A stretch of DNA of 64,000 bases. It comes from Nemertoderma westbladi (lineage: Eukaryota; Animalia; Xenacoelomorpha). Below, piece by piece: positions 1-64,000 of the stretch. Numbering within the stretch: the first letter of the stretch is position 1; each line of letters begins with the position of its first letter. The position numbers and the translations under genes are program-made. Below the pieces are notes generated by a model. The model made no database searches and had not been told where the DNA came from. It worked only from the letters and a program-made list of their open reading frames with translations. Where the stretch lies: positions 25,470 to 89,469 of the forward strand of contig JAUCBJ010000603.1 in NCBI GenBank assembly GCA_032718475.1. The letters are read 5' to 3'.

Positions 1-428
1 TATTTACAATCCGCAAAACTATGAAGTTATATTGCTTAAGGGTTCTAAGGGGCGAGCCATGAGGCAAGATGTTTGAGGCTTATTTAGATATATTATTACT
101 TAATTTGACCCCCCAATCGGCATCTACTACGGCATAGGCTATATATTTTGCGGAGACATAGAGTAGTCTGAAGTTCCCCTGTCTGCCGCTAGAGGGTGTA
201 TTATTTGAAAATTAACATCTTCTCTAGCTTTGTTATTTACAATCCGCAAAACTATGAAGTTATATTGCTTAAGAGTTCTAAGGGGCGAGCCATGAGGCAA
301 GATGTTTGAGACTTATTTAGATATATTATTACTTAATTTTGACCCCCCAAACGGCATCTACTACGGCATAGGCTATATCTTTTGCAGAGTCACAGAGTAG
401 TATGAAGTTCCCCAGTCTGCCGCTAGAG
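1..428. repeat. Tandem repeat, ~233-bp unit, ~1.8 copies (truncated by window edge)
   Basis: TATTTACAATCCGCAAAACTATGAAG... starts at 1 and again at 234, and the similarity continues to ~428. Confidence 0.9.
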
Positions 429-537
429 GACGAAATGTCTCAAAGTGAAAACCATACGGTAGCCATGAATTGGTTACTAGGCAATAATACTGCATTTTGC
501 AACGTTAGGCCTATTGCTGACCGAACGAAAACTGCCC

Positions 538-611
538 TGGTTCATGCAGGGGTCGAACCCATGACATACGAGAGATGTGAATTCTACGCAACCACTACAC
601 CAAGGTGGAAC
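538..611 (-). pseudogene. tRNA-derived sequence (tRNA pseudogene or SINE head)
   Basis: Minus strand reads GTTCCACCTTGGTGTAGTGG (A box) ... GGTTCGACCCC (B box) ... GAACCA, with GTTC/GAAC acceptor-like pairing and TTTT shortly downstream. The anticodon arm is not canonical. Confidence 0.45.
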
Positions 612-675
612 AGTAACCTTCGAATTTGTTCGTTGACGTTCGAATTTGTAAGACTCTCATTTAAGACTTGACACA

Positions 676-1416
676 GACTATGCCTCACTGAGGCATAGAC
701 TATGATCTCACTGAGGCATAGACTATGCCTCACTGAGGCACTGAGGCATAGACTATGCCTCACTGAGGCATAGACTATGACTCACTGAGGCACTGAGGCA
801 TAGACTATGCCTCACTGAGGCATAGACTATGCCTCACTGAGGCATAGACTATGACTCACTGAGGCACTGAGGCATAGACTATGACTCACTGAGGCATAGA
901 TTATGCCTCACTGAGGCACTGAGGCATAGACTATGCCTCACTGAGGCACTGAGGCATAGACTATGACTCACTGAGGGATAGACTATGCCTCATTGAGGCG
1001 TAGACTATGCCTCACTGAGGCACTGAGGCATAGACTATGCCTCACTGAGGCATAGACTATGACTCACTGAGGCATAGGCTATGCCTCACTGAGGCATAGA
1101 CTATGACTCACTGAGGCACTGAGGCATAGAATATGACTCACTGAGGCATAGACTATGCCTCACTGAGGCATAGACTATGTCTCACTGAGGCATAGACTAT
1201 GCCTCACTGAGGCACTGAGGCATAGACTATGCCTCACTGAGGCATAGACTATGCCGCACTGAGGCACTGAGGCATAGACTATGACTCACTGAGGCATAGA
1301 CTATGCCTCACTGAGGCACTGAGGCATAGACTATGACTCATTGAGGCATAGACTATGCCTCACTGAGGCACTGAGGCATAGACTATGCCTCAGTGAGGCA
1401 TAGTCTATGCCTCACT
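676..1416. repeat. Palindromic minisatellite, 22-bp unit GACTATGCCTCACTGAGGCATA with optional CTGAGGCA insert
   Basis: Roughly 30 units. The core TATGCCTCA-C-TGAGGCATA is a hairpin-forming palindrome. The last unit flips orientation (GAC becomes GTC) at ~1381-1416. Confidence 0.95.
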
Positions 1417-1582
1417 TCAATATACGAGCACAAAAAAGTTTACAAGCACAGGTTCAAATCCAACTAAAGCTCTATATATTTTGCATTGAAGTGGAATACT
1501 TTAGATGCTGGGGGGGAATCTGGTTTGCGAGGGATATTTGAATGGTGAGTATAACTATCCTTGAGAGTTAGTGTGACGTTAT

Positions 1583-1635
1583 CTCACTATGGATGGGCTT
1601 TACCACTGTACTCGCATCTACTCTCTCATTGGCTG
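1583..1635. repeat. Left arm of a ~53-bp inverted repeat (partner 3443-3495) flanking the C2H2 ORF
   Basis: CTCACTATGGATGGGCTTTACCACTGTACTCGCATCTACTCTCTCATTGGCTG is the near-exact reverse complement of 3443-3495. Confidence 0.9.
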
Positions 1636-1755
1636 TCTAACTTTCCTCCCTCGAGTCCTGATTGGCTGCCTAACTCACCCTCGCACTCTGATTGGATAAT
1701 CCATTCTAGCCTCCCTCTATAATAACCCCCGTTCAACGCATTCCCAGTCATTCTC
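1625..1755 (+). promoter_or_regulatory. Putative Pol II promoter: three inverted CCAAT boxes, TATA-like box, CAGT initiator
   Basis: ATTGG at ~1628, 1661 and 1691 (about 30 bp apart), TATAATAA at ~1718 and CAGTCATTC at ~1745, followed by an AT-rich leader and ATG at 1866. Confidence 0.55.
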
Positions 1756-1865
1756 TAAGTTTTATATTAAAAAGTTTTATTTATTTTCATAAAAGTTTAA
1801 TTTATTTAAAATTTTGTAAAATCATTTAGCTAAAATTCAATATTATCAATTGACATTGCTATATA

Positions 1866-2918
1866 ATGCATAGACATGAAAGTTGTTTGGTTTGTAATAA
1901 AGAAATGAGACAAGACAATTTATCTCGTCATATGGAAACACATGGAAAGGAAAAACTAATGGCTCCATTACCAAAAAAATTTAAAAAATCCGAAGATATT
2001 TTTAGTGAAGATGAAAAGAAAAAGAGAGATGAGCGTGATATATTAAATATAAAACAGACAATGGAAAGTAAATTTCATAAAGTTATGAATATTTTGAAAG
2101 GGATACAAAAACAGTTACCCCTAGAAAATGAGGAAAATTTGAGTGAGAAAGATGGAGAAGAAGAGGATGATGAGATGGAGAATGAAAATAGTGAGGGTCA
2201 GGATGAAGTTGAAGAGAGTGAAGTTGAGAACGAAGAAAGTGAAGATCAGGATGATGATGAAGAAAGTGAAGGTCAAGAAGAGGGTGAAGATAGCGAAGGT
2301 CAGGAAGAGAATGAAGAAAGTGAAGAACAGGAAGAGGATGAAGAAAGTGAAGAACAGGAAGAGGATGAAGAAAGTGAAGGCGGGGAAGAGGATGAAGAAA
2401 GTGAAGGTCAGAAAGAGGGTGAAGAAAGTGAAGATCAGGAAAGTGGAGAAGAGGATGAAAATGATGATAATGAGGAAATAAAGAGGCAATTACTTGGAAA
2501 TAAGAATCAATTGCGGAAAATTATTAAACATTTGAAGGAAAATGAAGAAAATAAAGAGGCGACATTGACCCAAGTCCTAGGAAGTAAAATTAAATTACAG
2601 AAATTTATTAAACATTTAGAAGAGAATGATGAAAATAAAGAAGAGATATTGAGACAAATATTAGGAAACAAAAATCAAATGCGGAAATTTATTAAACAAA
2701 TGGAAGAAAATGAGGAAAATAGAGAAGAGATATTAAGACAGGTTCTGGGAAATAAAAGTAAATTACTGAAAATTAATGAACAATTGAATAAAATTAAGAA
2801 ACAGTTGGGTAATGAGGAAGATGAAAGTAAAGTAAATCAACCAGCTTTTACTAATTTTCGAAGACCTATGATAAAAAACTCTCGTTCAGTATATGCCCGC
2901 GCAGGACGACGCTATTGA
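1866..2918 (+). CDS. Intronless protein: N-terminal C2H2 zinc finger, Glu/Asp-rich 9-aa repeats and C-terminal ~28-aa helical repeats
   Basis: 350-aa ORF with CLVC-x12-HMETH, EEDEESEEQ-like repeats and four EEI(L/K)RQ(I/L/V)LGNK-like repeats; promoter elements upstream. Confidence 0.7.
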   Translation: MHRHESCLVCNKEMRQDNLSRHMETHGKEKLMAPLPKKFKKSEDIFSEDEKKKRDERDILNIKQTMESKFHKVMNILKGIQKQLPLENEENLSEKDGEEEDDEMENENSEGQDEVEESEVENEESEDQDDDEESEGQEEGEDSEGQEENEESEEQEEDEESEEQEEDEESEGGEEDEESEGQKEGEESEDQESGEEDENDDNEEIKRQLLGNKNQLRKIIKHLKENEENKEATLTQVLGSKIKLQKFIKHLEENDENKEEILRQILGNKNQMRKFIKQMEENEENREEILRQVLGNKSKLLKINEQLNKIKKQLGNEEDESKVNQPAFTNFRRPMIKNSRSVYARAGRRY

Positions 2919-2941
2919 CATTTGTTTGTTTGAGTTCCTTT

Positions 2942-3112
2942 CATAATAGTGTTAGGGCTATTTATCCAAAACAATTATATTAGTATTAGGACTATTTATC
3001 CATAACAATTATAATAGTATTAGGACTATTTATCCATAATAATTATATTAGTATTATAAATGTATTTACCCCACAATATTTATTACTATTAGGTCTATTT
3101 ATTCAAGAAATT
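2942..3112. repeat. AT-rich ~31-bp tandem repeat downstream of the ORF
   Basis: TAGTATTAGGACTATTTATCCATAACAATTA-like unit, about 5 degenerate copies. Confidence 0.75.
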
Positions 3113-3442
3113 ATATGTTTTTATAATATACTTTGGAAAATTGGTCGACTAAGTCATAATTTTTAAAACTTTAAATACGGGTTGAGTTATTTTATAAAGT
3201 TAAGAAGAATGAACCAATAGAGGCAACCTGAAGTCTAATCTCTTGGCCTTTACTCACATTAACTCCCAAGGTTGCATACTATCACTATAGCTGGGAGAGT
3301 CAAAGCTAGTGGTCACTAGAGTCAGCCGAGTGCTAGGAAAAAGAATAATGCTCTTCTAGGGTTCGAACTCACGACCTTCTAATTAGAAAACTAAGCAAAT
3401 GGTCAGCTTGAAGACCTTAGACCCTTAATCTGAGGCATCGAG

Positions 3443-3550
3443 CAGCCAATGAGACAGCAGATGCGAGTACAGTGGTAAAGCCCATCCATGGTGAGGCATA
3501 GTCTATGCCTCAATGAGGCATAGTCTATGCCTCAGTGAGTCATATTCTAT
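3443..3550. repeat. Right arm of the inverted repeat plus ~2.5 reverse-oriented units of the 22-bp palindromic repeat
   Basis: CAGCCAATGAGACAGCAGATGCGAGTACAGTGGTAAAGCCCATCCATGGTGAG, continuing into GGCATAGTCTATGCCTCA units. Confidence 0.9.
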
Positions 3551-3629
3551 ACAAATAATTAATTAAAATTAAATATAAATAAATAAGTATTAATGAAAAA
3601 AAGAGCTGCGGTGTCACTTATGACACCCT

Positions 3630-3934
3630 CTTGAGCCGGCTCTGCGACAGTTAGACAACACTGATGACCCATTGTGTGTCAGGGCGCTAATCAGTCTGAT
3701 TAATTAGGATAATCAATTAAACCCTAATTAGGAGTCATATGACACCTGTTAGGGTTTAATTGTACTAATTAATTGATGACACCTGTCAATTAGGGTCTAA
3801 TTAGCCTAATTGGGAGGTGTCACCCAGACAGTCTGGCGCCAATGACACCCAATGACACCCATAGGGTGATAATTGGGTGTCATATGACACCCAATGGGTG
3901 TCAGTTGGGTCTAACTGTCGCAGAGCCGCCCAAG
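3630..3934. mobile_element. MITE-like element with terminal inverted repeats
   Basis: GGCTCTGCGACAGTTAGAC (3638) and GTCTAACTGTCGCAGAGCC (3909), with internal inverted TGACACCC/GGGTGTCA motifs. Confidence 0.7.
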
Positions 3935-3944
3935 ACCCTACTAC

Positions 3945-4262
3945 TGGCGTTTCAGCAACTGTAATAGTGTACTACTGTATATGTGTTTCCACCACTGTGT
4001 AATACTTGTCTATATGCGTTTCAGCAGCTGTAATAGTGGACTATATGCGTTTCAGCCACAGTAATATTAGACTAAGACTATAGGCGTTTCAGCAACTGTA
4101 ATAGTGTACTACTGTATATGTGTTTCAGCCACTGTGTAATACTTGTCTATATGCGTTTCAGCAGCTGTAATAGTGGACTACTGTATATGCGTTTCAGCCA
4201 CTGTAATACTTGTCTATTTGCGTTTCAGCAGCTGTAATAGTGGATAATATGCGTTTCAGCCT
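3945..4262. repeat. Minisatellite, ~30-38-bp unit GCGTTTCAGC(A)ACTGTAATAGTG...
   Basis: About 9 degenerate copies with higher-order structure. Confidence 0.85.
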
Positions 4263-6184
4263 TGTGCTAGACTATATACTCAAGAAGGACACGCGCACAT
4301 AAGGTCATGCATGATATGCTGTACAGTATATCCTGCTTTACTCGCTGAGTTACCGGAGTTGTAGAATATTACAATTTTCGTATAATAATGACTATTTATT
4401 GTACGTTAAATAAAATATGCTTTATTTACCGTTCCTCCCGAGATCAGTTATCTACCGACAGAGCGCCGCGAGAGAGGTTGACAAGTCTGACCGAGGTGCG
4501 AAATCGTAATCAGCGTGTTTTATTTATCGTAAAATATGTAATTTTATTGTTAAATTCATCATTATTATTATAATTATTAAAAGATATCATTGTTTAATAA
4601 GTAATTAAACATTGCACCAGTCACACCGCAATTATTCAACGTCCTTATTTGTTGATACCAATGGAAGTTTGTCGTTGTAAGGATTTTAAATTTGTAAATA
4701 ACTGTTAATGTCGTTCAGAAATAGCTGAGATGTCGGCATTCAAACAGTCCAGAACTTTGCATCCGATACAGCCTGCAGGGCAGGCCATTTATTATATTTA
4801 ATAAATACACAATATCCTGGAGGAACATATGTATTTGAAGATTATTAATTACTTGATGTCATTTTACTAGTCGTAGCTAGTCATTAAATAAATAAAATGC
4901 ACCAGAATAGTATTTATTACAGAACGAAGTTGACTGTTTGATCTGCAGTAATCCCCATTTATTTAACTAGGTGAATAATGCAAATCTTATTTACCGTTAG
5001 CCCATTGACTGAGCGGTAAATATCGTAAATTTTAACAATAAATTCAATTTTTGTACAGCCAACTCTTAGCCTATGTAAATCAACATGACAGTTATCACGT
5101 GATAAACTATATGTTATATATTTATTTTTTGTTTTTTGCGCAGCAAGAGGCATTACTAACTGTAACAGTATACCACGTATTGTAATGATTTATTGTAATT
5201 GTATAGGGTTTTCGGAAAAAATAAACTCACCCTAATAATATTATTGACCCTACAAATAATGTCCATCCATAATGAAATGTACTTTACGTACTGTACACTA
5301 CCGTACCTTTACGTAATCCGTAATTGCGTAATTATTCTGGTCAAAGTATATGGTAAATAAACAATATGATTAAACAAAGCTTTTGATAAAATTGATAAAA
5401 ACATTTTACACCTGCGCGCACAGGCCTTAAATCAAAATATATAATACATGTAATACACACTATTTTTCTCGTATACATGCAATAATTCGTAATGCGTAGG
5501 ATATTGTAGAATTACAAACTCCGTAGTACAAATGGAACTAGTGGCAATCGTCACTACTAATTTACCTAAATTGCCATGGGAAAAGGAAAATCGTAATTTA
5601 GGTCGAGCCATGATTCCTACCGGAATGATATTGTTTGTACTTTACGAGGTTGGAAGCGGTCGAGGTTGCTACAGAATGAATTCATGGTGCGGTGTGTGTC
5701 TGTCTGGGGTGGTATAGGACTATTTGTAGCCGGGGTTATGGCCATCGTTCTTAGCAAGTTTTCCCCAAGAAGGGACAACAACAGCTAAGTGTTTAAAGGG
5801 TCTACATAATATTGTCATAGTATGTTTCGACTTCGCGTGTCTTATACAAGCTTCAATTCGCGGCATTACTGAATGTAGTCGATTCATCTCGCAGGAAACA
5901 ACATACGAGGAATGCAAATCAATATTTCTTATAAGTTTGTGTTTTTGGATATCTGTGGTGTTTATGGCGGTGACGCAACTTGTATTCATTTACTGTAGAC
6001 TTTGTTCGTGCAAGGCGGCCAATGTGATTGCGGTTAAAGATAATACGTCATATATGGAACGTCATATATTAGTTCGTGGGGCCTTCGCGCAGCACGGAGT
6101 GCGCAAAGCCATTAGCATATGGGCAGCATTAACGAGTTGTCTGCTGTTAGTCAGAAGTCTTCAACACAATACTCGTCCTCCTCT

Positions 6185-6400
6185 TGTGCCCTGTTGCGTT
6201 CGTTCGATTCTTTCTAACCTTTTGACGGACTACATACATACCAAGTTTCGTTTAATTTCATCAAGGAATAACCGAGTTATTAGCGATCAAAAATTGACGA
6301 TGATGACGACATATGACGATGACGATGACAGACGACGACGACAGACTGACGGCACCAATGGCACCCATATTGTTCGCGCTTTTAGACCTTTAACAGTTTA
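6185..6400 (+). mobile_element. Possible Helentron-associated (DINE-1/HINE-like) element fragment
   Basis: CATACCAAGTTTCG...ATC core followed by a GACA/GAC microsatellite. Similar pieces occur at ~57880-58215 and ~61425-61580. Confidence 0.35.
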
Positions 6401-6858
6401 ACCTGCTAATTTATGTGTCTTATAATGTCTGACAGCCTGTACAAAATATGACCACAGTAGAAGCCAGTCTAGCGCGGCGTATGACCCTCTGTGTGTGGGA
6501 GACTGGATTCTATGGCAGAGAGAGGAGTAGACTAATTTGTATTATTCGATTGGTTTCTACTATATAATCTCCAAAAACTACGTTTATTTTCAGGGAAATA
6601 CCAACAGTTCCTTTCAGGTGCTGCGCTTTAAGTATCACGCAGAGTTATGACTTATACTAATTACAATGGATGGGCATGAGATAACGCAAATGTTTACATT
6701 CTTTATGAATGTATTATTAATCGTACACACTCACGCAACTGACAATAGTACTGAAACACACCAATTTGCCGACTGTTACCAATTTTACTCATATATAAGG
6801 GGAAATTTAGCTCACCTACATTGGGGACTATGAAACAGCATTAACTCCTACAAACCAC

Positions 6859-7422
6859 TGTTATTTGAGCTAGGCAATTGTGACTAGTCTTCCCCTCCGC
6901 TTACCTCAGTAATCAAGAAAACCAAGAGAGTTATTCGTGAGTATTCTCCAAACATTAGCATTAATCAAATTCGGTTACAAACCACAATATATTATATCAG
7001 CATAAAACAGTATATAGTATCAGTATACAGTGTCAACAGTCAGACAGTGCAAGTTTGATAATCAGTGAGAGCAAGTAAGTAAGTTAAGTTAGATTTGCGT
7101 TCTAAGATCTCTCTGGCCACTGATGTTTCTGGGCAAAGTCAGAAAGTCAGAGTGTGACAGAAAGTCACAGGAAGTGAAGATTTGCCGTATTGCATCATTT
7201 TATATATATCACCATGGCATGAATTCGAAAATCGCGCTGATTGCCCGAAATATAACATGAGCTCTACGCATAACGAAACAGCTGAAGATTTCGTCATTTG
7301 CAACTCAATACCAAAACAGACGATAGAGGGCATAAACCTATAAATTCTATAGTGCTATAAAATAATTCTGGCACATTTAGAGTAGTTCGCGAATTGCACA
7401 AAAATGCCACATTTTTGCCCCA
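6859..7422 (-). repeat. 3' LTR of outer BEL/Pao
   Basis: Aligns to 33129-33695 with many substitutions and indels; TG...CA ends; adjacent PPT. Confidence 0.8.
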
Positions 7423-7432
7423 ATCTCCCTCC

Positions 7433-7608
7433 AACACATATTAGCCCATCAAACATCATTCATTTCAAACATTTAATTCCTTCTAGAGTTTCGACCCTCA
7501 AATAGGCTACTATACCTATTCCAATATCGCTGGCGTCTCCAAAAACATGGAGTTGATAGGAATAATTGGGGAGAACGTGACCAAAATACGAGTGGGAAAT
7601 CTTAAAGT
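7433..7608 (-). pseudogene. BEL/Pao RNase H fragment of the outer element; integrase deleted
   Basis: Minus-strand translation ...YQLHVFGDASDIGIGIVAYLRVE..., continuing from PAIENF at 14741 across the gypsy insertion. Confidence 0.8.
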
Positions 7609-8025
7609 TGTGATATTGTATTATGGCATGGTGTATTATTGGACTGATTAGTATGTATTGTATAGGTTAGGTAGGTATGATATAGTAGTATCTTGTTAGC
7701 ACCTAGGGTGTGAACAGTCGGTTGTACGATAGCTGTCAGGGATATAGTCCTGGGGGCAGGGCGCAGTCAGTAGTTATCATTCAGTTTAGTTATTGCGATG
7801 ACTTACCGGTGTAGGGTTGTCAGTCATGTTTTGTAGGTAGTTCGTTATTAGTTTCATTGTCTGATTGTATCACATCATTATTTGTTATTCATGTATCTCA
7901 ATACACAATATACTGATATACTGCAGCTGGTTTCCTAGTTTTACTTCAGTCTTCTCCAGCTCACCCCTCGAGCGGGATAGTGCGTGGCCGTGGATCCGGG
8001 ACCGGGCGCAGATAGCGCTTCCACA
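7609..8025 (+). repeat. Gypsy 5' LTR
   Basis: TGTGATATTG...CTTCCACA, direct repeat of 14324-14740. Confidence 0.97.
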
Positions 8026-8042
8026 TGGGGGCTCGTCCGGGA
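8026..8042 (+). promoter_or_regulatory. Primer-binding site complementary to the tRNA-Pro 3' end
   Basis: TGGGGGCTCGTCCGGGA immediately follows the LTR and matches the canonical tRNA-Pro PBS. Confidence 0.9.
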
Positions 8043-8459
8043 GAAGAGAAACTGACAGTCTGACAGGCCTACTGCGCTACCCGCTACCGGAAACAGGTAC
8101 TCTAACTCTGTCTGGCCTACCAGGCTATCGCTACCACGACCAACTACCGTACCCATCACTGCATCAGGCAGTCAGACTGTCGGTGGCGGGTCTCTGCAGC
8201 TCTGACGATTATTCCACTGTATGCCTGCGCGTCGACCCGAGCGCAAACGAGCTGGAAGCGTTAACTTTCCCACGGGTAAGCCTTCCTATCGGCAGAAACT
8301 GCGTTCCGCTTCTGGTTCTCCTCATCCAGACAGCACGGACGAACATTCGTTCCTCTACAAGTCATCGGGAGCTGCTTCAAAGTTGTGTCGTGGTTCTCTC
8401 TCGCCCTCGTTACACGGATCGCGACAGCAATGGGGATCCTTGAACCGATCAATTTCAGG

Positions 8460-8760
8460 GCCGCCGACTACTCGACGACGAGATTCGCCAACGGTTGCTC
8501 CGCCGACTACTCGATGACGGGATTCTCCAACAGTTGCTCCGCCGACTACTCACGACGAGATTCTCCAACGGTTGCTCCGCCGACTACTCGACGACAGGAT
8601 TCTCCAACAGTTGCTCCGCCGACTACTCGACGACGAGATTCTCCAACGGTTGCTCCGCCGACTACTAGACGACGGGATTCTCTGACGGTTGCTCCGCCGA
8701 CTACTCTATGACGAGATTCTCCAACAGTTGCTCCGCCGACTACTCGACGACGAGATCCGA
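8460..8760 (+). repeat. 39-bp tandem repeat in the gypsy leader
   Basis: GTTGCTCCGCCGACTACTCGACGACGAGATTCTCCAAC(G/A), about 7.5 copies. Confidence 0.9.
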
Positions 8761-8762
8761 CT

Positions 8763-10214
8763 ATGGAAAGCATCCGCAAGGAACCGGACTGCTTTGATGG
8801 TTCTGGTGATTTCGAGGCGTGGAACAGATCGGTGCAACGGATCGCCAGACTCAGGGGGCGGAAGAACGACGCTCTCGGTAAGATTGTGCCTGTTTATTTA
8901 ACCGGTAGGGCTGCACGTGTCCTTGATGAACTGGCTGAACACGAACAGGAAAACTATGATGCAATTCGTGATATTTTACGTGCCCGTTTTTGCCCCCAGG
9001 ATACTAGTTTTGTGTACAATGAATTACTAGATCGTAAACAGAAGGTGGGGGAAACTATTTATGAATTTTCCGATATTATAACTAGTTTAGGGGTACAATC
9101 TTTTCCGGGAATGAGCACTGAGCGACGGGAACTTTTACTTTTGCCAATATTTTATAGAGGGATTTCCCCTGAATTAGCGAGAAGTATACGGTTAACAGAA
9201 CCGCGCAATTTTGGGGAGGCAGTTCACCGTGCTAGGCGCGAGGAACTTTATTTAAGACAGGAAAATAATGGTATATTTGGCTGTGAATTGGGCGATCGTA
9301 GGGACCAGAGTAATAGGCCCAGGGAACCGCCTCCCAGTCCCAGACAAACTTCATACAGGAAGGTTAGTTTTTCAGAACAGTCCCCAAAACAGACTGATAT
9401 GAGTTATCCAGAAAGACAACTGAAGGACTTACAACTGAAACTGTCCAATCAGACACCAAATACCAGTAGCTACCCACGCGCCAATTATAATAATAATTAT
9501 AGCCGCGATAATCACGGTCGGGGACAGAATAACTGGTTTGACCCCAACGCAAGGTGGACTGGTACTAGCGGTATGGGCAACTCACGGGACAGCAGTAACA
9601 GAGGGTTTACACTACGATCTAATAACTACAGTAGCAACAGTTCGGTTACTTGCTACAACTGTGGGGAACCGGGACATTATAACCGAAATTGCACTAGACC
9701 AGGTACGAATACCAACTCAAATCCTAACAGGCAATACTCTAACCCGAATTACAACCCTAACCCTACTTATAACCCTAACCCTAATTTTAACCCTAATCCC
9801 AATCCTAACACAAACCGGGATTTAAATCCCAATCCAGCTTCAATGTACACAGCTGTAGTGTCCAATAAACTAGACATGCATTTACCAGTAAGAATCGAAA
9901 ATGAGGATGGTGAAGCATTTTTAGATAGTGGCTCACATTATTCCCTGATAGATGTTAGGAAACTCCCATCCGGTGTGCAGTTGCGTGCCCTTTATTTACC
10001 ACCTATTAGCGGTATAGGGGGACAGGTTAAACCTATGGGATTGGCTACTTTACAAATATCAGTTACAAGCAATTTTTCGGTTTCCCTCGAGGTCCACGTA
10101 GCAGACTTATCTTGTGTTGGGATTCCCCCATTTCTGTTAGGGTTAGATTTCGTAAGTATTGCTTGTGCGTCCATAGATTTTCTAGACAGATGTTTGGTTC
10201 TAACCAACCAGTAA
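8763..10214 (+). CDS. gag: Gypsy Gag-protease (capsid-like region, CCHC knuckle, aspartic protease)
   Basis: FDGSGDFEAW gag start, CYNCGEPGHYNRNC knuckle, AFLDSGS protease motif and LLGLDF. Confidence 0.93.
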   Translation: MESIRKEPDCFDGSGDFEAWNRSVQRIARLRGRKNDALGKIVPVYLTGRAARVLDELAEHEQENYDAIRDILRARFCPQDTSFVYNELLDRKQKVGETIYEFSDIITSLGVQSFPGMSTERRELLLLPIFYRGISPELARSIRLTEPRNFGEAVHRARREELYLRQENNGIFGCELGDRRDQSNRPREPPPSPRQTSYRKVSFSEQSPKQTDMSYPERQLKDLQLKLSNQTPNTSSYPRANYNNNYSRDNHGRGQNNWFDPNARWTGTSGMGNSRDSSNRGFTLRSNNYSSNSSVTCYNCGEPGHYNRNCTRPGTNTNSNPNRQYSNPNYNPNPTYNPNPNFNPNPNPNTNRDLNPNPASMYTAVVSNKLDMHLPVRIENEDGEAFLDSGSHYSLIDVRKLPSGVQLRALYLPPISGIGGQVKPMGLATLQISVTSNFSVSLEVHVADLSCVGIPPFLLGLDFVSIACASIDFLDRCLVLTNQ

Positions 10215-13200
10215 AGAGTGTACTTTGCGAGGTTAAACACGCCCAGCAACGCTGGTAACGGTAAGTGTACAAACCCTTTTTGTTGTTTTGTTTCTGCGAT
10301 AGATAAGACTACGATCCCAGCAGGGACACAGGTGAGACTGGCAGGGAAATTGTATGATAATGGATTATTAGCAGAGTCGGTAATGATAGAGCCGTTAGTA
10401 AAATCAAGGGGTTCATATCTAACTGCGCGAAGTGTAGTTTCTAACCCATTGGATGGATCAGGTAAGGTCCCAGTGCAGTTATTAAATCCGAATAACTACC
10501 CCGTTACAATATATCGCAATCAGAAAATTGCATTATATTGTACAGTAGATAATGATAGCTTCAATAAAGAAGTTAAACAAGACTCAGTAGAGCGCGACAT
10601 ACAAAGGGAGTATTTAGCTAAGGAATTACCGTTAGATCATTTGGAGCCTCAGCAGAGGACCCAGTTAATAGATATTGCTACTCAACATGCTGCGGCGTTT
10701 TCCTTTGGAGATTGCGATATAGGTAAGACTGACCTATTAGAACATAGACTCCCACTTAAACCAGAGGCTAAGCCCTTTTACACGAGACCACGTACAGTAC
10801 CTATGGGGCTTAGGAAAGAGATTGACAAACAGGTAGGCAATATGTTAGCCGCAGGTGATATTCAACCTAGCAACAGTGAGTGGGGGGCACCAATAATATT
10901 AAGTAAAAAAAAAGATGGTAAGTGGCGGTTTTGCGTTGATCTTCGCCGCCTTAACGCTGCGGCTGTGCCACAATTTTGGCCTTTGCCGCGCATAGACGAA
11001 ATGTTGTCGGAAATTGGCACAGCACGGCCCAAATATTTTACGACACTCGATTTTAAATCGATGTTTTGGCAGGTACCCTTAGCCGCTGAAGATACACATA
11101 AAACCGCTTTCGTAACACATAGTGGCCATTACGAATTTGTTAGAATGCCCTTTGGCCTCCAGTCCAGCCCTTCTGGCTGCCAGAATCTTATGCAATTAGC
11201 ATTGCATGGTATCGAGTACGTTCTCGTTTACCTCGATGACGTCATACTGTATACCCGGGAATGGGACACCCACGTAAGTACTATTATCATTCTATTACGT
11301 AGAATTATCGATCTCGGCTTGAAGCTCAAACTAAGTAAGTGCATGTTCGGGGCGACATCTGTAAAATTCCTAGGCCATGTGATAGATAGCTCAGGGCAGC
11401 ATATGGACAAGGATAAGGTTCAAGCCATGGTTGATTTTCCGCGACCGGCCAATGCAAAGCAACTTTATAGCTTCCTAGGATTATGTGGCTACTATAGGAA
11501 ATTTATTAAGGATTATGGTAAGATTGTAGCTCCCTTGAACGTGTTGCTAAGGAAAAACCAAGAGTTCGTATGGACAAGCGATTGTGAGCAGGCCTTTACA
11601 TTCCTTAAGAAATGCCTAATTAATAACCCTATTCTAGAACACCCTGATTTCGACCAGCCATTTTACCTAGAGACTGACGCTAGCGGTATAGCTTTAGGAG
11701 CTGTTTTATATCAGGATGCGGGCGTAATCGCTTACTCATCGAGGTCGCTAAGCAACGCTGAGAGAAAGTGGTCCATTACGGAGCTAGAGGCTTTAGCCGT
11801 GGTCTGGGCAATGCAGAAACACAGGTTTTACCTCATTGGCCACGCATTTACGTTAGTTTCGGATCATAAACCACTCAGTTGTTTACAGACCAAACTCGAA
11901 CTTCCAGGACGTTTGCAGCGATGGGCCGTTAAACTGTCTGAATTTAATTTCAATTTTGTTTACAGGCCAGGCCGACTTAACCGCGCTGATTGTCTTTCTA
12001 GAATACCATTACAGGTAACCCCTGGCAACCAACGAGATGAAACCGTTTCTAATGAACCGGTTGCCATGGATACGTTACTTCCCCCTATGCATAATGACCC
12101 AGTCTCGTCAGATAATTATTGCTTCATAGGACTAGCCAATTTAGACCTACATAATGATAGCGATAGACCAAACGCTGTTGAGGTGGACCTAGACAATGGC
12201 GTGCAGCCGCCAAAACCTAATCCATGTGACATTCTAAGTTCCCCAGACAGACCCAACCACGATAGTGACGTCACATACATTATCAATAATGACAATAATA
12301 ATAATTGGACACTTCCAGGCGGCCAACAGTACTGCACATTAACTGCCTTGCGTAAGTTACAATCAGAAGACAATAACTTACAGCCTATGATTGATACATT
12401 ACTGGACACAGCTGTTACAATAGCCGATGCCGATGTGCGCAAATCGCTACACGAGTATCGTTACATGCTCAAGTTTAGAGCACAATATGTTATGGTTGAC
12501 AATATACTCTGCCATTTATCAACAAGTAACGGGAAATCGAAGGTACAGATTGTAGTTCCTAAGTTACTAAGGCAACAAATTATATCCATGTGTCACGATG
12601 AAAAGTCTCACATGGGTATTGATAAAACGGTAGGTGCTATCCATATGAAGTATTATTGGGTAGGTATAAAGGATAATGTTAAGCAGCACATTCGTGAATG
12701 TGACCCATGCCAGCGTAGGAAGGGCGTCCCTCAGACCCAACCACTGTCACCTCTCCCAGTCGTTGAACGTGTCTTGCAACACCTTTCAATTGATATCGTT
12801 AAAGGTTTCCAGACGTCATCTAAAGGTAACAAGGTTATCCTTACAGTAGTTGATCATCTTACTCGTTACGCTTCCCTCCTCCCGTTACCAAATGAAGAAG
12901 CCGCTACCGTTGCCAGGGCTTTAGTGGATGGTATTTTTCTTATATACGGCGCCCCCGAGAGTTTATTAAGCGATAGGGGTAGTAATTTCACGTCTAATTT
13001 ATTCAAGGAATTAACTGCAATGTTTGGTATTGTTTCCGTATTTATGTCGGTATACCACCCAGCTTGCAATGGTCTTACAGAACGCATTAACCAGTTAGCT
13101 GTAAACATGTTATCGTTGACAGCTACCAACCCGCATAATTGGGACGAGTTTATTCCCGCTGTTGCGTTTAATTATAATACTTCGATTCAGAGTACACTTA

Positions 13201-13727
13201 AGGAAACTCCTTTCTCTTTAATGTATGGGCGACAGGCGACAACTCAAGTAGACACGCAGATAGCCCGGCCATACAGCTTGCTAGCAGATGAAGCAACATT
13301 CGCAAACGAATTAAGGTTTCGTTTGGAGCGGGCCCATGGGATAGCCAGGGAAGCTCTTAGGCTTACACAGGTGAAACAGAAACAATACCACGATGGTAAG
13401 CTGGGGAAGCGCCAACGCAGTAACATTCGAACCTACACTAAGGGGCAGTCTGTATTATACTATGATAGGACGACCAAAGGTAAGAATACGAAGCTGAGCT
13501 TCAGGTTTAGGGGTCCTTATGCTATTGTTGATCAGGTTGGTAAATCAAGTTATGCCATTAAACTGTTGGGAAAATCGGGAAAACCAAATCCACGTTCTCG
13601 ACTTATTACTGTAAATGTGAAGGACTTAAAACCATACTATAGGGAAGAAAGTAACTCCACGGGAGATGATACAGGTAGGGGGAATGACAGTGGGGACGTC
13701 TACGACGGTGACGATAGCGACTGTTGA
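10215..13727 (+). CDS. pol: Gypsy Pol: reverse transcriptase, RNase H, integrase
   Basis: WRFCVDLRRLN, MPFGL, YLDD, TDAS, ELEALAV, SDHKPL, HHCC (HDEKSH...CDPC), SDRG, GLTER and GPY. Same frame as gag-pro, separated by one TAA. Confidence 0.96.
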   Translation, partial: RVYFARLNTPSNAGNGKCTNPFCCFVSAIDKTTIPAGTQVRLAGKLYDNGLLAESVMIEPLVKSRGSYLTARSVVSNPLDGSGKVPVQLLNPNNYPVTIYRNQKIALYCTVDNDSFNKEVKQDSVERDIQREYLAKELPLDHLEPQQRTQLIDIATQHAAAFSFGDCDIGKTDLLEHRLPLKPEAKPFYTRPRTVPMGLRKEIDKQVGNMLAAGDIQPSNSEWGAPIILSKKKDGKWRFCVDLRRLNAAAVPQFWPLPRIDEMLSEIGTARPKYFTTLDFKSMFWQVPLAAEDTHKTAFVTHSGHYEFVRMPFGLQSSPSGCQNLMQLALHGIEYVLVYLDDVILYTREWDTHVSTIIILLRRIIDLGLKLKLSKCMFGATSVKFLGHVIDSSGQHMDKDKVQAMVDFPRPANAKQLYSFLGLCGYYRKFIKDYGKIVAPLNVLLRKNQEFVWTSDCEQAFTFLKKCLINNPILEHPDFDQPFYLETDASGIALGAVLYQDAGVIAYSSRSLSNAERKWSITELEALAVVWAMQKHRFYLIGHAFTLVSDHKPLSCLQTKLELPGRLQRWAVKLSEFNFNFVYRPGRLNRADCLSRIPLQVTPGNQRDETVSNEPVAMDTLLPPMHNDPVSSDNYCFIGLANLDLHNDSDRPNAVEVDLDNGVQPPKPNPCDILSSPDRPNHDSDVTYIINNDNNNNWTLPGGQQYCTLTALRKLQSEDNNLQPMIDTLLDTAVTIADADVRKSLHEYRYMLKFRAQYVMVDNILCHLSTSNGKSKVQIVVPKLLRQQIISMCHDEKSHMGIDKTVGAIHMKYYWVGIKDNVKQHIRECDPCQRRKGVPQTQPLSPLPVVERVLQHLSIDIVKGFQTSSKGNKVILTVVDHLTRYASLLPLPNEEAATVARALVDGIFLIYGAPESLLSDRGSNFTSNLFKELTAMFGIVSVFMSVYHPACNGLTERINQLAVNMLSLTATNPHNWDEFIPAVAFNYNTSIQSTLKETPFSLMYGRQATTQVDTQIARPYSLLADEATFANELRFRLERAHGIAREALRLTQVKQKQYHDGKLGKRQRSNIRTYTKGQSVLYYDRTTKGKNTKLSFRFRGPYAIVDQVGKSSYAIKLLGKSGKPNPRSRLITVNVKDLKPYYREESNSTGDDTGRGNDSGDVYDGDDSDC

Positions 13728-14323
13728 CCATTGACGCAAATTATGAGACGTAGTCGATGTGACTTGACTGTTTGCTGGTTACCATGGCTACATAGATAAA
13801 TTGGATTTATTAACAATGAATAACTTTTGTTTGGAAAAAAAAAATTGTTATCCTGAAATATTTAGATATTGTGATTTTTTTAAATGGATGGATACATGTT
13901 TATGATAGATACTGTATGGATACATTTTCATGTGATAGATACATGTATTAATTATTTACTTATAGCCTTTATTTATTGTGGCAGTGACACATTTTATGGA
14001 TTGTACTATGGTCGGTTACTTACGGTGCGATTTATAGATTGCAATTATGCTTGATATAGTGTTATTTGGTTACTCATTGTTGTACTCTCGTTGTACGTGT
14101 TATTCTTTAGTCATACTGGCGTACGATACATGCAGTACGAAATTTCGATTTAGATATTATTGGCCTTAGGCTAGTTGAATGTATTGTTGGTATCGTGCTT
14201 CATATACAGTATCTTTATACTGCCGTTGAGGTAGACTTTACTTGTCGATGTAGTCATTAGACTTGGGGTTTGTAGTTTGTGCGTTCTAGAAACTCGTGGG
14301 CGAGTTTTTTTTAGGAAGGGGGA

Positions 14324-14740
14324 TGTGATATTGTATTAAGGGATGGTGTATTATTGGACTGATTAGTATGTATTGTATAGGTTAGGTAGGTATGATATAG
14401 TAGTATCTTGTTAGCACCTAGGGTGTGAACAGCAGGTTGTACGGTAGCTGTCAGGGATATAGTCCTGGGGGCAGGGCGCAGTCAGTAGTTATCATTCAGT
14501 TTAGTTATTGAGATGACTTACCGGTGTAGGGTTGTCAGTCATGTTTTGTAGGTAGTTCGTTATTAGTTTCATTGTCTGATTGTATCACATCATTATTTGT
14601 TATTCATGTATCTCAATACACAATATACTGATATACTGCAGCTGGTTTCCTAGTTTTACTTCAGTCTTCTCCAGCTCACCCCTCGAGCGGGATAGTGCGT
14701 GGCCGTGGATCCGGGACCGGGCGCTGATAGCGCTTCCACA
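14324..14740 (+). repeat. Gypsy 3' LTR
   Basis: Preceded by the PPT and followed by TSD AAGT. Confidence 0.97.
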
Positions 14741-14744
14741 AAGT

Positions 14745-17700
14745 TCTCAATAGCTGGTAAAGAGTCTTCCCACTTCATCCACTTCTTTAACAGTTCTCCC
14801 TTAAGTGGATCATCCCAAGAGTGGTTTTCAAGCCTCATTTGTAGGACTAGACTCCGAGCAACTGGGATTACAGGACTAATAAATCCCAATGGATCGAAAT
14901 ACGTGCTCAGAATACTCAGGCAAATCCTCTTAGTTCAAACAGGATTATCGCGTTGTTTTAATTGGGAGAACAAAATATCCCTCTCTGTATCCCACTTTAA
15001 TCTGAGGGTTTTAGTTTCTGGGAGGTCGTCTTTAATGAGGTCGAGATCTTTAGCACCTCGTCCTTCTTCTGGGATTGCCTCCAGAACCTCGCGGGAGTTG
15101 CTGGTGAATTTAGTTAACCGGAATCCACCGCGTTGAAGACACTTTACAGTTCCCTTGGCAACCTCGATGGCTTCTTCCACCGTAGGCAGGGATTTGAGGT
15201 TGTCGTCCATGTAGATGTCACATTTGATGTTATTGATTACCGCTTTGGGGAAGGCATCTCGATTTTCATCAGCAGTGGTACACACTACCAAGCAAGTGTT
15301 AGATGGACTTGAGATAATGCCGAAGGAATAGTCATCCAGTACTCCACCGGTTCTTTGTCAAAGTCACTATAAGGCCACCATAAGAACCGTAAGCTATCTC
15401 GGTCTCGTTGGAATGCTTTCACCTGTAGAAACATGCCTTCAATATCGGAGGCAAATGCGATGGAATACTGCCGGAGTCGTAGTAGTATTCCCAACAGCGA
15501 TTGGAGTAAGTTAGGTTCTGGCAATAATTCTGAGTTCAGGGATTGTCCTTTATATAACGCAGAGCCGTCGAACACCACCCGGACTTTGTTGGGTTTACCG
15601 GGTTTGGGAACGTAGACGTGTATTAGATAATACATTCTCTCTGTTATGGGTGTTTCTATCAGAACTCGCTCTGCGTATCCCCTATCGATGAACTTCTTTA
15701 ACTGTGTCTTGTACATTTCCTTAGCTTTATCATTCGATGATAAGCATCGGTGCAGTTGTTCAATTCTTTTGATGGCCAATGGTCGGTTATTGATGAAGCT
15801 GGGTTCTCGCTTCAGGAAAGGTAAACCAATCTCGTAACGACCCTCCTCCTTGATGTAAAGAGTAGTCATTGCTTGGATTTGTTTAGCTTTCTCCTCCTCT
15901 ACAGATAGGGCTCTATCGTAAGAGTTAGGTTCCACAGCCTCTTGGCTAAAGAATAGCACTGTGTGTTCTGTTCATCTCTCAGTTTAGAATTATATCTCTC
16001 CACTACCTTGTTTAGCTCGTCATCCTCGTAAGCCAACAGTTTGTTGTTCTGTTGCAATAAATTACACAGTTTGGTTTGGTTTGTCCAAGTTTGATTCACG
16101 GTGAGGGATTCAATCACATTGTCCTCATCGTAGAGTATTTGGATGTCGTCGTTATTCGAGGAGCATGGAGTTTCCTCACCTGAGATATTCTCGTCATTCA
16201 CGGCTTCTATACTCTCACATACCTGGTTAATGCGTTCATTCTCTCCTCTTTCTGGGAGAGTGCGTCCAGGTGGTCCCATGAAATACCAACCCACCCTAGT
16301 TCGTCCTGTGTAAGTTTGTAAAGGCTGCGGTCGAGTAGGTCGCTTTTCTAATGTTTCTAGCGCTTCATGTGAGTTCTGCTCAAGTAGCATCTGGACTCCA
16401 GGATAATCAGTCTTGAATCTGGGGACTCTGTACCGTTGGACAAAGGTGTCCTCGTCCCAGTAATAAGGTTCTACCTGAGTAGCTGCAAAGTTCTTAATAA
16501 CTACCAATTTTATACTCTCCTTACCAGATTTATCCTGTGGGGTGGATAGTGATCTCATATAGAAGTCCGTCGATATTGTAGATTTCCATACCTGCATGAT
16601 CCCGGAGAGGTTGAGTTTAGTTTGGAATTTCTCCTGACCTGCAAATATGTCCTCGGCTAAGTCCTTGTCAATAAAGGTACCTGTACTACCTGAATCAAGG
16701 AGGGTGTTAAATTAAACTCTTACCTTGTCCATGTATACTGAGCTGCATCACTGGGAATTCTCTTATGCCACTAGATGGTTGCGAGACCTTCCACGAGAGA
16801 TGTTTATCTGGAATGGATAGTTGGATTTCCTCTCTGTCTGTTGTCGCTTCATGGGTAAGGGCTCGATACACGATTGTGTTGATCATATAGCAGGATTCGT
16901 TTTCATTGGAAAACTCGTCCGTATAAAATCCTTCCATCTCCGATCTCTGGTCGGTGTCATTCACGTTGCCAAACTGGACATGCAACTCTGGTTCACTCAC
17001 CTTATCGAACTCGCTATGTAATAACGAGTGATGTTTAGCTCCATATTTAGCACACATAGCATCTGAATAGCAAGTCTTCCCTGGTGTCCTCTCCTCAGAT
17101 AATTGTAACATAACCTCTTATCCCAAGTTACACTATGCCTGTCCCTGAGGTCTTTCTTCAAGAATTCTTCACACTTACTTAGATGATGGGGCCCTTCGCA
17201 TGACACACACTTAGGCTTAAAGTTGGTTACCTTTGGTTGGACTGTGTTCTGCACACGAGTTCTTTCTTCGGGCTTCTTATTAGGAATCCTCTTAGGTGAC
17301 GTTGCAGGAGTCTTACATTGTTCTATCAAATTTACTATCATTCTGCCAAATCTTGGGTTTTCCCATGTCCTTACTGTGTAATAAAAATTGGCAGTGTCTG
17401 GTCCACTATCCTCATTATGTGAAGTTTGACTCTCATACTCAGTGTAACATACAGGAGTTACTCTTTTCCTAGCGACTGGTTTCTCGCTTACCTTAGTTTT
17501 CTCTCTAGACTGTTTAATTAACTGTATTCTTACCTCTCCTGTTAGGAAGGACATAAAGGTCCGCCATTGTAGTATCTCTCCAATGCTGGTCCTCAAAGTA
17601 TAACACCCTTTTGTCCCAACGAGTACCCACTCCGCCCTTTGGCAAAGATGCTGCTACAGCTCCTACTACCATAGAACTTTGGTACTCATGAGATTTACCT

Positions 17701-18203
17701 AACCAGTCTAACTGTCTACAGATCTCCTGAACCTCATTGGAAAACTCTATGATTTCATTACTAGGGAATTATTATTATTACCATTACTAAAATTTAATTA
17801 ACCTAGTAATCTAGTATGTAACCTAGTAATAAACCTAGTAATTATCATTACTAGGGCTACTAATTTCGCATACAAGTATCTAGCTATGTTAGTCCTATTA
17901 CCACACCTGTTGTTTAGTGTATCCCAAACTTGTCTTAGTCCGTCAGTATGTCCGATGAACTTTAATGCCATCAATTTGCGGGGACCTTCCAAGCACTCGA
18001 TGAGGAATCGTAACTTTTCTCTGTTTGATAATACATAGTTTTGTATGTTGTCCTTATAAATATTCATTAAAAGGCAGCCACTTCAACTCATCTCAGTTAA
18101 ACTTGATGACCTCTCCCATCGTTCTAGCCATCTGACTCGTAAAACTCTCCTGAGCCATCGTATTATTCAATATCAAATTATCCGAATATACATTTCTAGG
18201 ATT
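14745..18203 (-). pseudogene. Outer BEL/Pao gag-pol pseudogene with multiple frameshifts and stops
   Basis: Fragments: KLRFLIECLEG (gag), CVSCEGPHHLSKC knuckle, TLLDSGSTGTFID protease (~16660-16705), KPNKVRVVFDGS / SLNSELL / DIEGMFLQV / LRFLW RT, YMDD, GGFRLTKF and DPLGFISPV. Confidence 0.9.
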
Positions 18204-18208
18204 ATTGT

Positions 18209-18778
18209 TGTGATGGGATCAGTGGATCCCGACCGGTATGTTGTTTATGTACGCGTCCCCGCCGTGTGAATGAAAAAGGGTTCGTTGTTGTTCCGATAAT
18301 GTTGATGAATATAAAATATAGTATATAATGAGCAAACAGATAGCACAGTTGAAGTACAGAATGATCGGTAATATTGAATGTGATGGTGATGGCGATTACG
18401 GTAATAGAATGTTACCGTACTGCCCTAACTGACTGAGCAACTGAGTAAACTGAATGTGTGATGAAACACCGACCGGTAATATACTACACTACATTGGCCT
18501 GTTACTTAGCTGATGCCTTCCTGTCCCCCCATTGGTTGATAACCCAATTCTCGGCTCCCACCTCTGTGGGAGTGTTTCCCCCTGGCTACTGTTACTTTCT
18601 CTCTCCCGGAGGCTTAACCTCTGACCTCCATTGTATACGGCCCTTTGGGGGTTCGTTGCCCCCGTTTATTGGGGGTGGTACGAGGTTGATTGGCAATCAA
18701 CCTCGTGCTTCCCAATATTGCTTAAAGGCACCGTCTCCCAACTTTATGGGGTGGTTAGCGGAATTGAATCCGCTACCA
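18209..18778 (-). repeat. 3' LTR of inner BEL/Pao
   Basis: TG...CA ends; PPT adjacent at 18779-18788; TSD outside. Confidence 0.95.
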
Positions 18779-19482
18779 CTCCCCCTCATGCTATCTTCCC
18801 GGTGAGAAGATAGCATCAACCTCTAGTGCGCTTCAATTCCGCTGGAACCTGATCTACTATCAGGTGTGGGGTGGAGTTATTTTCTTTTCAGAGCCGGCTT
18901 TCCAGGCCGCTCCCTATGGGTGTGATGTCGCTACCCCCTCTTGGTGCAATTTCGTCTACCTTGCACCAAGACATCTGACGTCCCGTGTTGGGCTGATTGT
19001 GGGTTTCTGTCACACAATTTTTGTTTCCCCAACACTCCCTCCACTCTAACTCCACACTAACTAACTCTAACTTCTCCCCCACTCTAGCTCTCGGACCTTC
19101 TTCTCCCTCACTCTACCTCTCACTCCTCCCCCCCACACACTTGAATTGCACTCGCACTCTCTCCGCGCGTTCTATACTCGACCTTCACCCCCAACGCTCT
19201 CGCTCCTGACGGGCCTCACCCTCCCTTCCTGTGCCGTCGCACTCAAGAAGTGTGAAGTCGTCTAGTGTCCTGTTCCGCCATAGTCAATTGGTTCCCAGTC
19301 CCAGTAGATAATTGGAAAAGGTTATATGACTATAGTACTTACTTTGATTATATTTGCTTATTTGACTATACTAATGATTATTACATACGTACATACTAAT
19401 TGCACTTTTAATCAATTAAATTTTTGCACTTAGGAGTTCGTACTTCTCACGTGGTGCCTTCCAGGCATCCCACATCCAAGTT

Positions 19483-20253
19483 CTAGTTCGTCCCACCTGA
19501 CTTTGGGAACCATCTCAACTCCTTCCCCCTGTCGTCCTCCTCCCTCGGTCGTTTCCTGGCCGCTGCCGCTCCCTTGGCCTTATCCCTATTTAAGTTTCTG
19601 ACCCTCGCTGTTACCTCTCTACTTATTCCCGTCATCGACTCCTTGGGTGCTGGTGTTATCAGCTCCCGGTATCGCTTCGTGGGTTGCCCCATCGAATGGC
19701 CCTGTTGTCTCCCCCTAGTGGCATCCCATAGGATCACCTTCATCGCCCGCGGCACATGCACTGCCAAGAAATCTCTGAACTCTCCTCGGTTCTGTGGTGT
19801 CCACCTGTCCAAATACCTCTGCGTATTTATCACCCCGGCATACGACGCCGCCGTTGACACATCCTGCTAGGTAAACGGAAGTCTCCGTCTAATAATCTCC
19901 AGGTGGGCCTCCTGGTTGACACCAAAGAAGCCCCACCGGAACTCCTGGGCCCCCACACGCCGCCGCGTCATGGCACCGACATCGGCCCATTCCTCGAAGA
20001 TCCTAAACCTCTCCCCGTCGTCCATCCAGTCGCACTGGCATCCACAGTGCCCCCGGAAGTCGCACTTAGAACACCGGTTGTGCAACCGTGGACACGCCCC
20101 CATTCTGTGGCTTGACTCGCGGCGGCAGTAGAGACAACTAGTCCCTTTCTGGAATCGGTACAAACAGCTCCTTTCCTGGTGAGTTTGCCTCCCGCAGTAA
20201 TCGCAGCCGAGCACCAATGTCTCCCGCCCCACGTCGTCTTTCGTCCCAAGCAA
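19483..20253 (-). pseudogene. C-terminal part of the cargo ORF: three CCHC-type zinc knuckles and a basic tail
   Basis: CDYCGRQTHQERSC, CLYCRRESSHRMGAC and CSKCDFRGHCGCQC. ORFs 20253-19867 and 19860-19483 are in one frame, separated by a single TAG. Confidence 0.7.
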
Positions 20254-20801
20254 TCTCCTCGGTCCGTGGAGTCACTGGTAAGCGAACTTTTGGACGTTAG
20301 CATCCCTGTCCACGTCTATCTCCTCGCCCCTCCCGGGCATCGTCTCTCCGAATACTACTCGTGGTGCCGTTCCTGGTTGCTCGCCCAACCTGATGGTGCT
20401 CCCCGCAAAATCCATCGCCGGCTCCTCATGCACCCAGCCCGCTTGCCGGATCTATCCCAGAAGGCTCTCGCCCCACTGGCCATCACCACCCTCCCGCCAC
20501 CCCAGTCCGTGTCCGAGTGGCCGATCCTCCCGATGGGCGGCATCTCTCCGAACTTGTCGTCATCCTCGTCCTCCTCTGGGAGTGGTTCCAATCCTGGTAT
20601 CCCGGTGGATCCACTGTGTCCCTTCCCACCTTGGCTCTCACCCGTGATCTTCCATCCTTCCAGCTCCCCCGGTCTCCTCTGCGCGAAATCGCCCTCTGCG
20701 CCCGCTGGTATGGGTGTCGCCTACAATCCCGACTGTTTCGGTGACCCTACCGTCCACCCCAACTCTCGCCCTAGAGACTCGCCCGAACTCCCTGATGATG
20801 T

Positions 20802-22091
20802 TCAACGAAGTTCATCTAAGGCCGCCTGTTCCTCGAACCCGTAGATCTCTGCTCTGGCCGCCTCCTCCCTTTCTTCTGCCTCTCTCCTTTCTTGTCTAGC
20901 GATTTCTTCCAATCGCTTCGCTTCTCGTCTATCCACCTCTAGCTGCTCCCACCTCTGATATGGCGTATCCACATCCCTGTCTACTAGATGTCGGCAGTTA
21001 TAATACACCGACTCGCCCTTCAGCCCCGGGTGGTCTACCAGACCCTCGAAAGCCACTCTGAAGGCTCTTCTGTAGTTCAGGGGTGATCCCGATAGCAAGA
21101 ATGCTGTTGGTTCTCTCTCGATAACCACGGTGATGAATAGGTTTAGCAAACCTATCATTATCCAGTCCTCCTGCAGGATATATCGCTTCTTATATACCTT
21201 TATTGCTCCTCTCCGGAATTGATACACCTCTTGCTTCCCCGGCCTTGCTTCCCACTTCAGCAAGTTTGCCAACTCCGCTCCGTACTCCTCCCTGAATTTA
21301 CCCCAGTCCATTGGTTTGTGGCATATGAGCCCCATTAGCTGGCCCATTGCCACCGCTCCACAATGGCCGGCATTCTCCACTAGTCCCAACCCGTCTGGCG
21401 CTGTCATAGCCATGTAGACCATTTGCGTATCCAGGAGGTTGGAGGTCTCCGGAGCGATGATCCTCTCCGCATTGTCGCGGATCGCCGATCCCACCTTTAT
21501 CGTCGACTTCTCCCTTACTAGACTCTGCACCGCTTTTGGCAGCCGGTTCAATTTTGGCCCGTTCTTCTTCCCATACGTTCCTAGGTCGAATAGGAATATA
21601 TCCCCATTTGGCGCGGCCAAATGCAGGAGTATGGTTCTGGCCGACCCCGCCGACCCTCTTCTCGAACCTTCCTCGTCTTCCACGGTCCCTTCATCGTCTA
21701 GGACCATGTACCCTCCCCTGCTGACGGACTCTACGAACCTCTTCCAATCCTTTCTCGGTGGCTCCTTTGCATACTTCGGTATCCCGAACTTCGCCTCGTC
21801 TCCTTTCACCATGTAGTGGAAATGCTCGAAGATTGCATTGTCTAGCAACGGTGTCCCGTAGGTCCCGAGAGGTCGCTGTTTGTGCACCTCCCTGAAATGG
21901 TCCTGCAGCGCTCGCGCTTTGTGACCCCTCTCTAACCGCTCGTAGTATCCCCTCGTCTTCTCTTCCGGATGCCTCTCGGTGAAGTCCACCAGTATCTCCT
22001 TTCCTCCTAACTCCGCCTTTCTCTTTCTGACCAGTCTCTCCGCCATCTCGAACTCTCCCGATCGCTCACCTATAAGGTGGGGCCTTGCCAA
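20802..22091 (-). CDS. DEDDy-type (WRN/EXD/Mut-7-like) 3'-5' exonuclease-domain cargo ORF
   Basis: MVLDDEG (ExoI D-x-E), LLHLAAPNGDIFLFDL, LPKAVQSLVREKSTIKVGSAIRD, LLDTQ and a possible ExoIII RYILQED. Motif order and spacing match WRN-type exonucleases. Confidence 0.72.
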   Translation of the reverse strand: MARPHLIGERSGEFEMAERLVRKRKAELGGKEILVDFTERHPEEKTRGYYERLERGHKARALQDHFREVHKQRPLGTYGTPLLDNAIFEHFHYMVKGDEAKFGIPKYAKEPPRKDWKRFVESVSRGGYMVLDDEGTVEDEEGSRRGSAGSARTILLHLAAPNGDIFLFDLGTYGKKNGPKLNRLPKAVQSLVREKSTIKVGSAIRDNAERIIAPETSNLLDTQMVYMAMTAPDGLGLVENAGHCGAVAMGQLMGLICHKPMDWGKFREEYGAELANLLKWEARPGKQEVYQFRRGAIKVYKKRYILQEDWIMIGLLNLFITVVIEREPTAFLLSGSPLNYRRAFRVAFEGLVDHPGLKGESVYYNCRHLVDRDVDTPYQRWEQLEVDRREAKRLEEIARQERREAEEREEAARAEIYGFEEQAALDELR

Positions 22092-22479
22092 GGCACAATA
22101 TAAATGAGTGATGCAGTTAGGATGGTCTGTGCAGTTCGATAATGGCCTATCTCACACTATATGTTAGGTTATCGCCTAATTTTCCTACCCTAATTTCCTA
22201 AAGTGCCAAATTCTACCAAATTTCGTAATTCTGTCCGTTACTTAAAATATGTTCTGGAATATTTTTCCCTACTGTTACCATAATTTGTCTAATTTTCTAA
22301 TTTTATTTATTTTAATATTTAATTTAATCCTACTATTGTGCTATCAGTATCTGCCAATGGATTATTCTATTTATAATCCACATTCTGGCCTACTCTGTGG
22401 GATGGTGCAGTACAACAGTATGTGTTGCGTGGCCTACACGATTTATCCAGCTGTACCCACATGCCCCCCTCTCGCTACT

Positions 22480-23262
22480 CATTACTAACTCTACTAACTT
22501 TCCAGCTAATTTCTGCTGACTCTTACTATATACTATATTATACATATCCTCCTACCACTAACTCTTACTGGTAACGGTACTATACGTACCCTCCTACTAA
22601 CTTCTCTACTAACTCCTACTACCGGTACTACGTACCCTCTTACTAACTAGCTCTACAACTAACTCTTACTAACCGGTACTACGTACCCTCTTTCTAACTA
22701 GCTCTACAACTAACTCTTACTAACCGGTACTACGTACCCTCTTACTAACTAACTAACTCCAACTAACTCTTACTAACTGGTACTACGTACCCTCTTACTA
22801 ACTTCTAACTCCACTAACTCTTACTAACCGGTACTACATACCCTCTTACTAACTAACTAACTCCAACTAACGGTACTACGTACCCTCTTACTAACTTCTA
22901 ACTCCACTAACTCTTACTAACCGGTACTACTTACCCTCTTACTAACTAACTAACTCCAACTAACGGTACTACGTACCCTCCTACTAACTAACTAACTCCA
23001 ACTAACGGCACTATGTACCCTCTTACTAACTTCTAACTCCACTAACTCTTACTAACCGGTACTACGTACCCTCTTACTAACTAACTAACTCCAACTAACG
23101 GTACTACGTACCCACTTACTAACTTCTAATTCTTACTGACTTCTATCTGCCTACTTACTTACTGTGTACTTACTATGTACTACTTTCCTTTCTCTTTCTC
23201 TCTTTCTGACTAACTCCAACTAACGGTACTACGTACCCTCTTACTAACTTCTAACTCCTATC
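22480..23262. repeat. Internal minisatellite between pol and the cargo ORF
   Basis: Repeated GGTACTACGTACCCTCTTACTAACT(AACT)nCCAACTAAC units of ~41-53 bp. Confidence 0.9.
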
Positions 23263-23371
23263 TTTCCACCTATCCGGTCTTCTACCGATCGGACTCTTCT
23301 GTCTTCATCGGAGTAAGTGCCCACAACTCTCGCCAATCTCCATTGGTTGTTGATGATGGTATCGTCCGTGA

Positions 23372-26300
23372 TCACCCTCTGATCACCAGATCACCCTCTT
23401 TCAACTCCCTATTTGTATTTCTCCACTTGCTCCTCCTATGAAGCGTGGGTAGATATTCCTCGACCCACCTCCTCCAGTACTCCGCGCTTATCGCCTTAGC
23501 GACTTTCCAACTCTGTCGGGAGTCTATATTGTCTGGGTCTACACCCCGCATGTCGATTGTCGCCGGCCTCTCCATTAGAAAGTGACTGGGCGTCAGCACA
23601 TCTAATGATTCTGGGTCATCATTTTCTGGATATAGCGGTCTGCTATTAATGATACCCTCGCACTTTGCTAGTACCGTCCTTAGTACGTCCTCTGTTACCA
23701 TGTGGGTGTTCATCAACTTCGTCATCAGACGTTTGGAACTGCCCACGAGTCTCTCGACGCATCCTAGAGTATGCGGAGCATACGGCGTCCTCCTGTCCCA
23801 CTTCACCTGTCGTCTTCTCATGGCTGCCCTGACTTCCTCCCCTTCCAGGATGTCCAAGGCCTCTGCCATCTTGTTCTCCGCCCCCACAAAGTTGGTTCCG
23901 TTATCCGAGTATAATACTGCGATTGTCCCACCTTTGCGGTTTCTGAACCTCTCTAGGGCATTGATGAATGCCGATGCGGTTGCGTCTTGGGCGTGTTCTA
24001 TCCCTACCGCCCGCGTGTTATTACATACGAAGATAATGCCGTAGCGCTTCTCCGTGTGCCGCATCACCTTAATCTTTATCGGCCCGAACATATCTACACC
24101 GCAGTGTGTGAATGGCGGGTCATGCTGTCTTACTCTATTGGCCGGTAGTGGCGCCATCTCCTGTATGGCTGGCTCCTTCTTCATCCTCCGGCAGGTCTGG
24201 CACTGCCCCACTACCGCCTTTACCTTCTTCCTTAACTGTTTGACCCAAAAGGTCCTCCGTATCTCCGTGAGGGTTCGGTTGGTGCCCCCATGCAGTATCG
24301 ACTTGTGGGAGTCCCAGATGATCTGGTGCACTATCGGCGATCTATTGGGGATGATGATTGGTTTTGGTGGAATGATGATGCTGTTATTGTTGAGCACCCT
24401 GGAGTTCTTTATTAAAATCCCATCGTCATTGAGTTGTTGCAACAGCGCGATCAGCTCGCTGTCCCGTCGGAGATGCTGTTGTTTACTGATGCGTTCCACC
24501 TCATCGCCGTAGTTTTTTCTTTGTTCGTAGTGGATGACGGCCTTGGCCGCCCCCTCCAGATCGACGTTTGGTTTCTTCTTGATGTCTTGGCCAACCCCCT
24601 TTAGGAAGTTCCCGAAGACTCTCCAGTACGCCACTAACTTCTTGGTCTTGTACCAACTTGAGCTGTAGCTGAGGAGTTTGTCCGTCGGGTTATCGCATAG
24701 TTCTTCCAGTTTTGGTTGCACGTCCCTTATCTCCCTCACCATCTGGCTATATATCTCCTCGCCTTCTGAGTCTCCTCCCTCCTCCTCTAGTGCTACTTCC
24801 TCTGAGCCCGGGTCCTCCTTCTTCATCGGTGGCCAGGCTCTCCTGTCGTTCAGGAATTGTGGCCCGTGCTGCCACAATACTTCCTTCTTCAAGAAAGTGT
24901 GGCGTGCCACGCCCCTCGATAACAAGTCCGCTGGGTTCTCGTCCGTTGGGCAGTAGTGCCACCTTTCCAACTCCGTCATCGCTCTTATTTCGTCCACCCT
25001 ATTTGCGGCGAATATAGGGTATCTCGTCCTTTCATTGTGTAGCCAACCAAGCACTACCATGGAGTCCGTCCAGTAGTGTGTTTCCACTATGTTGGGAATG
25101 GTATCCATCAGATAGGCTGTGGCTCTTACTCCTAATCTCGCAGCTGTCAACTCGAGTTTCGGGACTGATGCTGAATCCGGTGGCGTTGACTTCGCTTTGC
25201 TGAATGCGAGTCTGGGCTTATGAGCCCCCTCTTGTTGTACTAGGTAGAGTGCCGCTCCGTATGCCTCCAATGATGCATCGGAGAACATGTGTAGGTCCAG
25301 ATTCGTCATGTCCCCATCCGGGAAATACACGCGTGGCATGCTGTATATCCCCATCTGTTCTAAACTCTCTGTCCACTTGCACCACTGCTTGCTGATCTCT
25401 TCCGGTACTTCTGTATCCCACTCGTCCTTTAGTTTGTATACTTTCTTAAGTATCTGTTTCCCCGTGACTAATAATGGGGATGCTAGGCCTAGGGGATCAT
25501 ATATCCTCGCTATGTATGACACATAGCCCCTCTTTGTGTGGATGTCTGCGCCCTCCTGGCTCAATTGGTACTTCAATTCGTCTGTCTCTCGGTTCCACAC
25601 GATCCCTAGTGCCTTCTGTTGGGACTCTATCCTCTTGTTCGCCATGTCCTGTCCCTTGGCTGTCGTGGGATTATCCATGGTCGCTTCTGGCCTCCTGTCC
25701 TCTATGGCTTTGATAAATTCTTCCGAACTGGATTGGAACTTGGTCAGGTTGAACCCGGATCCTTTTAGGATGTCGCGAACCTCGCGCCCCGTATCCAGTA
25801 GTTCTTTAACCGTATTTCCAGACTCCATTCCGTCATCTACATAGAAGCCGCGTCGAATCATATCGACGGCTTTAGCGCTGTATCTCTCCTCTTTACCCTC
25901 TACTGTGTTTCTTACAGCCACAGTCGTCGTGAATGAGGACGACTTGGCACCCATATTCTGCACCACCATCTTGTACATCGGTATTGTCAACGGTTCCTCG
26001 TCGCCGTTGTACCATAGGAAGCGCTGACTGTCGCTATCCTCTTCCGTTACACGGACTTGGTTGAACATGCCTTCGATGTCGCAAGTGAAGGCGTGCTTCC
26101 CGTTTCTGAATCTGAGTAAGACCTCGATCCCTGAGTAATAGATGTTGGGACCCTCCAACAGATAATCGTTTAGGCATTTGCCGTTGGTTTTAGCCGATGC
26201 GTCAACTACCATCCGCAGTTTACCTTTCTTCGGATCTAGAGCCACGTGAAGTGGCAGGTAATAGGTCCTGTCCGTGTTCGGTTCATCGACCGGTAACTCC

Positions 26301-28477
26301 ACGGCCCATCCTTTCTCAACATACTTCCTAATTGTCTTATGAATGTACTCATTCTTTTCGAGGCTCCGCTTTAGCGTTTGCTTCAACTTACGAAGCCTCG
26401 TGAGTACCATTCCTTTATTGTCGGGTAGCGGTAGCTTCGGTAGTTTCCATACCATCCCTATGGTATACCGCCCCTCATCGCATGTCATCGATTCCTTTAC
26501 GCTTTGTAAAGCCTGCTTATCCTCCACCGAGGTTCCGACCTCGGTCTCTTTCAATCCCTCAAAATCTTGTCTAAGCAGTCTCCTGAGCTGCTCCTCCACT
26601 CCTTCGTCTTCCATCTCCCGCATAGTTCCTGCGAACATGCACCCTGATGTCTCCGACATCCTAAACGGTATTTTGCTTCTAATTGGGCCGCTCAGCGTCC
26701 ACCCAAATGGTGTCAAGATCGCCACCGGGTCACACTGCCTGTCTTCGCCGAAGACCGTTTGCATTCTCTCGTGGGCCGTCGGGCAGTCCATTCCTACTAT
26801 AATGGATACCTTCCTAACGTCCACCTCTGGGATTGAGAAGTCGATACAGTCCAGGAATTTATATTGTTCGACCTCGATGTTGGTTGGTCGCCTGGCGTTG
26901 ATATTTATCGACTCTATCACCTGGATGGGGTTGATCGTCGTCCCATAATCGCATCCCGGTGCTATCGCTGCTATCCCGCACCATCCAGTCCTCATCTCCA
27001 GGACCTCATCTTTGCTGGAGATGGTTGTCACTGCCATCCTACTTGGCCTCGTCCTCAATCCTATTTCTTCGGCCACCCAATTCTCGACCAACGTGAAGGC
27101 TGCTCCACTGTCGACCAGCATCAGCGTGGTTACTGATCGATCGCCTTCCCCAATCACCCGCACTGGTACTACCCCGAGTAGTGCCATTCCTCTCTTCTTT
27201 GCTCCTACGGTGCTTGTTGCCATCGTCTGTCCTCTGGCTTGACCAAACTTAATTGGCGTCTCCTTGCATTGGTTGGCTCGATGTCCACCCGTCACACATC
27301 GAGAACAAACTTCGTTCCTCCTCGCATATTCTGTCTGATCTTCTCTGGGTAGTGCTTGCCAATATCTGCAATTCATCGTCTGATGAAGTGCGTTCGTGTG
27401 CAATTGGCACTTATTGTTTGGGTTGTAGCCATCCTTGTATAGTGCGCTATGTATCGCACTTGCATTCGTACCTAGGACCCTACTGTTCTTATTACTTGGG
27501 TTCGGCCTACCGGGCGTGTTAGGGTTATGTTTATTTGTGTTGTTATTTTTCCCTTGTCCGCTCCATGGTGCAGCCTTACCCCCGGCTATATGTGGACTAG
27601 CAGTCCGCTGCGTCGCTGCGTATGGCAGCGATTGTCTGAGCTTTGGCAATGCATTCGCCGTGTTGTGTTCTGGTTTCGGCCTATGGTATTCGGTCTTTGG
27701 TCCCTTTCCCAGGCTATCCTCGCTATAGATTGGGTCTGTTATGAGTTCGGCTTCGTAGTTAAGGAAGCTCGACATTTCTTCTAGACCCGGTTCCGCACCC
27801 TTCCTATCTCGAGTGGAGAAAGCGATTTTTCTCCACTTATTGCGCAGCCAAATCGGTAGTGCCTGCGCTATCGTGGTGATGTTATTAGATGCGTTGAGTT
27901 CGTATGGCGCATCCAGCATCTTTAACACGATTAGCGCTTTCTCGACTTTATTCGCAAATGTCTTTATGCTAATGGGATTATCCTGTAGGCCACCCGATGT
28001 TATACCTCTCAGGGTCTGCCGGATGATCTTGGCCGGGTGCCCGTACTCCCTGTCTAGTGCCCGCCATGCTGTCGTGAAGCCACCCTCGATGCCCTGGTGC
28101 TGCCTCACGATGTCGTATGCTGGGCCTCCTGTATACACCTGTAAATATTTTAGGCACTCCGCCTGCGTCAAGTTCTTTGTTAATATTTCATTGCTATACA
28201 TGTGCCGAAACTGCAGGTATTCTTCCGGCCTACTTCCATCGAATTTAAATGGTTCTATGGGTGGTAACTCGATCATGGTTTTTAATGCATCGATCAATGT
28301 AGCCATTCCCATCGCTTGTGCTTCCAATGGGTTCGATGGATGTTGTATAGATTCTCCTGTTGGGTGCGGTCCGCCCATCCTATCTGCTGTCTTTCTTTGC
28401 GTCGGATATATCATAGGGGGTAGCGGCCCCCTCCATATTTCGGTGTCGCATGATCTGCTCTCGTCCAGGGGGTTCAA
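23372..28477 (-). CDS. pol: BEL/Pao Gag-Pol polyprotein (gag, zinc knuckles, protease, RT, RNase H, integrase)
   Basis: 1701-aa open stretch with FKFDGS, CSRCVTGGHRANQC, LVDSGA, TPFGW, YLPLH, LRMVVDAS, YVDD, YDPLGL, HMFSDAS, PKLEL, WTDS, NPADLLSRG, GVDMFGP, SDNGTNFVG, INSRPL and LTPSHFL. The end of the integrase C-terminal domain is frameshifted by a short duplication at ~23370-23385. Confidence 0.96.
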   Translation of the reverse strand: MNPLDESRSCDTEIWRGPLPPMIYPTQRKTADRMGGPHPTGESIQHPSNPLEAQAMGMATLIDALKTMIELPPIEPFKFDGSRPEEYLQFRHMYSNEILTKNLTQAECLKYLQVYTGGPAYDIVRQHQGIEGGFTTAWRALDREYGHPAKIIRQTLRGITSGGLQDNPISIKTFANKVEKALIVLKMLDAPYELNASNNITTIAQALPIWLRNKWRKIAFSTRDRKGAEPGLEEMSSFLNYEAELITDPIYSEDSLGKGPKTEYHRPKPEHNTANALPKLRQSLPYAATQRTASPHIAGGKAAPWSGQGKNNNTNKHNPNTPGRPNPSNKNSRVLGTNASAIHSALYKDGYNPNNKCQLHTNALHQTMNCRYWQALPREDQTEYARRNEVCSRCVTGGHRANQCKETPIKFGQARGQTMATSTVGAKKRGMALLGVVPVRVIGEGDRSVTTLMLVDSGAAFTLVENWVAEEIGLRTRPSRMAVTTISSKDEVLEMRTGWCGIAAIAPGCDYGTTINPIQVIESININARRPTNIEVEQYKFLDCIDFSIPEVDVRKVSIIVGMDCPTAHERMQTVFGEDRQCDPVAILTPFGWTLSGPIRSKIPFRMSETSGCMFAGTMREMEDEGVEEQLRRLLRQDFEGLKETEVGTSVEDKQALQSVKESMTCDEGRYTIGMVWKLPKLPLPDNKGMVLTRLRKLKQTLKRSLEKNEYIHKTIRKYVEKGWAVELPVDEPNTDRTYYLPLHVALDPKKGKLRMVVDASAKTNGKCLNDYLLEGPNIYYSGIEVLLRFRNGKHAFTCDIEGMFNQVRVTEEDSDSQRFLWYNGDEEPLTIPMYKMVVQNMGAKSSSFTTTVAVRNTVEGKEERYSAKAVDMIRRGFYVDDGMESGNTVKELLDTGREVRDILKGSGFNLTKFQSSSEEFIKAIEDRRPEATMDNPTTAKGQDMANKRIESQQKALGIVWNRETDELKYQLSQEGADIHTKRGYVSYIARIYDPLGLASPLLVTGKQILKKVYKLKDEWDTEVPEEISKQWCKWTESLEQMGIYSMPRVYFPDGDMTNLDLHMFSDASLEAYGAALYLVQQEGAHKPRLAFSKAKSTPPDSASVPKLELTAARLGVRATAYLMDTIPNIVETHYWTDSMVVLGWLHNERTRYPIFAANRVDEIRAMTELERWHYCPTDENPADLLSRGVARHTFLKKEVLWQHGPQFLNDRRAWPPMKKEDPGSEEVALEEEGGDSEGEEIYSQMVREIRDVQPKLEELCDNPTDKLLSYSSSWYKTKKLVAYWRVFGNFLKGVGQDIKKKPNVDLEGAAKAVIHYEQRKNYGDEVERISKQQHLRRDSELIALLQQLNDDGILIKNSRVLNNNSIIIPPKPIIIPNRSPIVHQIIWDSHKSILHGGTNRTLTEIRRTFWVKQLRKKVKAVVGQCQTCRRMKKEPAIQEMAPLPANRVRQHDPPFTHCGVDMFGPIKIKVMRHTEKRYGIIFVCNNTRAVGIEHAQDATASAFINALERFRNRKGGTIAVLYSDNGTNFVGAENKMAEALDILEGEEVRAAMRRRQVKWDRRTPYAPHTLGCVERLVGSSKRLMTKLMNTHMVTEDVLRTVLAKCEGIINSRPLYPENDDPESLDVLTPSHFLMERPATIDMRGVDPDNIDSRQSWKVAKAISAEYWRRWVEEYLPTLHRRSKWRNTNRELKEGDLVIRG

Positions 28478-31408
28478 TGTTCTTGTTCCTATTGGAGTAT
28501 ATTGTTGATATTGCGATGGGGGAATGTCACCCTGTCCCCCCCCCCACCGGTGTATTTGATACTGGGGTTGATGTTAATATATTGGGGGCCATGCACCTAT
28601 CCGCAATAACTCTTCCCTCCCCTGGATATATGTTATGCCCTTGCATGCTGTAGTCATACTGCTGTGCTGGTACCGGTATAGGCCTATCCACTTCTGGCCT
28701 ACCTACCGGTATATACTCCGCGACTTCCGGGTTTAATCCCGCCATCCGTGCTACCCTATCACCTACGTTATCTCTTCCAGCATGGCCTATAGTATGTGCA
28801 GTAAGGCCTACAGTATGTCCTGCAATCTGTATGTGTCACTCGGGATCGAAGTTTAACCTTCTCGAATAATCCTCCCCGGAGCTACCGTATTCTCGATCAG
28901 CAGGTATATCCCGTCGGGAAGTTTCTCTTCGATCCCCTCTACTGCTCTCGTCCTCGTACCGGTACACCCTGTACCCCTCTCTTGGCGTGTAGTACGCCTC
29001 GTCAGGTCGCATCTCCCCGGGACGACGGCAATCTCCCAGAGTTCGACCCCACTGACTCTCCGTCTCCATCTCTACTACCGACAGCTCGCTATCCGTCCTC
29101 GCTCTCCTGTCGTTCGCGACGACACTTCTTCTACTCTCTTCCCTTCTTCTCTCTGCAGTACAGTATCCCCGCTTGTGAGATCTCTCGTCGACCTCCCGGT
29201 TAAACTCCACTGTTCTTCTTCCCTCTTCTGATTGGGCTCGATGTCTCGTCGCTCGCCCTCTCGCGACGTCAACCTGTCTCTCTCTGCTCGATCGCACGCC
29301 GCTGGGGATACTCGTAATCCCCCTACTATTCTCCATCGCCGGGTGCTGCGGTTCACCTAATTCGCCCCGCGCATTATCCGCCGACGCCTGTGGGGTACTC
29401 CCTGCCCCCCCCCCCTCTCGCCGCTAATCCCTCATTGTGGGGCTCCTGCAGCCCCCCCCCCCCCCCACTCGCCACCTATCACTTCTCTATCTCTTACTTC
29501 ACTTCTACGCCCCTCTCTAGTCGACGCACTAACTCTACCGCGACTGGGTCTATTCACCCCCGCCTCTCCCTCTGTCACTGTGTTGCCTGGTAGGCTCCCG
29601 TCGGGTTGACTCAACCCCGCTACTCCCTGCGCACTAACTACGTGGCCTACCAGGCCCCTGTCGGGCTCTCTCACCCCTGCCACCTCCTGCCTACTGATTA
29701 CGTGGCCTACCAGGCTCTCATTGGGGTTTCTCACCCCCGTTACTCCCTGCCTACTGACTACGTGGCCTACCAGGCTCTCATTGGGGTTTCTCACCCCCGT
29801 TACTCCCTGCCTACTGACTACGTGGCCTACCAGGCTCTCATTTGCCGGGCCACCTGCGTCCGCCACGTTTATATTAATCTTCTATATCTTCTTTATCTAA
29901 TATTCTTATCTTCTAAATCAATTAAATTATTTTGCACACCTAAATTAGAAACGAGATTATTTTGGTCGTTTGAATTAAGATTGTTATTTGAATTATTTTG
30001 CGTAATTATATTATTTGAATTATTTTGTATATTCGGATTTAAATTATTATTTAAATTATTCGAATTATTTTGTAAATTTATATTAGGGTCGTTCGGATTT
30101 AAATTACTACCATCGGGCAAAATATTATTTCCTGCAATGAAAGTTTGGTTAGGATTATCCACTACGGTACTATTAATATTAACGTCCTCTGCTGTATTAT
30201 TATTATTACCCCCCCCCCCCCCCCCCCGCCCGTACGGTCACACCAGTCTTGGGTCTGTCATCCGGTCCCTGTAAGTGGGATATTGATAAATGTTTCCATA
30301 ACTTCTGGCTCCTCGTAAACACTACCCGAGCCAGCCTCGCTCTCTGACAATCCCATCTGCGCCAGTTCCAGTCGGCGCTTCTGTTTGGCCTGATATTGCA
30401 TAAGCCCCCTTAGCCGGGCATGCATATCATCCCGCACACGTTTTCCCGCTCTCTCCCTCTCCCTATCCTCTCGTAAACTCTGATAGGCTAACTCTGCCTC
30501 TCTCGCAATCCTCTCAAGCCGTCTTGCCTCACGCTCTTTTCGCTCACCCTCTTCTCTCGCCTCCCTCGCCGCCTTGCGCTCTTTATGTTCACTCTGCTCT
30601 CTTGCCTCACTCGCCTCCCTCGCCGCCTCACGCTCTTTACGTTCACTCTGCTCTCTCGCCTCACTCGCCTCCCTCGCCGCCTCACGCTCCTCTCGCTCCT
30701 TCCTTTCCCTCGTTTCTATCTCCTCACACTCCCTAAAATTTCTCGCGACCCTCTCGGCTCGGCCTTCTCTTTGTTCTCTCTAGCCAGTTCTCTCTCCCTT
30801 TCCAATAACGCAGTTCCCTCCTCCAACTCCCTCTCCAACTCCTTTTGGTCTAACGCCACTATATCGAGCTGGCACGCCAGATCGATTTCTAACACCCTTC
30901 TTACTTTTGCAGAGGATGTAGCAGACTTGTCGGTTGCGACGGACTCCCGTCGCCTCCCCGTCCTACTAACTTTCCCCCTCTTTCTGGGGTTCTCAGCGAC
31001 CGACGAGACCGAATCCTCGGGGTTAACCTCAGATTCTCGCTCGTGCGGTCCCGCCCAACCCACTAACTTAATTCCCCTGGCATCCACTAAGTATGGCCCT
31101 ATGTACACTACACCAGGCTCCATACCCCTAGACTGCCACAACTCGAACAGTTCGGTGGCGACCCCTCTCGCTCTTTCACCCGCCAACTCTCCTTGCCCAA
31201 AGCGAACTAGATAGTTAAAATGTTTGTTCGACTCACCTAGTCGCTGATCTAGTTTCACCTGGTCTAGTTTTGCTCCCTCTTTAGCTTCCTTCATCTGCTT
31301 CCTCGTCGCGTTGTAGGCCCGTCGGAGCCGGTCGCTAACTCCGACGTCCTCGTCGCCGACATCCCCTCTTTCTCTCCATGTTCGGCGTCGTACCGGCGGC
31401 CCCACCAT
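28478..31408 (-). pseudogene. Long, broken 5' extension of the inner BEL ORF (coiled-coil, Asn-rich, 20-aa repeats, Arg/Glu-rich)
   Basis: A chain of minus-strand ORFs (31408, 30685, 30162, 29866, 29336, 28745). Several are joined by shifts in G-runs or by a single in-frame TGA at 28836-28838. Confidence 0.55.
29600..29845. repeat. 60-bp tandem repeat, about 4 copies
   Basis: CTACTGACTACGTGGCCTACCAGGCTCTCATTGGGGTTTCTCACCCCCGTTACTCCCTGC; minus strand encodes NESLVGHVVSRQGVTGVRNP. Confidence 0.9.
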
Positions 31409-31717
31409 CGCCGTTCCGGTAGGCCGTCCGTCGCCCTCGGCCTGTGGCTGGCCGGCGACATTGGTACATCGTACGCCCTCGTGCGTCGACTCTTCCTCCC
31501 TCTCTGGTAGATGGCCGCCCTCCGCCTGGGCTATCGGGTCATTCGTGGTCGACGATCCCGGCGTCGTGGGTCGATACCGTCGCGTCGCGGCCTCGCAGAT
31601 CGTTTAGTCCGTATCGTCCGGGGTCCGTGGCGGTGTCGTTTCTCCTTCTTGGCTCATCTTTTATCGGTGGCTGGCAGTCACAGTTTTGATAGTAGGGTGG
31701 ATGGGTAATTCTATTAC

Positions 31718-32552
31718 TGTGACGGGATCAGTGGATCCCAACCGGTATGTGGTTTATGTACGCGTCCCCGCCGTGTGAATGAAAAAGGGTTTGTTGTTGT
31801 TCCGATAATGTTGATGAATATAAAATATAGTATACTAGCAGGCAATACCCGAGGCATGTTACCCAGTATTTCCCGCTACCAGCATATGCCTACTGGAGTA
31901 CTGATACCGGTATAGGCCTACTGACGTACCGGTACCCAGTACTGGTACCGAACGTGAATTATACTTTTCGAAGAGTGGCCTATAACGACCGCTGGTTAAA
32001 GTTATACACACATGCCAAGTCCCAGCGCAATCCTTCTGCCCGTTTTGGAGGAGTTCGAACACAGAGAGAGAGAGAGAATTTGATTTTTATAGGTATAGAT
32101 AATGAGCAAACAGATAGCACAGTTGAAGTACAGAATGATCGGTAATATTGAATGTGATGGTGATGGCGGTTATGGTAATAGAATGTTACCGTACTGCCCT
32201 AACTGACTGAGCAACTGAGTAAACTGAATGTGTGATGAAACACCGACCGGTAATATACTACACTACATTGGCCTGTTACTTAGCTGATGCCTTCCTGTCC
32301 CCCCATTGGTTGATAACCCAATTCTCGGCTCCCACCTCTGTGGGAGTGTTTCCCCCTGGTTACTGTTACTTTCTCTCTCCCGGAGGCTTAACCTCTGACC
32401 TCCATTGTATACGGCCGTTTGGGGGTTCGTTGCCCCCGTTTATTGGGGGTGGTACGAGGTTGATTGGCAATCAACCTCGTGCTTCCCAATATTGCTCAAA
32501 GGCGCCGTCTCCCAACTTTATGGGGTGGTTAGCGGAATTGAATCCGCTAACA
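31718..32552 (-). repeat. 5' LTR of inner BEL/Pao, interrupted by a Helitron
   Basis: Direct repeat of 18209-18778 plus an insertion at 31835-32099. Confidence 0.95.
31835..32099 (-). mobile_element. Non-autonomous Helitron (265 bp)
   Basis: Minus strand begins TCTATACCTATAAAA and ends with an imperfect hairpin plus CTAG. It is inserted precisely between A and T with no TSD; the empty site TAGTATA|TAATGAG is seen in the other LTR. Confidence 0.88.
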
Positions 32553-32557
32553 ATTGT

Positions 32558-33128
32558 TTTTTTATATTTACTACTTTATCTTCCAAACCCTCAACTGGTC
32601 CACGGACCTGGATATATTTTGGGCCAACTGCCTGAGCAGCTTGCCCATCTCCCACCGCCCTTGCTCCATCCACTCAACCGCTGGTGTGGGAGATGCCAAC
32701 GGAGTGGCTGGACGGCCCATCGGGCGATGGGGGACGACCCTTGCCCGAATGATTTATATTCATCGGGCTTACCGCCAACCTGTGATTCAGGGATTTGGCT
32801 ACTGGTGAAGGGAGTATTTGTACTTCCTAAAGGAAATCTAGAATCGGGTTCGAACAGTAAGGGAGCCTCCACTAATGGGGTAGACCACCTAGTTATCTCA
32901 GGCTCGTCTAGAATAGTGGGAAGCCTATCAGATTCGAATACTTGGGTGATTAACTCGGCAGATTTTAAATCTGTGCTCGCCAGTTCTCTTCTCACCGGAG
33001 GGGGCAAGTTGGGCAACTTGCGTCCTATGGGAGCTTGTCTACATCCATTTGAGGTGGATTTGTAACTCCTACATTCTGATTCTGTCGTCGTACCTTCATC
33101 TGAGGTGGTAATATTTGACTGAGAAGGC
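32558..33128 (-). pseudogene. 5' internal region / Pro-rich gag N-terminus of the outer BEL/Pao
   Basis: Lies between the inner element's TSD and the outer 5' LTR; contains minus-strand ORF 33016-32591. Confidence 0.5.
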
Positions 33129-33695
33129 TGTTATTTGAGCTAGGCAATTGTGACTAGTCTTCCCCTCCGCTTACCTCAGTAATCAAGAAAGCCAAGAGAG
33201 TTACCGGTTATTCGTAAGTATTCTCCAAACATTAGCATTAATCAAATAGGTTACAAACCACAATATATTATAACAGCATAAAACAGTATATAGTATGTAG
33301 TGGCAGCAGTGTCAACAGTCAAACAGTGCAAGTTTGATTATCAGTGAGAGCAAGTAAGTAAGTTATTAGATTGGCGTTCTATGATCTCTCTGGCAGCTGA
33401 TGTTTCTGGGCAAAGTCAGAAAGTCCGAGTGTGTCAGGAAGTCACAGGCAGTGAAGATTTGCCGTATTGCGTCATTTTATGTATATCACAAAGGCAGGAA
33501 ATCGAAAATCGCGCTGATTGGCCGAAATATAACATGAGCTCTATGCATAAATAAACAGCTGGCAGATTTCGTCATTTGCAACTCAAAACCAAAACAGACG
33601 CTAGAGGGCATAAGCCTATAAATTCTATAGTGCTATAAAATAATGCTGGCACTTTTAGAGTAGTTCGCGAATTGCACAAAAACATTTTTGCCGCA
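33129..33695 (-). repeat. 5' LTR of outer BEL/Pao
   Basis: Diverged direct repeat of 6859-7422. Confidence 0.8.
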
Positions 33696-33906
33696 AAAGC
33701 TTTAACACATATGCTAAGGCTTCGCTCACTTCGTGGCACGCCCCACAATAAATTAATTAGCTGCGTAGCAGTACAAATACATTGGTTTATGATTAAAGTT
33801 GATTAGCATTGTATTCACTAACATTTATCAATAATGAAAATTAGATACCCAAAATTAGTAAAGAATTAATTGTTGTTAATATCTATGGAACATGTTTTCC
33901 TATTTT

Positions 33907-34028
33907 GAGGATCTAACTACAGCTTGGAAGGAGAGAGATAAACTTGGGTTTGTTTGCAGTAGGACGTTGAGGATCTAACTACAGTTTGGAAGGAGAGAGA
34001 TAAACTTGGGTTTGTTTGCAGTAGGACG
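33907..34028. repeat. 61-bp tandem duplication
   Basis: TGAGGATCTAACTACAG(C/T)TTGGAAGGAGAGAGATAAACTTGGGTTTGTTTGCAGTAGGACG, two copies. Confidence 0.9.
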
Positions 34029-34683
34029 AATTTATTAAATGTTGTTGCTCGAGACTGCGAAAAATAGGTAATCCGATAGATAGCCAAGAAAGTAGAGAGT
34101 TTCTCAATATCAATCTGAATGGATTTTTAATTGAAAAATCCCTTTTACTTGAAACAATTACCTTTTTCTCACTAATATTTTTACAAATGAGTGAATAAAT
34201 CTAACATTGTTTTACTAATATTCCAGAAATTAGTTAAAAAAAGTAAAAAATTAGTTAAAAGAGTCTTTTTTTTAACAAATTTTTAAATTAGTTAAAGAAA
34301 ACTTATTTAAACTAAATAAATAACTAAATAACTACATAAATTCGTGTAAAAATCAACCAATCAGATAGAATTAGTTGAATTTCGCTAAACTGAAAATTAG
34401 TGAAAAAAGTGATAATAAGTTTATTAATTCAATAAAAGATAAATCAATAAAATGTGCAGAGAACGCGGAGCACGGAAGGGAACCCCTTTAAATAATTAAA
34501 TTAGGGGATATTAATGTAGGGGGTATATCGCAATGTGGACGCTATGGATAAAATATTATCACAAGCGGCTTAAATTAGTTCTGATCAGTAGAATTCAAGA
34601 CATTCGAAACAGACTGGTGCTCAATATTCGCATGATGGTAGATCAGAGTGCAATCACGATGATATGCGAATAGGTCTGAGACC

Positions 34684-34948
34684 GCAGCACTCCATTTTCT
34701 CGGACAGTGCAGCACTCCACTTTCTCGGACAGTGCGGCAATCCATTTTCTCGGACAGTGCGGCACTCCACTTTCTCGGATATTGCAGTACTCCACTTTCG
34801 CGGACAGTGCGGCATTCCACTTTCTCGGAAAGTGCAGCACTGCCCTGTCCGAGACAGTGCAGCACTCCACTTTCTCGGACAGTTCAGCACTCCACTTTCT
34901 CGGACAGTGCAGCACTCCACTTTCTCGGACAATGCAGCACTCCACTTT
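34684..34948. repeat. 25-bp minisatellite
   Basis: GCAGCACTCCACTTTCTCGGACAGT, about 10 copies. Confidence 0.9.
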
Positions 34949-36033
34949 ATTTTATTACTTCTACTAACAGAAGAACTTCTGATAATTCCAGCACCAATCT
35001 CGAAGGAAAAGGGCATTAATTTTGCAATATTGCATATACTATTACAACTCAGTAAGTTGGCATACAGTTTGTATCATTATACTACTATTGGTTGTATTCT
35101 CGAAATTATACACTCCAGCCAATGTTGCTTTTACAAAGACTACATTAAAGAATATGCACATGCAGTAGCCGAAACAATGTAGTACTGTAATTGGTGATAT
35201 AAACATTATATTTTACTCTGTCCTGATTTGATTTTACCTTTTACTGTGTGGTGTGCATTACTAGCGGTCATATATTGAACTGGTTGTGTAAATATGTTGG
35301 TGTTATACGGTTTTAAGAATATTCGATTTGTAGAATGGTTTTTCCGTACATATTATATTAACTAACATCAATAACAACCATTACCACAAAAAGCGTACAC
35401 TTTAAATATCCCACCACGTCTCCAAACACCAACATAAACAGTGTTAAATTAAATAATAACTTTTATTCCTAAAATTCCATTTCGTTGTTTAGCTGAAGTC
35501 AAAGGTATTAAGAGGTCAAATGTACTTTTTCTTCAGCGGGAGAAAAGGAGTGCCATAGAGACACAAGTTCAAATTTAAACACATTACTTTATTTAGGGAA
35601 AATAAACTACTATCCTGTTATTTCACGGGACCTCCGCAGGTCGATTGAACCCGGATCAAATATTTAAACTTATACGTTTTTTTTTTGGAAAAGATATGCC
35701 ATATGAAGACAAAAGAAACAATTCATTAATGTGTTTGAAGCGAATTTATTATCGCCTTTGTAAAGTTTTATAAACCAGAAACTAGAATATAAATGATAAA
35801 TTTTCTACAAATTTGTGAGAGAAGTTAGTGAGAAAATATGAAAATAGAAATTTCTGGTAGAAGGAAATTTAAGAATAAAATTACAAATTACAAGAAAAAC
35901 AATGTCCTTTTAACACATCAAGGGGTCAGACGGAAAAAAGCTATTTGTTATTAATGTAATAAATATGGATGGTATTTTTCTCTGTATTAGCAATAAACAC
36001 TACCCTGTACTGTCCGTTGTGTACTCCTACCCA

Positions 36034-37038
36034 CTAACACGCCCTCAACTGTTTGACATAATCGTAAGAAACTCTAGCACCACTGGACGTTTTTTCTATA
36101 GTCTGGAACTGGTTAGCTTTGACATTAAATGGCCCATACTTCCCGACAGCCTGTTGGAGGATAACTTTTGTATGGGGTGGAACCGCAGCGCAAACTTCGA
36201 TTGTTGTTTCCAGAGACCAGGTCTTAGATGAGGTTGCTGACCACTCCATACCAATTGAGGAAGTCACACTGGCAGAGAAAACTTTCTTAAACCCACCTTC
36301 GACAGTGACTTCGGTACCAATAGATATTGTGTATGAGTGTTCATTAGTAACACTCGTTCCTACAGTCTCCGAGTACTTGCATGACCCTTCACCTGAGCTT
36401 TGCGTGTTGTCGAGGCTGCAAACTGTTACCCAGAAATCGATGGCACCCCAGTCTTCCTTTGTACCAATCTTCCAACCATGGAACTCAGTGTAGCTGGGAT
36501 CGTAATGATCAAAGGACGCTACATTCACTTTCCCTTTTTCGGCCGACGGATGAGCCGTGATGTATTTAAAATGATTTTTCTCCGATTGAATCCATAGTGT
36601 GTCTTCATTAACATTGATGTACATTTTCCATTTCTGATTATCATTTGTTATAGAAAGAGCGTCTCCCTTCACACAATTGTTGCCATAGACGCATACTATC
36701 TCAGGATGGCGTTCCAAATATTTTCCTCGAGCCGTTTTTATTGATACACGATTATAGCCCTCTGGGAGGAATGTTACTTCGTATCTCTCATATCCCGTCA
36801 CACAGTTACTACATTTATTATACAGGAACAAATCGTCATTTGAGGCGGATACGAGTTTTTCATGGTGGGAGATTAAAATGATTTTATCATCACCAACGTT
36901 CAAGGATCCTGAGGCGTCGGCATTCCCAATATGGAACCGCCACAGTTGTTTTTGGCTGGTTACTGGAACTGACCCTTGTGGAGCTCCGAATCCAGGCGCA
37001 AATAAGCCGATTAGTATGAAAGCAAAAATATTGTGCAT
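36034..37038 (-). CDS. Secreted protein: fascin/beta-trefoil-like N-domain plus aerolysin/ETX-MTX2-like beta-pore-forming C-domain
   Basis: Intact 334-aa single-exon ORF. Signal peptide MHNIFAFILIGLFAPGFGA; fascin-like motifs VSIKTARGKYL, NQKWKM and LWIQSEKNHFKYITA; Ser/Thr-rich alternating beta region YSETVGTSVT...ISIGTEVTVEGGFKKVFSASVTSSIGMEWS...TW; VPP...V.LQQ motif. Confidence 0.75.
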   Translation of the reverse strand: MHNIFAFILIGLFAPGFGAPQGSVPVTSQKQLWRFHIGNADASGSLNVGDDKIILISHHEKLVSASNDDLFLYNKCSNCVTGYERYEVTFLPEGYNRVSIKTARGKYLERHPEIVCVYGNNCVKGDALSITNDNQKWKMYINVNEDTLWIQSEKNHFKYITAHPSAEKGKVNVASFDHYDPSYTEFHGWKIGTKEDWGAIDFWVTVCSLDNTQSSGEGSCKYSETVGTSVTNEHSYTISIGTEVTVEGGFKKVFSASVTSSIGMEWSATSSKTWSLETTIEVCAAVPPHTKVILQQAVGKYGPFNVKANQFQTIEKTSSGARVSYDYVKQLRAC

Positions 37039-37402
37039 TTTATAATATGTGTCGCTGATATGGTTCGTATCTTACGATATGGGTAGTATCTGTGTAAGTC
37101 GCTGATATGGTTACTATCCTAAAGTATTTAGTACTGTAGTAGTTATTGTATGTGATATGGATGGCTTTACAGAGCTGTGGGATGCCACTACTGTCATGGA
37201 CACAGTGGCATCCCAAGCGAGTAGATAATGGCGATTCGAAGGTGCTAGGTTCACACCTTCCACACATTTACTGTTGCCCAGTGGTTCCATGGCCGAATGC
37301 CTAGCAATTACAGTATATCGTTGACCATAGCGTGTATGTGATGATGTTTTGCATTATGCTTACAGGGTAGACATCGAAGATTAAGTAAGTCTCAAGATAT
37401 TA

Positions 37403-37820
37403 GGACAATTGCGACCCGTTCAATTGCGACCCATGATTTTTATTTCAAAACATGGGTCGCAATTGACCGGGTCGCAATTGTCCGGGTCGCATTTGTCCGG
37501 ATCCAGATAAAAAGATGTAATGTATATCATTGATAAATATCATTGTATATCATTGATAAATATCATTGTATATCATTGACAATTGCGACCCGGACAATTG
37601 CGACCCATAATTTTTATTTAAAAACATGGGTCGCAATTGGCCGGGTCGCAATTGTCCGGGTCGCATTTGTCCGGATCCAGATAAAAAGATGTAATGTATA
37701 TCATTGATAAATATCATTGTATATCATTGATAAATATCATTGTATATCATTGACAATTGCGACCCGGACAATTGCGACCCATAATTTTTATTTAAAAACA
37801 TGGGTCGCAATTGGCCGGAC
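37403..37820. repeat. Tandem ~175-bp unit (about 2.5 copies) containing a palindromic GACAATTGCGACCC...GGGTCGCAATTG cassette
   Basis: Inverted 13-17-bp motifs around an AT spacer, plus TATCATTGATAAA sub-repeats; probably a tandemly amplified MITE. Confidence 0.8.
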
Positions 37821-39447
37821 TCCAAGTCTCAACAGGGCTCCACATTGGAATTAGTTTAGGGCTACATAATCATACAATGGTACACGGATTGTTATGGATG
37901 AGTGTTGTTGAGCTTCAATCCTAATTGTATACAGATATCGGTTTTCAAACTAACAACATGCAAAGCTCTAAAAACACCATTCTGTCCAATTGACTTAATG
38001 TCTGTTGATGGCTCTGTAGATGGCTCTGTAATTTCTTGGAAACAATCATTGCCCAGGTAGTTTACGTATCATCTTAAAATTCTCCCAGAGTGAGCGAGGC
38101 CCCCTCAGGGAATTCTAATAGGATTCCCACTCGCTGTTATGAGTTTGATTGCATTCCAACGATTCTTGTACAATAGTCCGCTAAAACGAAGTCTAACAGT
38201 CACCTAGAAGGGTGATTAATTTGTGCGCTGAGTGCTGATTAATTATAAAACTGAACACTGAAAACTAAACCCACTGACACAACTTGGATTTTAGTGTATC
38301 ATTTTCCAATTATGCCCAAAGTATGACGACATATTTCTAGTGTGGTCCCCCTAGAATTATCCTCCCCAGCAGAGGAAAATCCAGTACTTATTTAGCTACC
38401 ACTCAAGGATGCAAGGCAAAGAGATGCACCTGGTAAGTCCTTTTAAATAAAAAATGTGCCAAAAGTGCCAAAATAAAAATGCCCTTGCCCCCTCTGTAGG
38501 AAAACTCATTTTGTGCCCCAGTTGAGACCCTATTTGCACTTCCTAATACTTTGGTGTGGTCAGGGTTCCTTTTTCGGAATCAAATGATTACAGCAACTGC
38601 ATTACAGCTGTTGTCTTAACTGCATCTGTAAAGGCAGGGCATCGTATCGGTCGCTCAGCTGCTGTGCAAAACTGGATCTCTCTGTGTTGTTGCAACAGTG
38701 ATTTCCAGTCATGCAGTGGTAAGGCAGATTTTTTAGTTCCACCAACACAGAGATTTACCTTATCCACAACAAAGCGATGAACTCTTGAGAAGGGGCGACG
38801 TGTAAATGCCATGCAGTCTTTAATAGAGTTCCAGTATTTATTAGGAAGCAGAACATGATTAATGTGAGGATTGATTCAGACTTGCATTAAAGTCAAAAAG
38901 GAGAGTTAAGATTGGATGTTGATACATTCCATAAATAGCTGCTTGTAGAGGCTGTGCTATAAATTTTCCACCGCTTCTGATGTGACAACACTAGTGAATG
39001 AAAGCACACAACCAGAACCAACTTAGGAAACTTTATAGAATGTCTTCCAGAACATGATATATGGCAACCAATGCTGTGGTTGGTGATTTGGTTTATTTCG
39101 TACAAACCTACATTTTATTTGTTTTAATCAATTAAATTGAAATAGTAAAATTGCACAAATTGTACAAGGGTAAGTAAGCATTAAATAAAAAGGAATCAAA
39201 GCACAGATAGTTAATTACATAGCAATATATATGGTACATGTACATGTGCTGTTGGATTGGATTCATCATTAGACTAGTCCAAACAGGTTCACCATTAGCT
39301 GGGTGGGTCCGAATGGAACCCTTTCACAATCTGGCTTTCCTAGTAACCCAATGTTTGGGCCAGAAAATTCACCAGGAAAGGGGTTTTGAAAAATGTCGCC
39401 CACTCTCTCTTCTGCATAAGGGGTTTGTATGATGTTGTTGGCTTGAT

Positions 39448-39845
39448 AGTACCAGTACTCTTATATGGGAGTCCATGCTGGGCTCTAACTAGAGTAATGC
39501 TGCGCCGTGTTCATTGTGTCAAGTACAATGAACACATCTCCAATCAGACTCTATACATCATTTGAGGTGTTTCATTAGTCTCCCCTAGCTTGACACTTGA
39601 ACGGAACCGACTCCGCTTTGCAGTAAATTGCTTTCGCCATGAGGACCAGCCAGTGCATATAATCTTGTGCTTTGGCGGCCTCATGGAATGAATAAGCATG
39701 TTGGACAGCCCAGTTGTTTCTTGAGACGCATCTAAAATGACACTGGCCTTGAAGATGCGGATAATCTTGCAAATGTCACGGGTGATAGGCAATTGTTTAC
39801 GGTTTGTCGTTGAACAGTTTGTCGACAAGCCGACACAGAATTCTT
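39448..39845 (+). mobile_element. Decayed 3' fragment of the RTE-like LINE family
   Basis: Aligns to ~42340-42760 (CCAGTACTC...GGGAGTCCATGCTGGGCTCTAACT...GAGGACCAGCCAGTGCAT). Confidence 0.85.
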
Positions 39846-40154
39846 AATATATACGTAATAACTATTTACAAAATTGTGTTGTGTAAAGTAATACTTTACA
39901 GTGTGATGATCCGAGTGCTTTGTTACACGAACGAACGTTAGTGAGTGAGTGAAAATAAAGCCACGAGGATCAGAACACTGTAAAGTACTTTGCAACAAGT
40001 ATGTATGTAGTTTTATTCCAAAATTTTAACATTACGAAATGATTGTACATATACATTATAAGTGATAGAAACTGCTCAAATTATATTAGTTGCTGTATAA
40101 TAAATAAAAATGTAAAAATGACATAAATTATAGATTATAAGTTAGTAAAAAAAC

Positions 40155-40560
40155 GCGAGTAAAAATATCGAGTGTTTAAAAATCGAGAGTAAAAATATTG
40201 CATTTTGCGTGAGCATTTTATTTAGAATTTTGGGACAATATTGCAGTGCAGCATGGGTTACTAATAATATAAAAAATATATATTTATAATTTATAATATA
40301 ATTTATTAAATTAAATTATAATAATTTATTTAATTATTTATAGTAAAAAAATCGAGTGTTGGAAAATATCGAGAGTAAAAATACCGAGTGTTGTAAAATA
40401 TCGAGAGTAAAAATATTGAGTGTTGAAAAATATCGAGAGTAAAAATATCGAGTGTTGAAAAATATCGAGAGTAAAAATATCGAGTGTTGAAAAATATCGA
40501 GAGTAAAAATATCGAGTGTTGAAAAATATCGAGAGTAAAAATATCGAGTGTTGAAAAATT
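40155..40560. repeat. 32-bp minisatellite AAAATATCGAGTGTTGAAAAATATCGAGAGTA
   Basis: About 7 near-perfect copies at 40350-40560, plus decayed upstream copies. Confidence 0.9.
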
Positions 40561-40848
40561 TATAAATTTAGAACATTACCTGTCAGGCAATTATTATTAA
40601 ATAAATATCACCTATTGTTTACGTGGAGACCATGACAGCGTAACTTTACAGCTCGCTGTCTGGATATTACATAACCAATACAATACTAAATGTACAGGCC
40701 AATACAATGCTGTAATGTCCTCTAAAGTTGTCAAGTGCTATATAACAACTCGGTGTTAATACTAACGGCGTTGAGTAATGTTACAATTTTGGAATAAAGT
40801 ATATATAATGCAGCTGCAATGCAGCACGCTGATCTTAGTAGTAGTAGT

Positions 40849-42818
40849 CATAAGGCCCAGAAAGAGTCCCGACTCAAACAGACTACAGCGGCCAAGAATG
40901 CAGTTAAGGCTGCATCTAGGTCCCTGAACAGGCAGTACTCTGTTAATCTACAGGAGCTAATAAACCAACAGGTTGATGCCATCAATGATGCTGACGACAG
41001 CAGGCAATCATCTCAGGCATGGTAATCGATCAATCTGCTTACTGGGCGGAAAAGCCAACCAACCACCAAGGTTAAGGCTGAATCACCAGCCGATCGCCTC
41101 AATGGTTGGAAAGCCCACTTTGAAAAGCTCCTCAATAATGACAGGGTATTGCCTGATAACTTTATAGAAGTAAAAGTGTCTGAGTCTGTACTCTCAGATA
41201 TTCCCATTGGCGATATCTCCTTTGCAGAAGTGAAGGCTGCTCCAAAGAGCATTAAGACCAATCGTGCCAGTGGAGTAGATGGTGTTCCCCCTGAGGTCTT
41301 TAAAATACCCGAGTGTTTAAAGCTCATCTATCCCATCATAGTAGACATGTACCGAACAACAAGAGTCCCACAAGAAATGAAAACAAATAAGTTGGTGCCA
41401 GTTCCCAAGAAGGGCAACCTAACACTCTATGGTTCTTTTGGGGGAATCTCATTGATCTCGATTGCTGCAAAGCTATACAATAGGATTCTATTAAATCGCA
41501 TCAGTGATCCCATAGAGAGACTGCTCCGTGGAAATCAGAATGGGTTCCGTAAAGGTCGTGGGACCATGGAGCCCATTTTGGCACTTAGAAGGATAATTGA
41601 AGAATTATCAAAAAAGAAAGACAGGCATCTGGCTGTTATCTTTGTTGACTTCTTCAAGGCCTTTGATTCAGTCTCTCGCTCACGTATGTTCAGCATACTT
41701 TCATTATATGGGATTCCTGATGAAATTATTGCAGCAATCAGATCAGTATACGATGGTTCGACAACATTTGTGTCTACTGTTGACGGTGACACAGAACCAT
41801 TTGAAGTGTTATGGGGCGTCCTCCAAGGAGACACACCTGCACCATTCTTGTTCATTATTGTAGTTGACTATGTTCTACGCATCTCCTTAGATCATCATAA
41901 TGATGATGGGGTGATGATAACTCCACCTACTGGCTCCAGAAGTCGAGGAAATCCTGCCAAGTACCTAACTGATCTAGACTTTGCTGATGAATTAGGAGTA
42001 CTCTCAGAATCATTAGAGGGAGCCCAACGGCTCCTCAGCTCGTTAGAACATGCTGCTTCTAGTGTTCGTCTTTTTATTAACCCCAGAAAGACCAAAATTC
42101 TGACAGTTAACTTTGAAAGTCCTCAGCAAGTCTCTGATCGGATGAGCATAAGCTCAAAGAATGGTATGCTTGAGCATGTGGACGACTTCTGTTACCTGGG
42201 ATCATGGATCCGGAAGTCAGGTGAGGACCTTCGAATACGTAAGGGAAAGGCATGGGCAGCCTTGAATAGGCTTTCCAGGATTTGGAAGTCACCGAGAATT
42301 AATCTGAAACTTAAGGTCCGATTATTTAGAGCAGCAGTAGTTCCAGTACTCCTCTACGGGAGTCCATGCTGGGCTCTAACTGCTGAGGACACCAAATCTC
42401 TGGATGGCACATTCACAAGAATCCTACGCCGGGTTCAATGTTTCAAGTACAATGCACACATCTCCAACCAGACACTATATAACATTGGAGGTGTCTCATT
42501 GGTTCCCCCAGGCTTGACACTAGAACAAAATCGCCTCCGCTTTGCAGGACATTGCTTTCGCCGTGAGGACCAGCCAGTGCATAATCTTGTACTTTGGCAG
42601 CCTCATGCAGTGAATAAGCATGGTGGACAGCCCATGACTTTCTTGAGACGTATCTTAAAGGACACTGGCCTTAAAGATGTGGATGATCTAGCAAATGTCA
42701 TGGGTGATAGGGAGTTGTGGCGGTGCAATTTTGTTGACAAGCCGGCACAGCATTCCTAAAAATGCAGCTGCAATGCAGCATGCCGATCCTAGTAGTAGTA
42801 GTAGTAGTAGTAGTAGTA
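40849..42818 (+). mobile_element. 5'-truncated RTE-like non-LTR retrotransposon with a (TAG)n tail
   Basis: RT ORF, short 3' UTR with a GCTGC-AAT-GCAGC stem-loop, and a (TAG)9 tail. Confidence 0.9.
41149..42759 (+). pseudogene. Non-LTR reverse transcriptase, probably inactive
   Basis: PVPKKG, QNGFRKGR, DFFKAFDSV, GVLQGD, FCYLGS, VLLYGS and RLRFAGH. The catalytic FADD reads FADE, and there is an in-frame stop upstream at 41023. Confidence 0.85.
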
Positions 42819-43539
42819 TCTGGTTTGATTGTATGATATTTATAGAAATTTTCTCTGAGAACGGCAAAGCTGGTACAATAATTTTATCACACCAAGCTGA
42901 GTTTAAATTTAAAGCATCCAATCCTTTATTACTAGTGCTGGTAATAGAGAATGGATATGATTGTTTGACTATTTACCAAAAAAAATAATATCTCAGAAAA
43001 ACTGCACAGGCAATATTCTTACATTCCCAACACATGGCATATTTCCACATACTACGCAATTGATAAAGAATAAGGAGTAATTCAATTGATTTCTTGAAAT
43101 TACTATTTGATTTTCACAATAACTTATTTACTAAGTTTTAATCTCAAGCAAAAATATCATATCGAACTGTAATAGGAACAGAACAGTGTGGTATGGGGAA
43201 TAAAAAATCTAAATCTAATGTAAAACCAGAGATATTAATTTAATTCATCTTCCTTCACTTGTTTCCACATGGATCCATATCCATCGCACTTGAGAACCTT
43301 ATACAGCTGTTCCCTCACAATCTTCGCAAGCGTCGTGCACTTAAAGGATAGTGATTAGTTAAGGAGATGTAAAAAAGTTATCGATGAATGTGTGAAACAT
43401 GAAACACCGGTGGCAACTTCAAAGCTACTCTCTTTTGGCGGTTACCTATAAGGCAGGGAGGGCGCCATACTAACGTGTCTGATTTTTTGTTTGTACGTAG
43501 GTATCACTAGTCTGGATCCGACCGAAAATTTTAGAAAAA

Positions 43540-44745
43540 ATGTACTGGGGTGGTTATATTGCAGCACCAAAATTACAAGTAGTGCACAATTTTCACAAAA
43601 TTTGAAAGTTACATTTTTCGGCTAATTGTTTTCAATACTGGTTTTCTGGGGCGCAAAATACATTGGAAAATATTTAAAAATGACATGATTACTATAAATC
43701 GCTGTTTAGTCCTCTCTGCGTAGGAAAAAAATGAAAAAAACAAGTAACCAGCACTTTTCAGTTAGAACACAAAATTTTTAATTTACTTATACGATGCTAT
43801 AAATTCACATTTTCAGGTTTTCTAGGGCGCTGATTCTAATGGAATACATTTCTAATAAGCCAGATCATTGCTACTTGTATTTTTCGGCGTAATTTGGCAA
43901 ATTTCGTACCCATCACCAAACAGTACAAGTTTGCGATGTCCAGTGCTGTTTTTATTTATTCTATCTGATTCAGGACCCTCATAAACCCCTATAACGCAAG
44001 AAACAAGATGATACTATCTACTGATCAATTTGCTTATTTTCCAAAATTTGGTGCTGGCACAACAATTTTCACCCACTGGTGAAAAATACAAGTTTGAAAA
44101 CTCTTATGAAATTTTTACTGATTCCATTGAATTCAGAACCCTCACAAACCCGTACAACGCAAGAAACAAGGTGACACAATCAATTGATATATTTGATGGT
44201 TTTCAAAATTTGGTGCTAGCACCACATTTTGCACCCACTTCCGAAAAATACAAGTTTGAGATGTATAGTTCGATAATCATATATTCCATTGAATTCAGAA
44301 CAGCCATAAACCTCTAAATTTAATTTCAAAGTCAATTTACAAAATTGACATGTTTCAAAATTTGGTGCTGTCACCAAAATTTGGCACCCTCTGAAAAAAC
44401 AAGTTTGAAATTTTTAAATCAATTTATATGAATTCCATCCAATTGCTAACACCACAAAACCGGTATAAATAAAAAATGTTACAATTCATATTTAATGAAA
44501 TGTAATTTTCAAAAAACGTCTCAAAAAAAATGCCAAAAGTAGGGTTAAAAAATGGTGCTATAATTCGAAAACTACCCAATATTTTTGAAAACGGTTTTCA
44601 CTACTAGGAAGACAATAGATTTTTAGGAAAAGTCATAAAATGTCAGATTTCAAACTGCCTTTGTTTAAGAATTATAATAAAAAAAACCACGGGGAAGGGG
44701 TCATATTGACTCCACCCCCCCCCCCCCCGGGTTTAATAGGGTTAA
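43540..44745. mobile_element. Putative piggyBac-type non-autonomous DNA element with internal ~155-bp repeats
   Basis: Right end ...CCGGGTTTAATAGGG|TTAA; internal repeats CAAAATTTGGTGCT...AAAAATACAAGTTTG; left end degenerate. Confidence 0.4.
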
Positions 44746-45240
44746 CTGAGTAGTACAACAGATGTAGTATCAATGGCTATTACACATGACTAGAAATATA
44801 TTTTACCGCACTGTTTTTTCTGTGGGAATTTAAAGTCACACATGACCCCCAACTATTATTATGAATGCCTGCTAGTGGAGTTGGAGGTTGGAATGAATTA
44901 CCCATTAATTAAAGCACAGTTTACAAGTAAAATACCAGCAATAATAATTTCCAATATTTGGTACTTGTGCATAATTATGCATTTGCCTTCGTCATACTAT
45001 CTATCTATAATCGGCCAGCTATATTTCAGCTGCACAATTAGATGCTATGATGGTTTAACAAAAAAATTTGTGCCACCATGCAATCTACAATTGAATTGCT
45101 GTATGCTTGCTTGCATCGTGCATAAAGATTGTTATGCCAGACAAAATTGGCCGCTATAAAGTCATATCACAGTATTTAGGATCAAACCTTTTATACATAC
45201 ATCCTGTTATGCTTCTTTAGTTCCAATGCTATTTGGAAGA

Positions 45241-45388
45241 ACTTTGCTTTATTTGTCTATTTACCGGTACTTTACTTTATTTGTTTATTTACAGGTACTT
45301 TACTTTATTTGTTTATTTACCGGTACTTTACTTTATTTGTTTATTTACAGGTACTTTACTTTATTTGTTTATTTACTGGTACTTTACC
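45241..45388. repeat. ~29-bp T-rich minisatellite
   Basis: GGTACTTTACTTTATTTGTTTATTTAC(C/A), five copies. Confidence 0.9.
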
Positions 45389-46214
45389 TCTGGGAGAAAA
45401 ATTTCAACTAACATCCAGGCATTCAACTAATATCCATCATTAGACCACTCAACCTACTCCATTTAAAATAACACAGCTCTTCATCCGTGGTAATTAGAAT
45501 TCCACTTCGAGTAATAAAGTGCTCGTGCACTGTATGGGATAATAGGGCCAACTCCCTAGCATGAGGTGATAACAATAATGGACAGGATCAAGAAATATTA
45601 ATCATAATTTATCTACTATTTAACGGAAAACTTATTTTTATTGTGCAATAATCATGATTGACCTCTGACCCGCCAAAGGTTTGTAAAAGGCAGCGTTTTC
45701 GTCATTTTTACTCCGTGTGATTCTGGCATACTCTCTCGGCGAAGTTAGTATTGGGACTAACTGGCTAACTAGCCGAAGCAGAACTTGCTCTGGGGTGCCT
45801 TTGGCAAACACTTCTCAGGGCGCTGCTTCTCAGGGCGCTAATACCTCTTCTACTGTAGTTAGCACGGTAACAGGCCGTCTGTCTTAACACGGGGCCCACT
45901 ACTTTGCGCCCTTTACCAAGTTGCTCTATATTTTTTTTAGTTTCGCTAATCTCATATGCCCAAACTGTACCACCGCTGTTTGGAAATAATTGGAGATAAC
46001 CGAGTGTTTTTGCAAGGAGCTATCTTTATTCTATGCGATATTAACATCTGGAAAATAGAAATCACCGTTATTTTTGAAAATAGTATTGGAAGGGTTATAA
46101 AGTAGGTAAATGTACAAGTCGACTCGCGGGAAATAAAGTTTGAAAGCTGATGATGTTATTCAAGGGGTTTTTGTAATGGGAAAAGTCAGGCTTCGGCCGT
46201 AAAACTATGAATTT

Positions 46215-46350
46215 TAAGCCGCCTGGGAGCTTGACACGCTGAGAAATCCTTTACACATATCCACCCTGATTTTCGCGAGATTAACCGCATCTTCAATGCC
46301 AGTGTACTTTATGAGGCGTCTTAAGAAAGTTATGGGCTGTCTACCTTGTA
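46215..46350 (-). mobile_element. Decayed RTE-like LINE 3' fragment
   Basis: Minus strand translates as GRQPITFLRRLIKYTGIEDAVNLA, matching GGQPMTFLRRILKDTGLKDVDDLA. Confidence 0.7.
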
Positions 46351-49252
46351 CCTTGTCTACCTTACTTATTTTCTCCTTGAGGCTACCAAAGCACAAGATT
46401 GTGCTTGATATTATATTATTTCTGGTTGGAAATGTGTGCATTGCACTTGACACAGTAAACCCAGTCAGTAAACGTATGAATTAATACTGACTATTTTCTA
46501 AAAATACATAATCTCCAAGGAGTGCATGATTTAATTTTGGAATAAAATAACTCTGTTTACAATTGCCTATTTAATATCCATGCGGTATAATATATCTGGA
46601 TCCCGCATATCCGTTAAATGTCTGACATTCAAAATCATTGCAAGTTTCTGCCTTGAGCGGATAAATGTTTAATCAGTTATAAATTAGAAGAATATTTACG
46701 TGATCATTTTGAGATTAATAGTTGGAGTTGATTAAAGCTGCAAGAAGCATTCGGTAATTGGGAGTATCTCAAACCGGATGATGGCAAAATGTGCAGCAAA
46801 AGAGACGGTAACTGTAATTAAATGGATGATTGGCCATCGTTGATGATAGCTAACCTAACTACACTTCATCGGGTTTATAAACACTAGCTAAACACGGTAG
46901 GAGCAATCAAGCACCTATCTAGCGGATTATCTACAGAAGGCCGTGTTGCTGTCAGCTATTAATCATTTGTGGTCCGACGACCAGGGTTTGTTCGTGTGGC
47001 CACGACATTATTACTATCTTCTCTGATGTCCTAATTTGGGAAGATTTCGATTACCTGTGAGTTTTGTACTTCATGATTAATCAGTGATATGATATGACTT
47101 TAATGACCCTAGTAGATTCGCTGTCTATTTTGATGTAATTGAAAGCTTGATTACATCGACTGAGCGAGGTGATTCCATTTCCATCTGATGGTTGTATTTT
47201 TTCTCTAACAATGTTCTTATTAAAATCTTGCAAATCTGTTGTTATTCGCGTTGTGTTGGTGTTGTTTTTATATTGTGATAATTATGATACATTATGATAC
47301 AGCGATATGTTTGTATTTGTGACCAACGGAAAATGCGGTCAAACAAACATTATTTCTTGAAAACAACTCACAAAAATTATCTTTATATTATCAAAGCTTA
47401 TCTAAGTGATGAGAGGATATTTAATATTTTAGACTTTAGTAATGCGACCGGTTTGATAATCTCTTTCCAATATATTATTCACCGTGCGTGTGAGTTTATA
47501 TGGTTTAACATCAGCATGCGTGCCACTTAGTCGCCTTGAGTGGGATGAAAGCGACGATTTACCATATTATACTTCACTCACCATCTGATAGTCCCTGTGT
47601 GCAAGGCCTACTCATCCCGTTATTAAAACAATGCAATCAAGCTAATTGTCATTCAGAATACATCGTAGCAATTACCACAACAAGAACCTGAGAACATTAC
47701 AACCATAAATTAAGTGCACTATAAATTACTGGCATTAGGCCGCGTGCAAGCTGTAGCGTGCACGCACGCACTGACTGAGATATATGGTCTTGTGATAGAG
47801 TGATGAGCCTATAACCTAATTAATGGACTGATTCGGGATGGCAGGCTGTAATCACTTGGTTACCGTGGCCTAGATCATTGCCTATTCAATCTGCCGCTGA
47901 GTAGGCGACCATTAACACCGAATTACAAACACTGGCAAACTTTTTAATTTTCTCAATTACTTTGTCGTGTGATAAACCCGACCCCACGCGGCGCACACTT
48001 AATGCGCAAATAGTGCAATCCTTGAAGGTCGGACGTCTTACCCTTGACTCCTGATGGTGCCGGGATTTGAGTGCCTTGGCTGAATTGGTTACTTAGGACT
48101 ATCTCTCTGCCAGGCCGCTTTTAGTGGAATATTATATATATTTGGATGTTTATTTGGCACCTACACATTTAGCTTCTGAGTGCTGAGTGCTGCTGTTCTT
48201 GCTATGTTACAATACTTTACATATAGTAAGTTGTACAATGTTTCGAGTTCAAGCATAGTATGTTTTGCTTTCTATAAATTGTGCATTTTGTGTGGATCGA
48301 TATACATACATTCGAATAATATATGAACTACTACTATACTATATATTTTGGTTATGATTCAGAATATTATAATAATTGATGTAATACCGACCATAATGAT
48401 TCTCTATAAACACAAGTCTGTATTCTTAAAACGTTAAAAATATGTGTTTTTGTGCATTTGACACGAGTGCAATATGGAACAATATTACTCAACTTACCCT
48501 AATTATTGATTAAATTAATGAGTTTATCCTAAGTCTCTATAAGGCCGCGCACACTGTATGTATAAATTGTCTACCTATTTATAAATCAGTGGCAGATGCC
48601 AACTCGTTTTTACTAGATAGATCTATATGTACACGAACGTACATGTACGATCATACAAAAACTTGAATGACAAAATTATACTAAAGGTTGGGTTACTCCA
48701 GCAATAGCATATTGGGCAAATTATTAGAATAAATAAAGAAAGAAATATCTTTTTATAATTGAAATATAAATTATGTTTTCTGTGAAATATAATGCGTGAA
48801 GGATGTTCTTGTATGATGAAAATTATAGTATAAAAAAACAACTTGGATCTAAGAGTTTCTTAAAAACGCATCGTCTACATAATTATTCTATTTTTATTAT
48901 TATGAAAAAACATTAACATGGGAAGCCATATAATATGAAATGTGGTATAAAGTAGGTTGATTCTTTGGGGAATAAGTGAGCGAATGTCCAGGGAGTGGTA
49001 ATTGAACACGACAATTGAAAATTTATTTAGAAATAAAAACGCTTAAAAGGAAAGTTGTGTTAGTCTTTTAGAAGCACAACTCTTGGGATCGAGATAAAAA
49101 ATAAACAATACAACATATCTAAGTTCGATTACTAGAACCTGTCCCTAAGGATTTACCCTGACTCACTAATCACTCTCATATCGCGCCACCCGCATTAATA
49201 ATTCGCTTTGCTCTAACCACAAGTTAATGATGTGTATAAAATATATGTGGCA

Positions 49253-49652
49253 ATAACATTAGAGATGGACCGTGTATCCGCGTCGAGTCAATGTTTGTAA
49301 GATAACATTAGAGATGGACCGTGTATCCGCGTCGAGTCAATGTTTGTAAGATAACATTAGAGATGGACCGTGTATCCGCGTCGAGTCAATGTTTGTAAGA
49401 TAACATTAGAGATGGACCGTGTATCCGAGTCGAGTCAATGTTTGTAAGATAACATTAGAGATGGACCGTGTATCCGCGTCGAGTCAATGTTTGTAAGATA
49501 ACATTAGAGATGGACCGTGTATCCGAGTCGAGTCAATGTTTGTAAGATAACATTAGAGATGGACCGTGTATCCGAGTCGAGTCAATGTTTGTAAGATAAC
49601 ATTAGAGATGGACCGTGTATCCGCGTCGAGTCAATGTTTGTAAGATAACATT
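49253..49652. repeat. 49-bp tandem repeat, 8 copies
   Basis: ATAACATTAGAGATGGACCGTGTATCCG(C/A)GTCGAGTCAATGTTTGTAAG head to tail, no spacers. Confidence 0.97.
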
Positions 49653-49713
49653 AAAACGTTTTCATTTTACAATATAAAGTATAATTGAGAAGGTCGGTTT
49701 GCACACTACGTAG

Positions 49714-50679
49714 GCCTCATACGGTAGCACGAACTTAGTTCCAATCGCACATTTTCAAAGGCGAACTTAGTTCCAATTGAAACGAATTTAGTTCCAAAAT
49801 AAATTTTACAAAGCGAACTTAGTTCCAATCGAGGCGAACTTAGTTCCAATCCCAGAATATCAAAACGAACTTAGTTCCAATGGATGCGAATTTAGTTCCA
49901 GTGCATGCGAATTTAGTTCCAATGGATGCGAACTTAGTTCCAATGCATGCGAATTTAGTTCCAATGGAAACGAATTTAGTTCCAATGGGTACGAACTTAG
50001 TTCCAATGTTTAATCGTGGGGATAGCCACGTAGTTGTAGGCGAAGCCTATTGCGTGTTGCCACTATTTGGGGTGGGTCGGGTGAACAATAATTGTAAATA
50101 ATTGTAAAACCCTTCTGTCATTTTTAAAAAACGAATTATTATTAATGAATTAAATGTATAATTACACTTTTTGAATTATTTATTAATCACGAGTATACTG
50201 ATATTGACTGACTAAGTCTGTATAGTAGTATATGTACTCAAGTCATGCACATTGTGCCATTTTCACATCAATTACAATATGTACCAGTTGTTTCGGTTTA
50301 GGAGGTTGGGCGTTATGGGTTAGTTATTTACAATTATTATTTAACCATCCACCTAATAGTGCCATTAAACAGATTCTTCGCCAACTACGTGGCTCGCCTC
50401 ACACCTGAAACATTGGAACTAAATTTGCTTCCCTTGGAACTAAATTCGCATCTATTGGACTAAGTTCGCATCCATTGGAACTAAGTTCGCATACATTGGA
50501 ACTAAGTTCGCATGCATTGGAACTAAGTTCGCATGCATTGGAACTAAGTTCGCATGCATTGGAACTAAATTTGTTTTCGTTTTTCTCTAGTTATTGGAAC
50601 TAAGTTCGCCTAAATTGGAACTAACTTCGCCAAAATTGGAACTAAATTCGTTTCCATTGGAACTAAATTCGCATGAGGC
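49714..50679. mobile_element. Foldback-like element with long, internally repetitive inverted arms
   Basis: GCCTCAT...ATGAGGC ends; left arm of repeated CGAA(C/T)TTAGTTCCAA, right arm of repeated TTGGAACTAA(G/A)TTCG; inner inverted repeat AGCCACGTAGTTG / CAACTACGTGGCT. Confidence 0.8.
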
Positions 50680-52689
50680 TTAAATTGAAACGAAGTACGG
50701 GGAATCGGCTCATACAACTGTGAAAAGATTGTTATTGAATTGATGCCCCAATGAGATCATGAGTCATTCATGTGCCTGGTGATTAACAACAATAACTTCT
50801 AGTCTAGTAACAATCGTTCCACACTCCGTGGTAGGAGTATGAATTATGAGGCGAATGAACAATATGGTATGGTGATAATCTGTGACAATTAAATTCGTAG
50901 CTGATGACTCCACACCGGCTGTTACTTTTCGTCCTTCCGGCTGTATCATCTTCGCGTTTATGAAACGTTTTAAAGATTTGTATGGAAACAATGTATGGTT
51001 TAGGCCGTAGGTAGGCGTCGTATTTCTCTATTAATGATCCATTTAAATTGAGTTGTGTGGTTGCAGTAATATGAGGCGAGATAAGATTAACATCCTATCA
51101 TTTCCAGGACTATATATCATTAACTGCCGTTTCAAATTCGTATCCAATCTGTGGCCAGGCAATATCGCTTTTAACAAACAGCAAGGATTAGTGCAAATTG
51201 ACACCCTTAGTCGTTCTATAAGGAGTGCATTGTGAGTGTAAGGGGTGTTAAGGATGGATTGAGATCGTCTTATTTTACTTAAATAGGCAAACGGAAATGA
51301 CCAACATATGGGCGGCTTATTTGCAATGGCAACAATTCAAATAGATTAATTAGGTATGATTATAATATTGTATAGGACTAGTATATGAAACTTCAGAAGG
51401 AAGGAGACAGGCTTTATGTGTGACCTATAAAGATAAGAAGATCCAGCGAAAAATAACGTCCACTTCACTGCAGGACATTAATCACAAATACACCCATGCC
51501 TCACCATTTCCGATTAGTTGGTTTCAATAGATTATTAATGGTGAATCCGCAGTGAATTATGTTCCAGCTGAGACCTTGTTACAAGTAATTTCCTGTTTTG
51601 TCAACTCCTTTTATTTTATCTAGCGAATCTTTTTAACAATTCCTATGAATTGGATGACATTTACGAATTACAAACACCTCAGAAATATCACGTGATATTT
51701 ATTTGCTCGGATAGAGCCTATATTTATTTGTATATAACATGCCATATATCAATACTTTTAGACATATTATGGTGATCCTATAGAATCCCAATAAGATTTC
51801 GGAAGGTTTGGAAGGAATGGAGGTTTGCATTCACTGTTGTTCATCTGGTGGATGTTCATTATTCATAACATGGGAAATAACGTCGTATTTTTTCAATATT
51901 CATAAATCGCTACAATATAAAATTACAAACAGATATGTTCGAACACAATTTCTTTATGATTACACATTGTAGTTGATGAAAACGCGGCCACACCACTCAG
52001 CCTAGTCCCAATCGCCTGCCCACTGCCCACAGCCCTAGTTTCTTTTATATGTCAACCAAGAAAGAACCACAGCGAATAGTGAGTAATTTTCCTAAAACTT
52101 TGTATTGATAAGAACGTTGACCTCCATGGTACAAATGCAAATGGTACAATTGAAAACCACTTTTCATAATGAAAGGGATTAAATTCTCAAACATAACGTT
52201 GAATTAATCGTTTTAACGTATTACCATAAAAGGATTAGGCTCTAGCAATGCGTATAATAATGCTTTGCTGTGGCAGTTGAGTGGGACCAATTATATTGAG
52301 TGCTGTCTAATCGCTGTGTGATTGTTGTTTGAAAATCAATTATTTAATTCAAGGCGAGAAAGTTATTGAGAATATTTGGTTGGAAATATATCAAGTTAAC
52401 AGAATACAGTAACCATGGTAATCTTCTAGCTCTAGGCGTAACATATCCGGGTTACTGGGAAGTTAGACCGAGGTTTGCAAAATTTGCGATATTTTATAAT
52501 ATTTGATTTGTAACTGGAGCCGACGAAGCTGCCACGAAGTCTCAACTCCACAATATTAAAGTTACGAAATTTAATCCATTATGTGGGCCGAGCCACGAAG
52601 TTGAAGAAACCCTATAAACAAATTCAACAGTCTCACACTAGAGGGCTACATGTTTAAATACTAAACGTCCTCCCAATACTTTGCTTTAA

Positions 52690-53175
52690 ATCCGTTCAAG
52701 CAAAACGTGCAAATACAGTATGTATTAGACCATAAGCCATGTCTTTAAATGAGGCTAATCTGTAGCATGCAGCAAGCCACTGATCTAGAATTGGTAAGGC
52801 TACGAATCCAAGGTACTTAGTCCGTCGCACAATCCCTATCTACAGAAACCCGTGAAACGGACCAAGCAATCCGCGAACTTTATGATCATCTCATACGATC
52901 AGATTTCCTAAGGATTGCCGAAGGATTTCCTTTAGTATAGGAGCCAGTATGAGGGTTCCCATCACTCCATCTATATTATGATGGTCTAAGAGCAATGCGT
53001 AGAAGATATCTATCGCAAATATGAACAAGAAGGGGAAGACCACCATAAAACTTCTAATGGATCTGTTGAACCGTCATCATAGACACAATTATCGTCGAAC
53101 GATCCCAGAGTGACCTGATTGATCGCTGCGATAATTTCTTCAGGAATCCCACCTGCTGAAAGTATGCTGAACATA
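52690..53175 (-). mobile_element. Decayed RTE-like LINE RT fragment
   Basis: Reverse complement resembles ~41685-42280 (ATGTTCAGCATACTTTCA...GGGATTCCTGAAGAAATTATC...CCCTTCTTGTTCAT...CTTAGACCATCATAAT). Confidence 0.7.
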
Positions 53176-55573
53176 TGGTAAAGTCAAATTTTATGAAAAT
53201 TAACTTTCTGTAAAATTATTATTCGAAAAAGAATTAAACAAAAGAAAACATTCGCAATTAAATTCGAACTCTAATTGTCTGCTACCGAATTGATTATTTT
53301 TGCTATTGATACTACTACTAAATTGATCTATTATTGATTATTGATTTATTATTGATTAGTTTTCATGTAATCCCTTCATGGAAAAAATAATTCTTTCAAA
53401 TGATTTTATCCAATGTTATATACTTTATTTATATAACATTTTTTGGAATAATTATTTTTTAAAGATTCGGATAAAATAGGCCTTTAATTACCATATACTT
53501 TAGTCACGGTTGTCTACATTGTAGTATTTACTTTATGTTTTGTAAAACCGAAATGCACGTATTCCGGTGTTTTTGAATTTGTTTTACCAACAGATGGTTC
53601 AATATTGTTGGTAATCAGCTTTGAATTACAAGCGAACGCAACTAATTACCTTCACTTGAATAAAGAGGGACCGAGTGCTATATTTCCGCTTCCGGTTTAA
53701 AAGCATGACGTTTTAAAGGCAATTAGTATAGCCTGGGGGTGTCTGCATGTTGCTTTAATTAGGCCTATGGTGATACAAAATAGGTATTGTACATGTGCAT
53801 GTATTGTTAGAGGAAAGGATCCTATCGTATCAACAATATAAAAACGCCTTCAATTAAGATTTAATACTCCACATAACGGACGACGAGAGGGCCAGATGGT
53901 AGCCTAACCCGAGGTTAAACCAATTGAAATAATATCTGATGGAAAAGTAACTATATAGCATATAGAAATTTCTTAATTATCATGATGTAGCTTCGAGCTT
54001 TTGTTCGAGTTTGGTTGGAGATACAATCTATAAAAAAAAAATACTCTGGACTGGTTCAAGAACCATATTTGTACAAAATTAGTTTATTTCTCACAAGGTA
54101 ATTTTACTAAGTTGTAGTAGAAAACCTAAATGTATTTCTCTGAAGATAGATAATTGCGTTAGCTCTTGTCATTTATAACAAATCTTATAAGTAAAGCAAT
54201 TAAATAGGTGGATTAAGTTTTAGAGGCCGGGTTGGGATTACAAATCTGTTGTTAATTTTGTTTGCGAGTTTGTAAGATCGAATCAATATGTTGGCTTTTG
54301 TAGATCCCAAGGTGATGCTTCTAAGGAAACAATAAATACAAAGGAAGCTATGGAGGAAGATATGGTAAGCAGGAACTACATTCTGTGCGGCCTTGAGTGC
54401 CCACTGTCCAGTCCATGCCAATTCGCCATTGCGTAATTGTTGTTGATTAAAAATTACTGATGTAGTTATTCTGCAACCTTGGCATTTGGTTATTTCGACC
54501 AATCATCTATAAGACCATCCGATCCTTCCAACTTTACATTGGTGTTATTTTTTGGTGGCTTACAAAAAGTTTATTACTCTAAATGGTCCTTTTTTGCTTT
54601 TTCGCACTGATTCTATTAATTTTTTTCAATTTCAAAAAATTAAATTTCCAAATTTTGACCGAACAACAACACGTTGATTCAAATAGCGAAAATTAGAAAT
54701 ATTCGTAGAAAATTTGTATTTTACGGGGCTGTGCAGCTTCTACAGGGCAGTCCCTGTTGGCCTCTTTCTGCAGGAAGATACCAGAAGACTTGATGGTCGA
54801 TACATAAAAAGTTGGTTCATGGCATATCATAAAATACCCATTTAACATATATGAGACATTGTAAGTCCATGGTATTACGTTATTGCTAAAACCCGGCGAT
54901 ACCCTACTGGCACGACTTATGAGTCCTACCGGTCACGGCTATCGCACTATGGGTCAACCTCTATGATCTTGCCTTGTCGAGGAAACGTTGTGGTCAACCA
55001 TTGACATTCCTAAAACGTCTGGGTCTTGTAATGTCGCTGGTCTAAATAATGTAAATGAATTGGGAAGTTACATGGCAGTAAGTGGTTTATGATGGTATTC
55101 GTTGCAGGTGAGGCCAGCAATGCAACAAGGTGGTATAGGCAGACCTGTATTAATCACGGAGGAGGTGAAACCAACAACTTAACCTCTAATTAGGGGAGGG
55201 GGGGGGGGGGGGTATATTGCCATGGGAGTTGCACCCCCATGATATTTTTGAAAAAGTAGTAGTATTTTAATAAAATACATTTTAAAACAATTTTGGGTGT
55301 CATGCCCGCAAATATGCAACAGCAATTCGAATCAAAGAAACGTGAAGTTACAAATGTCATATTCCATGTTACTTTTCATGAAAATATATGCTCCAGTAGA
55401 AAATACCACAATTTTTTAAACTTTATTACTGACATTTGACGTGAAGGCTATGATATATATATATATAGATAAGTGGCGGGCCACCGGTAAATACTATCTG
55501 TGCATCACCATGTAATTAAACCGACTTGTTTAACCGAACTGATTTTTATGTTTCTAATAGTAATATTTTTGAG

Positions 55574-55797
55574 GGGTGAGTACAAAACAAAGACCGAAGA
55601 CCCAAGACTTTACTGCCCGTTCTATACAAAACAAAGAGGTAGGTCCCAAAGCGCGTTAGGTCCCATTGCCATTTAAATGAACAGGTTAGTAAAGGAGCAG
55701 GTTACATAAGCGTGTTGGGGGAACCAAAACAATAAATGAAAGTTAACACATGTTACAAGATTATGCAGGTCTTTATAATTGGGTCTTGTACTCACCC
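55574..55797. mobile_element. Small MITE
   Basis: TIRs GGGTGAGTACAA / TTGTACTCACCC; subterminal AAGACC repeats. Confidence 0.55.
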
Positions 55798-55951
55798 GAT
55801 TTTTTACCCAGTTATTCGAATTTGCTACAGATATTAAAAAGAGATTCAGATCTAACTTTAATTTAATCAGAGCAGTTTGTTTGAGGCATCGAACCCCCCC
55901 CCCCCCCCCCTAATCATCGGTCACCACACAGTCAAAGCCAGTTTACTCATT

Positions 55952-55983
<32 letters not shown>

Positions 55984-56439
55984 CAAGAGTTAACAGTCTG
56001 GAATGATTCTCTCGTTATACTTTGCATTCATTCAAGATTGAAACTGGTACAGGCTTCTAAAACGTGGGTGAATGAGCAGATCGAATTCTGTACTGATACG
56101 TATAAAGGGATTATGTTGTATAATTTATTGTCCATTTGGATTTGTTGTCAATCAGTCAAATAAATAAATGGGCAAGTTCACGGAATGATGGGAAATCCGA
56201 ATCAATGTGCTCACTGGGCCAAAAGAGTAGGAATTTGCTTAATGAGGTATATATATACCACCACCCCCTCCCCCCACACTCCATAAACGTTTATTGCCAC
56301 CAGTCCTGGCCCTTTAGATCAATGTTCCAACAATGGACGGGCGCAATTGTAACTACCATCGCGATATACATGTTAGCCGGCCGGTATATGACCGGTTTGG
56401 TTCACTGTAAACAGTCTCCCAAGAGGGCCCCTACCGGGC

Positions 56440-56900
56440 ATGCGAACAATGGGAACAATCACTTAGAAAGCCATTAGCAGTGTGGTGTAATGAGGGCCCC
56501 ATTGTCAGGTCTCGATTGACTCAAAAATCGAGGTAAAATGAGCCAAAGGTAGACCAGTATGGGGGTACTGGGCCACTTCGCCGCTGTAGTAGGAGGATAA
56601 TTGCTTGAAGTGTTTTCAAGATTACCCATTTAGCCCCATTGTTGGGGCCGCTTATAGGAGGGGCAAGTGGTTGTGAAACCAACCTCTCGCTACGATTACG
56701 CTTTGTGTTTGACCAATCGAGAGCCCAGCGCCTCAATATGTGTGCATCCAAGTGTTTGGCGTTAGTCGTGAGTGGCGCAGCGATTATAATAAGATGGCTG
56801 CCCCGACGCCAGCCTGTCTCCTCTCAAGAAATAGAGTTCGCTTGCTCCAGATATATCTATTACTGATTTTACCTAAAGGGCAGCGACCAATGAGCGCCTT
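56440..56900 (+). promoter_or_regulatory. Putative promoter / proximal enhancer of the eh1 gene
   Basis: Locally GC-richer; GACCAAT at ~56711 and ~56885; TAAT/ATTA and AAGTG/CACTT motifs. Confidence 0.35.
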
Positions 56901-57102
56901 CGGTTTGCGCAGTTAGGCCGAGTTTTAGCAGTTTCTCGGAGGTGTATGGTGAGTTAAACATCTCCTTCTTAGATAAGTGGGCTTTTAACACGCTTGATAG
57001 TTTGAAGAAGATTTATTTAACTGCGATTTAACTTCGTAAAAGTTTTATGTAGATATAAATCTTTATAGGAAAGTTAATTTTTCGCTGCTAATTTCAGTTA
57101 CC

Positions 57103-57487
57103 ATGATATTAAACATGGAGAATCAATGCCCAATCAAGGAGATGCAATCGGAGACACCGGAGAATCCTAAAAAACTAAAACTGTCATCCCCTGAAGAAGA
57201 ACCCCGAAGAAAGACCATCCGAACTTCCTTCGGAATCGATGATATCCTCGGATTAAGTAAACCCGGACCGCCTAGTAAACCCCCTAGCAACCACTCAGCT
57301 TTCACCCCTCCAGTTTCTACCCTCCCTGTGCATCCTTTGGCCACTCACATTCCTTCTGGAATGGCATCTGGGTTGCTAGGCTACCAACTTGGTCCTTTGT
57401 GTCCGTCTTGGTTGGCCTGTCGTGGACCTCCAACAGTCAGTCTACCCACTCTCCTACCTCCTCCTCAATTTGTTCTACCGAGTTCAG
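57103..57487 (+). CDS. First coding exon of an eh1/TN-motif transcription factor (probably NK/ANTP-class homeobox)
   Basis: ACCATG start; TSFGIDDILG matches the eh1 consensus FxIxxIL; Pro/Ser-rich region; CAG|GTGATT donor at 57487/57488. No homeobox exon recognised within the window. Confidence 0.7.
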
Positions 57488-58559
57488 GTGATTAATTATA
57501 TTTAATACTTATATTGTACACTTTGTATAATAAATTCAAACCTTCTTTGTATTAGAGTTTATACGATTAGATCTCAACAAAGACATGTAAACAAAATGCT
57601 GTAAAACACTTTAATTAGTTCATAGACAAGTAAAATTAGAACAAGTAAAATTTTGCCGAGCCTCACGTTCTTAAAATGTCTCAAAATTTCATGCTGAAAG
57701 AAAAATGTTCATAAATTGTTCTAAAATTTTAATAGCACATAATGATATCTTAACTGGAGGCAAAATCCTTCTAAAGGTCTGTTACATCTCTTTCAGTGTC
57801 ACAGGCTAGTTGTAGAATGTAGATCTAACTTATACAAATTACTATGATTTCTGATCATATTTACAAAAAAATAACGAAAATGTACTATGTTCAACATTTG
57901 TGCGAAATTTGAAGGCGATTCCGAATAAGTGAGTTATTAGTTCTCGATTTTACTTATAACATCATTGTTAAAAAATCAATTTCATATTATTTTACTAAAA
58001 ATGCATTACCTAACAGGCAGGCTTATATATTGCAAAACATCAAAACTGATATTTGAAAAATAGCAACGGCCAGGATAACTTTCTTAGCTAAAATTATTTT
58101 CGTTGTGTGTTTTATCTGTATAATGACGGACAAACCAACAGACAGAAAGATAGAGACAGTCAGACAGAAGTTGCCAAATTTGAAAACTTCCGTGTACTTT
58201 TATTCCGTGGTCATATATTATAATCAAGTGTAATTGAATAAATTATTTAATGAAATAACTCCATACAGTAAGTAGATCTGTATATTGTTATCATTGGTCT
58301 AAATATGGGATATAAATGGAGCCAATCCAACTGAAATTTTATACCGAATGTAAATGTTTTGGGTGAAAACGTTGAGAATGATCTCAATGTTGTGTAACAC
58401 AACATTCACCAGTCCGAGGGTAACTCTAGTGGTTGGTTGTATAAGTACTAACTCTGAAGTTAAGTGCAAAACAAAGTGTTACATTTTGGTGCAAACGAGA
58501 ACACTACCGTTACCCTGAAATGTAACACATTCTAATGTCATTACAAATATTTATTAACA

Positions 58560-58992
58560 CTCTACAACTACTATATTTGGCCAGCTGCATTGAAGCTGCA
58601 CATTGTAATGATTTGCTGACAAAACAAAAAAATATTTTTGCCGCCACCATACAATCCACAATTGGCGCCACAATCAATGCAGCGTGCATTAAGAATGCTA
58701 TGCCGCCTTATAAACAAAATTACACCGCCACAACTCCCTGAAAGTCATGGGCTGTCCACCATGCTTATTTTCTCAAAGCACTACATTGTGCACAGCCTGG
58801 TCCACACAATGCCCTGCAAAGCGGAGGCGGCTTTGTTCAATAGTCTAAAGCTTGGTGGAACCAATGAAACACCTCCAATGTTATATGATGTATGGTTGTA
58901 CTTAACACGTGAACCCAACGTAGCCCTCTCGTGAATGTGCCATCCAGAGATTTGGTGTCTTCGGCAGTTAGAGCCCAGCATGGACTCCCATA
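58560..58992 (-). mobile_element. Decayed RTE-like LINE 3' end with stem-loop and TAG tail
   Basis: Minus strand YNIGGVSLVPP matches the LINE at 42480; the end reads TGCAGCTTCAATGCAGC...TAGTAGTTGTAG. Confidence 0.8.
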
Positions 58993-61900
58993 CAGCCCAG
59001 CTTGGGCTTTCCCTTACGTGATTACTCCAAAACATTAAACTGTAACCAGTTTGTTTATAGTTTTGGAAAAATAACGTGCCATATAACCTGCTCTTTTCCC
59101 GTAATTGGAAATTTAACATTTAACCTTGAGACGAGATTTGAATTTGCCGAGATTTATTTCCAGAGATTGAATGCCACGTGATCACTTGAATAACGGTGCT
59201 GTAACTAACATCAATGTTGAAACTTAAGGACGTTTAGATGATTAACAATGACAATAGTCTTTAAACGATTTACTCTTGTAACTCTGGCTTGTGGGGGAGC
59301 ATCCCTGCAAGTGGATTGATTCGGTTTAGTTACCGTTTTGCGATGCCCTATAAGTGGAATTGACGGGGGGTAATTGCCCCTTTTATTAGAGCAAACTGTT
59401 TGCGATGGGCAACCACGCCCGTTCCGAGCCCCGCGAAGGAAATGTGAATTAGTTGGACTTCATTTTATTTCGAGTTGAATGAGAGTTGCTATTCAAATTG
59501 GAATTGATTTCTAATGATTGCTGTGGAGTAAATGAGAGGTTTTAATGCCTGGGATGTGGGGAAAAGCTATCACAACTAATTTATTGTACGAATACACTAT
59601 TATTACATTTGGACTAGAGATCCATCTAATTTTATAGTTAAATAGATAGATTGATAGAAAATAATTTACTGATACTTCATCTATTTCTCTTTAATCTTTA
59701 TAATATACCTATATATCCCGGGTAATATAATGTGTTAAATATAAATACATTAGATTTATATCCCGTATACACACTATGTGCATTCGTCAAAAGTCAATAG
59801 TTAAAGTTACCCACTTTGTAAAATACCAGTAAACGGATGACACAATACTTTAACCTAAGCCGCACTTCTAAGCTTTAATCACAAGACGTCAAACACCCAA
59901 CCAAGTCTGAATGGCGGGTAGTTACTGATAGGCTGTTATCTGTAGGATATGACAGTAGCAATATGCCTAATATAAGATGAAGACAACTCCTCTTGTCATT
60001 ATGCCGATGACAAACCTCTCGCGAAATAACATGTATGATCATATTCGAACAGATAAATCCAAAGTCAAATTCAGTAAGATATTATGAATAAATTTACGTA
60101 TTACAAGATATGTATAATAGCTTTATTCATATATATTCCTTATGATCCCAAAGTATATGTATTATATTACTATATATAAGTATTAACTTCGCCCCAAATG
60201 TTTGTTTTGGTTTCATCAAGTTAAACAATTCGCATTATCAATAGCCAATAGGTTATCTTCTGATAGTATTGCTGATGTTTCTTTAATAAAGTAATGAGGC
60301 TTGATTGTACTGTACATGTACATGTACAACCTCTGTGACATCGTTATGCCAAAACATAGAGCGGTGCAACCCCGTAAGCACAACGGGTATATCTTACTGG
60401 GGCCTCTGATATCGTGGTGAAACAGATAAAAATATGGATTACCTTGTTCTATGGCGAGAATGTACTGCATAATACTACGGTAAATAATACACGTTGGTGA
60501 GGCCTTCGCGCAGCACGAGGCTTAGTTATGAGATACAGATTAATATTGAGCGATTCTACTGTATCACAAACTCGGTATTTAAAAAATTTAACCAAACACC
60601 AGTAAATCGAAGAGAGGGGATTAAAGCCCCCCCACCTCCATCAACGCCCCTCTCAATCTGCACCACCCCAACCCAAAGGTGCACAGGGGATTGATGAAAG
60701 GCAGGTATTAACAGGGAATTTGTGTTTTAAAAGTTATATATTATATTTTTTTAATATAACACAAAATACAACTGGAAGCGATTCACAAAAACTCATAAAG
60801 TAATATATTAAATATTTTAGGCGTGGAGGCGACCCGATTTGTAAGAAATATTAAAACTTACCTTATGCCGTTAGTATTGAAACTGAAATATTAATTTATC
60901 AACATTTTGTCAACGCCTCAACGAAATTATTTAGCTAATTATTCTAAAGAATCACGATTAAATACTCAACCAATCATTTTGTAAGGTAAACACAATAAGC
61001 AAGGAAGCTCTCTTATTAGTCTGGCTCATTACATTGCTGCCTTTCAATAGTGGTGAGGTGGGACGTGTTGGACTGGTTCCCAGTTAGGCTACAGTAGGCA
61101 ATAGCAAGCATGCCTTGGAATGAGGGAGCTAGAAGTAGTATAGAATTACGTTTAGATCAATTAAAAACACATTTCTTATAGCAAATCACTTGAACTAATT
61201 AAAAACTATAATGGAATGGGGTATGGGGATTACAGCTGTATAATTTTTAAGTATAATTATTTAAACTTATAAATAAAATAATTAATTTCTATTAAAAGTC
61301 ATGTTGAAAATGCTGTTTTTACCCTAACCAACTGAATTAATTTTAATTTAATTAATTACCTGCTATTATCTTAGCTTCTCGAAGGCCAGACGCAAATTCA
61401 ACTTGGAAAATTTCTAAACTTTTGCCAGACTACATGTGTACCAAGTTTGGTTAATTATCGAGATTTGTCTGATTTATTAACGTTTAAAATTGAACACAAC
61501 AGAACGACAAAACAACAGAGCAACAGAACGACAGACACATCGATTGAGTTAGTGGTACCTGTATGCTAAGCGTCGCTTATTTTCATGGCTGGCCCCACAG
61601 CTAACGCTCAGTAGCCTCAGCCTGTACTTCACCAAGGGCCGCCAATGCCCGTATTATTGATCAAGTCAACATTATTATTCTACAGCTTCAGGCTTTTACA
61701 TTAAGTATCTCATTCCGTCAATCCCACAGGGATAATAGCAATTATCTGATATCTGCACCTCAATACATTGTGTGATATGTGAATCATACTAATCATAGGG
61801 AGTCGATATATATAATGTAACCCGGGGAGGGTGGAATCTTCTTAGATACTTTACGATATCAACACCGCGCCGTGGGTGGAATATCGTTTTATCTGCATCG

Positions 61901-62380
61901 TTTTGCCATAGCCAACATAACCTGCGGGAGATGCCACTTGGCTGAGGGCGATTTGTACTGATACCGGTATAAGTTTCCCGATGATTAAAATAAGCTGTGT
62001 TGTTTTTAATGGGGCAAAGAAACAAAGACACTCATAGAAACACCACCGATAATGTATAGGCCTACATAATGTAATGTCAGGTACTTTGCCTCGATAGTTA
62101 GGCAATAAACATGTTGTTTATCAAACATGTTGGTTTCATGTTTTATTTTAATAATAGTGATCAGGGACGATTGCCATTTATTCACCATTGTTATGTTAAC
62201 TCCAAACGCAAGACTGAGTAATAATAATAGGTAATAATAATATGGGCCAGTTCAGAACCACACATGTATATAGGCCTATCATATTAATTTATGGCATAAT
62301 TAATACCGGACAAATCCTCGAATAAAAATTAAATGTAATATGAATGTGAGAACCGCTTAGGCTTAGTAAGCCAAGGAATA

Positions 62381-62562
62381 TCTGTTCACCACCATGGGTG
62401 ATCTTCCACAGTAAACCCTTCCACTCTGTTTCCTAAAGGAATGCCTGTTCACCACCATGATGGGTGATCTTCCACAGTAAACCCTCGGCACTCCGTTTCC
62501 TAAAGTAATGCCTGTTCACCACCATGGGTGATCTTCCACAGTAAACCCTACCACTCTGTTTC
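62381..62562. repeat. ~63-70-bp tandem repeat, 3 copies
   Basis: CTGTTCACCACCATGGGTGATCTTCCACAGTAAACCCT...CACTCTGTTTCC. Confidence 0.85.
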
Positions 62563-62718
62563 CCAAGTTGCCTTGGGAAAATTAAATGTAATAAAACCGC
62601 AATTAATTCCCTACACCAACCTCGGCAAATCCTTCGGCAAAGGGTGTTACTGGGTCTTGACAATGATTTGTTACCGTAGTAGTTACCTAATTTCTTAAGT
62701 GTGTATAATAGTTAATGT

Positions 62719-62936
62719 CTGTGCACCCTGCACCATGCACCATGCACCTGCACCCAGCACCATGCACCTGCACACTGCACCATGCACCCTGCACCCTGCA
62801 CCATGCACACTGCACCATGCACCTGCACCCAGCACCATGCTCCTGCACCTGCACCATGCACCATGCACCTGCACCCAGCACCATGCACCTGCACACTGCA
62901 CCCTGCACCCTGCGCCCTGCACCCTGCGCCCAGCAC
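62719..62936. repeat. TGCACC(A/C) 6-7-bp simple repeat
   Basis: Continuous TGCACCATGCACCTGCACCC array. Confidence 0.95.
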
Positions 62937-64000
62937 AGTGTACAGCTCATTGTTATAGTACAATACGTACGAAATCACTGTAATTATTAACGGCGTTAAG
63001 AAACGCCTCACAATTTATTTGATAAATACATTTGTGATTTAATTTATTTCTAACTCAATACAGTTACAATTGATACGGCAAAAGTTCAAAATAATTAATT
63101 TTTGAAAGTTTTATAGCTTCAATAATGGCTTCAATGATTGGGGCTTGTCGCCCTCTAGAAAGAAGTCATGTCAGGAAGAAGTAATTAAAAGTAGATACAG
63201 CGGTCTAATTTGTCTGAAAAACGCAAGAATGTTACATTGAACGTCCTAACCGAGCTATATCAGACTCTTTCTAAGTTTTTTCGTATTTTGAACCTAAATT
63301 ATTGCATTCAAATCCAAATCTGTGAAAAGCCTCAAATCACATCTAGCAATTCTCGCGAAATCTAGCAATATGATAGAGAATAAGAATATTATGATAGGGA
63401 ATATTCCAGATAAAGAGCTCGCTAATGTTTCAATGTAATGTTAAAACGCAGAAAGTTAGATAATTTTTGCCAGATTTGTAAATAATTGCAATTGTGGGCG
63501 CCGTATATGTGGCACTCCTAAATAAAATGCCAGAAAATTGTAAAACAAATAGTCATAATTAAATACACATTAAATATAATGTTGATAAATTGTTTGCATT
63601 TACACCAAACACATCGCTGGAACTCATCTATCCAGGAGCAGTGCTGTCTTCCTATGTAATCATAGACAGAAGAACAAAACCTTATCCGGGAAGAGTACAG
63701 TTAGTTTAAATTATCGGAAGTAGCATTGTATCCAATTGTCAGCTTTAATTTAAAACTTTCAGCCGAACTACAACGAATGTCAGAACATATCCGCTAATTT
63801 ACCGAGGCGTTTTGCGAAATTTACAGCCGCAGGAAAGGCGACAATGGCCGCGATTACTGGACGAAGAGGAAACCGTTTCCTGGTGGCGAACGCGTGTCAC
63901 CCAAACCCGACCCCGCCCCACCCCCGGAGGCTCACCAATTTTTTAATGTGATGAGAGAGTTGTCTTACTTACTCGCAATAGGATCTCAAGTTTCTATTTG

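Follow-up and report, generated by a model that had tools for sequence, protein, structure and literature searches.

Third genes encoding DEDDy-type exonucleases have been described in retroelements of bdelloid rotifers. According to Rodriguez et al. 2017 (PMC5408684; see also PMC6431247), such a gene is carried as ORF3 by the Juno and Vesta elements and by the Athena/Terminon elements; its catalytic residues are intact, in a DEED variant (PMC5408684), and its function was untested. Retrotransposons of the BEL/Pao group (Belpaoviridae), as characterized in PMC8742986 and PMC3118150, are 4.2-10 kb long and contain gag, pol and, at times, env. They are recognized by LTRs of 0.2-1.2 kb, a polypurine tract (PPT) before the 3′ LTR, and priming by tRNA-Arg or tRNA-Gly. 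Related domains are also found in host RNA-binding proteins. According to bioRxiv 10.1101/2025.08.03.668247, the EXO domain of Egalitarian (Egl) keeps all four acidic residues, and catalysis is dispensable for its RNA binding. EXD1, as presented in PMC4712191, has lost most of the acids, lacks catalysis and takes part in piRNA biogenesis as an adaptor for RNA.

We analysed a stretch of 64,000 nucleotides of Nemertoderma westbladi DNA (assembly GCA_032718475.1, contig JAUCBJ010000603.1, positions 25,470 to 89,469 of the forward strand), referred to below as the window. The first-pass annotation of this sequence had proposed that a BEL/Pao retrotransposon carries, in the env position, an exonuclease-like gene followed by zinc knuckles. 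It had also pointed to a precedent in rotifers, and PMC5408684 does describe DEDDy ORF3s of LTR elements. The gene is a real, selected accessory gene of a BEL/Pao family. DEDDy third genes as such are known; a DEDDy gene in BEL/Pao or an exonuclease-knuckle fusion was not found in the full-text literature searched, which covers few subscription papers, and a Repbase entry is possible. Term searches within PMC6431247, PMC6338049, PMC13524379, PMC12440569 and PMC11673190 likewise turned up neither a BEL/Pao DEDDy gene nor an exonuclease-knuckle fusion.

The BEL/Pao carrier

The element occupies positions 32552-18209 on the minus strand (14.3 kb). Its structural features, in window coordinates, are as follows.

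32553..32557, minus strand: target-site duplication (TSD) ACAAT, 5′ copy (pentamer on the outer flank)
31718..32552, minus strand: 5′ LTR (TG...CA), from pairwise alignment with the 3′ LTR and self-blast
31835..32099, minus strand: insert of 265 bp within the 5′ LTR (begins with TC, ends with CTAG, lies between A and T, without duplication)
31708..31717, minus strand: primer-site position (first 10 nt after the 5′ LTR)
28574..31603, minus strand: broken coding stretch 5′ of gag-pol with coiled-coil-like and low-complexity pieces (ORFs, Pfam)
23372..28573, minus strand: gag-pol frame, 1733 aa (Pfam domains)
22552..23258, no strand: tandem repeat array 3′ of pol (sequence analysis)
22460..22473, minus strand: internal purine tract followed by TG (sequence reading)
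18779..18787, minus strand: PPT, directly before the 3′ LTR
18209..18778, minus strand: 3′ LTR, 570 bp (TG...CA), from alignment with the 5′ LTR and self-blast
18204..18208, minus strand: TSD ACAAT, 3′ copy (pentamer on the outer flank)

With the 265-bp insert of the 5′ LTR excluded, the two LTRs are identical at 558 of 569 aligned bases (98.1%). The insertion of the element is therefore recent, with approximately 1% change per LTR. The ends of the 265-bp insert carry what we take to be a Helitron-like signature. The matching LTRs, the ACAAT pentamer on both sides and the PPT indicate that the 14.3-kb unit moved as one piece.

The gag-pol frame encodes, in this order, DUF1759, protease, RT, Peptidase_A17/RNase H, integrase and DUF5641, the last being cut at the end of the frame. 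DUF1759, Peptidase_A17 (E 4e-41) and DUF5641 all score over the Pfam cut-off and stand in BEL/Pao order. We assign the carrier to BEL/Pao by these Pfam signatures, the pol order, the LTRs, the PPT and the TSD. In the three pieces scanned of the broken stretch upstream of gag-pol, no informative Pfam match was obtained, and Rfam gave no match over 18000-33000. A search of metagenomes with the pol query returned three loci. The sole long one among them, L004, belongs to a compact, distant BEL/Pao element in which pol is followed by 186 bases that hold no cargo.

The 10 nt at the primer site do not start with TGG. They pair perfectly with LTR positions 369-378, a complementarity equalled in 39 of 20000 LTR shuffles, and four more pairs follow past a bulge; the predicted stem joins the LTR end to the leader.

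The purine tract with TG at 22473-22460 resembles, by its sequence, a relic PPT/LTR junction; the stretch 22080-22470 has no similarity to any LTR in the window. A TATA-like word lies near 22375 and, together with the internal purine tract, is a possible relic of an older 3′ end. The whole element is nested in an older, broken BEL/Pao-like element, and a gypsy-like element adjoins.

Coding content of the cargo block

Between pol and the 3′ LTR, on the sense strand of the element, lies a block of ~850 codons (22046-19483). It starts 1.3 kb after the pol frame and ends ~700 bp upstream of the PPT (18787-18779). Its location inside the matching LTRs agrees with the original description. The following parts can be distinguished.

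20802..22046, minus strand: first part of the cargo, 414-aa ORF from the ATG at 22046 (frame open from 22151)
21111..21737, minus strand: likely DEDDy/DnaQ-like domain, residues 104-312 (Atlas, profile, alignment, guided model)
20460..20801, minus strand: linker with an acidic stretch, continuing the exonuclease frame (interrupted by the stop 20723-20721; frame changes near 20424-20481)
20032..20205, minus strand: three CCHC zinc knuckles (CX2CX4HX4C, CX2CX5HX4C, CX2CX4HX4C; stop at 20274-20272 upstream in frame)
19483..19869, minus strand: basic tail in the knuckle frame, behind the TAG at 19869-19867 (ends at the stop 19485-19483)

The ORF reported earlier as 429 aa is present, but that length counts from a TTG at 22091, and the first in-frame ATG gives 414 aa. 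All seven peptide motifs quoted for it were recovered in this minus-strand ORF, at 21704-21165. Dinucleotide shuffling of 18779-22480 (300 replicates) gave open frames of at most 308 codons, compared with 449 in the real sequence.

A codon model was trained on the pol of this element and treats stops as neutral. It prefers the exonuclease frame from 22046 to ~20460, through the stops at 20804 and 20723, and then the knuckle frame to 19483, through the stops at 20274 and 19869; scores in the 3′ half are approximately half those of the exonuclease part. This preference places the acidic linker in the exonuclease frame and defines a block of ~850 codons with five breaks in this copy, i.e. the four stops and one frame change near 20424-20481. 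The linker had previously been put in an overlapping frame open from ~20810, an assignment that does not hold: the frame opening near 20811 closes at 20640. Of the claim that the knuckle ORFs are broken by one TAG, the TAG itself stands, but the breaks number five rather than one or two. On the evidence of the codon model, the block likely encodes one fused exonuclease-knuckle protein of ~850 aa. The present copy is decayed and unable to make the whole protein.

At the rate derived from the LTRs, 0.86 stops are expected in the cargo block and four are observed (P about 0.012); in the pol frame of 1733 codons, the same rate predicts 1.65 and none is observed. This excess suggests that some of the breaks may predate the insertion or be shared, that the 3′ half may be a separate unit or in decay, and that other members of the family may also lack an intact fusion.

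The three knuckles (20205-20164, 20136-20092 and 20073-20032) are present as first described. Two of them have the exact CX2CX4HX4C spacing and the third contains one extra residue; no triple knuckle arose in 300 dinucleotide shuffles. A Pfam match to zf-CCHC_4 remained below the cut-off, and a sequence search for relatives of the knuckle piece at longer lengths was blank.

An env-like ORF was also considered. The highest 19-residue hydropathy value is 1.59, within the predicted last helix of the domain, and values elsewhere are <=0.7; there is neither a membrane segment nor a family match. Because it lacks a membrane segment, we do not regard the cargo as an env gene.

The N-terminal part of the cargo protein very probably adopts a DnaQ-like/DEDDy fold, judging from sequence comparisons and from modelling. 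Two model-independent lines support the call. The first is the ESM Atlas, in which residues 95-345 gave 30 hits, 25 of them in the DNA_pol_A_exo1 set; the best of these scored 0.93, sharing 178 of 256 features with a cluster that has the family on 50% of its members. The ten best named hits belong to one family or clan, and the top three overall (0.93-0.95) are unnamed clusters of 213-214 aa. The second is a profile of our own, built from 40 PF01612 matches from 61 bacterial genomes. It scored the protein at 8.5 bits (E 6e-5), with 5.7 bits for the best of 501 controls (500 shuffles and the reversed sequence), and among the 77 ORFs of the window it ranked the cargo protein first, the next ORF reaching 0.8. 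When the profile was divided, one half (20 sequences) gave 2.8 bits with no control as high, and the other, made of 20 short RNase-D-like proteins, gave no separation (80 of 501 controls as high).

In an ordered four-block test with all 40 sequences, the blocks fell on VLDDEG, LLHLA, KVGSAIRDN and RYILQED, and 4 of 300 shuffles scored as high; this figure comes from the second setting, with the ExoIII anchor and the weighting changed, the first setting having given 29 of 400. The hhalign probability against two small alignments was <1%. The domain had no match in Pfam, NCBIfam, PHROG, PDB sequences or a word search (near and longer lengths), nor in a phmmer search of 1.84 billion representatives. 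With the 414-aa protein or the domain as query, tblastn of plasmids gave two matches, both due to chance, and the metagenome and viral contigs searched were blank. The DnaQ-like domain announced by the first-pass annotation is thus backed by the Atlas, by a profile score above all 501 controls and by the block order, Pfam itself being blank.

A single-sequence AlphaFold model was unusable (pLDDT 34). With the 41-row alignment as guide, modelling attained a pLDDT of 71 (82-92 for the ExoI strand and for the ExoII segment); the result is partly circular, since it was built on a DEDDy alignment. This guided model matches DnaQ-type folds only. Foldseek placed Egl and EXD2 first, the guiding alignment being bacterial. 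VIA-align of this partly circular model against RNase D, WRN and others gave Z 11-13, rmsd 3.0-3.6 and 144-166 aligned residues, the individual Z-scores being 12.9 for diDNase, 11.9-12.1 for RNase D, 11.6 for WRN, 11.2 for Nibbler, 11.1 for EXD1 and 10.9 for Egl. A particular affinity to Mut-7, EXD1 or Egl over other DEDDy groups is not borne out, the fold hits being tied.

Residue columns were read from the same 41-row alignment. D117 and E119 (ExoI), K184 and Y289 occupy invariant columns. In ExoII, the nearly invariant Asp column holds N192, with D191 just before it and no gap nearby. In the Tyr-x3-Asp motif of ExoIII, in which Y289 is the invariant Tyr, E293 stands in the Asp column and D294 one residue further. 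The four acid columns of this copy therefore read D-E-N-E, plus the Tyr. For this copy, the alignment agrees with the suggestion that the ExoII and ExoIII acids are altered. Because of the Asn in the ExoII Asp column, we file the domain as a derivative of the DEDDy fold and not as an active member; the active site is predicted to be weakened or dead, as is likely from these columns. N192 and E293 may be private to this decayed copy.

Sister copies and signs of selection

Three public DNA runs (X1-X3), originating from two studies, contain 26-30% of the sampled words; a further run (X5) comes from a third study. Compared with 17900-32700, runs X1-X3 cover all five bins over the cargo block, and each listed cargo site has 9-50 contigs in each run; the many variant contigs point to many copies, so that the predicted sister copies do hold the cargo region. 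Summed depth, which is no copy number, is similar in range over the block and over pol in X1-X3; in X1 it was 7209-32312 over the block and 10308-51232 over pol. At the first stop (20804), all covering contigs (21, 18 and 33 in X1-X3, respectively) differ from this copy, which makes that stop private to it. As regards the single gene of ~850 aa postulated at the outset, the continuous coding signal of that length holds, and only one of the five breaks has been seen to be absent from sister contigs.

The variant sites listed are 40 of 2184 difference rows, and 11 of these lie inside the 414-codon ORF, clustered in one part of it. Six of the 11 clearly vary among contigs and are all synonymous third positions. 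The other five are near-fixed relative to this copy (one synonymous, four non-synonymous). In X5, two ORF pieces are ~12% diverged (50 differences in 407 bp and 51 in 414 bp) and contain no gaps. Pol pieces of the same run have 46 differences in 333 positions without a gap and 98 in 810 with one gap, and an LTR piece has 12 gaps; the cargo block thus diverges at the same rate as pol. The synonymous pattern hints at purifying selection in the exonuclease part and does not amount to a dN/dS value. To this extent, the six varying synonymous sites and the two ungapped diverged pieces accord with the selection that had been anticipated.

No contig joining pol to the cargo in another copy was found in the runs, and none of the 15 joints listed, of 174, skips the cargo block. 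No public RNA runs with the sampled words were listed, which has no bearing on expression.

Possible role and comparison with known systems

The reading that we tentatively prefer, with a probability of approximately 0.4, is that a multi-copy BEL/Pao family encodes a protein of ~850 aa, with a predicted DEDDy fold, knuckles and a probably weakened or dead active site, that binds and chaperones the element's own RNA. Expression would be from a separate, shorter transcript, because the gene begins 1.3 kb after pol and no in-frame continuation of pol leads into it. The 3′ ends of RNA would sit in the DEDDy pocket, in the manner of Egalitarian and EXD1, whose RNA binding by this fold does not need catalysis. 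The knuckles and the basic tail would add nucleocapsid-like binding of single strands. The protein may then shield element RNA or route it into particles, which would keep the gene under selection in transposing copies.

A possible but doubtful alternative is an active 3′-5′ exonuclease for the trimming of an RNA primer, of cDNA ends or of the element's RNA, the knuckles acting as a substrate clamp and the odd residues reflecting an alignment shift or damage. The residues D117/E119 and Y289 in invariant columns, and the presence of an Asp one residue from both other columns, are consistent with it, and PMC5408684 proposes that the rotifer ORF3s, which keep their catalytic residues, process 3′ ends. 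The primer site without TGG and complementary to the LTR might also imply a primer that needs trimming. However, the Asn in the ExoII Asp column lies in an ungapped part of the 41-row alignment, and loss of this Asp usually cripples DEDD enzymes.

Unlikely, in our view, is a counter-silencing role in which the protein would imitate EXD1 or Nibbler/Mut-7 as a decoy and sequester piRNA precursors or their partners. In its full form, which is just as unlikely, this proposal would have the pseudo-exonuclease and knuckles of a BEL/Pao lineage mimic EXD1-type adaptors and jam small-RNA silencing, thereby aiding high copy number. The inactive, RNA-adapting EXD1 described in PMC4712191, the many copies of the family and the lead of Egl and EXD2 in the Foldseek list, despite a bacterial guiding alignment, all fit such a decoy; on the other hand, the VIA-align Z-scores are spread over many DEDDy groups, and no partner-binding domain like the Lsm domain of EXD1 was seen.

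It is improbable that the block consists of two units, one an exonuclease-like gene (~440 aa) under selection and the other a knuckle gene that is separate or in decay, with some of the stops being real ends or old family-wide lesions. This would account for the excess of stops over that expected, when pol has none, for the position of every break in the 3′ half with its halved codon scores, and for the X1 depth being lowest over the tail bin. Nevertheless, the coding signal crosses both upstream stops without a non-coding gap, the second stop is followed in the linker by ~60 codons without a Met, and the only break checked is private to this copy.

That the domain is not DnaQ-like, or that the block is an unrelated nested insertion, is very improbable: the blank library searches and the PPT-like tract with TG just upstream of the block would suit this explanation, but the Atlas, profile and block-order results, the absence of terminal repeats bounding the block, the listed joints and the equal divergence of block and pol in X5 speak against it.

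The combination of an altered active site with knuckles bears on whether such proteins work as enzymes or as RNA-binding adaptors, and the cargo is relevant to the question of whether retrotransposons of animals encode factors directed against small-RNA silencing. The many natural variants in the family make the role of a DEDDy third gene testable.

Compared with the Belpaoviridae, the element shares the LTRs, the PR-RT-RH-IN order, the BEL/Pao Pfam signatures, the PPT and a 5-bp TSD, and differs in its size of 14.3 kb, its non-env third gene, an additional ~3 kb of coding sequence on the 5′ side and the absence of a TGG-type primer site. The LTR-complementary primer site, seen in one copy only, looks like that of the self-priming elements Tf1/Tj1 treated in PMC4600332. 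Tandem CCHC knuckles also occur in GIS2, HEXBP and AIR2-like proteins, names taken from Atlas clusters with scores of 0.86 or lower that serve as leads only. Egl and EXD1 use the DEDDy fold for RNA binding, which is suggested here by analogy; unlike the cargo, they belong to the host and have different partner domains (Lsm, EHD), and they share 14-16% identity with the cargo domain in structural alignments.

The closest parallel is the rotifer ORF3 of Juno and Vesta. The carriers there are not BEL/Pao ("BEL" as a whole word is absent from PMC5408684), whereas the carrier here is. Compared by description, a DEED set of residues contrasts with the D-E-N-E columns and ~850 codons of the present gene, and the fusion mentioned in that text is one of DEDDy with GDSL and not with a triple knuckle. 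In both cases, an extra non-env ORF lies 3′ of pol inside the LTRs and encodes a DEDDy-like domain without a membrane segment. The DEDDy third genes of rotifer retroelements had been given no function. That another LTR family, BEL/Pao, has a multi-copy case under selection suggests that one fold was captured repeatedly.

LTR elements nested around the BEL/Pao element

The BEL/Pao element lies within a nest of LTR elements (6858-33696). This nest includes a gypsy-like element, whose LTRs (near 7609 and 14324) are 98% alike, and an older, broken BEL/Pao-like element, which encloses both the gypsy-like element and the BEL/Pao element (32552-18209). The likely LTRs of the older element (33128-33696 and 6858-7423) are 90.6% alike.

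Peculiarities of the BEL/Pao element

The following features were distinguished outside its cargo block (the likely DEDDy-fold domain with three CCHC knuckles):

32099-31835, minus strand: 265-bp insert in the 5′ LTR
31603-28574, minus strand: broken coding sequence of approx. 3 kb upstream of gag
22473-22460, minus strand: second purine tract, running into a TG, downstream of pol and its tandem array

The 265-bp insert, which we take to be a Helitron-like non-autonomous element, has TC...CTAG ends, is placed between A and T, and is not flanked by a target duplication. The broken coding sequence comprises coiled-coil-like, Asn-rich and 60-bp-repeat parts; several of its breaks coincide with long runs of G, where the assembly may be at fault. 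The Gag protein contains only two Cys-His boxes (27409-27270, minus strand); three are usual in BEL/Pao elements. The DUF5641 domain (integrase C-terminal) is cut by a frame change (23400-23260, minus strand). The second purine tract, with its TG, may mark an ancestral 3′ end, predating the addition of the cargo block, and its junction region matched none of the other LTRs in the window.

Other frames in the window

Three further frames were recorded:

1854-2918, plus strand: 354-aa frame
36034-37071, minus strand: intron-less frame of 345 codons
41026-42759, plus strand: 577-aa non-LTR reverse transcriptase frame

The 354-aa frame, adjoined by a 22-bp palindromic tandem array, encodes a C2H2-like finger, a long acidic repeat and helical repeats. 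The product of the 345-codon frame looks like a beta-pore-forming protein; it has a signal-peptide-like start, a C-terminal half with alternating Ser/Thr, and a weak ETX_MTX2 match (E 0.059, below the cut-off). By eye, the non-LTR reverse transcriptase is RTE-like.

Primer-site region

Two stretches may be relevant to priming of the BEL/Pao element:

31717-31704, minus strand: primer-site region, directly 3′ of the 5′ LTR
32184-32175 (minus strand) and 18410-18401: complementary LTR stretch (LTR positions 369-378)

Directly behind the 5′ LTR, no primer site of the tRNA type (starting with TGG) was recognized. The first 10 bases after this LTR are the complement of LTR positions 369-378, and this 10-base stretch is enclosed by a U5-leader stem. 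Among the papers listed by a literature search, no title or abstract opening pointed to such an arrangement in BEL/Pao elements; it is in the LTR-complementary bases and their enclosing stem that the element resembles Tf1-type self-priming.
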